64,000 nt of DNA from Bacteroidia bacterium (GCA_052325425.1 JBKQUY010000045.1:26739-90738), one strand, 5' to 3'. Shown: positions 1 to 64,000, counted from the stretch's first letter. A program made the numbers and translations. Notes: a model not told the origin generated them from the sequence alone.

Positions 1-107
1 GCAATCCATAATCCCGCCATCGGGGGATGACGGCATAGCAGGTTAACGTGTCGTTGGAGCTACACACCGAGAAATTCGCGGTGATTTACATGAGCCTATA
101 ATACAGT

Positions 108-704
108 TTATGTTCTTGCAAAAGTAAGCAAGGGCTGCACGTTACCTTTATCCGCCTCCCTGATTGCACGCAGGTAATTTGCACGCGCGTCACCCGGTTT
201 GTTCAGGTTACCGCCGCTCCACGTAAATACAGTTTTACCAAAAACATGGCTCACAATTATATCAGCTATCAGGCGCGAGTGGCGGCCATTGCCGTTAGGG
301 AAGCAATGTATATTGACTATGCCGTGCTTGAACCGCATAGCTATTTCTTCTTCGGGGTATGTTTTATTATCTATCCAATAGAGGCAATCACCGTTCAATT
401 GTTTTAATGATACCCCTATCTGATGCCAATCAACGCCGATGTTCTTATTCGTCTTCCTGAACTCCCCTGCCCATCGCCATACACCGCCCAACATGCGGGT
501 ATGCAATTCACGTACAAAATCCTCCGTTACAATGCGTTCTCTCTTAAACCTGTTGTTCAGTGACCATGCAACAGCCTCTTCGATATTCTGCTGTTCAAAT
601 TCATCAAGTTCGCCACGGGTGGTAATGGATTGTATGAGCAAGCCGTCTTTCTCGTCTTCGTCGAGGGGCGTTTGTCCGTCAATATATTCAATTTCTAATC
701 CCAT
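108..704 (-). CDS. Fic-domain protein (mobile mystery protein B type)
   Basis: 198-aa ORF with Fic motif HCFPNGNGRHSRL (HxFxxGNGRxxR). It overlaps the upstream HTH gene by 10 nt. Confidence 0.85.
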   Translation of the reverse strand: MGLEIEYIDGQTPLDEDEKDGLLIQSITTRGELDEFEQQNIEEAVAWSLNNRFKRERIVTEDFVRELHTRMLGGVWRWAGEFRKTNKNIGVDWHQIGVSLKQLNGDCLYWIDNKTYPEEEIAMRFKHGIVNIHCFPNGNGRHSRLIADIIVSHVFGKTVFTWSGGNLNKPGDARANYLRAIREADKGNVQPLLTFART

Positions 705-1159
705 AGGTATTTCGGCATTGTGTTTATGATTTCCGATGCCCTGCTTTTTATGGCCTTTTCAATCCTGACATCGGTGTTCTTCTGATCCTCCAGCATCATA
801 GAGTTGGAGGTACGGAGAACAATTTCACGTGCAACCTGGTTGGCGCGTTCTTCTATCATCCCTTCAAGGGTTTTGCCTTTCGGAATGACCCCATAGACCA
901 GTTGCATATCAAGCCCGGCGGCGGCCTCACGCAATGTCTTTATGGTGATGGATCCGTCAGCTTCGCGTTGTTCTATTTCTTTTACGCTTTGCGGAGACAC
1001 CTTGAGGCGTAAGCCAAGCTGACGCAATGACATCTTGAGGGCTTTGCGTATGGTGGTAATCCATCCGCCCTGCGGGACTACCGTATTTTGTAATGGTTTT
1101 AACAGGGCAAGTTTACGATCAACCTGCTCTATAATAAGTTTCTGTTTCTTGGTATCCAT
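695..1159 (-). CDS. XRE-type helix-turn-helix protein (mobile mystery protein A type), partner of the Fic protein
   Basis: 154-aa ORF with HTH segment MSLRQLGLRLKVSPQSVKEIEQ. Overlapping arrangement with the Fic gene. Confidence 0.75.
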   Translation of the reverse strand: MDTKKQKLIIEQVDRKLALLKPLQNTVVPQGGWITTIRKALKMSLRQLGLRLKVSPQSVKEIEQREADGSITIKTLREAAAGLDMQLVYGVIPKGKTLEGMIEERANQVAREIVLRTSNSMMLEDQKNTDVRIEKAIKSRASEIINTMPKYLWD

Positions 1160-1242
1160 AAGGTTATAGCTTTAAAATGACCATACAAATTTAAGGTTAT
1201 ATCCTTAAATAGCAATATATATTTTAAGGACATATCCTTAAA
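1158..1242. promoter_or_regulatory. operator-like palindromes upstream of the HTH/Fic operon
   Basis: TTTAAGGTTATATCCTTAAA (1190-1209) and TTTAAGGACATATCCTTAAA (1223-1242), plus a degenerate copy at 1158-1176 overlapping the start codon. Spacing is ~32 bp. Confidence 0.45.
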
Positions 1243-1674
1243 TAATAGAATAACCAGGATATTGAATATAGTTGTATATCGTTGATAATGAGTGATTAAT
1301 ATCTTTCTCAGTATAAATAACATGAAAGGATTGCCTAAAACCCAATCCAGCCATCCATGGATAGCGGCATAGCGGGGTAACGCGCCTTTGGCGGCATCAA
1401 GTAAAAACAGTTCAAAACAACCGTGCATGAATGTTTTTCGCAAAAAAGCTCGTTTCGGTCTATTTGTAATGGCAGTGACTGTACCGCCAGTAGTACAAAC
1501 CGTGACCCGGTCCAGTGCTCTTATCGCCTTGCATACCAGTGCGATAAGCTTCAAAAGCGCCGTTTTACTTTTAATTTCGGTGGCGGCAGCACTGCCCCAT
1601 CCAGCGCTGAGTGTACGCCCGAAGCTGGAGCCAAATGGATGTGTTTTTGGCCTGTTTTTGCTTGTTTTTGAGTC

Positions 1675-2004
1675 TTATAATAACTCTGTCTTTACCCTTG
1701 GCGGTTGCACACCTATTTCAGCAAATACATTTTGTATTATTTCTTTCGTCCGGTCCGCATAGCGCTGGGGCAATATGAATGAATCATGCACGGTTAAAAA
1801 TGGCCTTATACCTTCATCAAGCATAAGTTGTGCAATTTTTCTCATTACTCTTGATTCACCGCGTTGTAGCATACAACTTAGTGTTTCATGGTATGATTTC
1901 CTCGGTACAAATTCATTGCCATGCTTAACAAATACATCCTTAATGAACGGTAATGTTTCCTCATTAAGGTAGTAGTAAGATAAACTGGAATGTAAAACCT
2001 GCAC
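1675..2004 (-). pseudogene. C-terminal remnant of a polymerase-like protein (palm motif C-like ..GIRPFLTVHDSF..)
   Basis: 109-aa ORF with no upstream coding continuation. The segment ESRVMRKIAQLMLDEGIRPFLTVHDSF resembles the region around motif C of single-subunit (T7-like/family A) polymerases. The same frame stays open past the TAA at 1675-1677. Confidence 0.3.
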
Positions 2005-2019
2005 TTTTGCATCACATAG

Positions 2020-2200
2020 TGAAACATAATTATGTTTCAGTTTGGACCAACTATATTATATAAACGCAATGCAAAAAGTTGCAGGGATAATTTCTTTGAT
2101 GGGTTTATATAAAAAACCCATCTGGAACCAACTACATTATATTAGGATATTATAAAAGGTTGCAGGCGTAGTCACAAAAAAAGTTTCATGAAAATGAAAC
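2020..2200. repeat. iteron/origin-like noncoding block
   Basis: Perfect 20-bp palindrome TGAAACATAATTATGTTTCA (2020-2039). Two ~43-bp direct repeats GGA(A)CCAACTAYATTATAT..AAAARGTTGCAGG (2044-2086, 2124-2168). Hairpins at 2101-2119 and 2183-2200. Confidence 0.5.
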
Positions 2201-2592
2201 ATTGTAACAATCGCAATGATATAAACTGGTTATGCCGTTGGTAAGCAACATAGCCCCGTAAAACCAGAACAGAAAACAATCCGTCATAATCTGAAACATT
2301 TTTGCAGCCATCAATAAAATATGGTTAGCCCAAGTTTAACCAACCACAATAACTAAGGCGATGAGTTCATTGTTTTAAAAAATTTATCGCCTGATAATCT
2401 GCATCTTATGATGGAATACTACTCCAAATCCCCAAAGAAGTGAAACTCCCGGCCAACTTCAGTAATACAATAGGCAAAAACTAAAAATGAAGGAGGGTTG
2501 CACTATTTAAAAGTACATGCGGAAGTACTGAATCATGAAATCAAAGTTATACAGGAGTGCCCTGTTCACAATAAAAACAAAAACCTATAAAA

Positions 2593-3336
2593 ATGAAACA
2601 CATAATACACGTTCTAAACACACTAAACTGCGACACAGTGGTTGTCAATAAACTGGTGGATAACAGCAAAACTGTTCATTACCATAAAAGGGGTGAAGAA
2701 ACCCTTATGATAAAAAAAATGCCTGGAGGCAAACGGGTAAAAGCTCTCGATTTGGTACATACATACTATTATGATCGTAATAATGAATGTACCTTAAGTG
2801 TTGAGCCATGTGGGGAAACAGTAAAGTGTACGTTTTACCCCACCAACTACAGGAATGGTAAAAAAAGAGGCTATACTACCGTATTAGGCAACGTAAGATC
2901 AATTGTTGAAGCGGAAGATATGGCATTTGGCGATCAGAAAATGCTGTCGGCAGAACCAGTTACCATACCGGAAAAAATTTCCGACCGCTGCAGGTATTAT
3001 ATGCCTGATGATCTTTTAGAGGGGCAGAAACCCGCATTTGTGCAAATACACACAGACCAGAATGATATTTTTTTCTACCATAAATGGAAGAAAGGAGGAT
3101 TGCACTTTCTTACCAATTCGGTTGGTGACATATTCCTTGGTGTTAATGTAACGGAAAGGGGAATACCATCTATAATATACTATGGCGGACTTGAGTATAA
3201 TGATTATGGGTGGCTTGAACGAGCAAGATCATTTTATAATGTAAAAATGCAGCGAACTTATACTGAGGCGATAGAAGTAGGCCTTGATACACTTGATATA
3301 ACTGTTCCAATAAGAGGTTCTGAATTATATGTGTAA
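2593..3336 (+). CDS. hypothetical protein
   Basis: 247-aa ORF with no motif I recognise. AT-rich. Its stop overlaps the opening of the integrase frame. Confidence 0.5.
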   Translation: MKHIIHVLNTLNCDTVVVNKLVDNSKTVHYHKRGEETLMIKKMPGGKRVKALDLVHTYYYDRNNECTLSVEPCGETVKCTFYPTNYRNGKKRGYTTVLGNVRSIVEAEDMAFGDQKMLSAEPVTIPEKISDRCRYYMPDDLLEGQKPAFVQIHTDQNDIFFYHKWKKGGLHFLTNSVGDIFLGVNVTERGIPSIIYYGGLEYNDYGWLERARSFYNVKMQRTYTEAIEVGLDTLDITVPIRGSELYV

Positions 3337-3944
3337 CCAAAACAGAATTCAATAAGCTGCTTGAAACAGTTACTTATGAGAATGGCTTTGCATCAAAACA
3401 CGGCGAAACAAGGAACTACTATAGACCCTGGCTTGTGCATTCTTATAGGTTGGCGTTGGAAACGGGGGAGAGGGCAGAACCACTGGTTAGGTTGAAATGG
3501 AATGATATTATTGAAGTGGATGGTGGTATAGAAATGTTTAAGATTCAAAACCTTAAAGTAAATAGAATACAAACGGGCGAGAGTAAGGGTAAGTATGTCC
3601 GATATATTCCCATAACAAAGGGGTTGAAAGCATTGCTTATAGAACTCGGGTATAATGAAAAGAAAGGCAGCGATGAATATGTTTTAAAAACAGATGCCGG
3701 TGAATCAGTAGCCTATATCATGCAACTGATTACACGGAGTTTTAGCCATTACGTTGCAAAAGCCGGTTTACGCCATATCGTATTCAAGGATTTAAGGAAA
3801 ACCTATATTTCGCATCTGACAGTTGCAATGGGTTCAAATGCTAAGATGTATACCGGTCATAATGGCGATGCCAGGGTTATTGAGCAACACTACTTATCGC
3901 AGGCCTTTTTAAGTAGCAATCTGAAAGACTTTGATGTTCTGTAA
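3324..3944 (+). pseudogene. tyrosine recombinase/integrase, catalytic domain only (N-terminally truncated)
   Basis: Frame is open from 3324 with no ATG (the track starts at GTG 3435). Catalytic-domain landmarks: ETGERAEPLVRLKWNDI (Arg box), FKDLRKTYISHL, YTGHNGDARVIEQHY (His..Tyr). No arm-binding or core-binding domain is present. Confidence 0.8.
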
Positions 3945-3970
3945 CCATGCCAGGATAGGAAATATTGCCT

Positions 3971-4147
3971 GGTGCGTATTTTTGGTGTGCACTTTCTTAG
4001 GGCCTGGGGTTCCTTCCCTTATTTGACGCATGAATTCACTGGTTATGAAACTGCAAAATGATACTGAAAATCCTTGTGTCGCTGGTTCAATTCCAGCTGG
4101 TACCACACTCAGACAATTAAGTCCCATAGTAATGCGGGACTTTTTTT
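3971..4147 (+). repeat. att-like unit 1: arm-type GGTGYRYA direct repeats + tRNA-Phe(GAA) 3' half + hairpin terminator
   Basis: GGTGCGTA (3971-3978) and GGTGTGCA (3984-3991). ATGATACTGAAAATCCTTGTGTCGCTGGTTCAATTCCAGCTGGTACCA (4058-4105) runs from the anticodon loop through variable loop and T-arm to the acceptor 3' strand. No 5' half is present. Hairpin plus T7 at 4121-4147. Confidence 0.75.
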
Positions 4148-4414
4148 ATTCTTCTGGTGCGGAATTGAGGTGCCGGGTTTAAAGAGTATATAAAGCATTT
4201 TGAGTAAGGTAAAATTCAGATAACAATTACTCCTGCTAAAAGAAGTACTCTAAATTTGTAAGATTTTGGAGAGGCAAACTTATTGAAAGTGACAAGTGAT
4301 ACTGAATACAATTTTCATAAAACAACCCCAGCCCTCAACAGGAAAATATGATGAAATAGAATAAAGGAAACTTCATTGATAAACTTAAATTAACGGCCAT
4401 TAAAAATCATTCTC

Positions 4415-6157
4415 ATGTTCTGTCCTTGTTGCAAATATGAAGGTCAATTCTTGTCTTTTAGAACAAGACAGGAAGTTATTTGCCCCAATTGTAAGGCACA
4501 TGGAAGACACAGATTACTTTGGATGTTCCTGTTAAAACGAACCACTATTTTTAAGCCTGCCCCTAAAAGGCTTTTACACTTTGCCCCTGAAAATATATTT
4601 TATGAACATTTCAATAAATTGCCATTCATAGATTATGTTCCATGCGATAAGTTTGAGAAAGGGTACACCTATCCGCCAAAAACCTTACATGCTGACATAA
4701 CCGATATCCCCTTTGAAACTGATTCAATGGATTATATTATTTGTTCTCACGTGCTGGAGCATGTTCAGAATGATAAAAAAGCTATCGGAGAGTTGTACCG
4801 GGTTTTGAAGCCAGGTGGTCAGTTATTTTTACAAGTACCCCTGGATAAGAATCTTGCGAGCACACATGAAGATGATTTGGTAGTAAGTAATGAAGATAGA
4901 GAAAAGTTTTTTTGGCAATGGGATCATGTAAGATTATATGGCAATGACTTTATAGAAAGAGCAGGCAATTCCGGCTTCAAAACGGAACAAGTGTCAGCCA
5001 AATCCTTTTTAAGTGAAGCAGAGGTGGCAGACTATAAATGCAATGGTGATATTTATGTGTGCTTTAAACCGGTAAATGATTCGCTCCCTTCTCAACCGGA
5101 GGTTTCACAAAAGCTAAAAGAAAAACTGCTGGATACGTCATCATTTGAAAGTGTTGACCTGAAACTAAATAAGTATAATGCCCAGGTTGATATCCGGAAT
5201 CAATCAAAAATTGAAATTGCAGGCGCTGAGCGGTACACCTATGTTGATGATTTATGGATACTGAGTTCCTATTATAATCCGGAGAAATATAAAACGAAAA
5301 GGTATAATTATGAAACCTTTGTTGAGAAGATAAATAAGTCAAATTTAAACTATCGTATAATTGAATGCGCTTTTGGAAGAGACCCGTTTGAATTGCCTGC
5401 ATCGAAAAATGTTATACAAATCAGGGCGAGAGATGTAATGTGGCAAAAAGAACGATTATTGAACCATGCCATAAAACTATTACCGGCCAGTTGTACAAAG
5501 GTTGCATGGGTAGATTGCGATATATTATTTGAAAACCCTGAATGGGCGGTTGATACTTCTGTAGCGCTGGACCACTATAAGGTGGTTCAACCTTTTGAAT
5601 TTGCAGTCAGATTGCCTAAAGACGTTTTAAGTTTCAAAGGGATAGGAGACCTGTATTCGGGTTTTGGATATATTTATAAGAACTACCCTAACATTTTAAC
5701 TACAGGTAATTTTGCTAATCACGGGCATACAGGTTTCGCCTGGGCGGCTCAAAGAAGTATTCTTGAAAAGTATGGGTTATATGATGTTTGTATTGGGGGA
5801 ACGGCAGATCATGTTATGGCACACGCTTTTTGCGGTGACTGGGATACAGGATGCATAAATAGATTTATTGGCGCAAACAAGAATTTTTATAATCACTACC
5901 TGGACTGGTGTAAATCTATGTACAAAGAAGTGAAAGGGAAAGTCTCCTATGTCCAGGGCACTATACTGCATTTATGGCATGGAGAGATTGCAAATCGTAT
6001 GTATGCAGAAAGGGAGAGAAATCTTGAAGTGTTAAAATATAATCCATATAAAGATTTGAAAAAATCTAAAAATGGGCCATGGGAATGGAATACGAGGAAT
6101 AAAGAATTGAAAGAGTTTACACGTAACTATTTTGCATATAGAAAGGAAGACGGGTAA
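4415..6157 (+). CDS. fusion protein: zinc-ribbon + class I SAM-dependent methyltransferase + C-terminal nucleotide-sugar-transferase-like domain
   Basis: N-terminus CPCC..CPNC. MTase-like DYIICSHVLEHV and LKPGGQLFLQVP. C-terminal ~330 aa has a VAWVDCD (DxD-like) motif. Confidence 0.65.
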   Translation: MFCPCCKYEGQFLSFRTRQEVICPNCKAHGRHRLLWMFLLKRTTIFKPAPKRLLHFAPENIFYEHFNKLPFIDYVPCDKFEKGYTYPPKTLHADITDIPFETDSMDYIICSHVLEHVQNDKKAIGELYRVLKPGGQLFLQVPLDKNLASTHEDDLVVSNEDREKFFWQWDHVRLYGNDFIERAGNSGFKTEQVSAKSFLSEAEVADYKCNGDIYVCFKPVNDSLPSQPEVSQKLKEKLLDTSSFESVDLKLNKYNAQVDIRNQSKIEIAGAERYTYVDDLWILSSYYNPEKYKTKRYNYETFVEKINKSNLNYRIIECAFGRDPFELPASKNVIQIRARDVMWQKERLLNHAIKLLPASCTKVAWVDCDILFENPEWAVDTSVALDHYKVVQPFEFAVRLPKDVLSFKGIGDLYSGFGYIYKNYPNILTTGNFANHGHTGFAWAAQRSILEKYGLYDVCIGGTADHVMAHAFCGDWDTGCINRFIGANKNFYNHYLDWCKSMYKEVKGKVSYVQGTILHLWHGEIANRMYAERERNLEVLKYNPYKDLKKSKNGPWEWNTRNKELKEFTRNYFAYRKEDG

Positions 6158-6313
6158 TATTTAAAGATTTTTAACACTATTATCTCAAGGGGAGCACAAG
6201 AGATGTTCTCCGTTGTATTCTAATTGTATATGAAGCATAAATTGCAATTAATTATATATTTGGGTTTTGATGTTTACTGTTACCTATTTCACTTAACAGG
6301 TCAATTTTAAAGA

Positions 6314-7603
6314 ATGCAAAGGAATAAGACTACCTGGTATTTTCTATTATGTATACTAATATGTATATTACCGGTTTCCTGTGATATTCAGAAAAGACTT
6401 TATATGCCGGGGTATTTTATTCAAAAGGGAAGTTCCTTGTCGGGTAGAGTTTATTTAGCGGGGAAGTATACATCAAGAAATTTACCTGAGAGTAATATTG
6501 ACGATTCCTCTCAGATTGCTTTTAATCCTCAAAGCCCGTCATGGCTTAATTATATAAGCAATAAAACTATTATAGAAAAAGCTAAAAACTCTCTGCCTGT
6601 TTATATAAAAAATAAACCGCTGCATAATAATGGAATACTTTCAGAAGCCCGGCACTATAATGCGATAGTTCCACTTGAAAAAGTAAATAACAATATAGAC
6701 AACGTTAAGCCAGTGGGAAGCAATACACCTACGCTGGGTAAGGAAAAAGCGGGTAGCATTCCCGGCCCTATAAGGAATAACGAATATGAAAACCTTATAC
6801 TTGCCTTTTTAGCTGGTGCGGGTTCTGTTTTGTTGTTATCGGCAATGCGAAGTGGCATAAAGAAATACAAAAGTTACCTTAATAATTCAAAGTCAGAAGC
6901 AAATGAGGCGAAAAAAAACAAAGAGGAAATTGCCAATATGGCTGACAGGCTTGACAGATGCGCCGACAGGTTTGCGAATGCAAAGAATGAAAAAGTGGAG
7001 TTAGCTGCACGCAAAGCAGCAATTGCAATTACTAAATGCGATGATATCAGCAGGGCAAAAAAGCTTGAGAAAGCATTTAACGATACATACCTTTCTTCAT
7101 CCCAGGCTTCTGCCATACAGCATTTAAAGTTTAATAACTTATTAAGCAATGATTTAGGGTATGGTGGCACTACCGGCACACTGAAACCTGATGTGATAAC
7201 AACAACCGGAGGCTACTATGCAAACAGTGCCGGTTCTTTAAGCTGGACAATGGGAGAGCCCATTTCAGAGACAGTTTCAGACACCACCAACACCCTTACT
7301 CAAGGGTTTCAGCAAGGAGCGTATTCGGTAGTATCAGTTGTTAATGAGTCAACTCAATCAACAATTAATATATCTGTGTATCCTAACCCGGTCACTTCAT
7401 TGTTAAATATCAGGAGCGACTCCAGTGATCCTTTCCGTGCTGAGATAATTGACTTGGAGGGTAATATTATTGATGAACGGCTTTTTGAAAATGGGCAAGG
7501 GCAGATAGATTTAAGCAATCTTTCAGATGCTATGTATCTTTTAGGAGTTTATGACAAGGACGGAAACAGAATAAAAGTATATAAAATACAGAAAGTAGAT
7601 TAA
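6314..7603 (+). CDS. secreted/lipoprotein-like protein with T9SS C-terminal sorting domain
   Basis: N-terminal signal ending in LPVSC, one internal hydrophobic helix, and C-terminus ISVYPNPVTSLLNI..MYLLGVYDKDGNRIKVYKIQKVD. Confidence 0.7.
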   Translation: MQRNKTTWYFLLCILICILPVSCDIQKRLYMPGYFIQKGSSLSGRVYLAGKYTSRNLPESNIDDSSQIAFNPQSPSWLNYISNKTIIEKAKNSLPVYIKNKPLHNNGILSEARHYNAIVPLEKVNNNIDNVKPVGSNTPTLGKEKAGSIPGPIRNNEYENLILAFLAGAGSVLLLSAMRSGIKKYKSYLNNSKSEANEAKKNKEEIANMADRLDRCADRFANAKNEKVELAARKAAIAITKCDDISRAKKLEKAFNDTYLSSSQASAIQHLKFNNLLSNDLGYGGTTGTLKPDVITTTGGYYANSAGSLSWTMGEPISETVSDTTNTLTQGFQQGAYSVVSVVNESTQSTINISVYPNPVTSLLNIRSDSSDPFRAEIIDLEGNIIDERLFENGQGQIDLSNLSDAMYLLGVYDKDGNRIKVYKIQKVD

Positions 7604-7623
7604 CAACATTTAATAATTAACCG

Positions 7624-8151
7624 ATGAAAAAACATGTAGCATTTATTTCAGCACTTCTGTTATTATCGTGCACTTATGCATTCGGGCAGGCGCCTCAGGC
7701 ATTCAAGTATCAAACCAAAGCCAAAGATGCGTCAGGAAATAACATAGTGAACAGAAGTGTATCGTTCAGGATGAGTATAGTACAAGGCAATATGTCGGGC
7801 CCTGTAGTTTATAAAGAAACCGATACAGCAACCACAAACGCGTTCGGCTTAGCTACTTTAGATATTGGAGAAGGCATGGTTATTTCAGGAAGTATGTCTG
7901 CAATTAACTGGAGTAATGGCCCCTATTTTATTAAAATAGAATTCGACCCAAATGGTGGCAACAATTTTACATTAATGGGAATATCACAAATGTTATCAGT
8001 GCCATACGCATTGTATTCGCAATCATCCGGCGCTGTATATTCTAAAACACCGGGACAGGGAATGATACTTTCTTCGCCTAACGGCAATTGCTGGCAAATA
8101 ACTGTCAGTAATACCGGTGTAATTACGGCTACAGCTATTACTTGCCCATAA
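7624..8151 (+). CDS. small secreted hypothetical protein
   Basis: 175-aa ORF with signal peptide MKKHVAFISALLLLSCTYAFGQ. It starts 20 nt after the preceding gene. Confidence 0.6.
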   Translation: MKKHVAFISALLLLSCTYAFGQAPQAFKYQTKAKDASGNNIVNRSVSFRMSIVQGNMSGPVVYKETDTATTNAFGLATLDIGEGMVISGSMSAINWSNGPYFIKIEFDPNGGNNFTLMGISQMLSVPYALYSQSSGAVYSKTPGQGMILSSPNGNCWQITVSNTGVITATAITCP

Positions 8152-8519
8152 ATTTTTCATTATACGGAAGCAGCCCTTATAAATGTTACTAAAATTGGGT
8201 GCGCTTTTTGCTTCATTAACTTCTGTGTTCATTATGGAATGGGGCCAAGCACAATCTCCCCAACTATGAGATTATGCTGATGGTGCAGATGTGATAGCGT
8301 TTTTCTAAATAGGAATGCGCTTTCATCTGAACAACTTCAGATGATCTGTTGAAAATTGAACTTATTTAGTATCAATCGTTTAATACCACATCAATAAAAT
8401 TCTCCCGGTTTATAATACTTTGATAAAGAACTATGTGTAATTTTGCCGTACTTGAAAAAAATTGCAGGCATGCCTGCAGAAAAAAGTTCAGTACTATAAC
8501 TTACAAAACCCCCCCCCAA

Positions 8520-11500
8520 ATGAAAAAAATCGTCATTTTAATTTGTTGCGTGATTCTTTGCGTTGTATCTTTTACTGCCAGTGCCCAAACTATAGGAAAC
8601 CTTTGGGGAATGACAACTGAGAGTGGAGACAGCGGCGGCGGAACCATGTTCGGATTCAACCCTGTAACCGGTAACGATAGTATAATAGTACCTTTCTCAG
8701 GTCCGACAGGCAGCTACCCGTATTATAATAACAATATTATACAGACGAGCGGAGGTACCTTTTATGGCATAACCTATTATGGTGGCACCAATGATTATGG
8801 CACAATTTTCAAACGTACTGCTTATGGCAAAGCTACTGTTCTGCATAATTTTAACAAAGATGGCAATGATGGCTATTACCCATATGGCAGCATTATGATG
8901 GCATCTGACGGCATGTTATATGGAATGACCTATTATGGTGGAGCAAACGGTTATGGAATAATTTTCAAATGCGATACGCTTGGAAATTACAGGGTAATAC
9001 ACAACTTTGCCGGTGGAGCCACTGATGGCGAATACCCTTACATCGGAGGCTTGACACAGGCAGCCAACGGCACCTTGTTTGGCATGACCTATGATGGCGG
9101 GACAAATTCCGAGGGAACTATATTTAAATGTGATACTGCAGGCAACCTGACTGTAATTTATAGTTTTGGTACTAATGCAAACGATGGTTATTACCCTTAT
9201 AACAGCTTACTATTGGAATTAACGGAATGATGTATGGAACAACTTATGAGGGCGGAGGTTCAGGAAAATACGGAACTATATTCCAATGCGACACATTGGG
9301 TAACGAGAGAGTAATTTATTCTTTTTACACTGCCAATGACTCAGATTCCTATTACCTGTATGGTAACGTAATTCAAGCACCAAATGGCACCTTGTACGGC
9401 ATGGTACCTTATGGTGGTACAGGTTATTATGGCATAGTATATAAATGCGATACATTGGGTAATTTAAAGGTTTTATATAGTTTCGGAGGTCATTCCAATT
9501 ATGGTAAATATCCTTATGGCAGCCCTGTTTTCGGTAACGGAGATACCCTCTATGGATTAGTATATGAAGGAGGAACTAAGGGTTACGGCGCTATATTTAA
9601 ATGCGACACTAATGATGGCAGCGGCGCGAAGCTACTATATAATTTCACTGGTGGTTACCTTGATGGCGAATATCCTTATGGCACTCCCACATTAGGTTCA
9701 GATGGAAACCTGTATGGCTTGACATATGAAGGCGGAGTTACCGGAGAAGGGACAATATTTAAATATAACATGTCTACAGCAACTGAAAATATAGTGTACA
9801 ATTTCGGAACCAATGTACTTGGTAGTGATGGCTTAGAGGACTTTATACAAGGCAAGGACGGAAACCTGTATGGTATGGCAAACTCGGGAGGAGCTTATGG
9901 CAGTGGCACCCTTCTTAAATACAACCCCGTTACAGGTAAAACAACAGTACTCCATGCTTTTTATGACACGGCTAATAATGGCTCTTATCCTAAGTACGGA
10001 CGCCTTATTCAGGGTAGCAATGGTACACTTTACGGCGTAGCTGAATATGGTGGCTCAAATAATCTAGGCGTGGTATTTGAATATACTATTTCAGGTATGT
10101 TCAACGTACTTTACAGCTTTGGTACTAATGCCAATGATGGCTCCTATCCGGTAGGAGGCCTGGTAATGGAACAGAATGGCCTTTACGGGATGACTTCAAT
10201 TGGAGGTACTAATAATAACGGTATCATATTCAAATGCGATACGCTTGGAAATGAAACTATACTTTATAACTTCGGTACTAATTCTAACGATGGTAGTGAC
10301 GCAACAGGAAGCCTTATACAGTCATTACATGGTACTTTATACGGGATGACGAACAAGGGTGGAGCAAATGGTGATGGTATAATATTCAAATGCGATACAC
10401 TTGGAAATGAAACCGTACTTTATAGTTTCGGCACAAACAGCAATGATGGCTTAACTCCTTATGGCAGTCTTGTATTTGGAAGAGACAGTATGCTGTATGG
10501 TACCACAAGCAGCGGAGGTGCAATTGGTAATGGTACTGTGTTTAAGTCAGATACGTTAGGTAATGAAACAGTGCTCTATAACTTTGGCACTAATAGCAAT
10601 GACGGTTCTGACCCTGTTGGCAGCCTTATAATTGGCAGCGATAGTAACATATACGGTACAACCGAAGAAGGCGGACTAAATGGTTACGGAACTTTATTTA
10701 AATGTGATACCCTTGGTAACGAGGCTGTATTGTATAGTTTTGCCGGTAACAGTGATGGTGCATATCCTGAAATGGACCTGCTCGAAGTAATGAGCATCGG
10801 AGCATCATTATCAGCTACCAGTTGCTCGGGCACAATAGTAAATTCATCTGTAAGGGGTTCAGTTGCACCGTTAACCTATTCATGGTCTAATGGTTCTACA
10901 AGCTCTGCTGATACAATGAAAACTGCAGGCACTTATACCTTAATGGTTACCGATGCAAGGGGAATAACTGTTACTACAACAGTTACAACTACCTATAATG
11001 TGGTTAATGTTACTGCAAGCAACACTTCGGTATGTAATGGCTCATCTGCCAGCCTTAGTGCAAATGGCACAGGCGGTACAGGTAGCCTTACCTATAGCTG
11101 GATGCCGGGCAGCCTTAGCGGTTCTTCACCAAGCGTATCACCTGCTTCAACAATTACATATACGGCAACTGTAACCGATGGCAACGGATGTATGGACAGT
11201 GCAATGGAAACAGTAACTGTTGATTCATTGCCTGTTGTTACAATTACAGGTAAGGATACCATTAACCAGGGCTCAAATGATACACTTACTGCCACCGGCG
11301 GCACTACTTATATGTGGTCTGATGGCAGCTCAGGCAACCCTGATATTGTTTCACCTTCATTTACAGAAACCTTCACTGTATCTGTTACCAATAGCAATGG
11401 TTGTACCAGTACCGATACCATAAGGGTAGTAGTGAATATTACCACAGGTATGCATTCTGTTTTAGCCTCAAATTCAACCGCGGCATATCCTAACCCTGCT

Positions 11501-11716
11501 ACAAGCATGCTGAACCTTGCCTTCAATACAAGTTCAACCACCGATGGTATGATAGAAGTGTGCGACGTAACAGGTAATGTGATTATTACAAAAGAGCAAA
11601 CCATAAGCAATGGCGAGACTATGCAAATAGATGTATCAAACCTTGCAAGCGGCCTGTATTTTGTTAAAGTTACAACCGGGAAACAAATACAGGTAATGCG
11701 CTTTATTAAACAATAG
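8520..11716 (+). pseudogene. frameshifted ~1065-aa tandem-repeat (Gloeo_Verruco/GloVer-like ..LYGTT..GG..G.GTIFK.D..GN..VLYSFG...DG..PYGSL..) T9SS cargo protein
   Basis: Signal peptide MKKIVILICCVILCVVSFTASAQ at ATG 8520. About 20 repeats of ~45 aa continue uninterrupted across the junction between ORFs 8433..9230 and 9227..11716 in different frames. Cys-containing Ig-like repeats and T9SS CTD (AAYPNPATSMLNL..GLYFVKVTTGKQIQVMRFIKQ) at the C-terminus. Confidence 0.75.
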
Positions 11717-11738
11717 CATAATACATTGTACTAATTAA

Positions 11739-11765
11739 GAAAGGCGGCTAAAAGCCGCCTTTCTT
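11739..11765 (+). terminator. hairpin terminator after the repeat-protein gene
   Basis: GAAAGGCGGCT-AAA-AGCCGCCTTTC followed by TT. Confidence 0.6.
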
Positions 11766-11802
11766 ATGCCCTGCCTGAAGATATTCAACCTCTCACTGTA
11801 AT

Positions 11803-11894
11803 ATGATACTGAAAAATCCTTGTGTCACCGGTTCAATTCCAGCCGGTACCGCGTCAGAAATAAGCGCTTGTGAAAATGGCAGGCGCTTTTTTTT
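11803..11894 (+). repeat. att-like unit 2: tRNA-Phe 3' half (degenerate T-stem) + hairpin terminator, no arm repeats
   Basis: ATGATACTGAAAAATCCTTGTGTCACCGGTTCAATTCCAGCCGGTACCG (11803-11851), spacer CGTCAGAAATA, then hairpin AAGCGCTTG..CAGGCGCTT plus T-run (11862-11894). Confidence 0.65.
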
Positions 11895-11993
11895 GTGCCA
11901 GTGTGTACTTTTCAGTTTAAGTAAATTATTTTAAGAACTCTGAAAGGGTATATTATCAATATTCAAGGTCATTTTATATCATTAGTTTGCAAT

Positions 11994-12623
11994 TTAGCCT
12001 CTGTCTTTTTTTAACAGACAACGTTCCGGAAAAATATAGCTGGTGTTTCTGTCCTTCATCCAATCAATTACTTTTAATACTCCAATCAGGTTCATTATGA
12101 TTCCTAATGATATACCAATAATATAATCTCTGTTATTAACCAGGTGTTCAGAATAAATTATCTTAAGGAAATAATAAACTACCGGAACAAATAATAACAA
12201 ACTTGTCGCCATCCCTGCATTATAAAATGTTTTGCCTTTAATATTAAAAATCACTGTATGTACAAAGATATTTCCGATTGAAACCATTAGTGTGGCAATA
12301 CCCAGCCAAATAGCTTTTTCGGCAAATAAGGCAGCAAGAGTATACCCGGTCCAACCCAAGAAAACATTAATAAATAATGCTGAATTTGTATTTAGAGGAT
12401 AGCGGTCTGGTAAACTACTGTTGAACATTACTTTATTCATCATACCAGGGAATGTTCCTACAATACGATACTCTTCTAATTGATGAAATAATAATGTTGC
12501 CAGGCTTAACCACATAACTAGTTGATAATGGGTTAAGTTTAATCGGTCCAAATAAATAAAAGGAATTAGCATAAATGCTATAACCCCGCCTAAATCAAAC
12601 CAATGTTTCCTTAATAAAGCCAT
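11994..12623 (-). CDS. HXXEE-domain membrane protein
   Basis: 209-aa polytopic ORF with motif FHQLEEY. Confidence 0.65.
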   Translation of the reverse strand: MALLRKHWFDLGGVIAFMLIPFIYLDRLNLTHYQLVMWLSLATLLFHQLEEYRIVGTFPGMMNKVMFNSSLPDRYPLNTNSALFINVFLGWTGYTLAALFAEKAIWLGIATLMVSIGNIFVHTVIFNIKGKTFYNAGMATSLLLFVPVVYYFLKIIYSEHLVNNRDYIIGISLGIIMNLIGVLKVIDWMKDRNTSYIFPERCLLKKDRG

Positions 12624-12641
12624 TTTGCAAGATTACTATTT

Positions 12642-13832
12642 TTATGTAGCAGGGTGCGTTTGATGTTCATACCCTCTGAGGTATAAGGTTTTTATACGTT
12701 CCTGCCATTTTCTACCGATTTCAACAGATCGTTTGTGAGGGACAAAAAGCTCGAGTATACTATTAATAACCACTACCAGATAAGGATAATATTTAAGAAT
12801 TGTATCAGGAAGAGCCATTGTTTTACAAGCTCTCTGGCCCAAAAAGAAATGATTATATGCCAAATGTATTTTTACCAGTAGTTTTTTTTGCCATAAATAG
12901 TTAGTATAAGAAGAGGTGAAGGGCTCAAGCATCAGCGCATGAGCCAGGGCTTGAGTATCTTCATCGGCAGCCGATTGTGTAATTGTCCATTTATACAGGC
13001 TTTCGATCGCTTGTTTCTCTGTGTCAGGGAGATGGGCAGGAGGAATTCCCATTAAATAGCCTATATACTTCCACAGGTGAAGAACTCCCTTTATTTCCTG
13101 CTCGCTTATTTTGGTCCCCAATATTTTCAGTCCCTCCATAAAAGCAAGAGAAAATGCCAGATTGCCGGCAACCATGTCGCCCTGGTTAATAGGTATTCCC
13201 CATAAATCATTGCTCCAGCCCGGTGTTCTTTCTACCGCGGTTCTGGCGTAAGCATGCATCAGCCTTACTTTAATAGCACTCTTGAAACCTATAGAATCTC
13301 TCCGCATAGCATTTTCCCCTGTAACATTAACCCAAAACTCAAGAGTTTCAGCCATTCTTTTAGCCGCTCCTTTTTTCAGTGCCTGGGTATAAATTAAGGG
13401 CTTATTAATTGCTGAGGATTCGTAACCGCCCATAAGGCAGTAATTACGAAGAACCATGAGTGCAAGCGTGCCCCCTCTTCCGCAAAGCTCAGAGCCTGTT
13501 TTAAGCAAGTCCTGGTCAAGCCAGCCAGGTATAGTATCCACTTGTGCAAATAATTGCTGAATAGGTTCAGGAACATCATTAACAGCATGAAGTCCTTTAT
13601 TAAGGATTTCATCTATAAGCTTACTTGCTTCCTGAAATCCGATTTTTTCAAAAACTTCTTTAATTACCCTGTCTCCAATTATATCATATTCCAATAATAA
13701 CTTTCCATTCTCTTCAATACTTTCCTTAGCTGGGATCGTATCCAGTTTTTTCAGCATCTTTTTGCCGGTACCGTAAGTCCAATACTCTGAAAAAAAACCT
13801 GGAGAAGGATAAACAAATCTTTTGGGAAGCAT
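12642..13832 (-). CDS. MpaB/DUF2236-family oxygenase-like protein
   Basis: 396-aa ORF. The segment IKVRLMHAYAR resembles the conserved R..HA..R helix of the family. The start may be a downstream Met. Confidence 0.55.
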   Translation of the reverse strand: MLPKRFVYPSPGFFSEYWTYGTGKKMLKKLDTIPAKESIEENGKLLLEYDIIGDRVIKEVFEKIGFQEASKLIDEILNKGLHAVNDVPEPIQQLFAQVDTIPGWLDQDLLKTGSELCGRGGTLALMVLRNYCLMGGYESSAINKPLIYTQALKKGAAKRMAETLEFWVNVTGENAMRRDSIGFKSAIKVRLMHAYARTAVERTPGWSNDLWGIPINQGDMVAGNLAFSLAFMEGLKILGTKISEQEIKGVLHLWKYIGYLMGIPPAHLPDTEKQAIESLYKWTITQSAADEDTQALAHALMLEPFTSSYTNYLWQKKLLVKIHLAYNHFFLGQRACKTMALPDTILKYYPYLVVVINSILELFVPHKRSVEIGRKWQERIKTLYLRGYEHQTHPAT

Positions 13833-13909
13833 ATTCGTAACTCGTTGATGTATTAGCTATTTCAAAAATATGTAAAAGTTAAGATTCATACTTATTGAGA
13901 TTCCACTTG

Positions 13910-15235
13910 TCACATATCGTATTCCCATTTATTCCTAAAATTCACTTTTGCACCAAGCTTCTCAAATATTCGGTATAGCCCAAACCATGCTCGTCCATGA
14001 TAAATAAAGTTTGTATTTACTCCATCAGATTTATTTCTGAATTGGACAAATTCAGCCAATAGATTTCTCCCCCTTTCAATATAGCCCTGATTTTTACTAA
14101 AATCAAAAGAATCCGTTAAATAGGGTAATGCAACCCATTCATTATATGGTATCAGCGTTTTTTCGTAAAAAGATTCTATTTCATTTGCTCCATTCTTCTT
14201 TGTGAAAGTTCCCAAGCCGAAGTAGGCTTCAATAATAACTTCTTTATTAGCTTTCCCGCTTGTCAGTAAGCGCATCAGGTGATTGTATTTTCCAACAAAT
14301 TCCTTTGAAAATTCCTTTATACAACCAAAATCCAGAATACTTACTTTGCCATCCTCAGAAAAAAGATAATTACCCGGGTTCGGATCGGCATGCAACGTGT
14401 TAACTTCATAAAATAAATACGTGCTGGCATCAAAGATTGACTGCGCTACCTTGTCACGCAGCTTCTGGCTGGGGTTTTTACTTAACCATTCATCCGGGTG
14501 AGAGCCCGTGAGCAGGGATGTGGTAAGAATTACAGGGGAACAATACTCCTTATATATTTCTGGTATTGTGATCCTTGATGAGAAAGCATTTAAAAAACTT
14601 TTAAACCTCTCCGTATTTTTCGCTTCCAATAAATAATCCGTTTCTTCCAATAATCGTTCTTCAATCTCACCAAGCATTTTCATATGTTGCTGTTTTTGCG
14701 GGTGTACCGATAAAATTCCCTTTATTAATCCCAAATCATTTTGCAAAGTTTGTTTTATGCCGGGATATTGCAGTTTAACAGCCACACGTTGACCATCCGG
14801 GAGTGTGGCATTATGAACTTGACCAAGGGAAGCTGCAGCAAAAGCATCGTAATTAAAATCCGTGAAAAAATCTTCTGGTGGTTTACCAAGCCCGGCAATA
14901 AACATTTTCCGGGCAAGTGCACGGTTAAGGGGAGGAACCCGGTAACAAGATTTAGCCAATTCACGCTGATATACCTCCGGTAGCAAATCCAACTCAAGGC
15001 TGAGCATTTGAGCCATCTTAAGGGCAGAGCCGCGCAAAGACACCAAGGCTTCGAAAATTAGTTTAGAGGTCTCTTCATTGAACTTAGTAAGTACGATTTC
15101 TTTAGACTTTTTATCTAAAAATGGGCTTTTTACCACCTGCGCTATTTTCTTTGCCCCAACTTTAGCGACAACCGTCGCAACCTTTTGGCTGCGGGCAAGT
15201 TTTCCAACTCTGATGTCGTCTTTATTTTTTTCCAT
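13910..15235 (-). CDS. ABC1/AarF/UbiB-family atypical kinase
   Basis: ASLGQVHNATLPDGQRVAVKLQYPGI and HADPNPGNYLF..ILDFGC motifs. Confidence 0.85.
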   Translation of the reverse strand: MEKNKDDIRVGKLARSQKVATVVAKVGAKKIAQVVKSPFLDKKSKEIVLTKFNEETSKLIFEALVSLRGSALKMAQMLSLELDLLPEVYQRELAKSCYRVPPLNRALARKMFIAGLGKPPEDFFTDFNYDAFAAASLGQVHNATLPDGQRVAVKLQYPGIKQTLQNDLGLIKGILSVHPQKQQHMKMLGEIEERLLEETDYLLEAKNTERFKSFLNAFSSRITIPEIYKEYCSPVILTTSLLTGSHPDEWLSKNPSQKLRDKVAQSIFDASTYLFYEVNTLHADPNPGNYLFSEDGKVSILDFGCIKEFSKEFVGKYNHLMRLLTSGKANKEVIIEAYFGLGTFTKKNGANEIESFYEKTLIPYNEWVALPYLTDSFDFSKNQGYIERGRNLLAEFVQFRNKSDGVNTNFIYHGRAWFGLYRIFEKLGAKVNFRNKWEYDM

Positions 15236-15950
15236 GTCTTTTGTTTTTCTTATGAATTCCGTATGGCAAATTTCCGATGCCTTCGAACCATTTTGCTACA
15301 TGTGTTTTATATAAGAAACTCATAAATTCCAACCCGTTTGAAATAATCCCGCTTTTTATTACAGCCTCTATAATCGAAAGGCTTTTATCTATCAGCAGGG
15401 TAGTATTGTTAAAATCATCAGAGTCGTCTTTCAGCCAATAAGTTACTACTCCAATAAAGTAATCCCAGGCAAGTGATGGAAACAACCCTTTACCTGTTTG
15501 TTCGGGAATCTCACCGCTTTGTTCAGCAATATCGATGTAATTCGCAATCTCATTGGTGAAAGCCTTTTTTAGTGTAGTGGTTCCCCCTAAATAACCGGAA
15601 TAGGAGAGGAATACAGTTGCGAAAGTTTCCTGGACAAACTCACGGTCATTCAGCAGCCCTTCAATAATGGAATCAATTAAGAGTTGAGCCCGCTCCCGGA
15701 AGGTAAACTTTTCAAGCCCCTTGATTTTAGAGATTTTTTGCAGTGCGTTATGTAGGTTACGCTCGTAATATGCGTAAACTAACTTTTCTTTTGTAGGAAA
15801 ATAGTTATAAATGGTAGCTTCCGCAAGCCCTGCTTTTTTGGCTATCTCGCGCATTGTACTGGCCTGGTATCCTTTTTCTGTAATAACTTCAATTGCAGCA
15901 AGCATAAGGCTTTCCCTGTTTTTATTCTTCTGATTTTCTGATATTTTCAT
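15222..15950 (-). CDS. TetR/AcrR-family transcriptional regulator
   Basis: N-terminal HTH LMLAAIEVITEKGYQASTMREIAKKAGLAEATIYNYFPTKEKL. It overlaps the kinase gene by 14 nt, indicating an operon. Confidence 0.85.
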   Translation of the reverse strand: MKISENQKNKNRESLMLAAIEVITEKGYQASTMREIAKKAGLAEATIYNYFPTKEKLVYAYYERNLHNALQKISKIKGLEKFTFRERAQLLIDSIIEGLLNDREFVQETFATVFLSYSGYLGGTTTLKKAFTNEIANYIDIAEQSGEIPEQTGKGLFPSLAWDYFIGVVTYWLKDDSDDFNNTTLLIDKSLSIIEAVIKSGIISNGLEFMSFLYKTHVAKWFEGIGNLPYGIHKKNKRHGKK

Positions 15951-16113
15951 TTGTAATAAATATTAATTATTAAATAAACACTATACATTAATTGCCATAA
16001 TTTCAAATATAATGTACTGCAAATATACATTAAAAATAATACATGGCAATATTTCAGGCAGAAATTTATTTTAGTAAGGTGGTTTAACTATAGGACAAAT
16101 CAATTAATAGAGT

Positions 16114-16293
16114 AGTGTACACTTTTTGGTGTACGCTTTTGTGTGGTTTTTGCCCCTTTTGTAAATTTTTGCTCCGAATTAATTGATAATGAGGGCGTAA
16201 TATGGTGCTGAAAAATCCTTGTGTCGCTGGTTCAATTCCAGTTGGTACCAGACACAGAAATAAAAAGTCCCGCAGCATTGCGGGGCTTTTTTT
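16114..16293 (+). repeat. att-like unit 3: arm-type repeats + tRNA-Phe 3' half + hairpin terminator
   Basis: GTGTACA (16115-16121), GGTGTACG (16128-16135) and GTGTGGT (16141-16147). ATGGTGCTGAAAAATCCTTGTGTCGCTGGTTCAATTCCAGTTGGTACCA (16202-16250). AGTCCCGCAGCATTGCGGGGCT plus T7 (16266-16293). Confidence 0.75.
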
Positions 16294-16324
16294 ATGGTTG
16301 ATATGCACTGTAGGTACGAAAAAA

Positions 16325-16768
16325 TTATTGCATAGACCTTAACACGGATGACATTCTCTCAAGGTATTCAATAAACATATTTTGTTCAGCAGTACTATAC
16401 TGTGTTAAAACTTTATCGGCCATTTCACTCTTTCTATTTAAGAATATTTTAAAAGAGCTTCTACCTCTAACAGTTAAAGCGACATTCACTACCCTCCTGT
16501 CTTCATCCGAATGCACCCGGGTTAAAAACTTTTTCTCAACCAGCTTGTCAACAACACTTGTCAGGGTACTTAGCGGGGAATTCAGGGTCTCAGATAAATC
16601 CGTCATTTTAACATTCGTACTTTGTCCTACGAATATAATAACCTGTAATTCCTTTTCATTAAAACCTCCACAAACTTCTGTACATACCTCAGATTCGGCC
16701 TTAACCGCACTCATGAATTTGAGCATTGATGAAACAAACCGTTCCTTAATATCTTCCTTGGCTGCCAT
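16325..16768 (-). CDS. MarR-family transcriptional regulator
   Basis: Winged-helix segment LSTLTSVVDKLVEKKFLTRVHSDEDRRVVNVALTVRG. ATG at 16768 is preferred over the TTG-extended ORF to 16822. Confidence 0.8.
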   Translation of the reverse strand: MAAKEDIKERFVSSMLKFMSAVKAESEVCTEVCGGFNEKELQVIIFVGQSTNVKMTDLSETLNSPLSTLTSVVDKLVEKKFLTRVHSDEDRRVVNVALTVRGRSSFKIFLNRKSEMADKVLTQYSTAEQNMFIEYLERMSSVLRSMQ

Positions 16769-16972
16769 GGCTAATAGTGTATCTAATATTTCAAATATTA
16801 TACAATGAGAATATAAAAACAAAAATACTAATTACTCCTGCACTTTAGAAGGCACAAAAAAATAATTCCTGAAAAAAAGTTCCCATGTATTACTATTTTC
16901 GTAATATTGCAATATCGTAATAATATTAAGATGACCATAATTATATAATTATTTAAATTAAAATTCAGAAAA

Positions 16973-17899
16973 ATGAACGAAAGCATATTAATAACTGGAG
17001 CAAATATTGGGCTGGGGAAAGAGACTGCCCGTCAGCTAGCATTGAGAAAAGAAACAAAAAAGATAATTCTTTTCTGCAGAAATAAAGCGAAAGCCGAGGC
17101 AGCCAAAAAAGACCTTGAGGAGAAAACGGGAAAAAAGATTTTTGAAATTATTATTGGGGATGTTGCTGATGCAGATTCCGTAAGAAAAGCGGTGGAAAAA
17201 ATAAATGAACCTATTGATGCAGTAATTTTAAATGCGGGTGGAATGGTTGGGAAAACGGCTGGGAAAATTACGCCCTCCGATATGAATGAATTAGCTGCCA
17301 CGAATATTTTAGGTCATGTTATTTTAGTGGACGAATTAATTAAACGTGATAAGTTAAAAAAAGCCGTACTATCAGTCAGTGCGGAAGCTGTACCGGGAGT
17401 AAAGATGCTCGGAATGAAACCGGTTACCATGAAGACTTCTTCTGTAGATGAGTTTGCTGCTGTTCTTGATGGATCATATTTTGGCAATAAGTTTGATTAT
17501 GTGCAAGCATACGGATACGTTAAATATGTAATAACAATGTGGACCTTATCAATGGCAAGAAAATATCCTAACCTCAAATTTGTGGTTATGAGTCCTGGTA
17601 ATACAGGTGGAACTAACGCACCGGATAATTTGCCTCCCCCAATGAGATTTATGTTGAAGTATGTAATGATGCCTATTGTATTTCCAATGATAGGAGGAAT
17701 GGTGCATAAGATAGAAGTGGGTGTAAAACGCTTTGTAGATGCCATTTCGGATGAGCGATATAAAAGTGGGGTTTTTTATGCAAGTAAAGAGGGTAAATTA
17801 TCAGGAGATGTGGTTGATCAGAGCACTTTCTTTACTGATTTGAAAAATACTACATTTCAAGATAACGCTGATAAAGCAATCCACCGGTTTATAAAATAG
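16973..17899 (+). CDS. SDR-family oxidoreductase
   Basis: Rossmann motif ILITGANIGLGKETARQLA and NAGG motif (ILNAGGM). Confidence 0.8.
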   Translation: MNESILITGANIGLGKETARQLALRKETKKIILFCRNKAKAEAAKKDLEEKTGKKIFEIIIGDVADADSVRKAVEKINEPIDAVILNAGGMVGKTAGKITPSDMNELAATNILGHVILVDELIKRDKLKKAVLSVSAEAVPGVKMLGMKPVTMKTSSVDEFAAVLDGSYFGNKFDYVQAYGYVKYVITMWTLSMARKYPNLKFVVMSPGNTGGTNAPDNLPPPMRFMLKYVMMPIVFPMIGGMVHKIEVGVKRFVDAISDERYKSGVFYASKEGKLSGDVVDQSTFFTDLKNTTFQDNADKAIHRFIK

Positions 17900-17947
17900 G
17901 CATAATAATATTTAGTTAACGCTGAATATAACACTATCCCACCCATT

Positions 17948-18340
17948 ATGGATATGGAATTAAATGGAAGGGAGGGGCTAATTTGCTCTTTCTTTGAAAT
18001 ATTAAATAGCAAGGATGTCAGATCTTTAGGTGAAAAATTAGCTCCTACTGTAGAGTTTATTTTCCCTCTCTCTCTACCTTATGGAGGAGTTTGGAAAGGC
18101 TACGAAAAAGTTAAAGAATCCCTGAACTTGGCATTCACTTATCTGGGTTTTACCCAATTCGAAATACAGGAATATATTTTTCACAATGACTCTGTAATAT
18201 GTACAGGCACATTTAACATTGAAGATTCTAAATTTATGTTCATCGATGTTTTCACAATCCAGAATAATAGAATACTCAAGCGGCTGCACTTTGTTGATAC
18301 TGCTTTAATAATAAACACATTCACAAAAAACTTCCTCTAA
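17948..18340 (+). CDS. small hypothetical protein, possibly SnoaL/NTF2-like
   Basis: 130-aa ORF. Size and alternating pattern are compatible with an NTF2-like fold, but there is no diagnostic motif. Confidence 0.4.
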   Translation: MDMELNGREGLICSFFEILNSKDVRSLGEKLAPTVEFIFPLSLPYGGVWKGYEKVKESLNLAFTYLGFTQFEIQEYIFHNDSVICTGTFNIEDSKFMFIDVFTIQNNRILKRLHFVDTALIINTFTKNFL

Positions 18341-18639
18341 CTCAGAATAGAATTGCCCGCTTTGAGTAACTAGAGATATTAAAACACTAAAGGATGTTAC
18401 TTCTTTTTTGTTAGAAGTTTCATGGCTTTCTTCTTCTCAGCCCTTTTGGCAATGCGTTTTTTCCTTTTTATATTCTTTTTTAAAAGCTGTTTCATGGTTA
18501 TTTTTTTGGTTGTTTAATATTTCATTCTTAATTATACGCGTATAGGTTTTAACTGCGCTCATAATTTTTAAAAACATTGCCAATGTACGATTATATATTC
18601 AGTCCGACAGCATAATCATAAAAAGTGAGGGTATATAAA

Positions 18640-18828
18640 GGTGTGTACATTAAGGTGCGGTCTTGTGGTACGGAAACCACCGATTTCCACCCTGTTTTCC
18701 CAAATTTCCCCTTGATTGCATTGATATTGCCATCATAATATGATATTGAAAATCCTTGTGTCGCTGGTTCAATTCCAACTGGTGCCACGGCAGAAAATAA
18801 AATCCCGCAACATTGCGGGATTTTTTTT
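18640..18828 (+). repeat. att-like unit 4: arm-type repeats + tRNA-Phe 3' half + hairpin terminator
   Basis: GGTGTGTAC (18640-18648), GGTGCGG (18654-18660) and GTGGTACGG (18665-18673). ATGATATTGAAAATCCTTGTGTCGCTGGTTCAATTCCAACTGGTGCCA (18740-18787). ATCCCGCAACATTGCGGGAT plus T-run (18802-18828). Confidence 0.75.
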
Positions 18829-18860
18829 ATTTCATAAGTTTGTCTGCGAAAGTCCTAAGG

Positions 18861-19775
18861 ATGAAAAAAATCGCCTTCATCATTCATGGTGAAATAAGAA
18901 ATAAGCAGGATGTAATCCGTCAGATTGAATCAACCTTTCAAGGTAATTATAAACTTTCCTTTTTCATTTCAGAATATTCAGGCCATGCGATTGAACTTTC
19001 TTTCAGAGCCGCGGAAGAAGGCTTCAATTATATAATTTGCCTGGGAGGGGATGGAAGTTTAAACGAAGTTGTGAATGGAGTTATGCAAGCCAGGGAACAG
19101 AATAAAGAGCTTAGTATAAAGGTGGGTGTGCTTCCTTTCGGCACCGGAAACGATTTTATAAAAACAACCAAGAGCCCACATTCTATTTCAGGAATCAAAA
19201 AACTGGTGGACGGGGATTTGTCCAGAGAAATTGATTTGGGACTTGTTCAATTTAAAAATAAAACAGGTTCGGACAGCAGCAGGTACTTTATCAATATCAC
19301 CGACATTGGAATGGGAGGGATTGTGGTGCAAAAGATTGGCAATTATCCCAAGGTATTGGGAGCCAATTTAACTTACCTGGCTGTTATTTTCAATACGCTT
19401 TTGTCATACCGCAATCAGCCAATAAAAGTAACAGCCGATGAATTTACTTTTGAAGGGAAGGTGAAAAATTTTGTTATTGCCAATGGAAAATATTTTGGAA
19501 GTGGAATAGGTATTGCACCTGATGCGGAATTGGATGATGGAAAATTCTCGGTTGTCAGTTTAAACGAAGTTTCTTTAATTGATTTTCTGAAGTTGTCTGC
19601 CACTTTCAAAAAATGCAGGAAAGTTATTCACCCACAGGTTATGTATAAAACAGCCAAAGAAATTACAATTGATTCTATGTCAGCTCCTCAACCTATTGAT
19701 ATGGACGGAGAATTTATCGGATATACTCCCATGAATATAAAAATTCAACCACGAACGATTACTTTTCTCTGTTGA
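18861..19775 (+). CDS. diacylglycerol-kinase-family lipid kinase (YegS/BmrU type)
   Basis: MKKIAFIIHG.., ICLGGDGSLNEVVNG and PFGTGNDF motifs. The track's upstream alternative (non-ATG) start at 18813 lies inside the preceding terminator. Confidence 0.85.
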   Translation: MKKIAFIIHGEIRNKQDVIRQIESTFQGNYKLSFFISEYSGHAIELSFRAAEEGFNYIICLGGDGSLNEVVNGVMQAREQNKELSIKVGVLPFGTGNDFIKTTKSPHSISGIKKLVDGDLSREIDLGLVQFKNKTGSDSSRYFINITDIGMGGIVVQKIGNYPKVLGANLTYLAVIFNTLLSYRNQPIKVTADEFTFEGKVKNFVIANGKYFGSGIGIAPDAELDDGKFSVVSLNEVSLIDFLKLSATFKKCRKVIHPQVMYKTAKEITIDSMSAPQPIDMDGEFIGYTPMNIKIQPRTITFLC

Positions 19776-19947
19776 TTTTAGTGTAAGCTATAGCCTAAGT
19801 ACATATTTTTCAAATCAGTTTTTTTACGTCTTAATGATAATAATAATCTACAGTATGCTTTTTTTAAAGTATCTTTGTTTATATTGGTCTTGATGGTAAC
19901 TCAAAAGTTGATTTACTCCTCTGACAAATCAGCTTAATACTGTTACC

Positions 19948-22290
19948 ATGAAAACTTTTATTAAACAAGTTTCAATTTTATTATTGATTTTTAGTTTTTC
20001 ACTCAGTAAAGCCCAAACAACCATTACAGGGCCTACTGTAAGTGGGCATTGGATTCTTGCGGGTTCACCCTATAATATTCAGAGCTCTGTTTATATTCCC
20101 AACGATTCCACATTAATTATTGACCCAGGAGTAACAGTGAATTTTCAGACAACATTTACTCCTTATATACATGTCTTGGGGCGATTGCTTGCCATAGGTA
20201 CTCCGGCAGACAGCATTTATTTTACTGCTACCGATACTACCAATGGTTCGCATGGTATCAGGTTTTATGGAATCAAAAACACGAATGACACTTCAAAGAT
20301 GGAGTATTGTAAAATCCAATACGGTAAGGCGAGCGGTACTAATTACTATGTTCAGAACGGAGGAGCGCTCTTATTTGATAACTGGTCTAAAGCCATAGTT
20401 TCACATTGCTATATTTCAAACTGTCAGGCATATGCAAGTTCTTCATACGGAGGGGCTATTTGCTGCGATTCGGGAAGCAGCCCAGTACTTACGTACAACA
20501 CCATAACAAAGTGTATTGGCTGGAATGGCGGCGGCGGCATTAGTATCAGTAATAAAAGTAACCCTATCATTTCTTACGACACTATTACCGGGAACACTGC
20601 GTCAAATGGCGGTGGCATTTACATTTCTAATGTCAAAAACTACTCAATCTCTCATAACATTATATTGTATAATCATGCTCTTGATGGCGGCGGAGGTGTT
20701 CAAATGTTTGGGAGCAAAGGTACCATCGCCAATAATACAATTTCATATAATTGGGTATCATATGGCCCTGGGGGTGGAGTTTATGAAGCAGATGGAGATA
20801 CGCTATCCATATTAAACAATACTATATCTTACAATGGGATTAATGGCCAATATACAGAAGGCGGCGGCGGAATTGCTTGTCAATCTACTAATAGAGCTAC
20901 TATTGCGTATAACATTATTTCAAATAATTATGTGGGTTCAACGGCCTCTGGCAGCAATGGAGGTGATGGGGGAGGAATTTACCTGGAACAAGCGCTTGCA
21001 GTTACTATTTCCAATAACAGTATTATAAACAATACTGCTGTTTACACCTCTTCTTATGGTAACGGAGGCGCTATTTATTGCAACAATACCAGCCCTTTAC
21101 TTATAAATAACACTGTTGCCAATAATTGGGCCTATGAAGGCGGAGCTTTATATTGCGACCTTAGTTCTAATCCTGTTTCCAGCAATTGTATTTATTGGGG
21201 AGATACAGCCACAGCCAGCGGAAATGAACTATTTCAAAACGATGCCCCAAGCACCCCCGGCTTTTATTATTGCAATGTAAAGGGTGGGGAGGCTGCCTTT
21301 GGGCTAAATGGGAATTTTTATAATGGCCTTTATAGTAACAGTATAAATTCAAACCCAAAATTTGTCGCACCTTCAGGGGGTGCTGGTTCGGGCTTTGATG
21401 GTACTGCGGCCCAATGGGGCTTGCAAACAGGCTCATCTTGTATTGATGCCGGAGACCCTTTAGCTCCTTCAGCACCAACCTATACATATCCTTCTCAAGA
21501 TTTGGCTGGTAATCCGCGCATTGTAATTTGCCGTATAGATATTGGCGCTTATGAAAACCAATATGGCATTTCAGCGCCTTTAAATGTAAGTATTTCGGGT
21601 TCTACCTCTGTTTGTCTTCATGATTCAGTAACTCTGACAGCAAATGGTGCAACCACATATACCTGGAGCCCTTTAACAGGGTTAAGTTCAACAAATATTG
21701 CAAGTCCGCTTGCCAGCCCTACTTCAACAACAACATTTACTGTAATAGGAACTTCGGGTATTTGCGAAGGCATCGATACTGTCAGGCTTACTGTTAACCC
21801 GCTTCCTTCTATAGCAATTAACGGCGACAGCAGCATTACAACCGGAAGCAGGGACACCTTGACCGCCAGCGGAGGCATAAGTTATGTTTGGACAAGCGGA
21901 AGCACAAACGATACAACTATCATAAAGCCATTGGTTACTAAAACCTATACGGTAACGGGAACAAGCAGCAATGGTTGTAGCGATACTGCCAGTTTTACAG
22001 TAACAGTAAACCCAACAGGAATAGGCAGTATAACCAATTCAAATTTCACATCATTATATCCAAACCCAACAAACAATTACATAAACCTGTCAGTTGAAAT
22101 GCAAGGAACAGGTAAATCAGCTATTGTAGAAATATTGGATGCATGTGGCAAAGCAGTGATGAGTGAAAATACTACAATTGGAAATGGCGAAATTGTATCA
22201 TTGGATGTTAGCTTACTTGCACAAGGAATATATTTTATCAAAGTAACAATCAATAAAGATTCACGGGTTTTGAAGTTTATTAAACAATAG
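19948..22290 (+). CDS. right-handed parallel beta-helix repeat protein with Ig-like repeats and T9SS C-terminal domain
   Basis: Signal peptide. Many NGGGIY.SN / ..I..N.. beta-helix-type repeats. C-terminus SLYPNPTNNYINL..GIYFIKVTINKDSRVLKFIKQ. Confidence 0.8.
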   Translation: MKTFIKQVSILLLIFSFSLSKAQTTITGPTVSGHWILAGSPYNIQSSVYIPNDSTLIIDPGVTVNFQTTFTPYIHVLGRLLAIGTPADSIYFTATDTTNGSHGIRFYGIKNTNDTSKMEYCKIQYGKASGTNYYVQNGGALLFDNWSKAIVSHCYISNCQAYASSSYGGAICCDSGSSPVLTYNTITKCIGWNGGGGISISNKSNPIISYDTITGNTASNGGGIYISNVKNYSISHNIILYNHALDGGGGVQMFGSKGTIANNTISYNWVSYGPGGGVYEADGDTLSILNNTISYNGINGQYTEGGGGIACQSTNRATIAYNIISNNYVGSTASGSNGGDGGGIYLEQALAVTISNNSIINNTAVYTSSYGNGGAIYCNNTSPLLINNTVANNWAYEGGALYCDLSSNPVSSNCIYWGDTATASGNELFQNDAPSTPGFYYCNVKGGEAAFGLNGNFYNGLYSNSINSNPKFVAPSGGAGSGFDGTAAQWGLQTGSSCIDAGDPLAPSAPTYTYPSQDLAGNPRIVICRIDIGAYENQYGISAPLNVSISGSTSVCLHDSVTLTANGATTYTWSPLTGLSSTNIASPLASPTSTTTFTVIGTSGICEGIDTVRLTVNPLPSIAINGDSSITTGSRDTLTASGGISYVWTSGSTNDTTIIKPLVTKTYTVTGTSSNGCSDTASFTVTVNPTGIGSITNSNFTSLYPNPTNNYINLSVEMQGTGKSAIVEILDACGKAVMSENTTIGNGEIVSLDVSLLAQGIYFIKVTINKDSRVLKFIKQ

Positions 22291-22310
22291 TATAATAAAT
22301 TTAAAAAAAG

Positions 22311-22337
22311 AGCCCCTTAGTATTGCAAGGCTTTTTT
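22311..22337. terminator. hairpin + T-run between convergent genes
   Basis: AGCCCCTTAGTATTGCAAGGCTTTTTT. The stem is imperfect. Confidence 0.4.
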
Positions 22338-22350
22338 AAATTTGAAATAA

Positions 22351-22734
22351 TCACCTCACCGATGAAGGCTCAGCTCTTTTGGCGGCATGAGCTTCTTCCA
22401 GTTCCTGGTACTTTATATACTGGTATTCATTCAGGACTGTTTTTATCCTGGCATCCCTTTCAGCTCTTATCGGCTCCATCTTGATTCTCAATGCCTCATT
22501 ATCTCCGTTGTAATTATTACGGGCATTTTCCATGGCCAGTATCGCTTCCTGTTCAATGGCAAATATTTTGCTTGCCTGCTCTGAGGTAATTCCGTCAATG
22601 TTATTCTTGATATTCAGCGTTTGAATCATGGCAATTTTCATAAAATTAACATTTGAATTTTCTTGCGCAGAAAGATGGGCCGTAATAAAAGCCAGTCCTG
22701 TCACCATCAATAATTTAAAGATTTTCATAATCAA
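22351..22734 (-). CDS. small periplasmic/secreted hypothetical protein
   Basis: 127-aa ORF with signal peptide (LAFITAHLSAQ). The mature part is helical and charged. Confidence 0.55.
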   Translation of the reverse strand: MIMKIFKLLMVTGLAFITAHLSAQENSNVNFMKIAMIQTLNIKNNIDGITSEQASKIFAIEQEAILAMENARNNYNGDNEALRIKMEPIRAERDARIKTVLNEYQYIKYQELEEAHAAKRAEPSSVR

Positions 22735-23190
22735 AATTTTTAAATTGGTTAATTTTTACGAGTAGCAAATTAAGCAAAGTTATGGCCATTTGTCAAGCAT
22801 AAATGTCAATTTTTTGAATTGATATTAAGAATATATTGTTCATATCGGGGCCGTGAAATTAGCCGGAGTCAAATATTAATCACAAAAAACCTATTGATTA
22901 TGAAAAACAATAAGGTTTTTGTCTAAATATTATGTAACGAAACCTTATATTAAGCGTATAATTATTATATCTACAGGGAATTCAGTAAAGCGATATACTA
23001 ATTTTTGAGGTTTTTTTAACTTTTTTATTGCAGAGAGTTTTGATGCCTTATAAAATAAAGTATCATGACTGCATACTTATATAATAGGCAATTTAAAAAC
23101 CAATTATACACTTTTTTTGAAGAAAGTGATGTACATCAATGGTTTTTAATTAAAAATACCAGTATTTTACGCATTAAGCGATATTTGAGT

Positions 23191-26100
23191 ATGAGGAGGA
23201 TTCTGTTTTGTTTCTGCCTCTGTCTTATGGCTTCTACAGGAGCTATGGCAAACGTAGTTACAGCAAAGGCCAGCGGCAATTGGAATGATGCAAATACCTG
23301 GACAGGTGGCATACCTACCAATGCCAGCACTGTTACTGTTGCAGGTGGTTATACTGTAACTGTCGATGCATCTGCGGCGGCCATTTGCAATACACTTACC
23401 ATTGGCACTGCTGCCGCTGCAACGGGAACAGTTCTTATGGGAGAATCAGGTGACGCCACCCCCTCATTCAATGGTCCCGGTAAATTGACAATTACAGGCA
23501 CTATGTCAATTCTTGCCTTAGGAACTCTGGAGGCAAACCCTGCCGTATCAGGAACAAGTACCTTAAGCGTAGCCGGCACTGTTACTTACAGTACCACAGG
23601 AGTTATAGACATGGCTCCCAATGCCACTAGTTTGTGCAATGTAACTATTGATGCAGCCGCCAATTCCAATTTATTTTCCGGAACGGGAACCACAGCAATA
23701 ACCTTGAACAACCTTACAATTAGTAATACCGGGGCTGCGGGCAATAACACGGTAACATTAGGCACTTCAAACGTTACTATCGCTTCCAATCTTACAGTTT
23801 CCAATGGCATATTTGCGCTTGCAGCCAGAACATTGACCTTGAGTACGGGTAACGCCACTATCAGCAGTGGCACAACATTATCTGTAACAACAGGCAGTTT
23901 AACATTGACCGATGGTAACGTAACTAATAGCGGAACAATTAATTTAACCGGTACCGGCGGAGTGACAATGAATGGTGCAAGCGCAACATTTACCAATAAT
24001 AGTACCGGCACAATAACGGTTTCTACAACCGGCGGATTAACGCTGAATGGCTCCAGCAGTTATGTAAGCAACAGTGGTTCAATAACTTATGATGCCGCCG
24101 GCAAATTAACTGCCGGAGGACTAATCAACAGTGGCACCATAACCTGCGGTACCGCTTCGCCAACAATTTCCGGAGCTGTCAGCAATTCGGGCACCATATC
24201 AATTTCTACAGGAACATTTACATTATCGGGCAGTAGCGGCAATTTAACTATTACCGGAACTGGAACATTATCATTTTCAGGTGCAGGTGCGCTTGATATT
24301 GCCGGTAACTTCATCAACGATGGCTTATTTACAGAAAACACAAGCACGGTGACTTTTAACGGCTCTGCAAACCAGTCTATCAGCGGAACAAGCGCTATTA
24401 CTTTTTATAGCCTTACCATTAACAATAGTTCAAACAGCAATACGGTATCGCTGGGAAGTAATGCGGGCAACAGCATAACAGTATCAGAGGTGTTAACCCT
24501 TACAAAAGGCATTTTTGACGTGGGTTCAAATACACTGAATGTTCAAACTACCTTTACCGATGATAATACTATTGCCGGGTCATTTAATGCGGAAACCCAG
24601 ACAGTTAACATGTCGGGCGCCACTATTAACGGAACAAATACAAACGCCTTAACATTTTATAACCTGAATTGTAATCCCGGTACCGGCAATACACTTACTG
24701 TCCAGAATAATCCCGTATCACCGGCAGCCGCATTAATAATAAGCAACAACCTTATCATAAGCAGCGGCACTTTTGCTATTGTGGCAAAGTATGTTGAAGT
24801 AGAGGGGGATTTTACCAATAATGCCGCGTTTACCGCGACTACAGGCACTATAGATATGAATGGCACTTCGAGCCAGACCATTGGCGGCACTGCGGCTACC
24901 ACAACTTTTGGCAGCCTCGACATAGAAAACACTGGCTCTTCGGGCAATAATGTGGTCTTTTTGGCCCAGGGAATGGCGATAACCATAAATCATAATGTTG
25001 ATATAACAAACGGAGTGCTGAATTGTCAGACCACATCCGTAACCGGTAATGCAACTGGAACATTCCAAATGTCAAGCGGAACATTTTTAATTCTGGGATT
25101 GCAGAATAATGCTACCACTGTTTCTTTTCCATCGGCATTTACTGCCGCTAATACTACCCTTTCAGCAGGAAGTACAGTAGTTTACCAGGCCGATGCCGCA
25201 TCACAAATAATATCCGTCACCCAAACCTATGCTAACCTGTGTTTATATACCGGTTCAACTGCGAGTACAATAACTTTATCGGGAACACCGCTGACTGTAG
25301 CGGGCAGTTTAGATATCGGCGACAGTACATCCGGCGGTGTAACACTCAGTGCAGGAACAAATACTATCAAGCTAACCGGCGCAGGAACCTCTTATAACTG
25401 CCTTATAAATTCTGATGGTAATATAACCTTCAGTGGCGCCGGCACATTAGATATTGCTGATAATTTTATCAATAACAGCACACTCGCTGACGCCGGATTT
25501 TCCGCTAATACCTCAACTGTAGATTTTGACGGTACAACCGCACAAAGCCTGGGAGGCTCTACGGCCACCACATTTGATAATTTAACCATTGATAATACAA
25601 ATGCTTCCGGGGTAACTTTAGGTAAAGCCATAACGGTATCGGCTACATTGCTTCTTTCAAATTCTGCCGGCCATCTCGATGTAGGAGCAAACAATTCTGT
25701 AACAGTTGACGGTACCTTCGACAATGCCAATACTACGGCAGGAGCTGCATCATTCAATGCCGAAAACGGGACAGTAACCTTTGGTACCGGGGCCACGGCA
25801 ATCAGCGGAGCTGAGGCTACTACATTTTACAATGTGAATATAGATGTTGCCGCTATCGGAACAGTTTCGGTTACTTCAACAGCAGCGGCGCCGACTGAAA
25901 TAATAAGTAACGCGCTCACCCTGACGAGCGGCACTTTTGCAATTGCAGCAAAGACAATTGATTTGGGAGGTAATCTTACCAATAATGCTACTGCAACTTC
26001 TTTCAGCGCCACTACAGGCACTTTAGTAATGGATGGCTCCGGCGCCGCAACACAAATCATCGGAGGCAGCGCCGCCTCTACCGCATTTTATAACCTTATC

Positions 26101-29100
26101 ATAGACCCTGTATCGAATGGCACCGTGCAATTGGGAATGCCAATAACAGTGAATGGTTTGCTCACCCTTGATGCTACTGCCACATTGGATGTTTCAGTAA
26201 ATGATTACGGGATTACCTGCATAAAAGGATGGACCAATAACGGGGGGACATTTAACGGAAGAAAAGGCATAGTGCTTTTTGACGGCGCCCAGACATTAGG
26301 AGGCACTGCCTCAACTACATTTAACGATGTAAATATTGAGAATGGATTACTTACTATAAGCACTGCTCCTACCATACAGGATACTCTGCAATTATTAAAA
26401 GTCACCTCCGCCGGAACCTTTAACAATTCGGTACAGGTAACAATCGGCAACGCGTTTTTAAATAACTCAAGTACAGCATTTGCTGATGCAGGCGCCGGAA
26501 TTATAGAATTTACTGGCAATTCATTTTCCTCAAATTACATTGGCGGGTCATCGGGAGGAACAGCCGCAGCCATTACGCTTAAAAGCCTGACTGTTGACCT
26601 TGCCCATCAAACCGATGTATTGTACCTGGATAATGAAGGGATAACGGTAAAAACTGCTCTTGCAATAGACGAGGGAATATTGCATTGCCAGAAATATAAT
26701 ATTACCGGCAATGCCGCGGGCACATTTAAAATGTCTGCTGGCACTGAATTGGTGCTGGGTATGCAAACCGACCCCACAGTTGTGGCTTTCCCATCTGCTT
26801 ATACTGCCGCAAATATAACGCTGACTGCTGGCAGCACAGTCATTTACCAGACAGACGGAGGAGCCCAGGTCATTTCACTCGTCCCGACAGCTTACGCTAA
26901 TTTGTATTTGTATTCAGGCTCAACTGCCGGTACAAAAACCATAGCCGGAAATCTGACTGTTGACGGCAACTTAACTGTTGGTGACAGCACTTCGGGTGGT
27001 GTAACCTTGACAGCAGTGGCCCATACGGTTACCGTTGGGGGAAATGTGCTTACAAATTCGGATGGTACTATATCTTTTAGTACAGGAACTTTTACCATCA
27101 CAGGAAATTTAACCAATAACGGAACCGATTCATACACAGGAACCGGAGCATTTGGCATACAGGGCAATTTTACCAATAACGGAACATTTACTCCTGTAAC
27201 GACTGTCGCGACTTTTAATGGCACTTCAACTCAAACTATTGGTGGCACTTCAACTACATCATTTTATGGCCTTACCATCAGTGGAACCGATGTCATACTT
27301 GCACATAATGAAATTGTCACGCAAAATGTATCTATTACCTCTGGTACATTTGATGGTGGTACCGGAGCGTATACGTTGAGTGTTGAAGGAAATTTTTCTG
27401 ACGGAGCAACCTTTACGGGCGATAATGGCACTGTTATTATGGATGGTTCCGCAGCTCAGAGCATCGGAGGTACAGAAACTTCAAACTTTTATAATCTTAC
27501 TATTAATCCAAGTGTGGGTGTAACAGTATCCGCCGGCATTTCAGAAAACGTAAGTAATAATTTACAGGTAAGCACCGGAATAATGGCAAATACAACATAT
27601 ACCTTGACGGTAGGCGGTGGTGTAACTATTGATAATGCGAGCACCTTATCATTTTCGACCGGCGCATTAAAAGTCGGCGGAAATTTTTCCAATAGCGGCA
27701 CCTTTACTGCCGGCACTTCTACCACAACATTCAACGGCACAGCAACTCAAACTATCAGTGGTTCTTCTGTCACATCATTTAATAATGTCAATATCAGCGG
27801 TACCGATGTGGTGCTTGGAGCCAGTGAAGCTGCCAATGCAACAGCTACCGCTTTTCTTTCAGTCAACACCGGCATATTTGACCTGGGTGCAGGCGGATAT
27901 ACAATGAGTGTTGCGGGCAACTTTACCAACAGTGCAACTTTTAACGGAGAAAACGGCACGTTGGGTATTGGGGGGAATTTTTCCAATGGCGGCACATTTA
28001 ACGAAGGCACTGGCACAGTAAAGATGAATGGCACAAGTGCTCAGTCAATCGGTGGTGGAACAGCCGTTACTTTTTATAACCTTACTATTGCCAGTACCAA
28101 TACCGTCACTCTTAGTACAAGCGAAAGTTTTTCCAATATTTTGACTATGAACAGCGGGACATTGGCTGCCAGCGGTTCAAACACCATGACACTTCTCTCC
28201 AATGCAAGCGCGACAGCCTGCGTTGGGACAATTACAGGCGGAACGATAACTGCCAATTTTATTGTACAGCGTTATTTGCCACGCACTATGGCTGCTTACA
28301 TGTCTCTGTCTTCTCCTGTATATTCTCCTGCGGAAACAGGCACTACATCAATATCAGGCTCTAACTGGACATATTATTATGGTTCGCTGGCGGATTGGAA
28401 TATTAATAACAGAACCAGTACAGATGCCACCTTTTACATGAGCGGTGTTCATGGACCTGACGGAAATGCAGGTTCCTATACTTCTGTTTATAATTATACA
28501 CCACCCAGTACTTATACTGCCATCTCCGCCAACTTCTCCAGCCCAAGCGCAGCAAACGACTATGTAATTCCCCAGGGCGGAGCTGTATATTTATGGATTG
28601 GATACAGTTTGAGTAAAATGGCACCGTATTCCTATATTACCCATGGTGTACCCGTGCAGGGTACAATAGCCGCCGGTTCAGGTTTTGTAGGCAATCCGTA
28701 CCCGTCTTCCATTAACTGGGCAACGTTTTCTGCACATAACGGCTTAGCATCATATCAGGTTTATACTTCAGGAGGTAGCTGGACCTCATCAACCTCTAAT
28801 ATTGCGATGGGACAAGGTTTCGAGGTTTCGGGCGCTGTTTCATTTTTAGAAACCGATAAAGTTGTTACCGCTGCAACCCTCGATGCACCCGATGATGCTG
28901 CACCGCTTCAGGGTAATAACATTGTAACCTTTACACTATATAATGATGCCAATGAATATTGGACTCCAGCTATTGTATCTTTTGGTAAGAATTATAGCAC
29001 AAGCTATAACCAGAAGGAAGACGACGCATTATTTTTAAGCAGCTTATTACCCGATGTTCCGCCACTCTATACTGTCAGTGAAGATAATAAAAACCTTGAG

Positions 29101-29631
29101 CTGAACAGGTTGCCTGACAGCGCGCAGGCGATAGATGTTCCCTTAACCGCTATAGGAGTGGTTTCTGCTAACTACACCCTCGCAGCTACAGGCCTTGAAA
29201 GATTGAGTTCCTACAATTGTGTAACCCTCATAGACAAATCTTCAGGGCGGATACTGGCTAACTTTGAAGATTCTCCCGATTATACTTTTACAGTATCAAA
29301 TCCCGGCGAGGTGAAAAACTACATACTTCGTTTCACAAGGCTTGCTCCCGGCCAAACCTGTCAAAACCCTGATGGTATTTCTGAAATTAACATATTACCC
29401 GGCGAGATAAATATTATACCTGATGAAAGTGGCGCTACCGTGAAGTTTAATTTAACTGCTCCTTGTGATGCAATTGTTTCAGTATTTAATGTTTTAGGCC
29501 AAAAGATTGTTGGTGATATTACAACGGAAGCCTATAATAACAGCCTGCAGTTAAACCTGCCTGCAGGGCAAATATATATTGTCAGGGTGCAAACTCCCGA
29601 AGGTTTGGTTACTAAGAGAATCTATCATTAA
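23191..29631 (+). CDS. giant (~2146 aa) repetitive T9SS-secreted surface protein (adhesin-like)
   Basis: Signal peptide MRRILFCFCLCLMASTGAMA at ATG 23191. Extremely T/G/N/S/A-rich with ~12 recurring ..Q.IGG....TFYNLTI.. units. C-terminus VSVFNVLGQKIV..GQIYIVRVQTPEGLVTKRIYH resembles a T9SS CTD. Confidence 0.8.
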   Translation: MRRILFCFCLCLMASTGAMANVVTAKASGNWNDANTWTGGIPTNASTVTVAGGYTVTVDASAAAICNTLTIGTAAAATGTVLMGESGDATPSFNGPGKLTITGTMSILALGTLEANPAVSGTSTLSVAGTVTYSTTGVIDMAPNATSLCNVTIDAAANSNLFSGTGTTAITLNNLTISNTGAAGNNTVTLGTSNVTIASNLTVSNGIFALAARTLTLSTGNATISSGTTLSVTTGSLTLTDGNVTNSGTINLTGTGGVTMNGASATFTNNSTGTITVSTTGGLTLNGSSSYVSNSGSITYDAAGKLTAGGLINSGTITCGTASPTISGAVSNSGTISISTGTFTLSGSSGNLTITGTGTLSFSGAGALDIAGNFINDGLFTENTSTVTFNGSANQSISGTSAITFYSLTINNSSNSNTVSLGSNAGNSITVSEVLTLTKGIFDVGSNTLNVQTTFTDDNTIAGSFNAETQTVNMSGATINGTNTNALTFYNLNCNPGTGNTLTVQNNPVSPAAALIISNNLIISSGTFAIVAKYVEVEGDFTNNAAFTATTGTIDMNGTSSQTIGGTAATTTFGSLDIENTGSSGNNVVFLAQGMAITINHNVDITNGVLNCQTTSVTGNATGTFQMSSGTFLILGLQNNATTVSFPSAFTAANTTLSAGSTVVYQADAASQIISVTQTYANLCLYTGSTASTITLSGTPLTVAGSLDIGDSTSGGVTLSAGTNTIKLTGAGTSYNCLINSDGNITFSGAGTLDIADNFINNSTLADAGFSANTSTVDFDGTTAQSLGGSTATTFDNLTIDNTNASGVTLGKAITVSATLLLSNSAGHLDVGANNSVTVDGTFDNANTTAGAASFNAENGTVTFGTGATAISGAEATTFYNVNIDVAAIGTVSVTSTAAAPTEIISNALTLTSGTFAIAAKTIDLGGNLTNNATATSFSATTGTLVMDGSGAATQIIGGSAASTAFYNLIIDPVSNGTVQLGMPITVNGLLTLDATATLDVSVNDYGITCIKGWTNNGGTFNGRKGIVLFDGAQTLGGTASTTFNDVNIENGLLTISTAPTIQDTLQLLKVTSAGTFNNSVQVTIGNAFLNNSSTAFADAGAGIIEFTGNSFSSNYIGGSSGGTAAAITLKSLTVDLAHQTDVLYLDNEGITVKTALAIDEGILHCQKYNITGNAAGTFKMSAGTELVLGMQTDPTVVAFPSAYTAANITLTAGSTVIYQTDGGAQVISLVPTAYANLYLYSGSTAGTKTIAGNLTVDGNLTVGDSTSGGVTLTAVAHTVTVGGNVLTNSDGTISFSTGTFTITGNLTNNGTDSYTGTGAFGIQGNFTNNGTFTPVTTVATFNGTSTQTIGGTSTTSFYGLTISGTDVILAHNEIVTQNVSITSGTFDGGTGAYTLSVEGNFSDGATFTGDNGTVIMDGSAAQSIGGTETSNFYNLTINPSVGVTVSAGISENVSNNLQVSTGIMANTTYTLTVGGGVTIDNASTLSFSTGALKVGGNFSNSGTFTAGTSTTTFNGTATQTISGSSVTSFNNVNISGTDVVLGASEAANATATAFLSVNTGIFDLGAGGYTMSVAGNFTNSATFNGENGTLGIGGNFSNGGTFNEGTGTVKMNGTSAQSIGGGTAVTFYNLTIASTNTVTLSTSESFSNILTMNSGTLAASGSNTMTLLSNASATACVGTITGGTITANFIVQRYLPRTMAAYMSLSSPVYSPAETGTTSISGSNWTYYYGSLADWNINNRTSTDATFYMSGVHGPDGNAGSYTSVYNYTPPSTYTAISANFSSPSAANDYVIPQGGAVYLWIGYSLSKMAPYSYITHGVPVQGTIAAGSGFVGNPYPSSINWATFSAHNGLASYQVYTSGGSWTSSTSNIAMGQGFEVSGAVSFLETDKVVTAATLDAPDDAAPLQGNNIVTFTLYNDANEYWTPAIVSFGKNYSTSYNQKEDDALFLSSLLPDVPPLYTVSEDNKNLELNRLPDSAQAIDVPLTAIGVVSANYTLAATGLERLSSYNCVTLIDKSSGRILANFEDSPDYTFTVSNPGEVKNYILRFTRLAPGQTCQNPDGISEINILPGEINIIPDESGATVKFNLTAPCDAIVSVFNVLGQKIVGDITTEAYNNSLQLNLPAGQIYIVRVQTPEGLVTKRIYH

Positions 29632-29652
29632 TCTTTACACCCGGCGCACTTG

Positions 29653-32046
29653 CTATTGTTTTATGAATTTAACTGCCTGCGAACTTTCAGCAGTACTTAC
29701 TTTTATAAAGTAAGGGCCTGAAACAAGGCTGCTGACATCTATTGCAACTATTTTGCCATTGTTAATTGCAGCAGTTGAAGCCATCATTTCATTTCCGTAA
29801 ATATCAAATATTTTAATTACCGCTTCTTTCGCAATATTATTCATATCAAAAGCAAGTTTTAATATGCCGGCCGATGGGTTTGGATAAACGGATATCACAT
29901 CGGGTTCTGTAATACCGGGTATTCCCGCAATTAAAATTGTAACCGTAAATGAAACTGTATCAGGGCATCCGTAAGCGTTGGTACCTGTAACGGTAAATGT
30001 CGAATCAGCAGTTGGCGCAACTATGTCCGAATCACCTTGTATGCCTCCGTTCCAGGTAAAATTTATCCCGTTGTATGCCACTAATGTATCTTTTGAGCCA
30101 TTGGTTATAGAACTGCTTCCGCTTATTTTCAGGGCATTCTTAAATATATTTGCAGTGAAACTGCCTGTTGAAAAACAACCATCGGGTTCACCTACCGTTA
30201 CCATATAAGTGGTAGTGTCATGAGGCGAAACGATTATGGTGTCATTAGTGGAACCCGTGTTCCACTTGTATGTAAAAGGGCCTCCTGCAGCCTGAACCCA
30301 TATAGTATCATTTACGCCTTCGCATAGCCCAAAGAAGCTGCTTGAATTCATCCCTGTAATCAAAGGCGTTGAATCGACACTTATTGTTATATGGGCACTG
30401 TCAATGCAATAATTGCCATCGGTTACCCAAAGCTCAAATGATGTATCAGACTGCGGCATTACTATAATGGATTGAGTCGCTGCGTTTGTGCTCCAAAAGA
30501 ACTGAAAAGGCGCTGTACCTGTTATGTTGCCGGTAAGAGTATCATTTGCCCCATTGCAATCGGAAGTTTTGCCTGTAATATTTGCAACCGGATGAGCATA
30601 TACTAAAACTGAAACCGAATCGCTTACAGTACAAAAACTATCTGCCACTGATAATGTATAAGTTGTCGCAACCGAAGGGCTTACTATCAGGGTATCGCTG
30701 CTACTGCCAGTACTCCATGAATACGTATATGGTCCGCCAGAAACCTGTTCCCATACAGTATCATTAATACCAAGGCAAATACCCCCGGAAATACTGCTGT
30801 AATTTATTCCAAAAAGCAGGGGTGCTGGATTAACTTTTATCTCAATTTTTGCACTATCTGCGCAATTGTTGGAATCGGTTACCCAAAGTGCAAATGAAGA
30901 ATCTGCCATAGGAGCAACAATTACACTTTGCGTTGATTCATTTGTACTCCACAGGTATTGTAATAAGCCACCCCCGGTGGCATTGCCATTCAGCGTATCA
31001 TTCACACCTGAGCAGATGGGCGATTTACCTGTAATGCTTACTACCGGGGGCAAAAAGACAATTACTGTATCGGTGTCAATAGCTGAGCAACCATACGCGT
31101 CAGTGACTTTAACCGTATAAACGCTTGATGCCGTGGGGCGCACAGCAATTGTATCATTGTTGCTGCCTGTATTCCAGCTATAGGTAAAAGGGCCGCTGCC
31201 CGTTGGTTGCTCCATGAGTGAGTCAATAGTTCCCTTGCATAATTGCGGAGTGTAAAGCGTGCTGACCAGGAGTTGAATATAGGCATTGCAATAAGTATTC
31301 AGCGCCCCGGTATCAGCCAGCCAGTTACCGGTTGAACCGGTCAGCGCAAAATTTTCCAATGCTAAATTATTTCCATTACCGCTGCTGTCGCTTAAAATAT
31401 TTATAGCTGAATCATTTGCAGCAGATAAGCCTTCATTAAAATAATATAGCCCCAATAACCCCGCATCGGAGGGAGAAACCTGGCACGATAATTGTGAACT
31501 GATTTCACCGGCGCATAAAGGACGGTTCCAGAAAACTACTTCATCTATGCTCCCATAAAAAAAACCAGAATTATTTCCATTGGTTCCCACCTGGAATGAG
31601 TCTGACCCTAATACAATAGCATTTGGCGCAAGGGTACTGGTAAATGAGCTTGCGACACCATCTAAATAAAACGCCCATGTGCCGGAATTCCTTACCAATG
31701 TGAGCATTTGCCAGGCGCCTGCAGATAGCCGGGCATGAAGGCTTAACAGTGCAATTCCTCCCAATTTAAGGTAAAGGGAATCATTGTTATTTATGTAAAT
31801 AGCATAACCGGTGCAACATGCAGAACCATTTAACAGGATACATTGGTTTGAATCTGTTACACCCGACCATTTTACCCGCGCTTCTAAAGTGAAATTGTTT
31901 ACATTACCTGCAAATGCAGGAGCAGTGCAATAACTGCCGGTACCATTAAAATTAAGTACCTGTCCGTTTTGGGAAAAAACAGGCAATGACCATGTAAAGA
32001 GGATAAACAATAAAGGAAGTTTGAAAATAGAAGAGAATGTTTTCAT
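29653..32046 (-). CDS. LamG-like (concanavalin A-type lectin) domain protein with tandem Cys-containing Ig-like repeats and T9SS C-terminal domain
   Basis: Signal peptide MKTFSSIFKLPLLFILFTWSLPVFSQ. LNFNG.GSY..FTLEARVKW..WQMLTLV..GTWAFYLDG (LamG pattern). C-terminus [35 protein letters not shown]. Confidence 0.8.
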   Translation of the reverse strand: MKTFSSIFKLPLLFILFTWSLPVFSQNGQVLNFNGTGSYCTAPAFAGNVNNFTLEARVKWSGVTDSNQCILLNGSACCTGYAIYINNNDSLYLKLGGIALLSLHARLSAGAWQMLTLVRNSGTWAFYLDGVASSFTSTLAPNAIVLGSDSFQVGTNGNNSGFFYGSIDEVVFWNRPLCAGEISSQLSCQVSPSDAGLLGLYYFNEGLSAANDSAINILSDSSGNGNNLALENFALTGSTGNWLADTGALNTYCNAYIQLLVSTLYTPQLCKGTIDSLMEQPTGSGPFTYSWNTGSNNDTIAVRPTASSVYTVKVTDAYGCSAIDTDTVIVFLPPVVSITGKSPICSGVNDTLNGNATGGGLLQYLWSTNESTQSVIVAPMADSSFALWVTDSNNCADSAKIEIKVNPAPLLFGINYSSISGGICLGINDTVWEQVSGGPYTYSWSTGSSSDTLIVSPSVATTYTLSVADSFCTVSDSVSVLVYAHPVANITGKTSDCNGANDTLTGNITGTAPFQFFWSTNAATQSIIVMPQSDTSFELWVTDGNYCIDSAHITISVDSTPLITGMNSSSFFGLCEGVNDTIWVQAAGGPFTYKWNTGSTNDTIIVSPHDTTTYMVTVGEPDGCFSTGSFTANIFKNALKISGSSSITNGSKDTLVAYNGINFTWNGGIQGDSDIVAPTADSTFTVTGTNAYGCPDTVSFTVTILIAGIPGITEPDVISVYPNPSAGILKLAFDMNNIAKEAVIKIFDIYGNEMMASTAAINNGKIVAIDVSSLVSGPYFIKVSTAESSQAVKFIKQ

Positions 32047-32155
32047 TAAATGAATCTGAAACACTTTGCAAAGATAGGCAATGCAGCATTCTTTCCACAG
32101 AAACAAATGGATTATTTCCTGTTAATCGCCTCAATTTCCGATAATAATATTTTGG

Positions 32156-32809
32156 CTAAATTTTTATCTTCTCACCTAAAAAATGGGGAGTTGTGTGCAA
32201 TACATATAAGTCGAGTACAGCTTTAAATTTAGCAAAATATTCCCTTATTTTGGTTTGAACGGAGAACATGGAAGGAGGGTCCAGCGCATTGTAACCTATT
32301 GCGTGCTTATTGTAATAATTGGCAATGAATATGGCACGTTCATTGTGGAAAGCCTGTGAAATTACGGTAACACTGTCCTGCCCGAAAATTTCGAAACAGC
32401 GCACCATCGAATCGAGGGTGCGGAAACCGGCATAATCGAGGGTGATGCAGGAATCAGGGACACCTTGTTTTATTAACGAGTCCTTCATAAATTTAGCTTC
32501 GTCGTAATAGCTCAAATGGTTATCCCCGCTTACAATTATATGTTTTATTTTTCCTGCTTTATATAAGGCAACTGCAGCGTCAATCCTGTTTTTAAAAAAA
32601 GGATTTTCAATACCGTGCCATGTTTTATTTGTACCCAGCAGCAATCCAACCCTTCTAAACGGAACACTTTCAACACTATTATAAAGCTGGCTGCGGGTCG
32701 AAGAAATTACCCAATAATTGCAAAGCCAGGTGGCAGATACAAGAAGAATCAGCAACCCTGTTCCCCACTTTACTATTTTTAGGCCGGATAACTTTTTTAG
32801 CCGGGACAT
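32156..32809 (-). CDS. sanA: SanA/YdcF (DUF218) family envelope protein
   Basis: N-terminal TM, then IIVSGDNH..YDE...M...L...GVP...I.LDYAGFRTLDS..R...IF....TVISQ.FH..RA. Confidence 0.75.
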   Translation of the reverse strand: MSRLKKLSGLKIVKWGTGLLILLVSATWLCNYWVISSTRSQLYNSVESVPFRRVGLLLGTNKTWHGIENPFFKNRIDAAVALYKAGKIKHIIVSGDNHLSYYDEAKFMKDSLIKQGVPDSCITLDYAGFRTLDSMVRCFEIFGQDSVTVISQAFHNERAIFIANYYNKHAIGYNALDPPSMFSVQTKIREYFAKFKAVLDLYVLHTTPHFLGEKIKI

Positions 32810-32937
32810 TCTGCCGGGGTTTTTAATTTGAAAGTGAAAGTACAATATTTTTCAGGATAGCGATATGATTTTAAACAGCGCAAATATTTACTAAAGGTTT
32901 TAAGCCTGTTAATCGTCAAAACCATATAGGATACTCC

Positions 32938-33513
32938 ATGCCGGTAGAAATTGATATACAAGGATTAAAAGCTAAAAATGAAGATTCCTTCAGGCACCTG
33001 GTGGATACTTACGGCAAGGATATTTATAACCTATGCCTCAGCATAGTTCCGAATACCGAAGACGCTGAAGACCTTGCACAGGAAACCTTTGTAGAAGCAT
33101 TTAACAGCATTCATAGCTTCCGGGAAGGTTCGCATATAAAAACCTGGCTCTACCGCATTGCAATAAATAAATGCTATGACCATTTGAAATGGAGCAAAAG
33201 AAAAAAACGCCATGCCTTGCTGCAGCCTCTTTTTAACCGGGAAGAAGAGCCTATTGAAATTCCGAGCAACTTTCAGCACCCTGGAATAACCCTGGAAAAT
33301 AAAGAACATGCCAGAGTATTATATGCCGCGCTTGAAACATTGCCTGAAAACCAGCATACCGCATTTTTACTTTACGAAATGCAGGGCATGAATTACAAAC
33401 AAGTGGCTGAAACGATGTCGGTAACTGTATCATCGGTTGAAGCGCTGTTATTCAGGGCAAGGGCTGCATTGCGGAAAAAACTGCATAAATATTACTATGA
33501 CCACAAGTTTTAA
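32938..33513 (+). CDS. ECF-type RNA polymerase sigma-70 factor
   Basis: Region 2 (DAEDLAQETFVEAF..WLYRIAINKCYD) and region 4 (NYKQVAETMSVTVSSVEALLFRAR). Confidence 0.85.
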   Translation: MPVEIDIQGLKAKNEDSFRHLVDTYGKDIYNLCLSIVPNTEDAEDLAQETFVEAFNSIHSFREGSHIKTWLYRIAINKCYDHLKWSKRKKRHALLQPLFNREEEPIEIPSNFQHPGITLENKEHARVLYAALETLPENQHTAFLLYEMQGMNYKQVAETMSVTVSSVEALLFRARAALRKKLHKYYYDHKF

Positions 33514-33540
33514 AAAGCAAGAACGTCTAATTGTGCAGAG

Positions 33541-33900
33541 ATGGAAACAAACGATAACATAGAAAAAGAAATTGAACGTACGCTCGGGGCTGCAAAAAAT
33601 ATGAACCCTGCCGATGTTTCGCCTTTTTTTACAGAAAAAACGATGCAAAGAATTCGTTCGGCAAAGCAGGAGCCTTTTTTCTCTGCCACTTTTTTACTGA
33701 AGGCTGCGGCGGTATTGATACTTATCTGCCTTAATGTTTATACCATAAAATATGTATTGGAAACACCGGGGCAGATTCAACCCCAGCCTGCCTCAGCTAC
33801 TATTGATGACCTGGTTGACGATTACCAGGTTTCCGATAATGGGAATGACCTTTTAAATAATAAAATTGAAATACAGCATGAACAACCCGAAGCTCACTAA
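33541..33900 (+). CDS. single-pass membrane protein, candidate anti-sigma factor
   Basis: 119-aa ORF immediately downstream of the ECF sigma gene, with one TM (FLLKAAAVLILICLNVY). Confidence 0.5.
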   Translation: METNDNIEKEIERTLGAAKNMNPADVSPFFTEKTMQRIRSAKQEPFFSATFLLKAAAVLILICLNVYTIKYVLETPGQIQPQPASATIDDLVDDYQVSDNGNDLLNNKIEIQHEQPEAH

Positions 33901-34135
33901 CATACTACTCATAGTATTGATTGCCTGCAATGTTCTTTTTTTTGCAGGAATGCATTTCGCCAGGCATCATCGCCAACACAAGGACTTTAGTTATAACAAT
34001 TTTCGTGGAAGGGAACATGGCAGTTTTGGACGCTTCCACAGAGGTTTCGAAGCTTACCGTGGAAATTATGGAGGTTTTCACGGGGGCTTCCGGAACCATT
34101 ATCGCATGCGCGGTTGCAATAACTGCTGCAATTGA
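33878..34135 (+). CDS. small membrane-anchored His/Gly/Arg/Phe-rich protein ending in a Cys cluster (GCNNCCN)
   Basis: N-terminal anchor MNNPKLTNILLIVLIACN is homologous to that of the next gene. The ORF overlaps the preceding gene's 3' end in another frame. Confidence 0.45.
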   Translation: MNNPKLTNILLIVLIACNVLFFAGMHFARHHRQHKDFSYNNFRGREHGSFGRFHRGFEAYRGNYGGFHGGFRNHYRMRGCNNCCN

Positions 34136-34148
34136 TTCAAATTAAATA

Positions 34149-34667
34149 ATGTTAACTATGAATACCCGGCTTACCAATACCATATTAATCGTGCTGCTTT
34201 TGCTGAACCTGGCTTTTTTCGGAGGCTGGTGGATGCACATGAAATCGCGCAACAGGATGCACCGTGAAAACAATTTCCTGGAAAATATGAAAGATAAGGG
34301 AATGATGTTCCTTACCGGCCAGCTTGGTTTTGACAGTATCCAGGTGAAAAAAGCAGAGAAAATATTCCATGAACACTCAGACAAAATGCAGAAATACCAG
34401 TCGGAAATAGGCAGGCTGCAAAAGGAAATTTTCAAGTGCATGACAATGGATACCCCCGATAGCGCACATGCTTTTATGCTTGCCGACTCTGTGGGGGCAT
34501 GGAGAATAGCCGTTCAGAAAGAATTATTCATGAGTTCTGTTGCCATCAGGCAGATATGCGATGAGGGGCAAAAGAAAAAGTATGACGAACTCCTTCAAAA
34601 CATGACCAAACGACTTGGCCGCCAGTGGAATAGTCATGGAAGCTCAATGAGACACGATTCTTTGTAA
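34149..34667 (+). CDS. membrane-anchored periplasmic Spy/CpxP-like (heavy-metal-sensor-like) protein
   Basis: Anchor MNTRLTNTILIVLLLLN followed by a helical domain with LTxxQ-like segments (FDSIQVKKAEKIF). Confidence 0.45.
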   Translation: MLTMNTRLTNTILIVLLLLNLAFFGGWWMHMKSRNRMHRENNFLENMKDKGMMFLTGQLGFDSIQVKKAEKIFHEHSDKMQKYQSEIGRLQKEIFKCMTMDTPDSAHAFMLADSVGAWRIAVQKELFMSSVAIRQICDEGQKKKYDELLQNMTKRLGRQWNSHGSSMRHDSL

Positions 34668-34695
34668 CTTTGCACGCTCAATAATTATCCTGTTT

Positions 34696-37473
34696 ATGAA
34701 AAGGTTCTCCATAAGTGTCCTTATGTTTCTTATTGTCTCCGTATCTGCCAGTGCCCAGATGGGCGGCTGGGGCGGGGGTGGAGGCGGTTCGGCAATGAAA
34801 AGCCGCATGAATTCGGGGCATTTTTATGGGAAAGTGGTAGATAGCGCCACAGGCCAAAGCATACCCTTTGCAGCAGTGCAGCTAACAGGGCCAAAATGGG
34901 ATTCGGTTTCGAAAACTCTTAAAACAGCTATAATAGCAGGACAGCTTACTACAGAAAAAGGTGAATTCAGCCTGGAAAAAATACCTGTGGCAGGGCCCAT
35001 GTTTACGCCCATACAATATACACTGCAAATAAGTTCGATAGGATATAAAGTTTATACCAAAACCATTTCATTCGATTTGAGTAAAATGATGCAGAAAGTA
35101 AAAAAAATGCAGGCCGCGCAGAGTGGTGATAACAGCAACCCTACGGCGGGACTGGAAGGTGTAATTGATATTGTGGATAAAGATTTGGGCAATATAAAGC
35201 TTAGTTCAACAGCCCAGCAGTTAAAGGCAGTTACCATAAGCGGGGAGCCGCCGCCTATGGAAATAAAACTGGATAAAAGGGTTTTCGATGTTACCAAAAG
35301 TATTGTCAATGCCGGCGGCACAGCCGAAGATGTTTTAAAATCCATTCCGGCCGTGAATGTTGATATTGACGGAAACGTTACCCTGCGTAACGCTTCACCC
35401 CAGATTTATGTTGACGGCCTGCCAACCACGCTGACCATTGACCAGATACCCGCGGATGAAATTGATAAAATAGAAGTAATCACCAATCCTTCGGCAAAGT
35501 ATGACGCGGCTGCGGGTTCGGGCGGCATAATAAATATTATTATGAAGCATAACCAGGCGCTGGGTTACAACGGTTCAGTGCGTGGAGGAATTGACGAATA
35601 TGGTAAACTTATGGGTGGCCTCGACCTGAATGTGAGGGAGAAGAAAATAAATGTATTCGCTGATTTATTTTACAAGCAGATTCAGCATAAAATGTATGGT
35701 ACGGAAACAAAAACTGAAGCTGATACGGCAGAACAAAGCGCTACAATAAACACCCAACACCAGAATCCTTACATGAACCTTAACCAGCATGATACCAATA
35801 CTATGATAGGGTATTTTTCTTATGTGCGTGCCGGGTTCGATTATTTTATTGATAACCGTAATACATTAACCGTAAACGGCACCTATGCCACCGGGCACTT
35901 TTCTACTACTGACCTGTTGCATACCACTACCGATACCTTGCACGGCTCGAACCCGCAAGGAGCTTCAAACACATTCGAAAATTCCACTTCTACAAGATTA
36001 TTTAATAATGTTGGGGCATCGGTTTTGTTTAAACATCTCTACCCGAAAGATGAAGAGAATATTACGGCAAGTATCACTCTTAATCAGGGCAGCACTTCCG
36101 GTACAGGTACTTATGATATATCTAATTACAATACAAATGGAAATGAGATTTCGTACATACCAGAGCAGCAGACAAGCAATGGTGTAAGCGGCTATTATGT
36201 GGGTAAAGCTGATTTTACTGACCCGGTTACAAAAAAATCGAGAATTGAAGCAGGTGTAATGGCTACCGTAAATAATGTAAACAGTATAAGCGATATAAGC
36301 CTTGGTAATATTGAAATTGGAAATGAATCGGATACCGTTTCATATAACTCTCAGGTATATGCCGCCTATTTTACTTATAGTCATGATTTTGGCGCCTTGT
36401 TCAGCGCAATGGCCGGTATCAGGGCAGAGCAGTCGTTTTACAGTGGGCAGCAAAGTACTATGGCTAATGATGGGAATGACACTACCTATAAACTTTCCCC
36501 GCAAACGCTTTTATATTTTTTCCCCAGCGCATCCGCTACCTATCATTTAACAGAGAACACCGATTTGCAATTAAGCTATACCACCCATATTACCCGCCCC
36601 GGTTTCAGCCAGTTAGTGATTGAAAATTATTCTAATTCGACCAATGTTCAGATTGGCAATCCTAACCTGAAGCCAGCCTATATGAATTCATTTGAACTGA
36701 ACCTTATGAAGAGTTTTGACAGGAAAAACACCTTGCTGATTTCTGCCTATTATAAACTGACAGACAATATAATAACTACTCAGTTAGATTCATTTAGAAA
36801 TAACCCTCTCCTTAAGCAGGAGCAATATTTCAGCACGTATGAAAATGCTATTTCTGCCTATTCTGAAGGCCTGGAATTTACTTCGCAAAACTCAGTAAGC
36901 ACCTGGCTTGACCTGACCGCGAACATTAACTTTTTTGAATCGGGAATAGATGCCACCAACCTGAATATACCCGACACCGCAAAAAAATTCCTCAGCTATT
37001 TTGCCAAGCTTAACCTGACATTCAAATTACCTAAGAATTTCAGCATACAACTGAATAGTAATTATCTTTCAAAAGCCGAAGTACCTCCGGGTGGCAGTGG
37101 CGGCGGACGCTGGGGCGGAGGCGCATTCGGCGGCGGAATGGGTGGCGGTATTACTCCTTCGGCAAGCGGCTATATAGACCCGAATTACTGGATGGATGCT
37201 GCCATTAAAAAGGATATGCTGAAGAACAATAAGTTATCTTTGACATTCAGCGTAAAAGATATTTTTGCCACGGCAGTTTCCGGTACAAGCGTACTCGCCA
37301 CCAATCCAGAAGGTATTCCCTTATACTACCAGACCACTTCACGCCGAAGAGACCCGCGTTTCTTCCAGTTTACGGTAAGCTATAAGTTCGGGCAGACGGA
37401 TATGAGCTTGTTTAAAAAGAAAAACAATAACATTGATATGGGCCCCGATATGGGCGCCGGAGATGCGCAGTAA
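34696..37473 (+). CDS. outer-membrane beta-barrel / TonB-dependent-receptor-like protein with carboxypeptidase-regulatory-like N-domain
   Basis: Signal peptide. GKVVDSATGQSIPFAAVQL. Plug-like EDVLKSIPAVNVDIDGNVTLRN..IYVDGLP and IEVITNPSAKYDA. Terminal aromatic barrel strand region. Confidence 0.8.
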   Translation: MKRFSISVLMFLIVSVSASAQMGGWGGGGGGSAMKSRMNSGHFYGKVVDSATGQSIPFAAVQLTGPKWDSVSKTLKTAIIAGQLTTEKGEFSLEKIPVAGPMFTPIQYTLQISSIGYKVYTKTISFDLSKMMQKVKKMQAAQSGDNSNPTAGLEGVIDIVDKDLGNIKLSSTAQQLKAVTISGEPPPMEIKLDKRVFDVTKSIVNAGGTAEDVLKSIPAVNVDIDGNVTLRNASPQIYVDGLPTTLTIDQIPADEIDKIEVITNPSAKYDAAAGSGGIINIIMKHNQALGYNGSVRGGIDEYGKLMGGLDLNVREKKINVFADLFYKQIQHKMYGTETKTEADTAEQSATINTQHQNPYMNLNQHDTNTMIGYFSYVRAGFDYFIDNRNTLTVNGTYATGHFSTTDLLHTTTDTLHGSNPQGASNTFENSTSTRLFNNVGASVLFKHLYPKDEENITASITLNQGSTSGTGTYDISNYNTNGNEISYIPEQQTSNGVSGYYVGKADFTDPVTKKSRIEAGVMATVNNVNSISDISLGNIEIGNESDTVSYNSQVYAAYFTYSHDFGALFSAMAGIRAEQSFYSGQQSTMANDGNDTTYKLSPQTLLYFFPSASATYHLTENTDLQLSYTTHITRPGFSQLVIENYSNSTNVQIGNPNLKPAYMNSFELNLMKSFDRKNTLLISAYYKLTDNIITTQLDSFRNNPLLKQEQYFSTYENAISAYSEGLEFTSQNSVSTWLDLTANINFFESGIDATNLNIPDTAKKFLSYFAKLNLTFKLPKNFSIQLNSNYLSKAEVPPGGSGGGRWGGGAFGGGMGGGITPSASGYIDPNYWMDAAIKKDMLKNNKLSLTFSVKDIFATAVSGTSVLATNPEGIPLYYQTTSRRRDPRFFQFTVSYKFGQTDMSLFKKKNNNIDMGPDMGAGDAQ

Positions 37474-37640
37474 TAGCCCGAAAGAATATCGGATATTGAA
37501 TAAGGAATAATGAATGGCGAAGGAATACATGGCAGAGACTTTAATCTGGTAATTATTGCTTTGCGTGTTTTTGCGGGAATTTCTCCGCGTACTTTTCGGA
37601 AAATCTTTAGGAAGACCACTAAATAAAAAGATTAAAAAAT

Positions 37641-37741
37641 CACGGAGACCAAAAAGTTACACGGAGACAATTTTACGAATTCTCAGGCAGTGCTCTTGAA
37701 TGATTAGGTCCGTGTTTCTCTATGCCCTCTGTGTCTCCGTG
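37641..37741. repeat. REP-like element (CACGGAGAC x2 and inverted GTCTCCGTG)
   Basis: Direct copies at 37641-37649 and 37660-37668, with an inverted copy at 37733-37741. Lies in the intergenic region downstream of tmk. Confidence 0.5.
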
Positions 37742-37749
37742 GTGGGTAT

Positions 37750-38388
37750 TTAACTCTTAGCTGCAATAATTGCCATCTGCGAAATCTCGTTCCATATTTC
37801 AGAAGCAATGGTCTGCGGGGCGCGGTTGCCATCGAGGATAAACACATTTTCCTTTGACTTGAGGGTCTTAAATGCTTCCATGTATTTGCGGCGCACATGG
37901 TGAAGGTTTTCAACAGTTTCATAAAGTTCTGTGGCGCCACGCTCAGTAGTGAGCCTTTCAATGCTTACTTCCGGCTCAATATCAATATATATATTCAAAT
38001 CGGGGCGGAGCAGGTTGGCGCTTAGCGAATTGGCTTCTATTACCCAGTCCATTGGCATGTGCGTGCCCTGGTAGGCATAAGATGAAAAACAATACCTGTC
38101 AGAGATAACAGTATATCCCTCTTCTAATTTTTTAATAATGCCATTGGTTTTGTTCAGCAGATGGTCTAACCTGTCGGCAACAAAAAGCCCGGCAATGGTG
38201 CGGTGGTCGGCTTCCATTTTATGACTGAAAATATCGCGGATTAATTTGCCTATGGGGCTGTCGGTAGGTTCGCAGGTAACATATACTTTATGCCCTGCGT
38301 TTTTCAGGTTATACGATAAAAGCTTTACCTGGGTGCTTTTCCCGCTGCCATCAATGCCTTCAAAGGCTATAAATAAGGGTTTCTTCAT
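37750..38388 (-). CDS. tmk: thymidylate kinase
   Basis: MKKPLFIAFEGIDGSGKSTQ P-loop at ATG 38388. The 77-aa upstream extension in the ORF track runs through hairpin repeats. Confidence 0.9.
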   Translation of the reverse strand: MKKPLFIAFEGIDGSGKSTQVKLLSYNLKNAGHKVYVTCEPTDSPIGKLIRDIFSHKMEADHRTIAGLFVADRLDHLLNKTNGIIKKLEEGYTVISDRYCFSSYAYQGTHMPMDWVIEANSLSANLLRPDLNIYIDIEPEVSIERLTTERGATELYETVENLHHVRRKYMEAFKTLKSKENVFILDGNRAPQTIASEIWNEISQMAIIAAKS

Positions 38389-38500
38389 GTTAGGTTTACA
38401 AGAATAATAAGATTCAAATATAGGGTTAAAAAGCACTCTTACAAGTTTAGCATAACGTGATAAATAGATGTAAATAAATACAATAATACCATTCAACATG

Positions 38501-38576
38501 GTAGAGACACCACGCATGGTGTCTCTACAGGAACGAACACCCCTCATGGCAGAGACGTGATGCATCACGTCTCTAC
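38501..38576. repeat. two tandem REP-like hairpins
   Basis: GTAGAGACACCA-CGCA-TGGTGTCTCTAC (38501-38528; perfect 12-bp stem) and GCAGAGACGTGATG/CATCACGTCTCTAC (38549-38576; one mismatch). Each is preceded by CATGG. Confidence 0.7.
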
Positions 38577-38670
38577 AAAATCCAATGACAACAAAACCCA
38601 AAATAATTTTGGCCCTCAATCAAAAAATCTGGCATCTGTAATACGTAGTTATAAATCTGCAATTACAACC

Positions 38671-38835
38671 TTATTTATTTTGGAAATCATGAGTGTAAAT
38701 TGTGCAGTTAAAAATTACGAATTACGATGGGGAGGGATGGGGGGGGAAGTAAAAAAATATTGATATTGTATAAATTATTGATAATCAAGATATATGAAAA
38801 AAGCCTTATGCCAAATCATGCCAAACAGTGCCAAC
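38671..38835 (+). repeat. dispersed repeat, copy A (shares blocks with 58852-59133), ending in 3 TGCCAAA heptamers at 10-bp phase
   Basis: Shared blocks: TTATTTATTTTGGAA.TCATGAG, GTTAAAAATTACGAA, G-rich run, AAAAATATTG..ATTGTATAAATTATTGATAATCAA. Heptamers at 38809, 38819 and 38829. Confidence 0.65.
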
Positions 38836-38936
38836 TAATAAAATTTGATAATGAAATGGAAAAAAATCTGTGAATCTGTGGCTAAGAAACTAAGCATATT
38901 TTCCTATTTTCGCACATCTTTTAATATTCCCCATTT

Positions 38937-40889
38937 ATGAAATTGTTTTCAGCAATTACAATATTTTCATTCACGTTAATCAGTACCATAACCCAGGCTC
39001 AAAGCGGTTATGACCCGCACCAGGCTTTCGACCCGACATTTTTAAACGAACCGGGTCAACCATACCGCAGCGCCAGCGGAGCGCCGGGGCCTATGTATTG
39101 GCAAAACCGGGCCGATTATAAAATTTCCGCGACCTTAGACACAACCCAAAAAGAGATAAGCGGAACCGAAGAAATTACCTATACCAACAACAGCCCCGAT
39201 GAACTTAATTACCTTTGGCTGCAACTCGACCAGAACCTTTTTACCCCGTCTTCGAGGGGACATTTTAAAACCCCTATTGGCGGAGGCCGTTTTGGCAATG
39301 TTGAATTTGAAGGCGGCGACAGCATACATTCGGTAACCGTAGTTCAGGGCAAGGAAACAATATCACCCGAATATGTAATTACTGATACCCGTATGCAGAT
39401 AAGGCTCAAAACCCCTGTTAAAGGCAAAGGCGAGAAGATTGTAATAAAAATAACTTACAGTTTTAAAATTCCTGCCGATGGCTCAGACAGGATGGGTATG
39501 ACAGAAACCAAAAACGGGAGAATATATGAAATTGCCCAATGGTACCCGCGTATGTGCGTATATGATGATGTGGAGGGCTGGAACACAGAACCATATTTGG
39601 GGGCTGGTGAGTTTTATCTCGAATACGGAGACTTTGATTATACCGTTACCGTTCCGGCCAATATGATTGTGGCAGGTTCGGGCGAGCTTCAAAACCCGGC
39701 AGAAGTGCTTACCCCAACCGAAACGGAGAGGCTGAGTAAAGCCCGTGCAAGCGATACAAGGACATTTATTATCGGAGCCGATGAAATTGGAAAATCTACT
39801 ACACGCCCCAAAGATAAAGGCATGTTAACCTGGCATTTTAAAATTAATAATTCGCGCGACGTTACCTGGGCATGTTCCAATGCATTTATATGGGATGCCG
39901 CGCGCATTAACCTGCCTGAAGGCAAAAAATCTATAGCCATGTCCTTTTATCCCGTTGAATGTTCCTCTGATTCAGGTTGGGGCAGGGCAACGGAATATGT
40001 AAAAGGTTCGATAGAATTTTACTCGCAGAATTATTATGTGTTTCCCTATCCTGCCGCCTCAAATGTGGCGGGTAATGTTCGCGGAATGGAATATCCCGGC
40101 ATAGTATTTTGTTCGATGAAAATGAAAAAGTCAATGCTATTCTTTGTCATCACCCATGAATTCGGCCATAATTGGTTCCCGATGACGGTTGGGTCAAATG
40201 AGCGTAAATATGCCTGGATGGATGAGGGTTTTAATACATTCATTAATGTTTTTTCGCAAAATAATTTCAATAACGGTGAATATAAACAGAAACAAACTCC
40301 TGACCGGGTTATCAGCTTTATGCATCGCGACAGCAATGTAATTATGACGTATGCAGACGCCATGCCTGTAAGAGATATAAATATGCTGGCCTACTTTAAA
40401 CCTGCTTATGGGTTATACCTGCTTAAGAAGTACATTATAGGCGAAAAGCGCTTTGATTACGCTTTCAGGAATTATATAAACAGGTGGGCGTTTAAACATC
40501 CTACACCGAAAGATTTTTTCCGCAGCATGAATGATGGAATGGGGGAGGACCTGAACTGGTTCTGGAAGGAATGGTTTTACAAAAGCTATACCCTTGACCA
40601 GGCTGTAACAGGTGTAAGTTATACCGCAGGCGATACTACCGGCAGCAGGGGCGTTGAAATTACCGTGAAGAACAACAGGCAAATGGTAATGCCTGTGATT
40701 ATGGAAGTAAAAGAATCGAACGGGCATACAGGCAGGGTGACTTTGCCGGTAGAAATATGGCAAAATACGGGCGAATGGACATTCCACTATAACTCTGCCA
40801 GTAAAATACAATCGGTTACAATTGACCCCGATAATGTTATGCCCGATATGGACAGAAGTAATAATACATGGCCTGTAAAGGCTGATTAA
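38937..40889 (+). CDS. M1-family zinc metallopeptidase
   Basis: Signal peptide. [14 protein letters not shown] (HExxH) and WMDEGFNTF (distal Glu). Confidence 0.85.
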
Positions 40890-40895
40890 AAGCAA

Positions 40896-41492
40896 ATGGC
40901 TGATAACATATTTCCCATATTCGATAAGGTAGTTGACAGGAACAATAAAGAAAAGCTCCTTAAGCAGCATGGTATAGTCCTTTGGATGACGGGCCTTTCG
41001 GGCTCAGGAAAAACTACATTGGCTGTCGGGTTGGAAAAGCATCTGCATAATATTGGCCACATTGCTTATATTCTTGACGGAGATAACGTGAGAACCGGCA
41101 TCAACAGCGACCTTGACTTTTCTGAAAAAGACAGGAAAGAAAATATCCGTCGCATTGCGGAAGTTTCGAAACTGATTGTGAACTGCGGAATAATAACCAT
41201 CAACTGCTTTGTCAGCCCCACTGAAGAGCTGCGCCAAATGGCAAAAAAAATCATCGGTGCAAAAGATTTTTACCAGGTATATATAAATACTCCTCTTGAA
41301 ATTTGTGAGAAGAGAGATACCAAAGGGCTTTATGCAAAAGCGCGCAAAGGAGAGATAAAAGACTTTACAGGTATTTCAGCCCCGTTTGAAAAGCCCGCAG
41401 AGTGCGACCTTGAAATAGATACCGGTAAACGCAGTTACGAGCAATGCCTGGAACAGCTTATTGATTTTGTATTGCCTAAGGTGAAAATTTAA
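40896..41492 (+). CDS. cysC: adenylyl-sulfate (APS) kinase
   Basis: VLWMTGLSGSGKTTLA P-loop, LDGDNVR, FVSP. 198 aa. Confidence 0.9.
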   Translation: MADNIFPIFDKVVDRNNKEKLLKQHGIVLWMTGLSGSGKTTLAVGLEKHLHNIGHIAYILDGDNVRTGINSDLDFSEKDRKENIRRIAEVSKLIVNCGIITINCFVSPTEELRQMAKKIIGAKDFYQVYINTPLEICEKRDTKGLYAKARKGEIKDFTGISAPFEKPAECDLEIDTGKRSYEQCLEQLIDFVLPKVKI

Positions 41493-41703
41493 TAAGAAAG
41501 TAAATGGCTTTGAAAATTGAGAAGGGAGTAACTAGATAGGTGCTTTATTAAATTTTTCATTATATTTGAATATTATTACAAATACTTCTCTTAAAAAGAG
41601 TTTACACTTGACTAAAAATTCTTATCTAATTTGGAATGTTGTTTTTTTAACATTTTTTCACAGTGTAAAAATTGATAGTTGTATAATTTAGCAAAAAATA
41701 CTT

Positions 41704-42459
41704 ATGAAGCTTCCCACAAAAATAGATGACAATTTGCGAGATGCAATAGTTACTATTATGTTTAATGCTTTAGTACCTGAAACTGCTATAACTGGTTACT
41801 TTCACAAAGTTATGCTTGAGCAGGGGAAATTTGAAACAATATTTGCCCAACCCTCCATAATAAACCCTTTTCAAGGGATTCAACTTCAACCATTTGCGAC
41901 AGGAATACAAACACAACAGCAAATAAAGATAAGTGGGCAACCTGTATATACAAATAGAATGGTAAAGACTTCAGTTACTAATATGTCAATTAATTTTAAT
42001 ATTGTAGAATCTTATATAGGTTGGCCCAAATATTTTACTTTTATAAAAGATGTCCTTACTTCTTTAAATGCTACAAATGCAATTGAAAATTATACGCGTG
42101 TAAGTGTGAGATACATTTCTGAGTATAGGAATGTATCAATATTTGATAATTTAAAAGGAGAGTTTACTATATTGAACCCAGAAAAGAAAAGGCAGAATAT
42201 TCAAATTAAAACACAAATAGAAGATGGTAATTTTAGAATTATTACATCGATTGCGGATAACTTTGTAAGGCCTTCTATGGAAACTCAGACTGTCGAAACT
42301 TTTTCATTAATCGAAGTAGATTCTCAATATCTGGGGCCTCAAACAAATAATATTGATCAGTTATTTTCTATAATTGACCAAACACATACTAAGGAAAAAG
42401 AAACTTTCTTTAGTATTGTAACAGATAAATTTATTGAGCAACTTAACCCAAAATATTAA
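41704..42459 (+). CDS. hypothetical protein, possibly TIGR04255-family
   Basis: 251-aa AT-rich ORF. The N-terminal ..LRDAIVTIMF.. and central RVSVRYISEY resemble my recollection of that family, but this is unverified. Confidence 0.5.
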   Translation: MKLPTKIDDNLRDAIVTIMFNALVPETAITGYFHKVMLEQGKFETIFAQPSIINPFQGIQLQPFATGIQTQQQIKISGQPVYTNRMVKTSVTNMSINFNIVESYIGWPKYFTFIKDVLTSLNATNAIENYTRVSVRYISEYRNVSIFDNLKGEFTILNPEKKRQNIQIKTQIEDGNFRIITSIADNFVRPSMETQTVETFSLIEVDSQYLGPQTNNIDQLFSIIDQTHTKEKETFFSIVTDKFIEQLNPKY

Positions 42460-42460
42460 T

Positions 42461-43066
42461 ATGCTGCCAGTTTTTTTCAATAATCAAAGTATTAATAATA
42501 GTATTTCGAATGCTATTTATAGATATTTCGCTTTGGAAAATAAATATAAGGAAGAGGCCTTGTATAATTCGAAAGGCGCAATGGCAATTATTAATCAAGC
42601 ATGTTTTAATGAAGAATTAAAATTTGAAGCATTTACTAATGTATTTCATCCTGAATTTACTGATATGTGGGAGAAACATAGAAGTGCATTTACTGGCATA
42701 TATAGCTTTGCTGTACATGAAGTTTTTGTTAATTCTATTGATTTTTTGCAACGACTCACGGCTAATATAACTGCTACTCTTACAGATGATGCAAGCATTC
42801 ATATTACAGCTAGATTTGCAGATTTTAAAGTGTTTGTAGAAGTTTTCTTCGAAAAGAATAATTTAAACCCAATTGAAGTAATTCTTAATGTATTCCAAGA
42901 TAAAGAATGTGTTCTTGCACATAGTGGATCTTTGCAAAGTGTATTCGAAAAAATTAAAAAATATATTTACCAAAGGTATTATCAAGATTCTACAAATTAT
43001 TGGAGTAATGGGTTATCCGAGCAAATTGCTGCCGAAAGCGCATTTCAAAATTATTCAGTGGCATGA
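42461..43066 (+). CDS. hypothetical protein
   Basis: ATG lies 1 nt after the stop of the previous gene, suggesting coupling. ~201 aa with no recognisable motif. Confidence 0.5.
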   Translation: MLPVFFNNQSINNSISNAIYRYFALENKYKEEALYNSKGAMAIINQACFNEELKFEAFTNVFHPEFTDMWEKHRSAFTGIYSFAVHEVFVNSIDFLQRLTANITATLTDDASIHITARFADFKVFVEVFFEKNNLNPIEVILNVFQDKECVLAHSGSLQSVFEKIKKYIYQRYYQDSTNYWSNGLSEQIAAESAFQNYSVA

Positions 43067-43104
43067 TGATTTGCTAAAGTGCATACTCATTAGGTCGGTA
43101 AAAG

Positions 43105-43395
43105 ATGCGGATTTTTATGATTACGACAACGATGAGTAAAAAGATAGAATATTCTTTTGATAATAAATCTGGATTTAAGGGTACTTGTATAGTTATACAT
43201 ACCCCAACAAAATCAAATTTTTGGCACTTTTCTCTTCGCTGGCAAAATAATAATGGCGAAGATGTTAGTTCGGTAAATACGCATAAAAGAGCTGTATTAT
43301 CTGCGGCTAAAAATTTCATAAAAATTTGCGGTAAACCTAATTTTCAAGCATTTTCTATTTTACCGGAATATCACTATACAATCTCAGATAAATAA
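43105..43395 (+). CDS. small hypothetical protein
   Basis: 88-96 aa depending on start (ATG at 43105, 43117 or 43132). Same strand and composition as the two preceding genes. Confidence 0.4.
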   Translation: MRIFMITTTMSKKIEYSFDNKSGFKGTCIVIHTPTKSNFWHFSLRWQNNNGEDVSSVNTHKRAVLSAAKNFIKICGKPNFQAFSILPEYHYTISDK

Positions 43396-43438
43396 AGTCT
43401 TACAATAGCGTATTGACTTGATATTGCCTGAAGTGAAA

Positions 43439-44881
43439 TTATAGTTTAATGCAAACGTTCTTGGGCTCGGTAAAAAAGCGCAACGCTTCCCAGCCGCCTT
43501 CACGCCCAACACCTGAGTTTTTAGTACCGCCAAAAGGCGTGCGCAGGTCGCGCAGCAGCCAGCAATTAATCCATACAATGCCCGAACGCAGCTTTGCGGC
43601 CAATGTATGGGCGCGTGTAAGGTTTTCTGTCCACAGCATGGAAGTCAGCCCATATTCGGTGGCATTGGCATATAACAGGGCTTCTTCTTCGGTTTCAAAA
43701 GGCATGATGGTTACAACCGGGCCGAATATTTCTTCCATATTGGTTCTGCAATTATATGGCAGGCCTTCAATAACGGTAGGCTCAATATACCAGCCTTCTT
43801 TTTGTTCTCCCTGTAAAGTTAAGGCGTGCCCTCCGCACAGAATTTTCCCGCCTTCTTTTTTGGCAAGTTCTATATATGACAATATTTTATCATAATGCTG
43901 TTTCGAGACAATAGCGCCCAACCTGCTGTCATCATTCATAGGCGGACCTACCTTCATATTCTTTACATTTTCTGTAAATTCTTTTTTGAACCTGTCGTAA
44001 ACTTTTTTCTCCACTAAAATGCGCGAACCGCAAAGGCAAATCTCGCCCTGGTTGGTAAAGGAAGATTCAATGGTTTTTTTCATCATTTTATTCCAGTCGC
44101 AATCGGCAAATACCAATACCGGGTTTTTCCCGCCCAGTTCCAACGATAACTTTTTAAACATGGGCGCTGCAACTCTCGCTATTTCGGCGCCGGTTTTAGT
44201 GCCGCCTGTAAATGATATAGCCTTTATGCCCGGGTGCGATACTATGGCGCTGCCTACTTTCGGCCCAAGCCCATGAACAATATTGAAAACGCCTTCAGGG
44301 AAGCCTATTTCAGCACATAGCTGCGAAAGCATATAGGCTGTCATAGGCGTAATTTCAGATGGTTTTGAAACTACGCAATTTCCGGCAGCGAGCGCAGGCG
44401 CAATTTTCCATGTAAACAAGTATAATGGCAAATTCCAGGGCGATATGCAACCTGCAATGCCAACAGGGTCACGCAACGTATAGTTAACAGCATGGCCATC
44501 CATATTATGAGCCTCTGATGCAAAGTGCAATGAAGCGGTAGCGAAAAAGCGAAGATTGCTCACAGCCCTTGGTATATCAACCGAGCGTGAAAGCCACAAA
44601 GGTTTTCCATTATCAATAGTCTCCGCTTTGGCGAAATCTTCCAGGCGCTTTTCTAACCAATCTGCAACCTTTAGCATCCAATCAGAACGCTCTTCTTTTC
44701 TCATGGACGACCATTGCGGGAAGGCTTTATTGGCAGCCTCAAAAGCAAGCTGCACATCTTCCTCATCCGAATCGGGAATGTGGGAATATACTTTTCCGGT
44801 AGAAGGGTTATAGTTGTCGAGATATTTACCTTTAACAGGCGGCACAAGTTTGCCGTCAATATAGTTGAGTATTTTTTCCAT
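43439..44881 (-). CDS. NAD(P)-dependent aldehyde dehydrogenase family protein
   Basis: FTGGTKTGAEI, ELGGKNP and catalytic EICLCGSR motifs. 480 aa. Confidence 0.9.
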   Translation of the reverse strand: MEKILNYIDGKLVPPVKGKYLDNYNPSTGKVYSHIPDSDEEDVQLAFEAANKAFPQWSSMRKEERSDWMLKVADWLEKRLEDFAKAETIDNGKPLWLSRSVDIPRAVSNLRFFATASLHFASEAHNMDGHAVNYTLRDPVGIAGCISPWNLPLYLFTWKIAPALAAGNCVVSKPSEITPMTAYMLSQLCAEIGFPEGVFNIVHGLGPKVGSAIVSHPGIKAISFTGGTKTGAEIARVAAPMFKKLSLELGGKNPVLVFADCDWNKMMKKTIESSFTNQGEICLCGSRILVEKKVYDRFKKEFTENVKNMKVGPPMNDDSRLGAIVSKQHYDKILSYIELAKKEGGKILCGGHALTLQGEQKEGWYIEPTVIEGLPYNCRTNMEEIFGPVVTIMPFETEEEALLYANATEYGLTSMLWTENLTRAHTLAAKLRSGIVWINCWLLRDLRTPFGGTKNSGVGREGGWEALRFFTEPKNVCIKL

Positions 44882-44907
44882 ATTGTTATTTCAAAACTAA
44901 AATAAGC

Positions 44908-45843
44908 TTAAAAGTGATACTCTTTATTATCTTTTGAAAACTCATAAGGTGAAAAAGCCAGATTCACTTTCAGATGGTTAAAAATATATTGTTCAAACAA
45001 ACCTCTATCATCATCAACTTTTAGTAATAATGGCAGCATAGTGGCTTTGTCAATATATAAGGTCATTTCTTTGCCATAATTGGTAGGGACCATTATGGTT
45101 TGCCCATTGCTGATATCATTAAACGAACTAAGCCCGTTATGCTGCATAATCATATATTCACTGAGGTTCAGTTTGCGTGCAATAGATAATACTGTTTCCC
45201 CTTTTGAAACCTTGTATGGAAGATATTTATATGCCGGGTCAAGAACAACTAATTTATAGCAATGCGCGCCATTATATAAAATTTCGCCCAGGTATAAAAA
45301 GCGTGAATCGAAACTTTTGCCTGCATTATCGGCAGCCTGTTTAAGTATATCGCCAAAATAACTATACCCTGCGTTTTCCACGCCGTGGTGTTGGTTTTTA
45401 CGCATAATCATTCCATCGGGGTCGAGTTCTACAGTCAGATATGGAAAATAATTTGGGTGAACCCAGGCATTTCCGTTAGAAGCATTTTCGGCCCATATTA
45501 TCTCTGTCCCGTCCGACAATTTCATATAAAGTTTATGCGGGTTACATTGAATTTTTACCATTGAGCTATCTGTATGTACATTGCCTTCTTCCAGGCGTTC
45601 GCTGTAAACCACCCAATAGCTAAGTGTTTTAACGTTACTAATACTGGAAAGAAGGCCGTTAATAATACTGTGTGAATCGGCAACTGAATTAACGCTCCCC
45701 TTGGGTATGGCAGCAATGCCAATAAAAGTAAACAAAAGGAGACTTAAAAAAGGAATAATGCCATTCCGTGATTTAAATTTCCCGGCAAGATATTCCCACC
45801 TGTCTTTCCGACTATTTATCCGCGATTCAATAAGAGGAGACAT
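44908..45843 (-). CDS. LysM-domain protein (DUF1571-like N-region)
   Basis: LysM segment GETVLSIARKLNLSEYMIMQHNGLSSFNDISNGQTIMVP. N-terminal TM. Confidence 0.6.
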   Translation of the reverse strand: MSPLIESRINSRKDRWEYLAGKFKSRNGIIPFLSLLLFTFIGIAAIPKGSVNSVADSHSIINGLLSSISNVKTLSYWVVYSERLEEGNVHTDSSMVKIQCNPHKLYMKLSDGTEIIWAENASNGNAWVHPNYFPYLTVELDPDGMIMRKNQHHGVENAGYSYFGDILKQAADNAGKSFDSRFLYLGEILYNGAHCYKLVVLDPAYKYLPYKVSKGETVLSIARKLNLSEYMIMQHNGLSSFNDISNGQTIMVPTNYGKEMTLYIDKATMLPLLLKVDDDRGLFEQYIFNHLKVNLAFSPYEFSKDNKEYHF

Positions 45844-45936
45844 GAGGGAAATATTTTGATGCTTAAATTTAACTTATATGGAGGTGTTTATAATGAGGCG
45901 TATAATTAACAAAATTACTCTTCTTTTTGAATTGCA

Positions 45937-47115
45937 TTACGTGAAAGCAGGAATTCCTGTAATATCCTGCCCGGTAATAAGCAGGTGGATATCGTGCGTG
46001 CCTTCATAGGTTATCACTGATTCGAGGTTCATCATGTGGCGCATAATCGGGTATTCGCCTGTAATGCCCATTCCTCCGAATATTTGCCTTGCTTCGCGGG
46101 CAATTTGCAATGCCATGTTTACATTGTTTCGCTTTGCCATTGATATCTGAGCCGGAGTTGCCCGTTTTTCATTCATCAATGTTCCAAGCCTCCAGCAAAG
46201 CAATTGCGCTTTGGTTATTTCAGTAATCATTTCGGCCAGTTTCTTTTGCGTAAGCTGGAAACCCCCGATAGGCCTGCCAAACTGGATACGTTCTTTTGAG
46301 TAGCGTAATGCTGAATCATAGCAATCCATTGCAGCGCCAACAACACCCCATGATATGCCGAACCTGGCCATGTTAAGGCAGGATAATGGCCCTTTCAGCC
46401 CCTGAACATTTGGTAAAATATTTTCTTTTGGCACTTTCACATTATCAAATACAAGTTCTCCTGTAGCGCTTGCACGCAGCGACCATTTGTTATGCGTTTC
46501 AGGCGCTGAAAATCCTTTCATGCCTTTTTCCACAATAAGCCCGTGTATTATTCCCTTTTCATCTTTTGCCCATACCACAGCAAGGTCAGCAATAGGTGAA
46601 TTGGATATCCACATTTTAGCTCCATTCAATAAATAATGGTTCCCCTTCTCTTCGAAGTGGGTAACCATGCCCGAAGGGTTAGAGCCATGGTCAGGCTCAG
46701 TAAGGCCAAAACAACCTATTTTATCGCCTGCTGCGAGGGCGGGAAGGAATTTCATTTTCTGTTCTTCGGTGCCAAAAGCATATATAGGATACATTACCAG
46801 TGAACCTTGAACTGAAGCTGTAGAACGTATGCCTGAATCGCCTCTTTCAATTTCCTGCATAATAAGGCCGTAAGAAATATAATCGAGCCCGGCGCCTCCG
46901 TATTTTTGCGGAATGGTTGGGCCAAATGCGCCAATATTGGCAAGCCCTTTTACAAGCTGCGCGGGGAATTTCGCCTTTTGGCAGGCTTCTTCAATAATCG
47001 GCGATAATTCTTTTTTAACAAATGCCCTTGCCGAATCACGTATCAGGCGATGTTCTTCGGTAAATAATTCGTCAACCAAAAAATAATCGGGAGCCTGGAA
47101 ATTGTCTGTTGCCAT
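45937..47115 (-). CDS. acyl-CoA dehydrogenase (glutaryl-CoA dehydrogenase-like)
   Basis: 392 aa. FGLTEPDHGSNPSGM, WISNSP, and C-terminal GEYPIMRHMMNLE..TYEGT. Confidence 0.85.
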   Translation of the reverse strand: MATDNFQAPDYFLVDELFTEEHRLIRDSARAFVKKELSPIIEEACQKAKFPAQLVKGLANIGAFGPTIPQKYGGAGLDYISYGLIMQEIERGDSGIRSTASVQGSLVMYPIYAFGTEEQKMKFLPALAAGDKIGCFGLTEPDHGSNPSGMVTHFEEKGNHYLLNGAKMWISNSPIADLAVVWAKDEKGIIHGLIVEKGMKGFSAPETHNKWSLRASATGELVFDNVKVPKENILPNVQGLKGPLSCLNMARFGISWGVVGAAMDCYDSALRYSKERIQFGRPIGGFQLTQKKLAEMITEITKAQLLCWRLGTLMNEKRATPAQISMAKRNNVNMALQIAREARQIFGGMGITGEYPIMRHMMNLESVITYEGTHDIHLLITGQDITGIPAFT

Positions 47116-47217
47116 ATAATAAATATATCAGATAGGGAACAAATTTAGCATTTGTCCCAACACAAATACAGAATGATATTTTAAGTTGAGTGGTGAGGCG
47201 ATTATTCTGCCTAGTTA

Positions 47218-47724
47218 TCAGTTGCTCGCATCTCTCCTCTTCACGTCGTGACCAGGAGTAACGTTTTTGAAACCAATTATTATCACCATGCAACCATCGT
47301 CAGATTTGCTGGAGCCTTTGGCGGGGATGTCGTAATCAATATAATATGTACCGGGTTTAACCAATTCCTGTTCCCAAAACATGTTGTCGATACCTGCATT
47401 GTTGTCGTAAAGTTTTTTCCTGTTCCTTACGCGCTGGCTTTTGTCATAAATATTAACTTTTACATTTTCATCAAATAAGGAAGTACCAAAAACCAGCTTA
47501 TATGTCATACCTGAATAGGCAGAAAATATTACTTCAATTGTTTGAGGCTTATCAGTAAACTGAACAACGTTATACGCGTAACTGTCATATTTATAATCCC
47601 CTAAATTGTCTTTGTATTTGCGGGCAATTTTATGGGGGTTACATTGTGAGAACAAATCGCTTTCCTCAAGGAAAGGAAGGCAAAGAAGAAGGCATACCAG
47701 GAATAGCTTTTTATACATAGGCAT
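47218..47724 (-). CDS. small secreted hypothetical protein (paralog of 47724..48209)
   Basis: Signal peptide and conserved C-terminal ..DDGCMVIIIGFK. The ATG overlaps the upstream TAA by 1 nt. Confidence 0.6.
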   Translation of the reverse strand: MPMYKKLFLVCLLLCLPFLEESDLFSQCNPHKIARKYKDNLGDYKYDSYAYNVVQFTDKPQTIEVIFSAYSGMTYKLVFGTSLFDENVKVNIYDKSQRVRNRKKLYDNNAGIDNMFWEQELVKPGTYYIDYDIPAKGSSKSDDGCMVIIIGFKNVTPGHDVKRRDASN

Positions 47725-48209
47725 TATTTATACCCGATAACCAGCACCCCGCAACCCTGTATGGGTGAAGAACCGTCTGTGCTGCTGTTATCATGGTTGG
47801 CAGGAATAACATAATCAACATATAACTTACTGTGATAATGCTCGGTATCGTATGTATAAATTTTCTTCGCAGCGTCGGAACTGTTGCAACTGAAAAGCTC
47901 TTTCCTGTTTTCATGGTCGGCATCCTTGTTATACACATGTATTTCAATACCTGCAGGCAGGGCATAAGTATTGAATATAAGCCTGTACGATTCGCCGATG
48001 AACATAGGCAGTTCTATCTCTTTCAATTGCGGTTTTCTTTGCAATGTAATCAGGATAACATTTGACGCATCATAGTGATATGGATGGTCTAAATAATCTT
48101 TGCAACTGTCTTTCAGTGTTTTTGTGTCGCAATATTCATACGCCTGTCCGATTGCAGATGATGCTAACAGTGTAACAAACAATAGTGCGAAGAATTTATA
48201 TTTTATCAT
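47724..48209 (-). CDS. small secreted hypothetical protein (paralog of 47218..47724)
   Basis: Signal peptide and C-terminal ..IQGCGVLVIGYK. Similar length and Cys spacing to its neighbour. Confidence 0.6.
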   Translation of the reverse strand: MIKYKFFALLFVTLLASSAIGQAYEYCDTKTLKDSCKDYLDHPYHYDASNVILITLQRKPQLKEIELPMFIGESYRLIFNTYALPAGIEIHVYNKDADHENRKELFSCNSSDAAKKIYTYDTEHYHSKLYVDYVIPANHDNSSTDGSSPIQGCGVLVIGYK

Positions 48210-48235
48210 ACCATGCAGGTTTTAAACCGTAATTT

Positions 48236-49120
48236 TTAGGAAGCAACAAATTTGCTGCGTAAAGTTCTTATAACTGCCCCAAGCTGGCTAATATGGTCAG
48301 AAGTAAGCACAACAGGTTGTTCACTATCGGGGTTATAGCTTTTTACTTCATCAAACGCATCATACGAAGCTTTTACAGTGTTCAGGTCCGAAATAAGCCC
48401 GCTGATATGAGTGTCAGCCGCCCTGTATTTGTTAAGAAGTTTTACCAGGCCGTCAAGGATATTCATCTGTTCTGAAATGCGTGAGCTTACTCCTTTATTT
48501 TTATCCTTATCATAAACATTACCACCGATATACATGCTTTCAACCCATGCGCCGGCAAAAGCAATTACGCCTATATACTTTTGTTTGTTATTCTCCAGGT
48601 AAGTGTCGGTTTCCATTTGTAATTCGGCAATAAGAGATGCGAGGGAATCGGTGCTGTTCATATTGCTCTGGAACCTTTTCAAAAAGGCGTTGGATTCGAA
48701 TACGCTGCCAAACCCAAGTTTATCGGAGAGGGCTTTTACTATTTTGAGGTATTTACTCGCGTCATCGCTTTGTTTGTTCAATATGCAATACGACAGGTCT
48801 GCGCTGTAAATACCCATGTTTAACGACTGGTCGAACTGTGAATTAAACTGCGACCCGTCTTTAAATGGAGCTGTGGTGCCGGGCAGGTAAGTTAACCCTG
48901 AATTTTTAAAGATTGAGGCAATTTGCAATGGAGAAGGAAGCAGGTATGTTTCCGAATCCTGGTCGGCCTGATCAGTGCTTTTTTGCACCGGCGCTTTGGT
49001 CAAGGTGTCCGCTCCACCCGTGGCAGTTGAGGAACTATTATTGTTGCCTCGGCATGAAAATAATGCCAGGGAAGCAACAGCCGACATGCAGGTAAGTGCT
49101 TTGAGATAATTTATTCTCAT
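48236..49120 (-). CDS. hypothetical lipoprotein
   Basis: Lipobox-like LALFSC followed by a low-complexity linker. 294 aa. Confidence 0.6.
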   Translation of the reverse strand: MRINYLKALTCMSAVASLALFSCRGNNNSSSTATGGADTLTKAPVQKSTDQADQDSETYLLPSPLQIASIFKNSGLTYLPGTTAPFKDGSQFNSQFDQSLNMGIYSADLSYCILNKQSDDASKYLKIVKALSDKLGFGSVFESNAFLKRFQSNMNSTDSLASLIAELQMETDTYLENNKQKYIGVIAFAGAWVESMYIGGNVYDKDKNKGVSSRISEQMNILDGLVKLLNKYRAADTHISGLISDLNTVKASYDAFDEVKSYNPDSEQPVVLTSDHISQLGAVIRTLRSKFVAS

Positions 49121-49302
49121 ACGTATTTAAGTAATTAGACAAAAATTAGGCGCCTAATATAATAATATTTTATCCAGTAGTATATGTTTTCCAGGTTTAA
49201 ACAAAATTTTACTTCCTGCTTATAACCTGTGGATTAATTTCTTTTTTAACCCGGTGAAGCAGCTTTTTCATTTGCTATTTTTGCCCGGTATATTATTACT
49301 TC

Positions 49303-51030
49303 ATGCGGAGGATATTGGTATTAGCCCTGTTTTTAAGTATGGCACTTGCGTTAAAGGCCCAGACAGTTATTCTTTACTGGGATAGTGTTAAGGGCATTAA
49401 AAAAAGTGAGACCAATTTTACAAATGGCATGCAAAACGGACCGTTTAAAATATGGTATAAGGACGGAAAATTAGCCGAAGAGGGATTTTTCAAATCCGGT
49501 TACCAGGATAGCGTATGGAGTAATTTTTATGAAAATGAGCATCTGAAGGCCATAAAACACTATAAAAAAGGAAACCCTGATGGCGCATGTACCTTCTTTT
49601 ATTCGTCAGGCGATACGGCTGAAATTGATTCATACATTGAAGGGAAAAAAGACGGAAGGTGGGAAACATGGTTTGAAAATGGAAAAGTTTCCTCTGAAAC
49701 TCCATATAAAAATGATTTAAAAGAGGGGAACTGGATATATTATTTTGATAACGGCAACATGCAAAACAAGGGAATGTTTGTAAAAGACAAGAAAGAAGGG
49801 CAATATATATCCTGGTATGTGAACGGCAATAAACAAAGTGAAGGCGATTTCAGCAAGGATAAGGAAACAGGTAAATGGCAGGAATGGTATTCATCGGGTC
49901 AGTTAAAATCGGTTACCAGCCACGCCGATTCAACTTTGTATTTGATGGAGTATTATGATAGTACCGGTAAGCAACTTATAAGTAATGGCAATGGCACGCT
50001 GACCATCTATTCGGCTGCAGGTAAGGTTGAAGCTACGGGTAATTATTCGGGCGGGATGAAGGACGGCCTATGGAAATTTTATGTGAAAAACGGCGATGAA
50101 GATTATGAAGCCGAATATAAAGCTGATAAAATGAATGGTTCCTACCTGTCATTTTTCCCTGCAAGTAAAGTAAAAGCAAAGGGCAGTTATGCCAATGGAA
50201 TGAAGGATGGTCATTGGATATGGTATTATGCCAATGGCAAACCTGAAACAACAGGCAATATGCGCCTGAACAAGCGCGAAGGTTCCTGGACATACTTTAG
50301 CGAGACCGGTGATACCGATGCCAAAGGCTATTTTAAAAATGATGAACAAGACAGCACCTGGACCTATTATTATGAGGGAAATAAAAAGTGGAAACAGGGA
50401 AAGTACCTGCACAACCTGAAAACGGGCGAATGGACATTGTGGTATCCCGACGGTGCTGCAAAAGAAAAAGGGCTTTATGCGGAAGATAAAGAAGAAGGAT
50501 TATGGAAATCGTGGTACAGCAATGGGCAGGAAGAAGATGAGGGCTGGTATAAAGCCGGTGATATGAATGGGGAGTGGAAAGGCTGGTATGATAATGGTAA
50601 ACTTAAATACCAGGGACAAAAGAAGAATAGCCTTGAAGAAGGCCATTGGACATATTGGTCAGATAATGGTACAATACAGCGCGAAGGCGATTATAAGGCA
50701 GGAAAGAAAGAGGGGCACTGGGTTTTTCAGCAACCTTCAGGAATTAAAATACAGGAAGGCGATTATAAAGACGATAAATTAGAGGGTAAATGGACTTTTT
50801 ATGACCAATATGGTGTATTAGTGCAGGAACAGACATTGACCGACGGCAAACTATCAGGTAAATGCACCGCTTATTTTGCTAACGGCGCTGTGCAAAGCAT
50901 TACCAATTACAAGCTTATAACCGAGAAAAACGGTAATGTTAGGAGCGTACCTGATGGGGAATGGACCTATTATGATAAAAGCGGTAAAGTAGAAAAGCAG
51001 GTAAGTTATAAAGACGGGGTAAAACAGTAG
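49303..51030 (+). CDS. MORN-repeat-variant (YwqK-like) repeat protein
   Basis: More than 15 repeats of the pattern G.W..(W)Y.NG....EG.Y..GK..G.W. Signal peptide present. Confidence 0.8.
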   Translation: MRRILVLALFLSMALALKAQTVILYWDSVKGIKKSETNFTNGMQNGPFKIWYKDGKLAEEGFFKSGYQDSVWSNFYENEHLKAIKHYKKGNPDGACTFFYSSGDTAEIDSYIEGKKDGRWETWFENGKVSSETPYKNDLKEGNWIYYFDNGNMQNKGMFVKDKKEGQYISWYVNGNKQSEGDFSKDKETGKWQEWYSSGQLKSVTSHADSTLYLMEYYDSTGKQLISNGNGTLTIYSAAGKVEATGNYSGGMKDGLWKFYVKNGDEDYEAEYKADKMNGSYLSFFPASKVKAKGSYANGMKDGHWIWYYANGKPETTGNMRLNKREGSWTYFSETGDTDAKGYFKNDEQDSTWTYYYEGNKKWKQGKYLHNLKTGEWTLWYPDGAAKEKGLYAEDKEEGLWKSWYSNGQEEDEGWYKAGDMNGEWKGWYDNGKLKYQGQKKNSLEEGHWTYWSDNGTIQREGDYKAGKKEGHWVFQQPSGIKIQEGDYKDDKLEGKWTFYDQYGVLVQEQTLTDGKLSGKCTAYFANGAVQSITNYKLITEKNGNVRSVPDGEWTYYDKSGKVEKQVSYKDGVKQ

Positions 51031-51100
51031 AATAGCGAATAACGATTAACGAATTTTGATTTTAGAGGCAGGAACACAAAATTTGGCGTCCGTGCATAAA

Positions 51101-52042
51101 TTATTTTTCGCTTTTTGCTTCCCTTGAATCTTCGGAGAGTTTTTTCAATGTAATTAATTCCCTCATCTTGCCTTGTACTTCACCTGCGGGGCTGCCGAAA
51201 TATGTTTTTCCTCCTTCTAAAGATTTTGCGGCTCCCGATTGTCCCAAAAGAACAGCTCCTTTGCCAATATGTATATTGCTCGGTATGCCTACCTGTCCCC
51301 AAAGGGTAACATTATCTTCAAGCGTTACAACCCCCGAAATACCCACCTGTGAAGCTATAAGGCACATTTTGCCGATATGCGTATCGTGGCCAACCTGCAC
51401 ATGGTTGTCTATCTTGGTGCCCGCTCCAATTATGGTTTGTTCTGATACACCGCGGTCAATGGTGCAGCAGCAGCCCAGGTCAACATCGTCTTCAATAACC
51501 ACATTGCCGCATGATAACAACCTGTCGAAATGCGTAGGGCGTTTTTTATAATAAAAAGCATCGCCTCCTATTACGCATCCTGAATGTATAATTACCCGGT
51601 TGCCGATAATGGTATTATCATATAGGGTAACGTTGGGATGAACTATACAATTGTTACCTATAACTACATTATTGCCGATAAAAACCCCGGGCATTATTAC
51701 CGTGTTTTCGCCAATTTTAGCAGAAGGGCTGTGCATTTCCTTCTGGGAAAAATTTTCGGGATGAAAATGCTTTACAAGTTTATTAAACGCGCTGAAAGGA
51801 TCATCGGAAAACAACAAGGCTTTATTTTCAGGGCAGGCAACTTTCTTATTTATAATGATGGTTGTAGCGTTTGAATTAAGCGCTTTATCGTAATACTTAG
51901 GGTGGTCAACAAATACAATATCTCCCTTAACTACCCGGTGAATTTCATTTAAGCCTGTAATTAAATGCTTTGGGTTGCCATCAAACTCTGCTCCTAATAT
52001 GGAAGCTATCTTTTCAAGTGTTTGCGGCGGGTTTATTTTCAT
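51101..52042 (-). CDS. lpxD: UDP-3-O-acylglucosamine N-acyltransferase
   Basis: N-terminal LpxD-type domain (..LGAEF.GN....ITG...I.....GDI.FV..PKY...L) followed by left-handed hexapeptide repeats. Confidence 0.8.
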   Translation of the reverse strand: MKINPPQTLEKIASILGAEFDGNPKHLITGLNEIHRVVKGDIVFVDHPKYYDKALNSNATTIIINKKVACPENKALLFSDDPFSAFNKLVKHFHPENFSQKEMHSPSAKIGENTVIMPGVFIGNNVVIGNNCIVHPNVTLYDNTIIGNRVIIHSGCVIGGDAFYYKKRPTHFDRLLSCGNVVIEDDVDLGCCCTIDRGVSEQTIIGAGTKIDNHVQVGHDTHIGKMCLIASQVGISGVVTLEDNVTLWGQVGIPSNIHIGKGAVLLGQSGAAKSLEGGKTYFGSPAGEVQGKMRELITLKKLSEDSREAKSEK

Positions 52043-52244
52043 GGATGCAAAGATATTGATTAAAAATAATCAAAATGAATGAATTTATCACCAAAGCGCC
52101 CAATATCATTAATGATTTATATCATGATAAATATTCCTGATTAATAATGCAAAAGCCCTTATTTTCTGTTCCTTTAACAATATTTGTATATTATTCATCG
52201 AATTATTGTGTATCTTTACAATTAATGAAGTAAAATATCATCTT

Positions 52245-54839
52245 ATGAAAAAATTATCTACTCAATCTAACCTTTCAATTTTTACGTCAGGCATTGTTCG
52301 TGTTTCAATAATAGCCTTGATATTAATTGGAGCTATGCCCATAAGCGGGTATTCCCAAAACTCTTCAAAAAACCAAAACGGGTTTAAAGAAAAATGGAAA
52401 ATCAATCCATTTGACCATAAGATATTTATTGAAAACAAAGGCCAGTTTGATGCCGATGTTAAAAATGAGAATATAGACAAGGTTTTATACGAGGCGGTTT
52501 TAGGTGGCGACATTAAAGCCTATTTTACGCCCAATGGCATATTATACCGCCAGGTTAAATTTGTTTCGAAAGATAAGGTTGTTGTAAATAAAGTTGGCGT
52601 ATTATGGGAAGGTTCAAACCCCAATGTTACTATAGAAGCCAGTGGTAAACAAACCTATTTCGAATCGTATGGAACATTGGACAACAAGACAATAAAAGCC
52701 AATGTTTTTAAAAAAATAATCTACCGCAATTTATATCCCGGAATAGATGTGGAATATATATTCCCCGGTGAAGGCAAAGAGGGTTTGAAGTACACAGTAA
52801 TTGTGCATCCGGGTGCTGATTTATCAGTGGTGAAACTGAAATATTCGGGAGTAAATATTTTAAAGATTGATGAAACAGGAAATGTTCAGGTAGAGAATAC
52901 AATGAGCAAAATTACAGACCACACTCCTGTAAGTTCTTACCTGGAGGGTGGAATAGCTCATGTTGATTATGCAGTTAATGGACAGGAGGAATCATTTTCG
53001 GCAAAAAATCATGATAAAACAAAAACTCTTATAATAGACCCCTGGAGCGAGACAAACCTTGGATTTATTTCCGGCAATTCAGGATATGATATTGATTATG
53101 ATAATTATGGCAATGTATATGTAGCTGGGGGATACAATCCTTTTCAGATATCGAAATTTAACTCGGAAGGGGTTAAACAATGGATAATTAACGTATTTAG
53201 TACAGATAATTCCAATGGGGGAATTGACCAGACTATTTGGGGTGATTTTGTAGTTGACCATCATTCAGGGGAGGTTTATGCTGTAGAAGGGTATAATGCT
53301 AATGGTGCATGGGCCGAAAAATATACTGCTACCGGTACCAAATTAGCCACTTTTAACGGTACAAATGAATTCAGGAAAATGTGTAGGGCAAAATTCAATG
53401 CACAAAACGGGCAGGTAGATATAGGCGGCGGTGGAGAGGATAGCTTTGGCAGTGGTGCAAATGACCAGACAGCAGTGCTTGATACCAATATGGGCTCATT
53501 ATCTCCTGCTAACCCATTAGGTGCAACCGGACCCGGCCATGATGTGTGTCTTATGGCACTTGACCCAACAGGGCCTCAAGCATATTTTGCTGTTGCGCAA
53601 TCGTCTTATTCAGGTCAGGGTGGAATAGATTCAAATTTTGGGTTCTCGGTTCCTCTGCCTGGTCTTAACCCTGCTTTCTTCATGTTTCCTACTGGGTATA
53701 ATTTCCAGGCAGATAGTTCAATTACTTATGTTGGAGCTGGTATTGGAGATGCCAATGGTATGAATGGCATGGCAGTAAGCCCAAACTGGCTTTATATGTA
53801 TGATGGAAAGACTCTCAAACAATTTAATAAATCTAATGGCGTGTTAAACAACAGTGTGGCTGTGGGAAGTACAAGTTTCACCTGTGGTGGATTAGACGCA
53901 GATGCCTGTGATAATGTATTTGTAGGTAATGGCAGTAACATTGCTGTTTACAATCCTTCTCTGAAGAATATTGCGAATATAGCTGTTGGCGGTACTGTTT
54001 ATGCAATAGCTCTCGGCGGTAATGATTCTGTTATTTATGCCTGCGGAGATGGCTTTGTTCAGGAGTTTAGCAATACAAACTCAGTGGTAACAGTTACTGC
54101 AAGTTCAACTCCTACTACATGTGGACTGAATAATGGTAGTGCAACTGTCAGTCTTGCTTTAACTTGCGCCACTCCGGGTACTGTTACTTATTTATGGTCT
54201 CCAGGAGGAGAAACTACTCAAACAATCAATAATCTTGCCCCGGGAACTTATACTGTAACTATGAATATTGGTGGCAATGTTTTCTATCAGGCTACAACCA
54301 CTGTCGATACAACTCCAAAGCCATTAGTATCTGTAAGCGGAATGCATGATATTACAGCAGGAAGCAGTGACACATTAATTGCAAGCGGTGCATGTAGTTA
54401 TACTTGGGCACCCGGTGGTAATACCAGCGATACTATAATTGTATCTCCCGTAGCAACTACCACTTATAGTATAACCGGTTCATGCAGTGGTGGATGCTCT
54501 TCCCCTATAGATACCTTTACCGTTCATGTAAATGGTACGGTAGGAATAAATAACATCTCAAATTCGAATTCAATTTCTTTATATCCTAATCCATCCAATG
54601 GCGTATTTCAATTACGAATTAAAAATTACGAATTAGGAATTAATAACACTGTCGAGGTTTATAATGTATTGGGAGAAAAAATAGCCTCCTCTAACTCCTC
54701 CAAGGGAGGAGAATTTTATACCCCTTCGGGAGGGGAAGGGTGGGCTATTAATTTGAGCGATAAACCGGCTGGAATATATTTTGTAAAAGTGATGTCAGAT
54801 AGCGAAGTGCAGGTATTTAAACTGGTGATTCAGAAATAA
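52245..54839 (+). CDS. large secreted beta-propeller-like protein with Ig-like repeats and T9SS C-terminal domain
   Basis: Signal anchor at ATG 52245. C-terminus ISLYPNPSNGVFQL..VEVYNVLGEKI..AGIYFVKVMSDSEVQVFKLVIQK. Confidence 0.75.
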   Translation: MKKLSTQSNLSIFTSGIVRVSIIALILIGAMPISGYSQNSSKNQNGFKEKWKINPFDHKIFIENKGQFDADVKNENIDKVLYEAVLGGDIKAYFTPNGILYRQVKFVSKDKVVVNKVGVLWEGSNPNVTIEASGKQTYFESYGTLDNKTIKANVFKKIIYRNLYPGIDVEYIFPGEGKEGLKYTVIVHPGADLSVVKLKYSGVNILKIDETGNVQVENTMSKITDHTPVSSYLEGGIAHVDYAVNGQEESFSAKNHDKTKTLIIDPWSETNLGFISGNSGYDIDYDNYGNVYVAGGYNPFQISKFNSEGVKQWIINVFSTDNSNGGIDQTIWGDFVVDHHSGEVYAVEGYNANGAWAEKYTATGTKLATFNGTNEFRKMCRAKFNAQNGQVDIGGGGEDSFGSGANDQTAVLDTNMGSLSPANPLGATGPGHDVCLMALDPTGPQAYFAVAQSSYSGQGGIDSNFGFSVPLPGLNPAFFMFPTGYNFQADSSITYVGAGIGDANGMNGMAVSPNWLYMYDGKTLKQFNKSNGVLNNSVAVGSTSFTCGGLDADACDNVFVGNGSNIAVYNPSLKNIANIAVGGTVYAIALGGNDSVIYACGDGFVQEFSNTNSVVTVTASSTPTTCGLNNGSATVSLALTCATPGTVTYLWSPGGETTQTINNLAPGTYTVTMNIGGNVFYQATTTVDTTPKPLVSVSGMHDITAGSSDTLIASGACSYTWAPGGNTSDTIIVSPVATTTYSITGSCSGGCSSPIDTFTVHVNGTVGINNISNSNSISLYPNPSNGVFQLRIKNYELGINNTVEVYNVLGEKIASSNSSKGGEFYTPSGGEGWAINLSDKPAGIYFVKVMSDSEVQVFKLVIQK

Positions 54840-54949
54840 TAAATAAAGCTTTCAGGGCTAAAGCCCCTAATTATGGGGGCTATTAACATTTCGACAAGCT
54901 CAATGTGACAAGGCTGCTAAATTGTCCACTATCCGGTATCAATTGAAAA

Positions 54950-56584
54950 TTACTTTACCTGCCAGCTTTGGGTAATATCCCAGTTAGAGCGTATGTTAAG
55001 AGCCTGGAAATAGTAATAGACCTTTTCGGGCTGAATGCCTTTCATAAAATCGCCCGTATCCCATATCCCGTTATTGTTGGCATCATCAATAACCCTGATT
55101 CTGTAAGTGCCAGGTTGCAGGGCATCGAAGAAAACCGATTTGCTGCCCGTAATTATAAATTGCCTGTAAACATTTAATTTGCTGTCAACCATTTGCACAA
55201 TGTAATGCCCCTGGTTCGTAAACTTCAAATCGAGTTTTAATGTTCCAAAGAAAGTAGGTTCCACAATGACGAATTTTATTTTCATCGTGTCATTCTTTGT
55301 CCCGAACATATCGGTAAAAGCCCCGGGCAAAACAATTAACTGGTATGTAGAATCGCTGATAAGTTGCCGGGCAGGGTTAATGGAAAAGACAAAGGGCATT
55401 GTGCTTGTATCGGGTGAGAATTTCTCTGTATCGTTGCGGAGGACCAGCGTTATCTTGCTCATATCATATTTCAGCACCGGGTCGCCGAAACTGAACGAAA
55501 TGGGCTGGTGGAAATCGAAGCCATTCCGGGCATTGCAAACCACTTTAAGTTTTACAGGTTTAGGTTTCTTTACTTTCCTCTGAATGCTGTTATTGGGGAA
55601 TGAATGCACAAAAGCGGTATCTAAAGCATTGCCATTATGATAAATTACAAAACGCAATGAATCAATAAAAGGAGTATTCAGCCAATAGAAGGCGGTATCG
55701 CCGGTTACTGAATAATTGAGGTGAGTGTAGCCTGGTTTCAAGGAATCGGGCTGGTTCAGAGCCTTGACCGATAAACTGTCGGCAGGCTTATTGAAGACCA
55801 TTTCTATTTCTCCGCGGTCTTCGGCCTTTGCTTTTATAAGCTTTAGCCTGGGCGGCAGTTCGGTAAAAACATAAAGGTTAGAAGTATCGTGCAGGTGTAT
55901 TTCTGTCAGCCTCGATTTAAACCCTATGCCTTCAACATAAGGATGGTAGAAATAGTCAGTTTGAATATTGGAAATAGCTATTAACCTGTATGTTCCCGGG
56001 GCAATATTCTGAATGTTGTAATAGCCCCTGTCATCGGTTAAGCTGATATAAGCAGGCAGGCTTTTATAAACGGCTGAATCACCAAGATTGGAAAAAAGCA
56101 TAACGTATGCGCCCTTGATAGAATCGTGTGTGAATGCATCTTGCACCCGTCCTGAAATTGAAAGAGAATCTATATGGTCGCCCGTGGAAACAACATACTG
56201 GAAATTTCTAAGCACATTCCCTTCATTATTATCTACAATGGAATTACCGAAGTTGAAGGTATAGGTGGAACTGTCTTTCAGGGTGTCTTTCAGGGTAAGT
56301 TCCAAAACCCTTCCTTTTACCAGGGCTTTGGGCGCATATTTCAACGGAGGCGATACTATAAGCTGTTTTTCAAGGCTTTTTACCTGTATATATTCATCGA
56401 AAGTAATACGGATTTTACGCGTATTAAAATGGAGGCTTTTATTGTCGGGTGAATAGTTTACAACTTTGGGCGGAGTGACGTCTTTTGGGCCGCCTGTGGG
56501 CTTAACCTGTATGGCGCATTCGCTGAATAATAAAGAAGCTATACAAATAAAATATATGCGAGTAATGGTATGCTCTGTACTCAT
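54950..56584 (-). CDS. Ig-like (Big_5/SbsA-type) domain lipoprotein
   Basis: LLFSEC lipobox-like signal, DVTPPKVVNYSPDN......I.ITFDEYI and a carboxypeptidase-regulatory-like segment. Confidence 0.6.
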   Translation of the reverse strand: MSTEHTITRIYFICIASLLFSECAIQVKPTGGPKDVTPPKVVNYSPDNKSLHFNTRKIRITFDEYIQVKSLEKQLIVSPPLKYAPKALVKGRVLELTLKDTLKDSSTYTFNFGNSIVDNNEGNVLRNFQYVVSTGDHIDSLSISGRVQDAFTHDSIKGAYVMLFSNLGDSAVYKSLPAYISLTDDRGYYNIQNIAPGTYRLIAISNIQTDYFYHPYVEGIGFKSRLTEIHLHDTSNLYVFTELPPRLKLIKAKAEDRGEIEMVFNKPADSLSVKALNQPDSLKPGYTHLNYSVTGDTAFYWLNTPFIDSLRFVIYHNGNALDTAFVHSFPNNSIQRKVKKPKPVKLKVVCNARNGFDFHQPISFSFGDPVLKYDMSKITLVLRNDTEKFSPDTSTMPFVFSINPARQLISDSTYQLIVLPGAFTDMFGTKNDTMKIKFVIVEPTFFGTLKLDLKFTNQGHYIVQMVDSKLNVYRQFIITGSKSVFFDALQPGTYRIRVIDDANNNGIWDTGDFMKGIQPEKVYYYFQALNIRSNWDITQSWQVK

Positions 56585-56785
56585 ATTCTATTTATGCTAT
56601 ATCAGTTTGCAAAATCATGTATATAGCCAGGGAGACTGCCACGTCCACATATTTTTTGAGGGATGTTGGACTCGCAGTGACGGCAGGAATGTGGACTCCA
56701 TGAATGTACGCTGTACATTCATGAATTGCGAGGAACGAAGCAATCCCACTATTTTTTTTAAACTCATGTTTCAATATAACATAAA

Positions 56786-57274
56786 TCAGGCATTAATTAT
56801 CTTTTCAATCAGCCGGGCTACTTCTTCAAGGTGTTTCTGGTCGGTATGGTTAAAGTGGGCAAGGTGTTCGCTATCCACATCAAGCACCATAACTACTTCG
56901 CCTTTTTTATCCAATACCGGCAAAACTATCTCCGACTTAGTCTCGCTGCTGCATGCAATATGGCCCTCAAAGGCCTCAACATTTTCAACAATAATTGTTT
57001 TTTTCTCTTTCCAGCAATGTCCGCAAACGCCATTGCCAAAGGCAATATGGGTGCATGCTACAGTTCCCTGGAAAGGGCCAAGGACAAGTTCATTGTTTTT
57101 TACAATATAAAGGCCGACCCAGAAAAAGTTCATGCCATGTTTAATTGCCGACATAATATTGCCAAGGGCTGCCCACTTATCGGTTTCGCCCTCTGACAGG
57201 GCTTTTAATTGGGGAAGAAGCGATACATATTGCTCCTCGCGGGTATTGCCACTTACTGTTATAGACTCGGACAT
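56786..57274 (-). CDS. GAF-domain protein (free methionine-R-sulfoxide reductase type)
   Basis: FFWVGLYIV..ELVLGPFQG..ACT.I.FG.GVCG... pattern. ATG 57274 is preferred over the extended ORF. Confidence 0.8.
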   Translation of the reverse strand: MSESITVSGNTREEQYVSLLPQLKALSEGETDKWAALGNIMSAIKHGMNFFWVGLYIVKNNELVLGPFQGTVACTHIAFGNGVCGHCWKEKKTIIVENVEAFEGHIACSSETKSEIVLPVLDKKGEVVMVLDVDSEHLAHFNHTDQKHLEEVARLIEKIINA

Positions 57275-57498
57275 AATAAATACATTATTGGCAAAGATGC
57301 GAAATAGTTTGAATCGGTGCACTATATGAAACGAGAAACGCGTGCAGTTATTGCCGCTGTACACGCGAAGCCATTGTTTATCCCGCTTTATTGCGGGGCT
57401 TTGCCATCCGAATAGTTCATCCGGGCGGGCTTACTAAAAGAAAGACTTTAATTCCCAGTTGAAAATGAGTATATTTGATTTATATTATTCATAGAATT

Positions 57499-58602
57499 AT
57501 GAGAAATTGTAAAAACATATTTGTTTTTGGTATTTTAATTCTTGGTATTGCTATACAATTCATTTCGTGTATTAAAGATAACCCTACACCACCGCCAACT
57601 GTTCCTCCTAACGTAATAATTAATTCGAATGATTTAGTTCTCGATAAAACAGGGAATATTTATTTGACTAATGGTAATTGTAATATTTTGAAAGTAAATA
57701 CTAGCGGCACAGTAATCTCATTTGCCGGAACCGAAAAGTCAGGTTGCAGTGGAGATGGGGGACCGGCTACTTCTGCAACAATAAACTTTCCTATCGGTAT
57801 ATGCATAGACTCAGTTGGTAATATTTATTTCAGTGATTCTTTTTGCCAGGCAATACATAAAATCAATATTTCTACTGGCATTATGACTCGAATAGCAGGT
57901 CTATGCAATGGTTATCCCGGATACAATGGTGATGGAGGAGCTGCAAATTCAGCGGAATTGGATAGCCCTGGTGGTATATCATTTGATAATTCAGGAAATC
58001 TTTATATTGCAGATGCAAATAATAACAGGATTCGTAAAGTAAATTTCAAAACCGGTATAATTACTACTATTGCTGGTAATGGACCTTCTGGTGAAAGAGG
58101 ACATTATGGAGGAGATGGGGGGCCTGCTACTTCAGCACAATTAAATTATCCCGGTAGTATTGCTTTGGATGATTCTTTAAATGTTTATATAGCGGATTGT
58201 GGTAATTATAGAATACGTAAAGTTAATGCAATAACAGGCATAATAAATACTATTGCTGGTAATGGCCAAAGTATCTTTAATGGAGATAGTATCCCTGCGC
58301 TTTCTGCAGCCATTTATGTAGAATATATAGTTATTGATACCTCGAAAAATATTTATTTGACAGATTATAATAATAGGATACGTAAAATAAATGGTAAGAC
58401 AGGTATAATTACGACAATTGCCGGTAATGGCATCGCAGGATATTCGGGAGATGGCGGACCAGCGACTGCTGCTGAAATATCTGACCCCACTGGAATAGCT
58501 TTAGATAATTCAGGAAACGTATATTTTATTGACGTTGGGAATAGCAGGGTAAGAAAAATCACTGTTACAACTGGTATAATAACCACAGTGGCGCATAATT
58601 GA
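57499..58602 (+). CDS. NHL-repeat beta-propeller lipoprotein
   Basis: Lipobox IQFISC. Six repeats of ..GDGGPAT.A.L..P.GIA.D..GN.YI.D..N.RIRK....TGII.TIAGNG. Confidence 0.8.
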   Translation: MRNCKNIFVFGILILGIAIQFISCIKDNPTPPPTVPPNVIINSNDLVLDKTGNIYLTNGNCNILKVNTSGTVISFAGTEKSGCSGDGGPATSATINFPIGICIDSVGNIYFSDSFCQAIHKINISTGIMTRIAGLCNGYPGYNGDGGAANSAELDSPGGISFDNSGNLYIADANNNRIRKVNFKTGIITTIAGNGPSGERGHYGGDGGPATSAQLNYPGSIALDDSLNVYIADCGNYRIRKVNAITGIINTIAGNGQSIFNGDSIPALSAAIYVEYIVIDTSKNIYLTDYNNRIRKINGKTGIITTIAGNGIAGYSGDGGPATAAEISDPTGIALDNSGNVYFIDVGNSRVRKITVTTGIITTVAHN

Positions 58603-58851
58603 GGATTAGGGATAAGCAAATGCCATTTTTACTTGTAAAAAAATTTTACTAACCATTTTGTTTATTCCCGCAATTCTGCGGGATTAGCAAATAGTGATTA
58701 AAACATCTTGTTAGTAAATAATTTGCTTAACATATTAAATAATTGTGTAACTTCGCATTGCGAATGGAACGCATGCAAAATGGTGAATGGTAAATTGTGA
58801 ATTGTGAACGAAAGACCACTTGTATTAATTACGAATTATTCGTACATCAAT

Positions 58852-59133
58852 TATTTATTTTGGAACTCATGAGGGCTTGCGCCGTTAAAAATTACGAAAT
58901 ATATTCACGAGTTCAAAAACAGAAAGCGCTTCACGAGTAATTACGGATGAGGGAGATTAATTAAAAATTAGGAATGGAAAGGACAGGGGGGAGGCGGGAA
59001 AAAATATTGGCATTGTATAAATTATTGATAATCAATTATATATAAAAATGCCCTATGCCAAATAGTGCCAAAAGATGCCAAATCATGCCAAAAAGCGCCA
59101 AGTGTTAAAATAAAGATGCCAAATCATGCCAAT
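58852..59133 (+). repeat. dispersed repeat, copy B, ending in a 7-unit TGCCAAA array phased at 10 bp
   Basis: Blocks shared with copy A. Heptamers start at 59056, 59066, 59076, 59086, 59096 (CGCCAAG), 59117 and 59127. An inverted TTGGCA lies just upstream. Confidence 0.7.
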
Positions 59134-59438
59134 TTTAGAGTGAAGAATTAAGAGTTAAGATGCGTTTGCTGACGATAAATATCAGCATCATAACCGAAGC
59201 GTAATGACTCTGCGTGAACTGTATTCTCTAAAGATGCTAAAAAATTTATCAAATATGATATATATAATTTATAACCAATTGCTTAACTGTTGTTTAATCA
59301 ACTGATACTTTCGGGTTCCACTTTTTAGCCCCCTGGTACCACTCAACCAACTAAATATCAATACTTTAAGCAAAGTGGCATCCCTCAAAAGTGGAACTTT
59401 TTGAAACCCTCTATAAACAAATGATACTTAAAATGTTT

Positions 59439-59957
59439 CTAGTTATTGCCGGTAGAAAAATCCTGGTTGGAGTAGGGAGGGCGCTCAGGTATTTGTATTT
59501 TGTTAAAGTCGTAATGCACGGCTTTATGGCAATTGTTGCAGGCATTGGTAAATGCATTAAACTTCTCCGAAAACTCATGAACATCCATGCTTTTAATGGC
59601 TTTCTGCAAACTGTCTAACTGGGGAAATATCATGGGCTTTAAAAGCTTTACCTCTTTTCGGTCCGGTTCAAGGTCCTGCGCCTGTTCAATGGTTTCCTTT
59701 ATTTCATCATATTCAAATTGTGCCAGTGGCCAGTTTTCTTCACGTCCGGCAAACCACAGCTTGTTATGGTGTACCTGCAGTTCTAACATAAAATCTCCCA
59801 GGTCGGGCTTAATGGCAGCAACCAATTTTTTCAGGCTGTCGGTCTGCACATTTAATGCATTTATTTCCGACTGCAAATCTTTCAGTTTGGAGGCATTATC
59901 ACTGCAGCCTGTTAATATGAAGAGCAGTGCGGCGGCGGGAATCAACAATGTTTTCAT
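59439..59957 (-). CDS. helical lipoprotein with C-terminal CxxCH heme-binding motif (class II cytochrome c-like)
   Basis: Lipobox LTGC. Single CNNCH about 25 aa from the C-terminus. 172 aa. Confidence 0.5.
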   Translation of the reverse strand: MKTLLIPAAALLFILTGCSDNASKLKDLQSEINALNVQTDSLKKLVAAIKPDLGDFMLELQVHHNKLWFAGREENWPLAQFEYDEIKETIEQAQDLEPDRKEVKLLKPMIFPQLDSLQKAIKSMDVHEFSEKFNAFTNACNNCHKAVHYDFNKIQIPERPPYSNQDFSTGNN

Positions 59958-59992
59958 AAAACGTATTTATTACCAATGTTTAATGATGAAGC

Positions 59993-60655
59993 CTACTTGT
60001 TGTGCTTCGTCAAGGTTATTAATGGTTTATCAATGCCGGCAAATTTATTCAGTGTCTTCCAATTGGAAAGCATTTTATAGGTTGATATTGCACAACCCAC
60101 GCCTATAGCCGAAGCGGCCACAACATCGGTAATAAAATGTTCGGCCAGGTATATGCGGGAATAACCAATTAAAAATGCACAAATGAAGAACAACAATTTA
60201 TAAAACGATTTGCTTGAAATAAGCGCCAACAGGCAAAATAAGCCAAAGGAAATGGCAGTGTGGCCCGAAGGGAAACTGTCCCAGGAATAAATATCAACCC
60301 CGGGCACATGGTAATAGCTAAGGTTCAACTGCTCATAAACTACCGATGGGCGAGGCGCATTCAGGGCAAACTTTATGCTATCGTTTATCATAAATGTCAA
60401 CAGAAAACAAACTACTGCCATAATCATGTACCGGAATCGTACAAAAGCCAATACCAGCGCAACAGGAATTATAAGGTATCCCAGCCCGACATTGGTCCAG
60501 TACTTAAAAAAGAAATCAGTAATTAGGCTGTTATGCCCGTTAATAAATAGGGAACAATCAATTTTACCCCATTGCATAATACAGACTGTAGCGGCAAGAA
60601 GAAAGAGTAAATATGGAATAAAGAATGCTGAATTTTTTTTCAGAATATCATACAT
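59993..60655 (-). CDS. PAP2-family phosphatase (membrane)
   Basis: KFALNAPRP, PSGHTA and SRIYLAEHFITDV motifs. Confidence 0.85.
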   Translation of the reverse strand: MYDILKKNSAFFIPYLLFLLAATVCIMQWGKIDCSLFINGHNSLITDFFFKYWTNVGLGYLIIPVALVLAFVRFRYMIMAVVCFLLTFMINDSIKFALNAPRPSVVYEQLNLSYYHVPGVDIYSWDSFPSGHTAISFGLFCLLALISSKSFYKLLFFICAFLIGYSRIYLAEHFITDVVAASAIGVGCAISTYKMLSNWKTLNKFAGIDKPLITLTKHNK

Positions 60656-61419
60656 CAGGATGAGCCTAAAGCATGTAACAGGTCATGTATCTGGGCGTTC
60701 CACAGCAGGCGGGCGCTTTCCATTTCTTCTTTTGTATCGGCAAAATCGCTTATTATGAGAGCAACTTCATTGGTAAGGTCATCAATCTGCAGGCGGAACT
60801 CAAAATATTTTCTGTCCGATTGGTCGAGCCAGCGAAAACGGACAAATTCCCGTTCCCTTAAAGCCAGTAGGTTAGCCTGTTTCAGCTCATCGTTGCCCCA
60901 ACTGAAAACGAAAGTATTTTCTTTAATATATACCCTTGGCGCAAACCATTTTTCAAGGCCTCCGGCAGTTGATAAAAACTCAAACAGCACATCGGGAGAA
61001 GAAGTTACGACATATTCCAGCTTGTATAATCCCTTGGTGTTCTTTCCATCATCTTTTATCTCCGACGGAACCAATGGCCTGGGCGGTAACACTACAAAGC
61101 GCTTTTTAGGTGCCGGCGCAGCGCGTTTAGGTTTTTGTACCGGAATATCTTTGGGCTTTGCAGCTTTTGGGTCAGGTTTCGGAGCAACTTTTTTAGGGAT
61201 AACTTTAGCTTTGGGAACCGGCTTCTTGGCTATCGTTTTGACTTTTACAGCCTGTTTTACAACCTTCTTTTTTATAGGCTTTGCAGTAGCTTTTTTAGGA
61301 ACAATTTTTTTTACCGGCTTTTTCGGAGCAGGCTTTTTAGCGGCAGGCTTTTTTGGAGCAGGTTTTTTAGCAGAAGCTTTTTTAGGCTTTTTTGCACTGC
61401 TTTTATCTTTTTTCTTCAT
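60655..61419 (-). CDS. Lys/Pro/Ala-rich (histone H1-like) N-terminal region fused to a START/SRPBCC-like domain
   Basis: About 110 aa of KKPAPKKPAAKKP-type repeats, then a ~140-aa globular domain (YKLEYVV.SSPDVLFEFLST.GGLEKWF). ATGA overlap with the PAP2 gene. Confidence 0.65.
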   Translation of the reverse strand: MKKKDKSSAKKPKKASAKKPAPKKPAAKKPAPKKPVKKIVPKKATAKPIKKKVVKQAVKVKTIAKKPVPKAKVIPKKVAPKPDPKAAKPKDIPVQKPKRAAPAPKKRFVVLPPRPLVPSEIKDDGKNTKGLYKLEYVVTSSPDVLFEFLSTAGGLEKWFAPRVYIKENTFVFSWGNDELKQANLLALREREFVRFRWLDQSDRKYFEFRLQIDDLTNEVALIISDFADTKEEMESARLLWNAQIHDLLHALGSS

Positions 61420-61555
61420 GTATGTTACCGGAATAGAATGGCAATAATAAAAAAATTATGATAGCAAATGCGTTATTTTTAATAACAGGTGAAAATTTTA
61501 CCTCTTTTTAAAATCATTATATTTGCGCCCCGATTTCAAAAAAGCGGCTAAGAAT

Positions 61556-61629
61556 GGCGAGGTAGCTCAGTTGGTAAGAGCGTCGGATTCATAACCCGGA
61601 GGTCGAGGGTTCAATTCCCTCTCTCGCTA
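61556..61629 (+). tRNA. tRNA with CAU anticodon (Met, or Ile2 if lysidine-modified)
   Basis: Cloverleaf folded by hand: acceptor GGCGAGG/TCTCGCT (two G-U pairs), D-arm GCTC-AGTTGGTAA-GAGC, anticodon loop TTCATAA, T-arm GAGGG-TTCAATT-CCCTC, discriminator A. CCA is not encoded. Confidence 0.85.
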
Positions 61630-61893
61630 CAAAACTTAAGACTTAGAATATATTTTTATCCACTATTTTTCAGATTATTTATCAAGATGGAAACCTATTG
61701 AAAACATTATTACTTAAACATTTTAGGTTAAAACAGTATCATTTACAAATTGGTTTTGGATTATTAATAATTTGACAAATTTTGTGATGTTTTATCAAAA
61801 AAATATTTTACCTTTGTTAAAGTTGCTATGTGGAACTCTTTAACAGGAATTTTAATCAGGTTTATTTTTCACACTAAATAAAACTTAAATCCT

Positions 61894-62829
61894 ATGAAAA
61901 AAATCTTTACTCTAATCACAATTTTTACAATTTCTATTACCGGCCTTTGGGCTCAGGCAGATACAGCTTCATCTGCGGCAAACTGGAAAGCGACTCCCAA
62001 TCCGGGATTACAGGACTGGACATCAGAATCATCTTTCTTTGGCAATTATGAAGACCCGGACGGCTGGAATACTTCAAATCCTCAAACTGCCAGTATAGGG
62101 GAATATTGCGTTACACAGTTGACTTCTGGTACACACACCGGTTCTTACGCTGCAAAATTGACTACACTTGATATTGTAGGAAATATGGCTCCAGGTATTA
62201 TGACTACAGGTACAATACCTACATCAACTTCGGGTAATATTACCGGCGGTATTGCATATACCTTAAGGCCAGATAGCATTGTAGGATGGTTTGAATATAC
62301 TCCTGCAAGCGGTGATAATTGTTTTGCCGAGTGCGCTTTATTTAGTTCATCTGCTAATACAGATACTATTGCTATAGCTGATTTTAGTACAAAGCCAAAT
62401 GTAACTGTCAGTACCTGGACACGTTTTTCTGCTCCATTTGTTTATCGCAGTTCAAGTGCCGTTGCAAATTCATTATGGCTTATTTGTTCAAGCGGAAACT
62501 CTACCGGCGTTACCAACAGTACTATGAATGTGCAGGACTTAGCCATAATAATTAACAAAACCACCGGGATTGCAGAGCAAACAAACCCGGGTATATCGGT
62601 AACTATGAGTCCTAACCCTGCAACTAACCATGTGGTGGTTAATACTTCAAAAGCAAATACTATCCTGTCTCTATATGATATTGCAGGCCGCAAAGTTTCT
62701 GAGCAGAAATTATATTCTGGTGACAATATTATAGATGTAAATGCCTTTAACAATGGATTATATATCTATACCGTAACCGATGAAAATAGCCCGGCTGTAA
62801 GTACAGGCAAACTTATTATTCAAAAATAA
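61894..62829 (+). CDS. secreted protein with T9SS C-terminal domain
   Basis: Signal peptide. C-terminus MSPNPATNHVVV..LSLYDIAGRKV..GLYIYTVTDENSPAVSTGKLIIQK. Confidence 0.7.
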   Translation: MKKIFTLITIFTISITGLWAQADTASSAANWKATPNPGLQDWTSESSFFGNYEDPDGWNTSNPQTASIGEYCVTQLTSGTHTGSYAAKLTTLDIVGNMAPGIMTTGTIPTSTSGNITGGIAYTLRPDSIVGWFEYTPASGDNCFAECALFSSSANTDTIAIADFSTKPNVTVSTWTRFSAPFVYRSSSAVANSLWLICSSGNSTGVTNSTMNVQDLAIIINKTTGIAEQTNPGISVTMSPNPATNHVVVNTSKANTILSLYDIAGRKVSEQKLYSGDNIIDVNAFNNGLYIYTVTDENSPAVSTGKLIIQK

Positions 62830-62842
62830 ATTTTCGATTTGC

Positions 62843-62880
62843 AAAGGAATTCACGTGGTAGTTATTGCGTGAGTTCCTTT
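62843..62880 (+). terminator. long hairpin downstream of 61894..62829
   Basis: AAAGGAATTCACG-N12-CGTGAGTTCCTTT (one mismatch). The downstream T-tract is weak. Confidence 0.45.
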
Positions 62881-62910
62881 GTAATTTTAGTAACATTAAT
62901 AGGTATTCGA

Positions 62911-64000
62911 TTGAGAAAGAACTGCTACTTATTCCTTACTTTATTTTTAATACTTTATTCAGTTGCATCACTCCATGCACAGGGCACCGGAACGCTTAAA
63001 GGTATTGCAAAGGATGCCTCCACAAAAGAAACTCTGATTGGGGCGATTCTTTATAATATAAGCGATAAAGCACATGGTGTTATTACTGATATTAATGGAA
63101 ATTATGAATTATCATTAACCCCGGGAAAAGACACGGTTGTATGCACGATGATAAGTATGCAGCCCGATACTTTTATAGCTATAATTAGTGCTTCACAGGT
63201 TACAGAACATAATTTCCTTTTAAAATCGGGTTCACAGCAATTGGGGACATTTGTGGTTTCTGCCGGTAAATATGAACGGAAATTAGAGGAGATTACTGTT
63301 TCAATGGAAGTAATGAAGCCCTCGTTAATTGAAAACAAAAATTCTTCTAATATTAAAGATGCATTGGAACAAGTTCCGGGATTAAACATCCTTGATGGAG
63401 AGCCGCAGATTCGTGGGGGTAGCGGGTTTGATTTTGGAGTTGGAAGCAGGGTTGCCATTTTGATAGATGGCTTGCCTGCCATGTCGGGTGATGGAAGCGC
63501 TCTTGAATGGAGTTTTGTTCCACTTGAAAATGTAGAACAGGTTGAGGTTATTAAAGGCGCTTCTTCTGTAACGTATGGCTCCTCAGCATTAAGCGGAAGC
63601 ATTAATGTGAGGACTGCCTATGCAAAAGATGACCCGGAAACCATGGTATCTGTTTCTTCAGGATTATATAATACCCCATCTGTTCCCGGCACGCAATGGT
63701 GGAATGGGATGGCAAATTTTACAAGCACAAGCTTTATGCATGCTGAAAAATTCGGGCAATTAGATTTCGTTATTGGTGGCATGATTAAGTATGACCATGG
63801 CTATGTTGGCCCTCCGGCTCCTGCTCCGAATTTGGGCGCCCTGACAGACACTTTAAGAAACAACCAGGTTGGTGAGAAAACAGGGCGGATTAATTTTAAT
63901 TTAAGATACCGCCCTATAAATGCCCCAAAATTGAATTTCGGGATAAATGGAAATTTTATGCAATCAGATAATGGCACTACATTGACCTGGGAGAATGACA
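62911..64000 (+). CDS. TonB-dependent receptor (5' part; runs off the window)
   Basis: Hand translation stays open from TTG 62911 to the window end. Signal LFLTLFLILYSVASLHAQ, carboxypeptidase-regulatory-like GTLKGIAKDASTKETLIGA, and plug motifs IKDALEQVPGLN..IRGGSG..ILIDGLP..VEQVEVIKGASSVTYGSSALSGSINV. Absent from the ORF track because no stop falls in the window. Confidence 0.8.
   Translation, partial: MRKNCYLFLTLFLILYSVASLHAQGTGTLKGIAKDASTKETLIGAILYNISDKAHGVITDINGNYELSLTPGKDTVVCTMISMQPDTFIAIISASQVTEHNFLLKSGSQQLGTFVVSAGKYERKLEEITVSMEVMKPSLIENKNSSNIKDALEQVPGLNILDGEPQIRGGSGFDFGVGSRVAILIDGLPAMSGDGSALEWSFVPLENVEQVEVIKGASSVTYGSSALSGSINVRTAYAKDDPETMVSVSSGLYNTPSVPGTQWWNGMANFTSTSFMHAEKFGQLDFVIGGMIKYDHGYVGPPAPAPNLGALTDTLRNNQVGEKTGRINFNLRYRPINAPKLNFGINGNFMQSDNGTTLTWEND

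Follow-up and report, generated by a model that had tools for sequence, protein, structure and literature searches.

Four tRNA-Phe fragments bounding integrase-less gene modules in an island of a Bacteroidia bacterium

Stacking of mobile DNA beside a tRNA gene is a well-known route to variable bacterial islands. Cis-mobilizable elements (CIMEs), and the accretion that produces them, were defined for the Streptococcus elements ICESt1 and ICESt3; they arise when an element integrates beside a resident one. The CIME definition is used in PMC6323972 and PMC5704250. In Dehalococcoides, islands are found in tandem at ssrA, and 15 of them, about half, have no integration module, which was explained by accretion and led the authors to read them as cis-mobilizable elements (McMurdie et al. 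2011, PMC3146451). Among the 3919 islands of Islander, crossover centred on the anticodon is the commonest class (2083 islands), and only 4 tandem arrays have at least 3 members, an integrase being required for each member (Hudson et al. 2015, PMC4383910). Scattered partial tRNAs are carried by the tycheposon islands of Prochlorococcus (Hackl et al., bioRxiv 10.1101/2020.12.28.424599).

Here we analysed a stretch of 64,000 nucleotides from an uncultured Bacteroidia bacterium (the window), in which four fragments of a tRNA-Phe gene (units) separate three gene modules. We consider it probable, at odds of around three in four, that the units are attachment-site junctions that arose as elements with a tyrosine integrase integrated repeatedly into one tRNA-Phe(GAA) gene.

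Four tRNA-Phe 3′ parts and the modules between them

An earlier note on this DNA had described four units of about 90 nt in the same orientation, and three kinds of search bear this out. A unit profile (nhmmer) detects four plus-strand copies of the 3′ part of tRNA-Phe(GAA), at 4053–4150, 11798–11897, 16197–16296 and 18735–18831 (E values between 1e-26 and 1e-29), and no similar match in the rest of the 64-kb window. A 22-nt probe for the T-arm and acceptor strand has exactly four matches, all on the plus strand and with 0–2 mismatches, at 4084, 11830, 16229 and 18766; it has none in 100 shuffles, so that none is expected by chance. A repeat search of the window reports the same four-copy family, labelled D6.

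The units are tRNA-Phe 3′ parts and none is a tRNA gene, as the note had also held. Neither ARAGORN nor Rfam calls a tRNA at any of the four, and the sole tRNA in the window is a tRNA-Met at 61556. From TCCTT to the acceptor end, the units agree at 31–34 of 34 positions with the intact tRNA-Phe(GAA), whose sequence is the same in six related contigs, and the tRNA part of unit 1 is identical to the intact tRNA-Phe of contig L013 at 51 of 51 positions. All four units thus have the 3′ match to a cognate tRNA that Islander looks for. In all well-preserved units the stretch homologous to the tRNA starts from the 5′ edge of the anticodon loop, a canonical crossover sublocation in the Islander sense, and the boundary is sharp: upstream of CTGAAAA, the units have cTTAATAtGRTA and the tRNAs have AGAGCAGAGGA.

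Some details needed correction. A hairpin with a T-run had been described after each copy; those of copies 2, 3 and 4 rank highest among the terminator-like sites of the region, and copy 1 has a degraded one. In copy 1, the spacer sequence is CAGACAATTAA rather than CAGAAATAA, and the modules, given as 7.7, 4.4 and 2.5 kb, measure 7647, 4299 and 2438 nt between unit ends. The features of the array are as follows (positions in the window).

1–3332: element 0, the right-hand part of the leftmost island segment
108–704, minus: Fic/DOC protein of element 0 (Pfam)
695–1159, minus: HTH protein of element 0 (Pfam)
2593–3336, plus: unrelated 247-aa ORF, which takes the place of the 5′ part of the integrase gene
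3333–3944, plus: truncated tyrosine integrase (Pfam Phage_integrase, tblastn)
3971–4048, plus: putative upstream (P-type) arm of unit 1, with repeats GGTGCGTA (3971) and GGTGTGCA (3984)
4032–4048, plus: proximal box GAATTCACTGGTTATGA in the upstream arm of unit 1
4053–4150, plus: unit 1; tRNA-Phe 3′ part at 4063–4113, anticodon loop at 4064–4070
4121–4140, plus: degraded hairpin of unit 1, then a T-run
4156–4176, plus: putative downstream (P′-type) repeats after unit 1, GGTGCGGA (4156) and GGTGCCGG (4169)
4151–11797: module 1, 7.6 kb; methyltransferase-domain protein, three T9SS-sorted or secreted proteins and a 175-aa ORF (Pfam)
11798–11907, plus: unit 2; anticodon loop at 11809–11816 with one extra A, tRNA part to 11851 (31/34 match), hairpin at 11862–11888, AGTGTGTA at 11900
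11898–16196, all genes minus: module 2, 4.3 kb; HXXEE protein, MpaB-like oxygenase, ABC1 kinase and TetR regulator (Pfam)
16114–16296, plus: unit 3 with putative P-type arm; repeats AGTGTACA (16114) and GGTGTACG (16128), anticodon loop at 16208–16215, tRNA part to 16250 (33/34 match), hairpin at 16262–16291
16297–18734: module 3, 2.4 kb; MarR, SDR, SnoaL-like protein and x segment (Pfam)
16325–16822, minus: MarR of module 3
16973–17899, plus: SDR of module 3
17948–18340, plus: SnoaL-like protein of module 3
18397–18599: x segment of module 3, with a 32-aa Lys-rich ORF on the minus strand
18640–18831, plus: unit 4 with putative P-type arm; repeats GGTGTGTA (18640) and GGTGCGGT (18654), anticodon loop at 18746–18752, tRNA part to 18787 (32/34 match), hairpin at 18799–18824
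18861–19775, plus: DAGK/YegS-family lipid kinase, the conserved right flank of the array (Pfam)

The integrase remnant and the direct repeats

Copy 1 alone adjoins an integrase gene, and that gene is truncated; both points had been made before and both hold. Homology to relatives of the integrase starts at 3333, directly after the stop codon of the unrelated 247-aa ORF, and residues 71–272 of one relative, P0002, map to 3333–3941 with 81% identity (tblastn). From a GTG start, the ORF spans 3435–3944 and matches Pfam Phage_integrase at profile positions 29–166 of 172. About 203 C-terminal residues are kept from a family with a length of about 430 aa (423–433 aa in full-length relatives). A Pfam scan of ORFs and tblastn revealed no further integrase in modules 1–3 or in the rest of the window. 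With four fragments and a single truncated integrase gene, left of unit 1, where an integrase in each island is called for, the array would be filtered out or merged by the Islander method (PMC4383910).

The truncated gene ends 27 nt ahead of the direct repeats of unit 1. Strict GGTGYRYA occurs at 3971, 3984 and 18640, and looser forms occur at 16114/16128 and 18654, with a spacing of 13–14 nt. The note had placed such repeats upstream of copies 1, 3 and 4: copy 3 has the looser forms only, and GGTG-type repeats also lie downstream of copy 1 (4156 and 4169) and copy 2 (11900). In the flanks of the four units, GGTGYR was observed 6 times against 0.83 expected (Poisson p = 2e-4, the test being post hoc). 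Measured from the tRNA-derived part, the upstream occurrences lie on one strand at −100/−87, −88, −113/−99 and −100, and the downstream occurrences lie at +84 to +89 and +98. The offset of about +85 seen for the downstream repeats of unit 1 recurs in L011, behind both the tRNA and the unit, and behind the L013 tRNA and the L020 unit; at intact tRNAs, only the downstream set is present.

Blocks of the unit 1 upstream arm recur ahead of unit 3, two L023 units and unit u′ of the relative REL, and the arm and unit at position 3 share 81–82% identity over about 170 nt with the two L023 units. At unit 2, the terminator of the gene before it has taken the place of the upstream arm. Two relatives of the integrase, P0009 and P0012, have direct-repeat pairs of their own, with a spacing of 13–14 nt, directly after the integrase gene; in P0009 the repeats are followed by a stretch that, by eye, matches the 3′ part of a tRNA-Leu (the contig ends in the anticodon loop, and there is no ARAGORN call). 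The proposal that the GGTG repeats are arm-type sites gains support from the fixed offsets and from these pairs; the repeats presumably bind the N-terminal domain of the integrase.

The locus in related genomes and the readings that it allows

Neither the window nor the known 1.4 kb of sequence to the left of it contains a tRNA-Phe. We compared the locus with that of five relatives, REL (L006 and L005 combined), L011, L020, L023 and L024, and used contig L013 for its tRNA. In the relatives, an identical tRNA-Phe(GAA) adjoins a conserved PAS-SpoIIE gene. In four to five of them (REL, L011, L020 and L023 by name), the intact tRNA is followed by 1–5 same-strand units that bound modules of 0.3–2 kb; L024 has the tRNA-Phe and an island, but no unit. 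An intact tRNA-Phe that agrees with copy 1 at 51 of 51 positions is present on contigs that share samples with contigs identical to the window.

The left flank of CoaX, PAS-SpoIIE and tRNA-Phe is conserved in all, and a DAGK gene closes the island in four, that of the window having 77–81% nucleotide identity to the array-closing gene of REL, L023 and L024. The genes found between units are almost all different in each genome. Element 0, the first kilobase of which has a raised GC content of 0.47, has no counterpart in any relative’s island; module 1, which has no recombinase, is absent from all relatives, and module 2 was not found in them. The MarR and SDR genes of module 3 are common to REL and L023, in which the SDR gene has the opposite orientation and sits on the opposite flank of MarR, and the x ORF is conserved in six genomes. 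A comparison at the module boundaries, suggested in the note, reveals arrays that begin at an intact tRNA, turnover of content between units, and presence/absence variation within conserved flanks of the kind that Islander requires. Separately, one relative’s module carries an ORC/Cdc6-like AAA+ gene, without a recombinase.

A pattern specific to the fragment matched one locus in 185,579 species genomes and one in metagenome contigs, both of them the syntenic locus of one relative, and had 0 matches in viral contigs; the unit is thus not dispersed. Together with the arrays behind the tRNA and the content turnover, this supports serial integration at tRNA-Phe, the model that the note had favoured. 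REL and L023 differ by an extra module in REL (a 256-aa gene) beside the tRNA, with the former tRNA 3′ end displaced ahead of the SDR–MarR segment (REL 9380–11193 corresponds to L023 11324–13135, 88% identity). Over 106 nt, unit 2 together with the sequence downstream of it shares 84% identity with the present L013 tRNA and its flank, implying that one lineage of elements visited repeatedly.

In serial integration, the attP of an incoming element would comprise the tRNA 3′ part from the anticodon loop onward and the element’s own terminator. Strand exchange, probably in the anticodon loop, would rebuild an intact tRNA from the element’s copy and push the old 3′ part and terminator downstream as a displaced fragment; repeated integration would stack modules with a displaced fragment between each. 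An internal unit would take its upstream arm from the module to its left and its downstream arm from the module to its right, both with GGTG-type repeats, while the intact tRNA would retain only a downstream arm and the outermost unit, unit 4, only an upstream arm. That unit 4 has no downstream repeats is expected of an outermost junction. The integrase genes would later have been lost or truncated, and the leftover modules may today be movable only by a recombinase in trans, as cis-mobilizable elements, or be lost through recombination between units.

Several observations count against this model. One is that the sequence known, the window and 1.4 kb to its left, contains no tRNA-Phe. Some junctions are imprecise: the 5′ part of the REL unit at 9380 is missing, and REL u″ is disrupted in the acceptor strand. 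One internal position holds a 293-aa gene in L023, an LCM methyltransferase in REL and the SnoaL-like gene in the window, which is at odds with insertion solely at the tRNA and calls for insertion at internal sites or for loss that differed between genomes. In the tRNA-like parts, just 0–3 of 34 positions depart from the tRNA, whereas genes shared between the genomes are 75–89% identical, so that the units are better conserved than neutral scars of the same age would be. Simple decay should also have left some integrases intact, and there is none in the window or in the stretches retrieved of the relatives’ islands (five relatives, around a dozen modules); no element that could be the parent, having both an intact integrase and a tRNA-Phe attP, was found.

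An alternative that we regard as unlikely is that the tRNA-Phe locus is a maintained platform for cassette exchange. A tyrosine integrase of about 430 aa, encoded elsewhere or supplied in trans by a transient element, would insert, excise and shuffle small integrase-less modules at complex att units, each made up of upstream arm, tRNA half, terminator and downstream arm, that continuing recombination keeps intact, and modules as small as a single gene of 32–39 aa may be swapped both at the tRNA and at internal units. The dozen or so integrase-free modules across six genomes are in line with this, as are the different occupants of one internal position, the small divergence of the tRNA-like parts and the conservation of arm and unit between genomes at the level of coding DNA. 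So are the very small modules, among them modules of 0.3–0.4 kb with only the x ORF of 32–39 aa and, in L023 and REL, modules with a single gene. The REL MAG encodes, on another contig, a full-length member of the integrase family (P0140), but no tRNA-Phe piece lies beside it. In relatives, several units show clear decay (REL u′, u‴ and the 5′-truncated unit at 9380), core genes rather than a recombinase flank the head of the array, and the modules are multi-gene, occupy both strands and have their own regulators. No circular or alternative junction was seen; all of the few contigs that overlap unit 1 show the same junction. If it did operate, such a platform would be a tRNA-anchored functional analogue of an integron, with tRNA-Phe as its entry site.

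Less probable still is an origin without site-specific recombination, in which the 3′ end of tRNA-Phe and its terminator were copied by local duplication or unequal crossing-over and unrelated genes entered later. Within a genome, the hairpins after units tend to resemble each other and the tRNA hairpin (L011, L020, REL and L023), which local copying or gene conversion could produce. Such copying gives no account of why each well-preserved copy begins at the 5′ edge of the anticodon loop, why copies share non-tRNA upstream sequence with ordered repeats and an integrase remnant abuts one such arm, why intact tRNAs bear the downstream set alone, or why wholly foreign genes lie between copies.

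Least probable is that the units are tRNA-half-like small RNA genes or cis-elements, the alternative raised in the note, or a dispersed MITE, REP or terminator-type repeat family: each unit ends in a good intrinsic-terminator-like hairpin and a TAnnTTTG-like box is visible by eye in the unit 1 upstream arm, but the box lacks conservation from unit to unit, Rfam yields no family at its gathering score (a permissive search gave only chance matches driven by the terminators), pairs of the T-stem are disrupted in units 2 and 4, in the L011 unit and in L023 unit b by changes that no second change compensates, several relatives’ copies have decayed, and the four copies in the window are confined to one locus, as are the matches in the collections.

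Comparison with known islands

On the reading that we prefer, serial integration, the array resembles an integron in that ordered same-orientation recombination sites separate small modules downstream of one entry point. The loose analogy drawn in the note fails on the features that define integrons. There is no IntI-type integrase with attI at the head, which in the relatives consists of tRNA-Phe after PAS-SpoIIE, CoaX and LptC. The sites would be tRNA-derived double-strand att sites with arm repeats rather than folded attC sites, and instead of single promoterless co-oriented ORFs the modules have 3–5 genes on both strands, with TetR and MarR regulators.

Tycheposon islands, which with CIMEs and the Dehalococcoides ssrA islands are the nearest precedents, are likewise hypervariable and tRNA-anchored, with neighbouring elements separated by a partial tRNA alone, and contain fragmented integrases and extra partial tRNAs that are read as older integrations (10.1101/2020.12.28.424599). 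Their hallmark module of replication genes and a large recombinase is not seen here, the array in the window having neither a large tyrosine or serine recombinase nor a primase/helicase, and the phylum differs.

As in CIMEs, functional-looking att sites in direct orientation flank segments without recombination or transfer genes: same-strand units lie at both ends of each of modules 1–3, and a recombinase or transfer domain was found in none of the three. The two cases differ in host phylum, integrase family and target gene, and mobilization, shown experimentally for CIMEs, is putative here. With Islander islands, the locus as seen in the relatives shares an intact tDNA and a displaced 3′ fragment at the island ends, and a probable crossover centred on the anticodon (class A in the sublocation scheme of Williams 2002).

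The tandem ssrA islands of Dehalococcoides also follow one another downstream of a single small-RNA gene, the 3′ end of which is repeated directly at the boundary of each island; a conserved non-target motif just upstream of the repeats marks the insertion point, and content is strain-specific (PMC3146451). Their target is a tmRNA at the T-loop with a 20-bp repeat and their enzyme is a serine recombinase (DsiB/CcrB-like), whereas here the target is tRNA-Phe at the anticodon loop, with about 50 nt and a terminator repeated, and the enzyme belongs to a tyrosine integrase family of about 430 aa. No module here has an intact integration module, and sizes go down to 0.3–2.5 kb. The array is unusually long and is without its recombinase genes; otherwise it belongs to a known type of island.

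tRNA-Phe 3′ parts and an integrase remnant

A 22-nt probe for the T-arm and acceptor strand has four plus-strand matches in the window, at 4084, 11830, 16229 and 18766 (0 in 100 shuffles). A profile of these copies recovers the four units over the ranges listed here (E values between 1e-26 and 1e-29), and the rest of the window has no comparable match.

Units in the window
4053–4150, plus strand: unit 1
11798–11897, plus strand: unit 2
16197–16296, plus strand: unit 3
18735–18831, plus strand: unit 4

Every copy holds the GAA anticodon loop, CTGAAAA, together with the 3′ anticodon stem, variable loop, T-arm and 3′ acceptor strand; past a short spacer come a hairpin and a T-run. The hairpins of copies 2–4 are the strongest terminator-like sites of the region. 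Neither ARAGORN nor Rfam identified a tRNA at these sites, and the sole tRNA of the window is a tRNA-Met at 61556. The earlier note described four tRNA-Phe 3′ halves, none of them a tRNA gene, and probe, profile, ARAGORN and Rfam all confirm this. A candidate decayed unit at 22305–22337 was rejected, as the site is a terminator only.

Many window proteins carry a T9SS sorting domain, by which the organism is assigned to the Bacteroidota. A 52-aa (156-nt) repeat recurs in both the ORF at 8433–9230 and that at 9227–11716, which jointly resemble a single large repeat protein secreted by the T9SS; their 4-nt overlap points to a frameshift-split single gene or a coupled pair. At 108–1159, a Fic/DOC gene and an HTH-protein gene overlap, with a toxin–antitoxin-like layout, adjoined by the gene for a 435-aa HNH_5-domain protein (L001 2809–4116, left of the window). 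These genes lie in the leftmost island segment, in which GC content is up to 0.47.

The ORF at 3435–3944 matches Pfam Phage_integrase (profile positions 29–166 of 172) and ends 27 nt ahead of the unit 1 repeats. Homology to its closest relative, P0002, begins at 3333, directly past the point at which an unrelated ORF of 247 aa stops. Because full-length members of the family have 423–433 aa (a P0135-like protein of 433 aa is 85% identical to the closest relative of the window fragment), around 230 N-terminal residues are missing, a part that would take in the arm-binding and core-binding domains; the integrase next to copy 1 is thus truncated, as had been proposed. No second integrase was found in the window.

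No relatives of this integrase were found in viral contigs. A parent element in which a tRNA-Phe half adjoins an intact integrase was sought among the relatives P0009, P0012 and P0140 and not found; of these, P0009 and P0012 are truncated remnants too. Two distant relatives have direct-repeat pairs, 13–14 nt apart, immediately 3′ of the gene: TTTCCGCACC occurs twice after P0012, and AGTGTGCACC twice after P0009, the latter followed by a stretch that, read by eye, resembles the 3′ part of tRNA-Leu and ends with the contig, within the anticodon loop (no ARAGORN call). The variation of the repeat sequence with the integrase fits presumed arm-type binding sites. In L009 (8413–8616) and sibling contigs, P0009 lies between core genes and this tRNA-Leu(TAA) 3′-part match, and in one sibling a further Arm-DNA-bind_5/SAM_5 integrase is inserted at the same place. 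The locus looks like a second, putative hot spot of this type, at a different tRNA.

Downstream of P0140 (430 aa, full-length, same family) there is no tRNA-like sequence; the 840 nt 3′ of the gene contain several repeated short stem-loop-like motifs. P0140 comes from the same MAG as the related island REL, in a separate island (L026/L025, DATHNG010000215.1, 5900–21293) with a second integrase fragment, a DNA methylase, Schlafen/AlbA_2, two NA37 proteins and a RelA_SpoT-domain protein, a gene set that makes it look like a defence island.

tRNA-Phe islands of related genomes

Left of the window, no tRNA was found in the 1.4 kb covered by identical short contigs (1.3–4.2 kb), the stretch that holds the HNH_5 gene. 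A fragment-specific DNA pattern (the unit sequence including non-tRNA bases 5′ of the anticodon loop) was searched for in 185,579 species genomes, where its sole match was a locus of the Bacteroidia MAG L005. Among metagenome contigs it matched L006 alone, a contig overlapping L005, and no viral contig matched, so the unit is no widely dispersed repeat. On L006, an intact tRNA-Phe(GAA) points the same way as the units and is preceded by a PAS-SpoIIE gene, the orthologues of which were used to locate related islands. The orthologue P0026 (L015–L019) has no tRNA-Phe after the gene and was uninformative.

Order of elements in related islands (u, unit; x, a small conserved ORF; modules in parentheses)
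REL (L006 and L005): tRNA, (256 aa), u with truncated 5′ end, (SDR MarR), decayed u′, (LCM methyltransferase), broken u″, (x), arm and hairpin, DAGK lipid kinase, decayed u‴
L023: tRNA, (SDR MarR), u, (293 aa), u, (x), u, (259 aa), hairpin, DAGK
L020: tRNA, (T9SS protein), u, (ORC/Cdc6-like), (x), hairpin, core genes
L011: tRNA, (x), u, other genes
L024: tRNA, (255 aa), (x), about 8 kb without units, DAGK
L013/L014: SpoIIE, then tRNA-Phe; same samples as the window-identical contigs

The tRNA-Phe is identical in all six mapped loci, and no integrase was called in the examined stretches of the relatives' islands. In L013/L014, 51 nt of the tRNA-Phe (ACTGAAAA...CACTCAGA) are identical to unit 1, and its terminator and the flank beyond are similar to those of unit 2 (84% over 106 nt). 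An intact tRNA-Phe with units in the same orientation, the arrangement that the earlier note proposed for the window, is seen in REL, L023, L020 and L011.

From the tRNA-Phe to the right flank, gene content is almost wholly different across six genomes, and the core flank has 70–84% nucleotide identity; modules bounded by units differ between genomes beside a conserved core, as expected from the earlier account. Three pieces are common among genomes, always in the order SDR–MarR, x, DAGK. REL differs from L023 by one additional module at the tRNA, with the old tRNA 3′ end now ahead of SDR–MarR, in agreement with the prediction of the model. Some details are not a clean fit to insertion solely at the tRNA. 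The slot between SDR–MarR and x holds different modules in L023, REL and the window, and several REL junctions are truncated. The window SDR (16947–17909) is 87–90% identical to those of REL (9467–10427) and L023 (11408–12358), and is inverted and on the other side of MarR, giving a divergent MarR/SDR pair where the relatives have a co-directional one; the end points of this rearrangement showed neither unit nor repeat. Past DAGK, the relatives' right flanks have no counterpart in the window that would mark the right end of its island. The locus is a hypervariable island of an uncultured Bacteroidia lineage, presumably anchored at tRNA-Phe in the window as it is in the relatives, with near-complete turnover of content between related genomes.

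Positions of the x ORF
Window: 18495 to 18400, minus strand (within segment 18397–18599)
REL: 12327, plus strand
L011: 11471, plus strand
L020: 15510, plus strand
L023: 14656, minus strand
L024: 12436, minus strand

The x ORF encodes 32–39 aa, is rich in Lys and Arg (MKQLVKKNIKRKKRI.K..EK.KAMKL...) and occurs within this island in each of the six genomes; in L023 and L011 it forms the smallest module, of about 0.3–0.4 kb between two units. The peptide is identical in REL and L020 despite around six synonymous differences in the DNA, and so looks like the product of a real gene under purifying selection. The 32-aa peptide has no Pfam match and none among 1.84 billion representative proteins. 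Orientation is split three to three (REL, L020 and L011 one way; the window, L023 and L024 the other). In the segments compared (window 18397–18599, REL 12298–12439, L020 15407–15622 and L011 11380–11580), x is flipped while the neighbouring GGTG-repeat arm keeps the same orientation; the C terminus of the peptide differs with orientation, and both ends of the segment carry a short motif (ATAATCGTA / GCATAATCRTA). We considered and dropped an invertible flip-flop switch: the split follows genome relationships, so one ancestral inversion is enough.

Origin of the array

Common to the units on the 5′ side of CTGAAAA are cTTAATAtGRTA and a box, GAATTCATTRATAATGA; the tRNAs have AGAGCAGAGGA there. 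Judged by sequence, this boundary is anticodon-centred, as in the most frequent class of tRNA integration sites (PMC4383910). At fixed offsets from the tRNA-derived part, one strand carries GGTGYR motifs; the flanks of the four window units hold 6, compared with 0.83 expected (a post hoc test).

Offsets of GGTGYR motifs (nt)
Upstream, unit 1: −100 and −87
Upstream, unit 3: −88, with AGTGTACA 14 nt before
Upstream, unit 4: −113 and −99
Upstream, REL u′: −100
Downstream, unit 1, L011 tRNA, L011 unit, L013 tRNA and L020 unit: +84 to +89
Downstream, L013: +98

The downstream set stands alone at intact tRNAs and the upstream set alone at the outermost unit 4. Stacked integrations would yield attL (B-O-P′), hybrid (P-O-P′) and attR (P-O-B′) sites, which would match this distribution. 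Together with the fixed offsets and the analogous repeat pairs after the integrase relatives' genes, it favours the suggestion that the repeats are putative arm-type sites. The locus offers a candidate pairing of a family of around 430-aa integrases with a presumed site, comprising an anticodon-loop crossover, predicted to lie in CTGAAAA, and GGTG-type arm repeats at fixed offsets.

Boundary, arms, the relatives' arrays and content turnover support the main model of the earlier note, serial integration at an upstream tRNA-Phe in the same orientation. We consider it probable (roughly 0.75) that such integration built the array up by accretion at a tRNA gene of this uncultured lineage of Bacteroidia.

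An active cassette platform with integrase supplied in trans is rather unlikely. About a dozen modules, some tiny, lack an integrase, arm and unit are conserved like coding DNA (81–82% over 170 nt), and the tRNA-like parts match the tRNA at all but 0–3 of 34 positions; against this stand the decayed units, and alternative junctions are not in evidence. Should integrase-less modules turn out to move in trans, a tRNA gene would here serve as the base of a natural site of cassette exchange. Local duplication without a recombinase is improbable, as it leaves the common boundary, the shared non-tRNA arm and the adjoining integrase remnant unexplained. Least probable are small RNA genes or riboswitch-like elements, which we dropped (no meaningful Rfam match at gathering score or permissive thresholds; pair-breaking changes in the T-stem of units 2 and 4, the L011 unit and unit b of L023, none of them compensated; decaying copies in relatives), and a dispersed (MITE) family, since across species genomes, metagenome contigs and viral contigs the fragment-specific pattern matches the single syntenic L005/L006 locus alone.

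Comparison with known systems

The analogy with integrons, also raised earlier, fails on every defining feature of integron membership. The closest precedent is the tandem ssrA islands of Dehalococcoides, around half of which are without an integration module and are read by the authors as cis-mobilizable elements formed by accretion (PMC3146451). Tycheposon islands likewise have a partial tRNA between neighbouring elements, fragmented integrases and stray partial tRNAs (bioRxiv 10.1101/2020.12.28.424599). Integrase-dependent island finders miss an array of this kind because its recombinase genes have all been lost and its att sites kept. Islander reports only 4 arrays of at least 3 members among 3919 islands, because an integrase is demanded in each member (PMC4383910); arrays like that of the window are under-counted by this method rather than new in kind.
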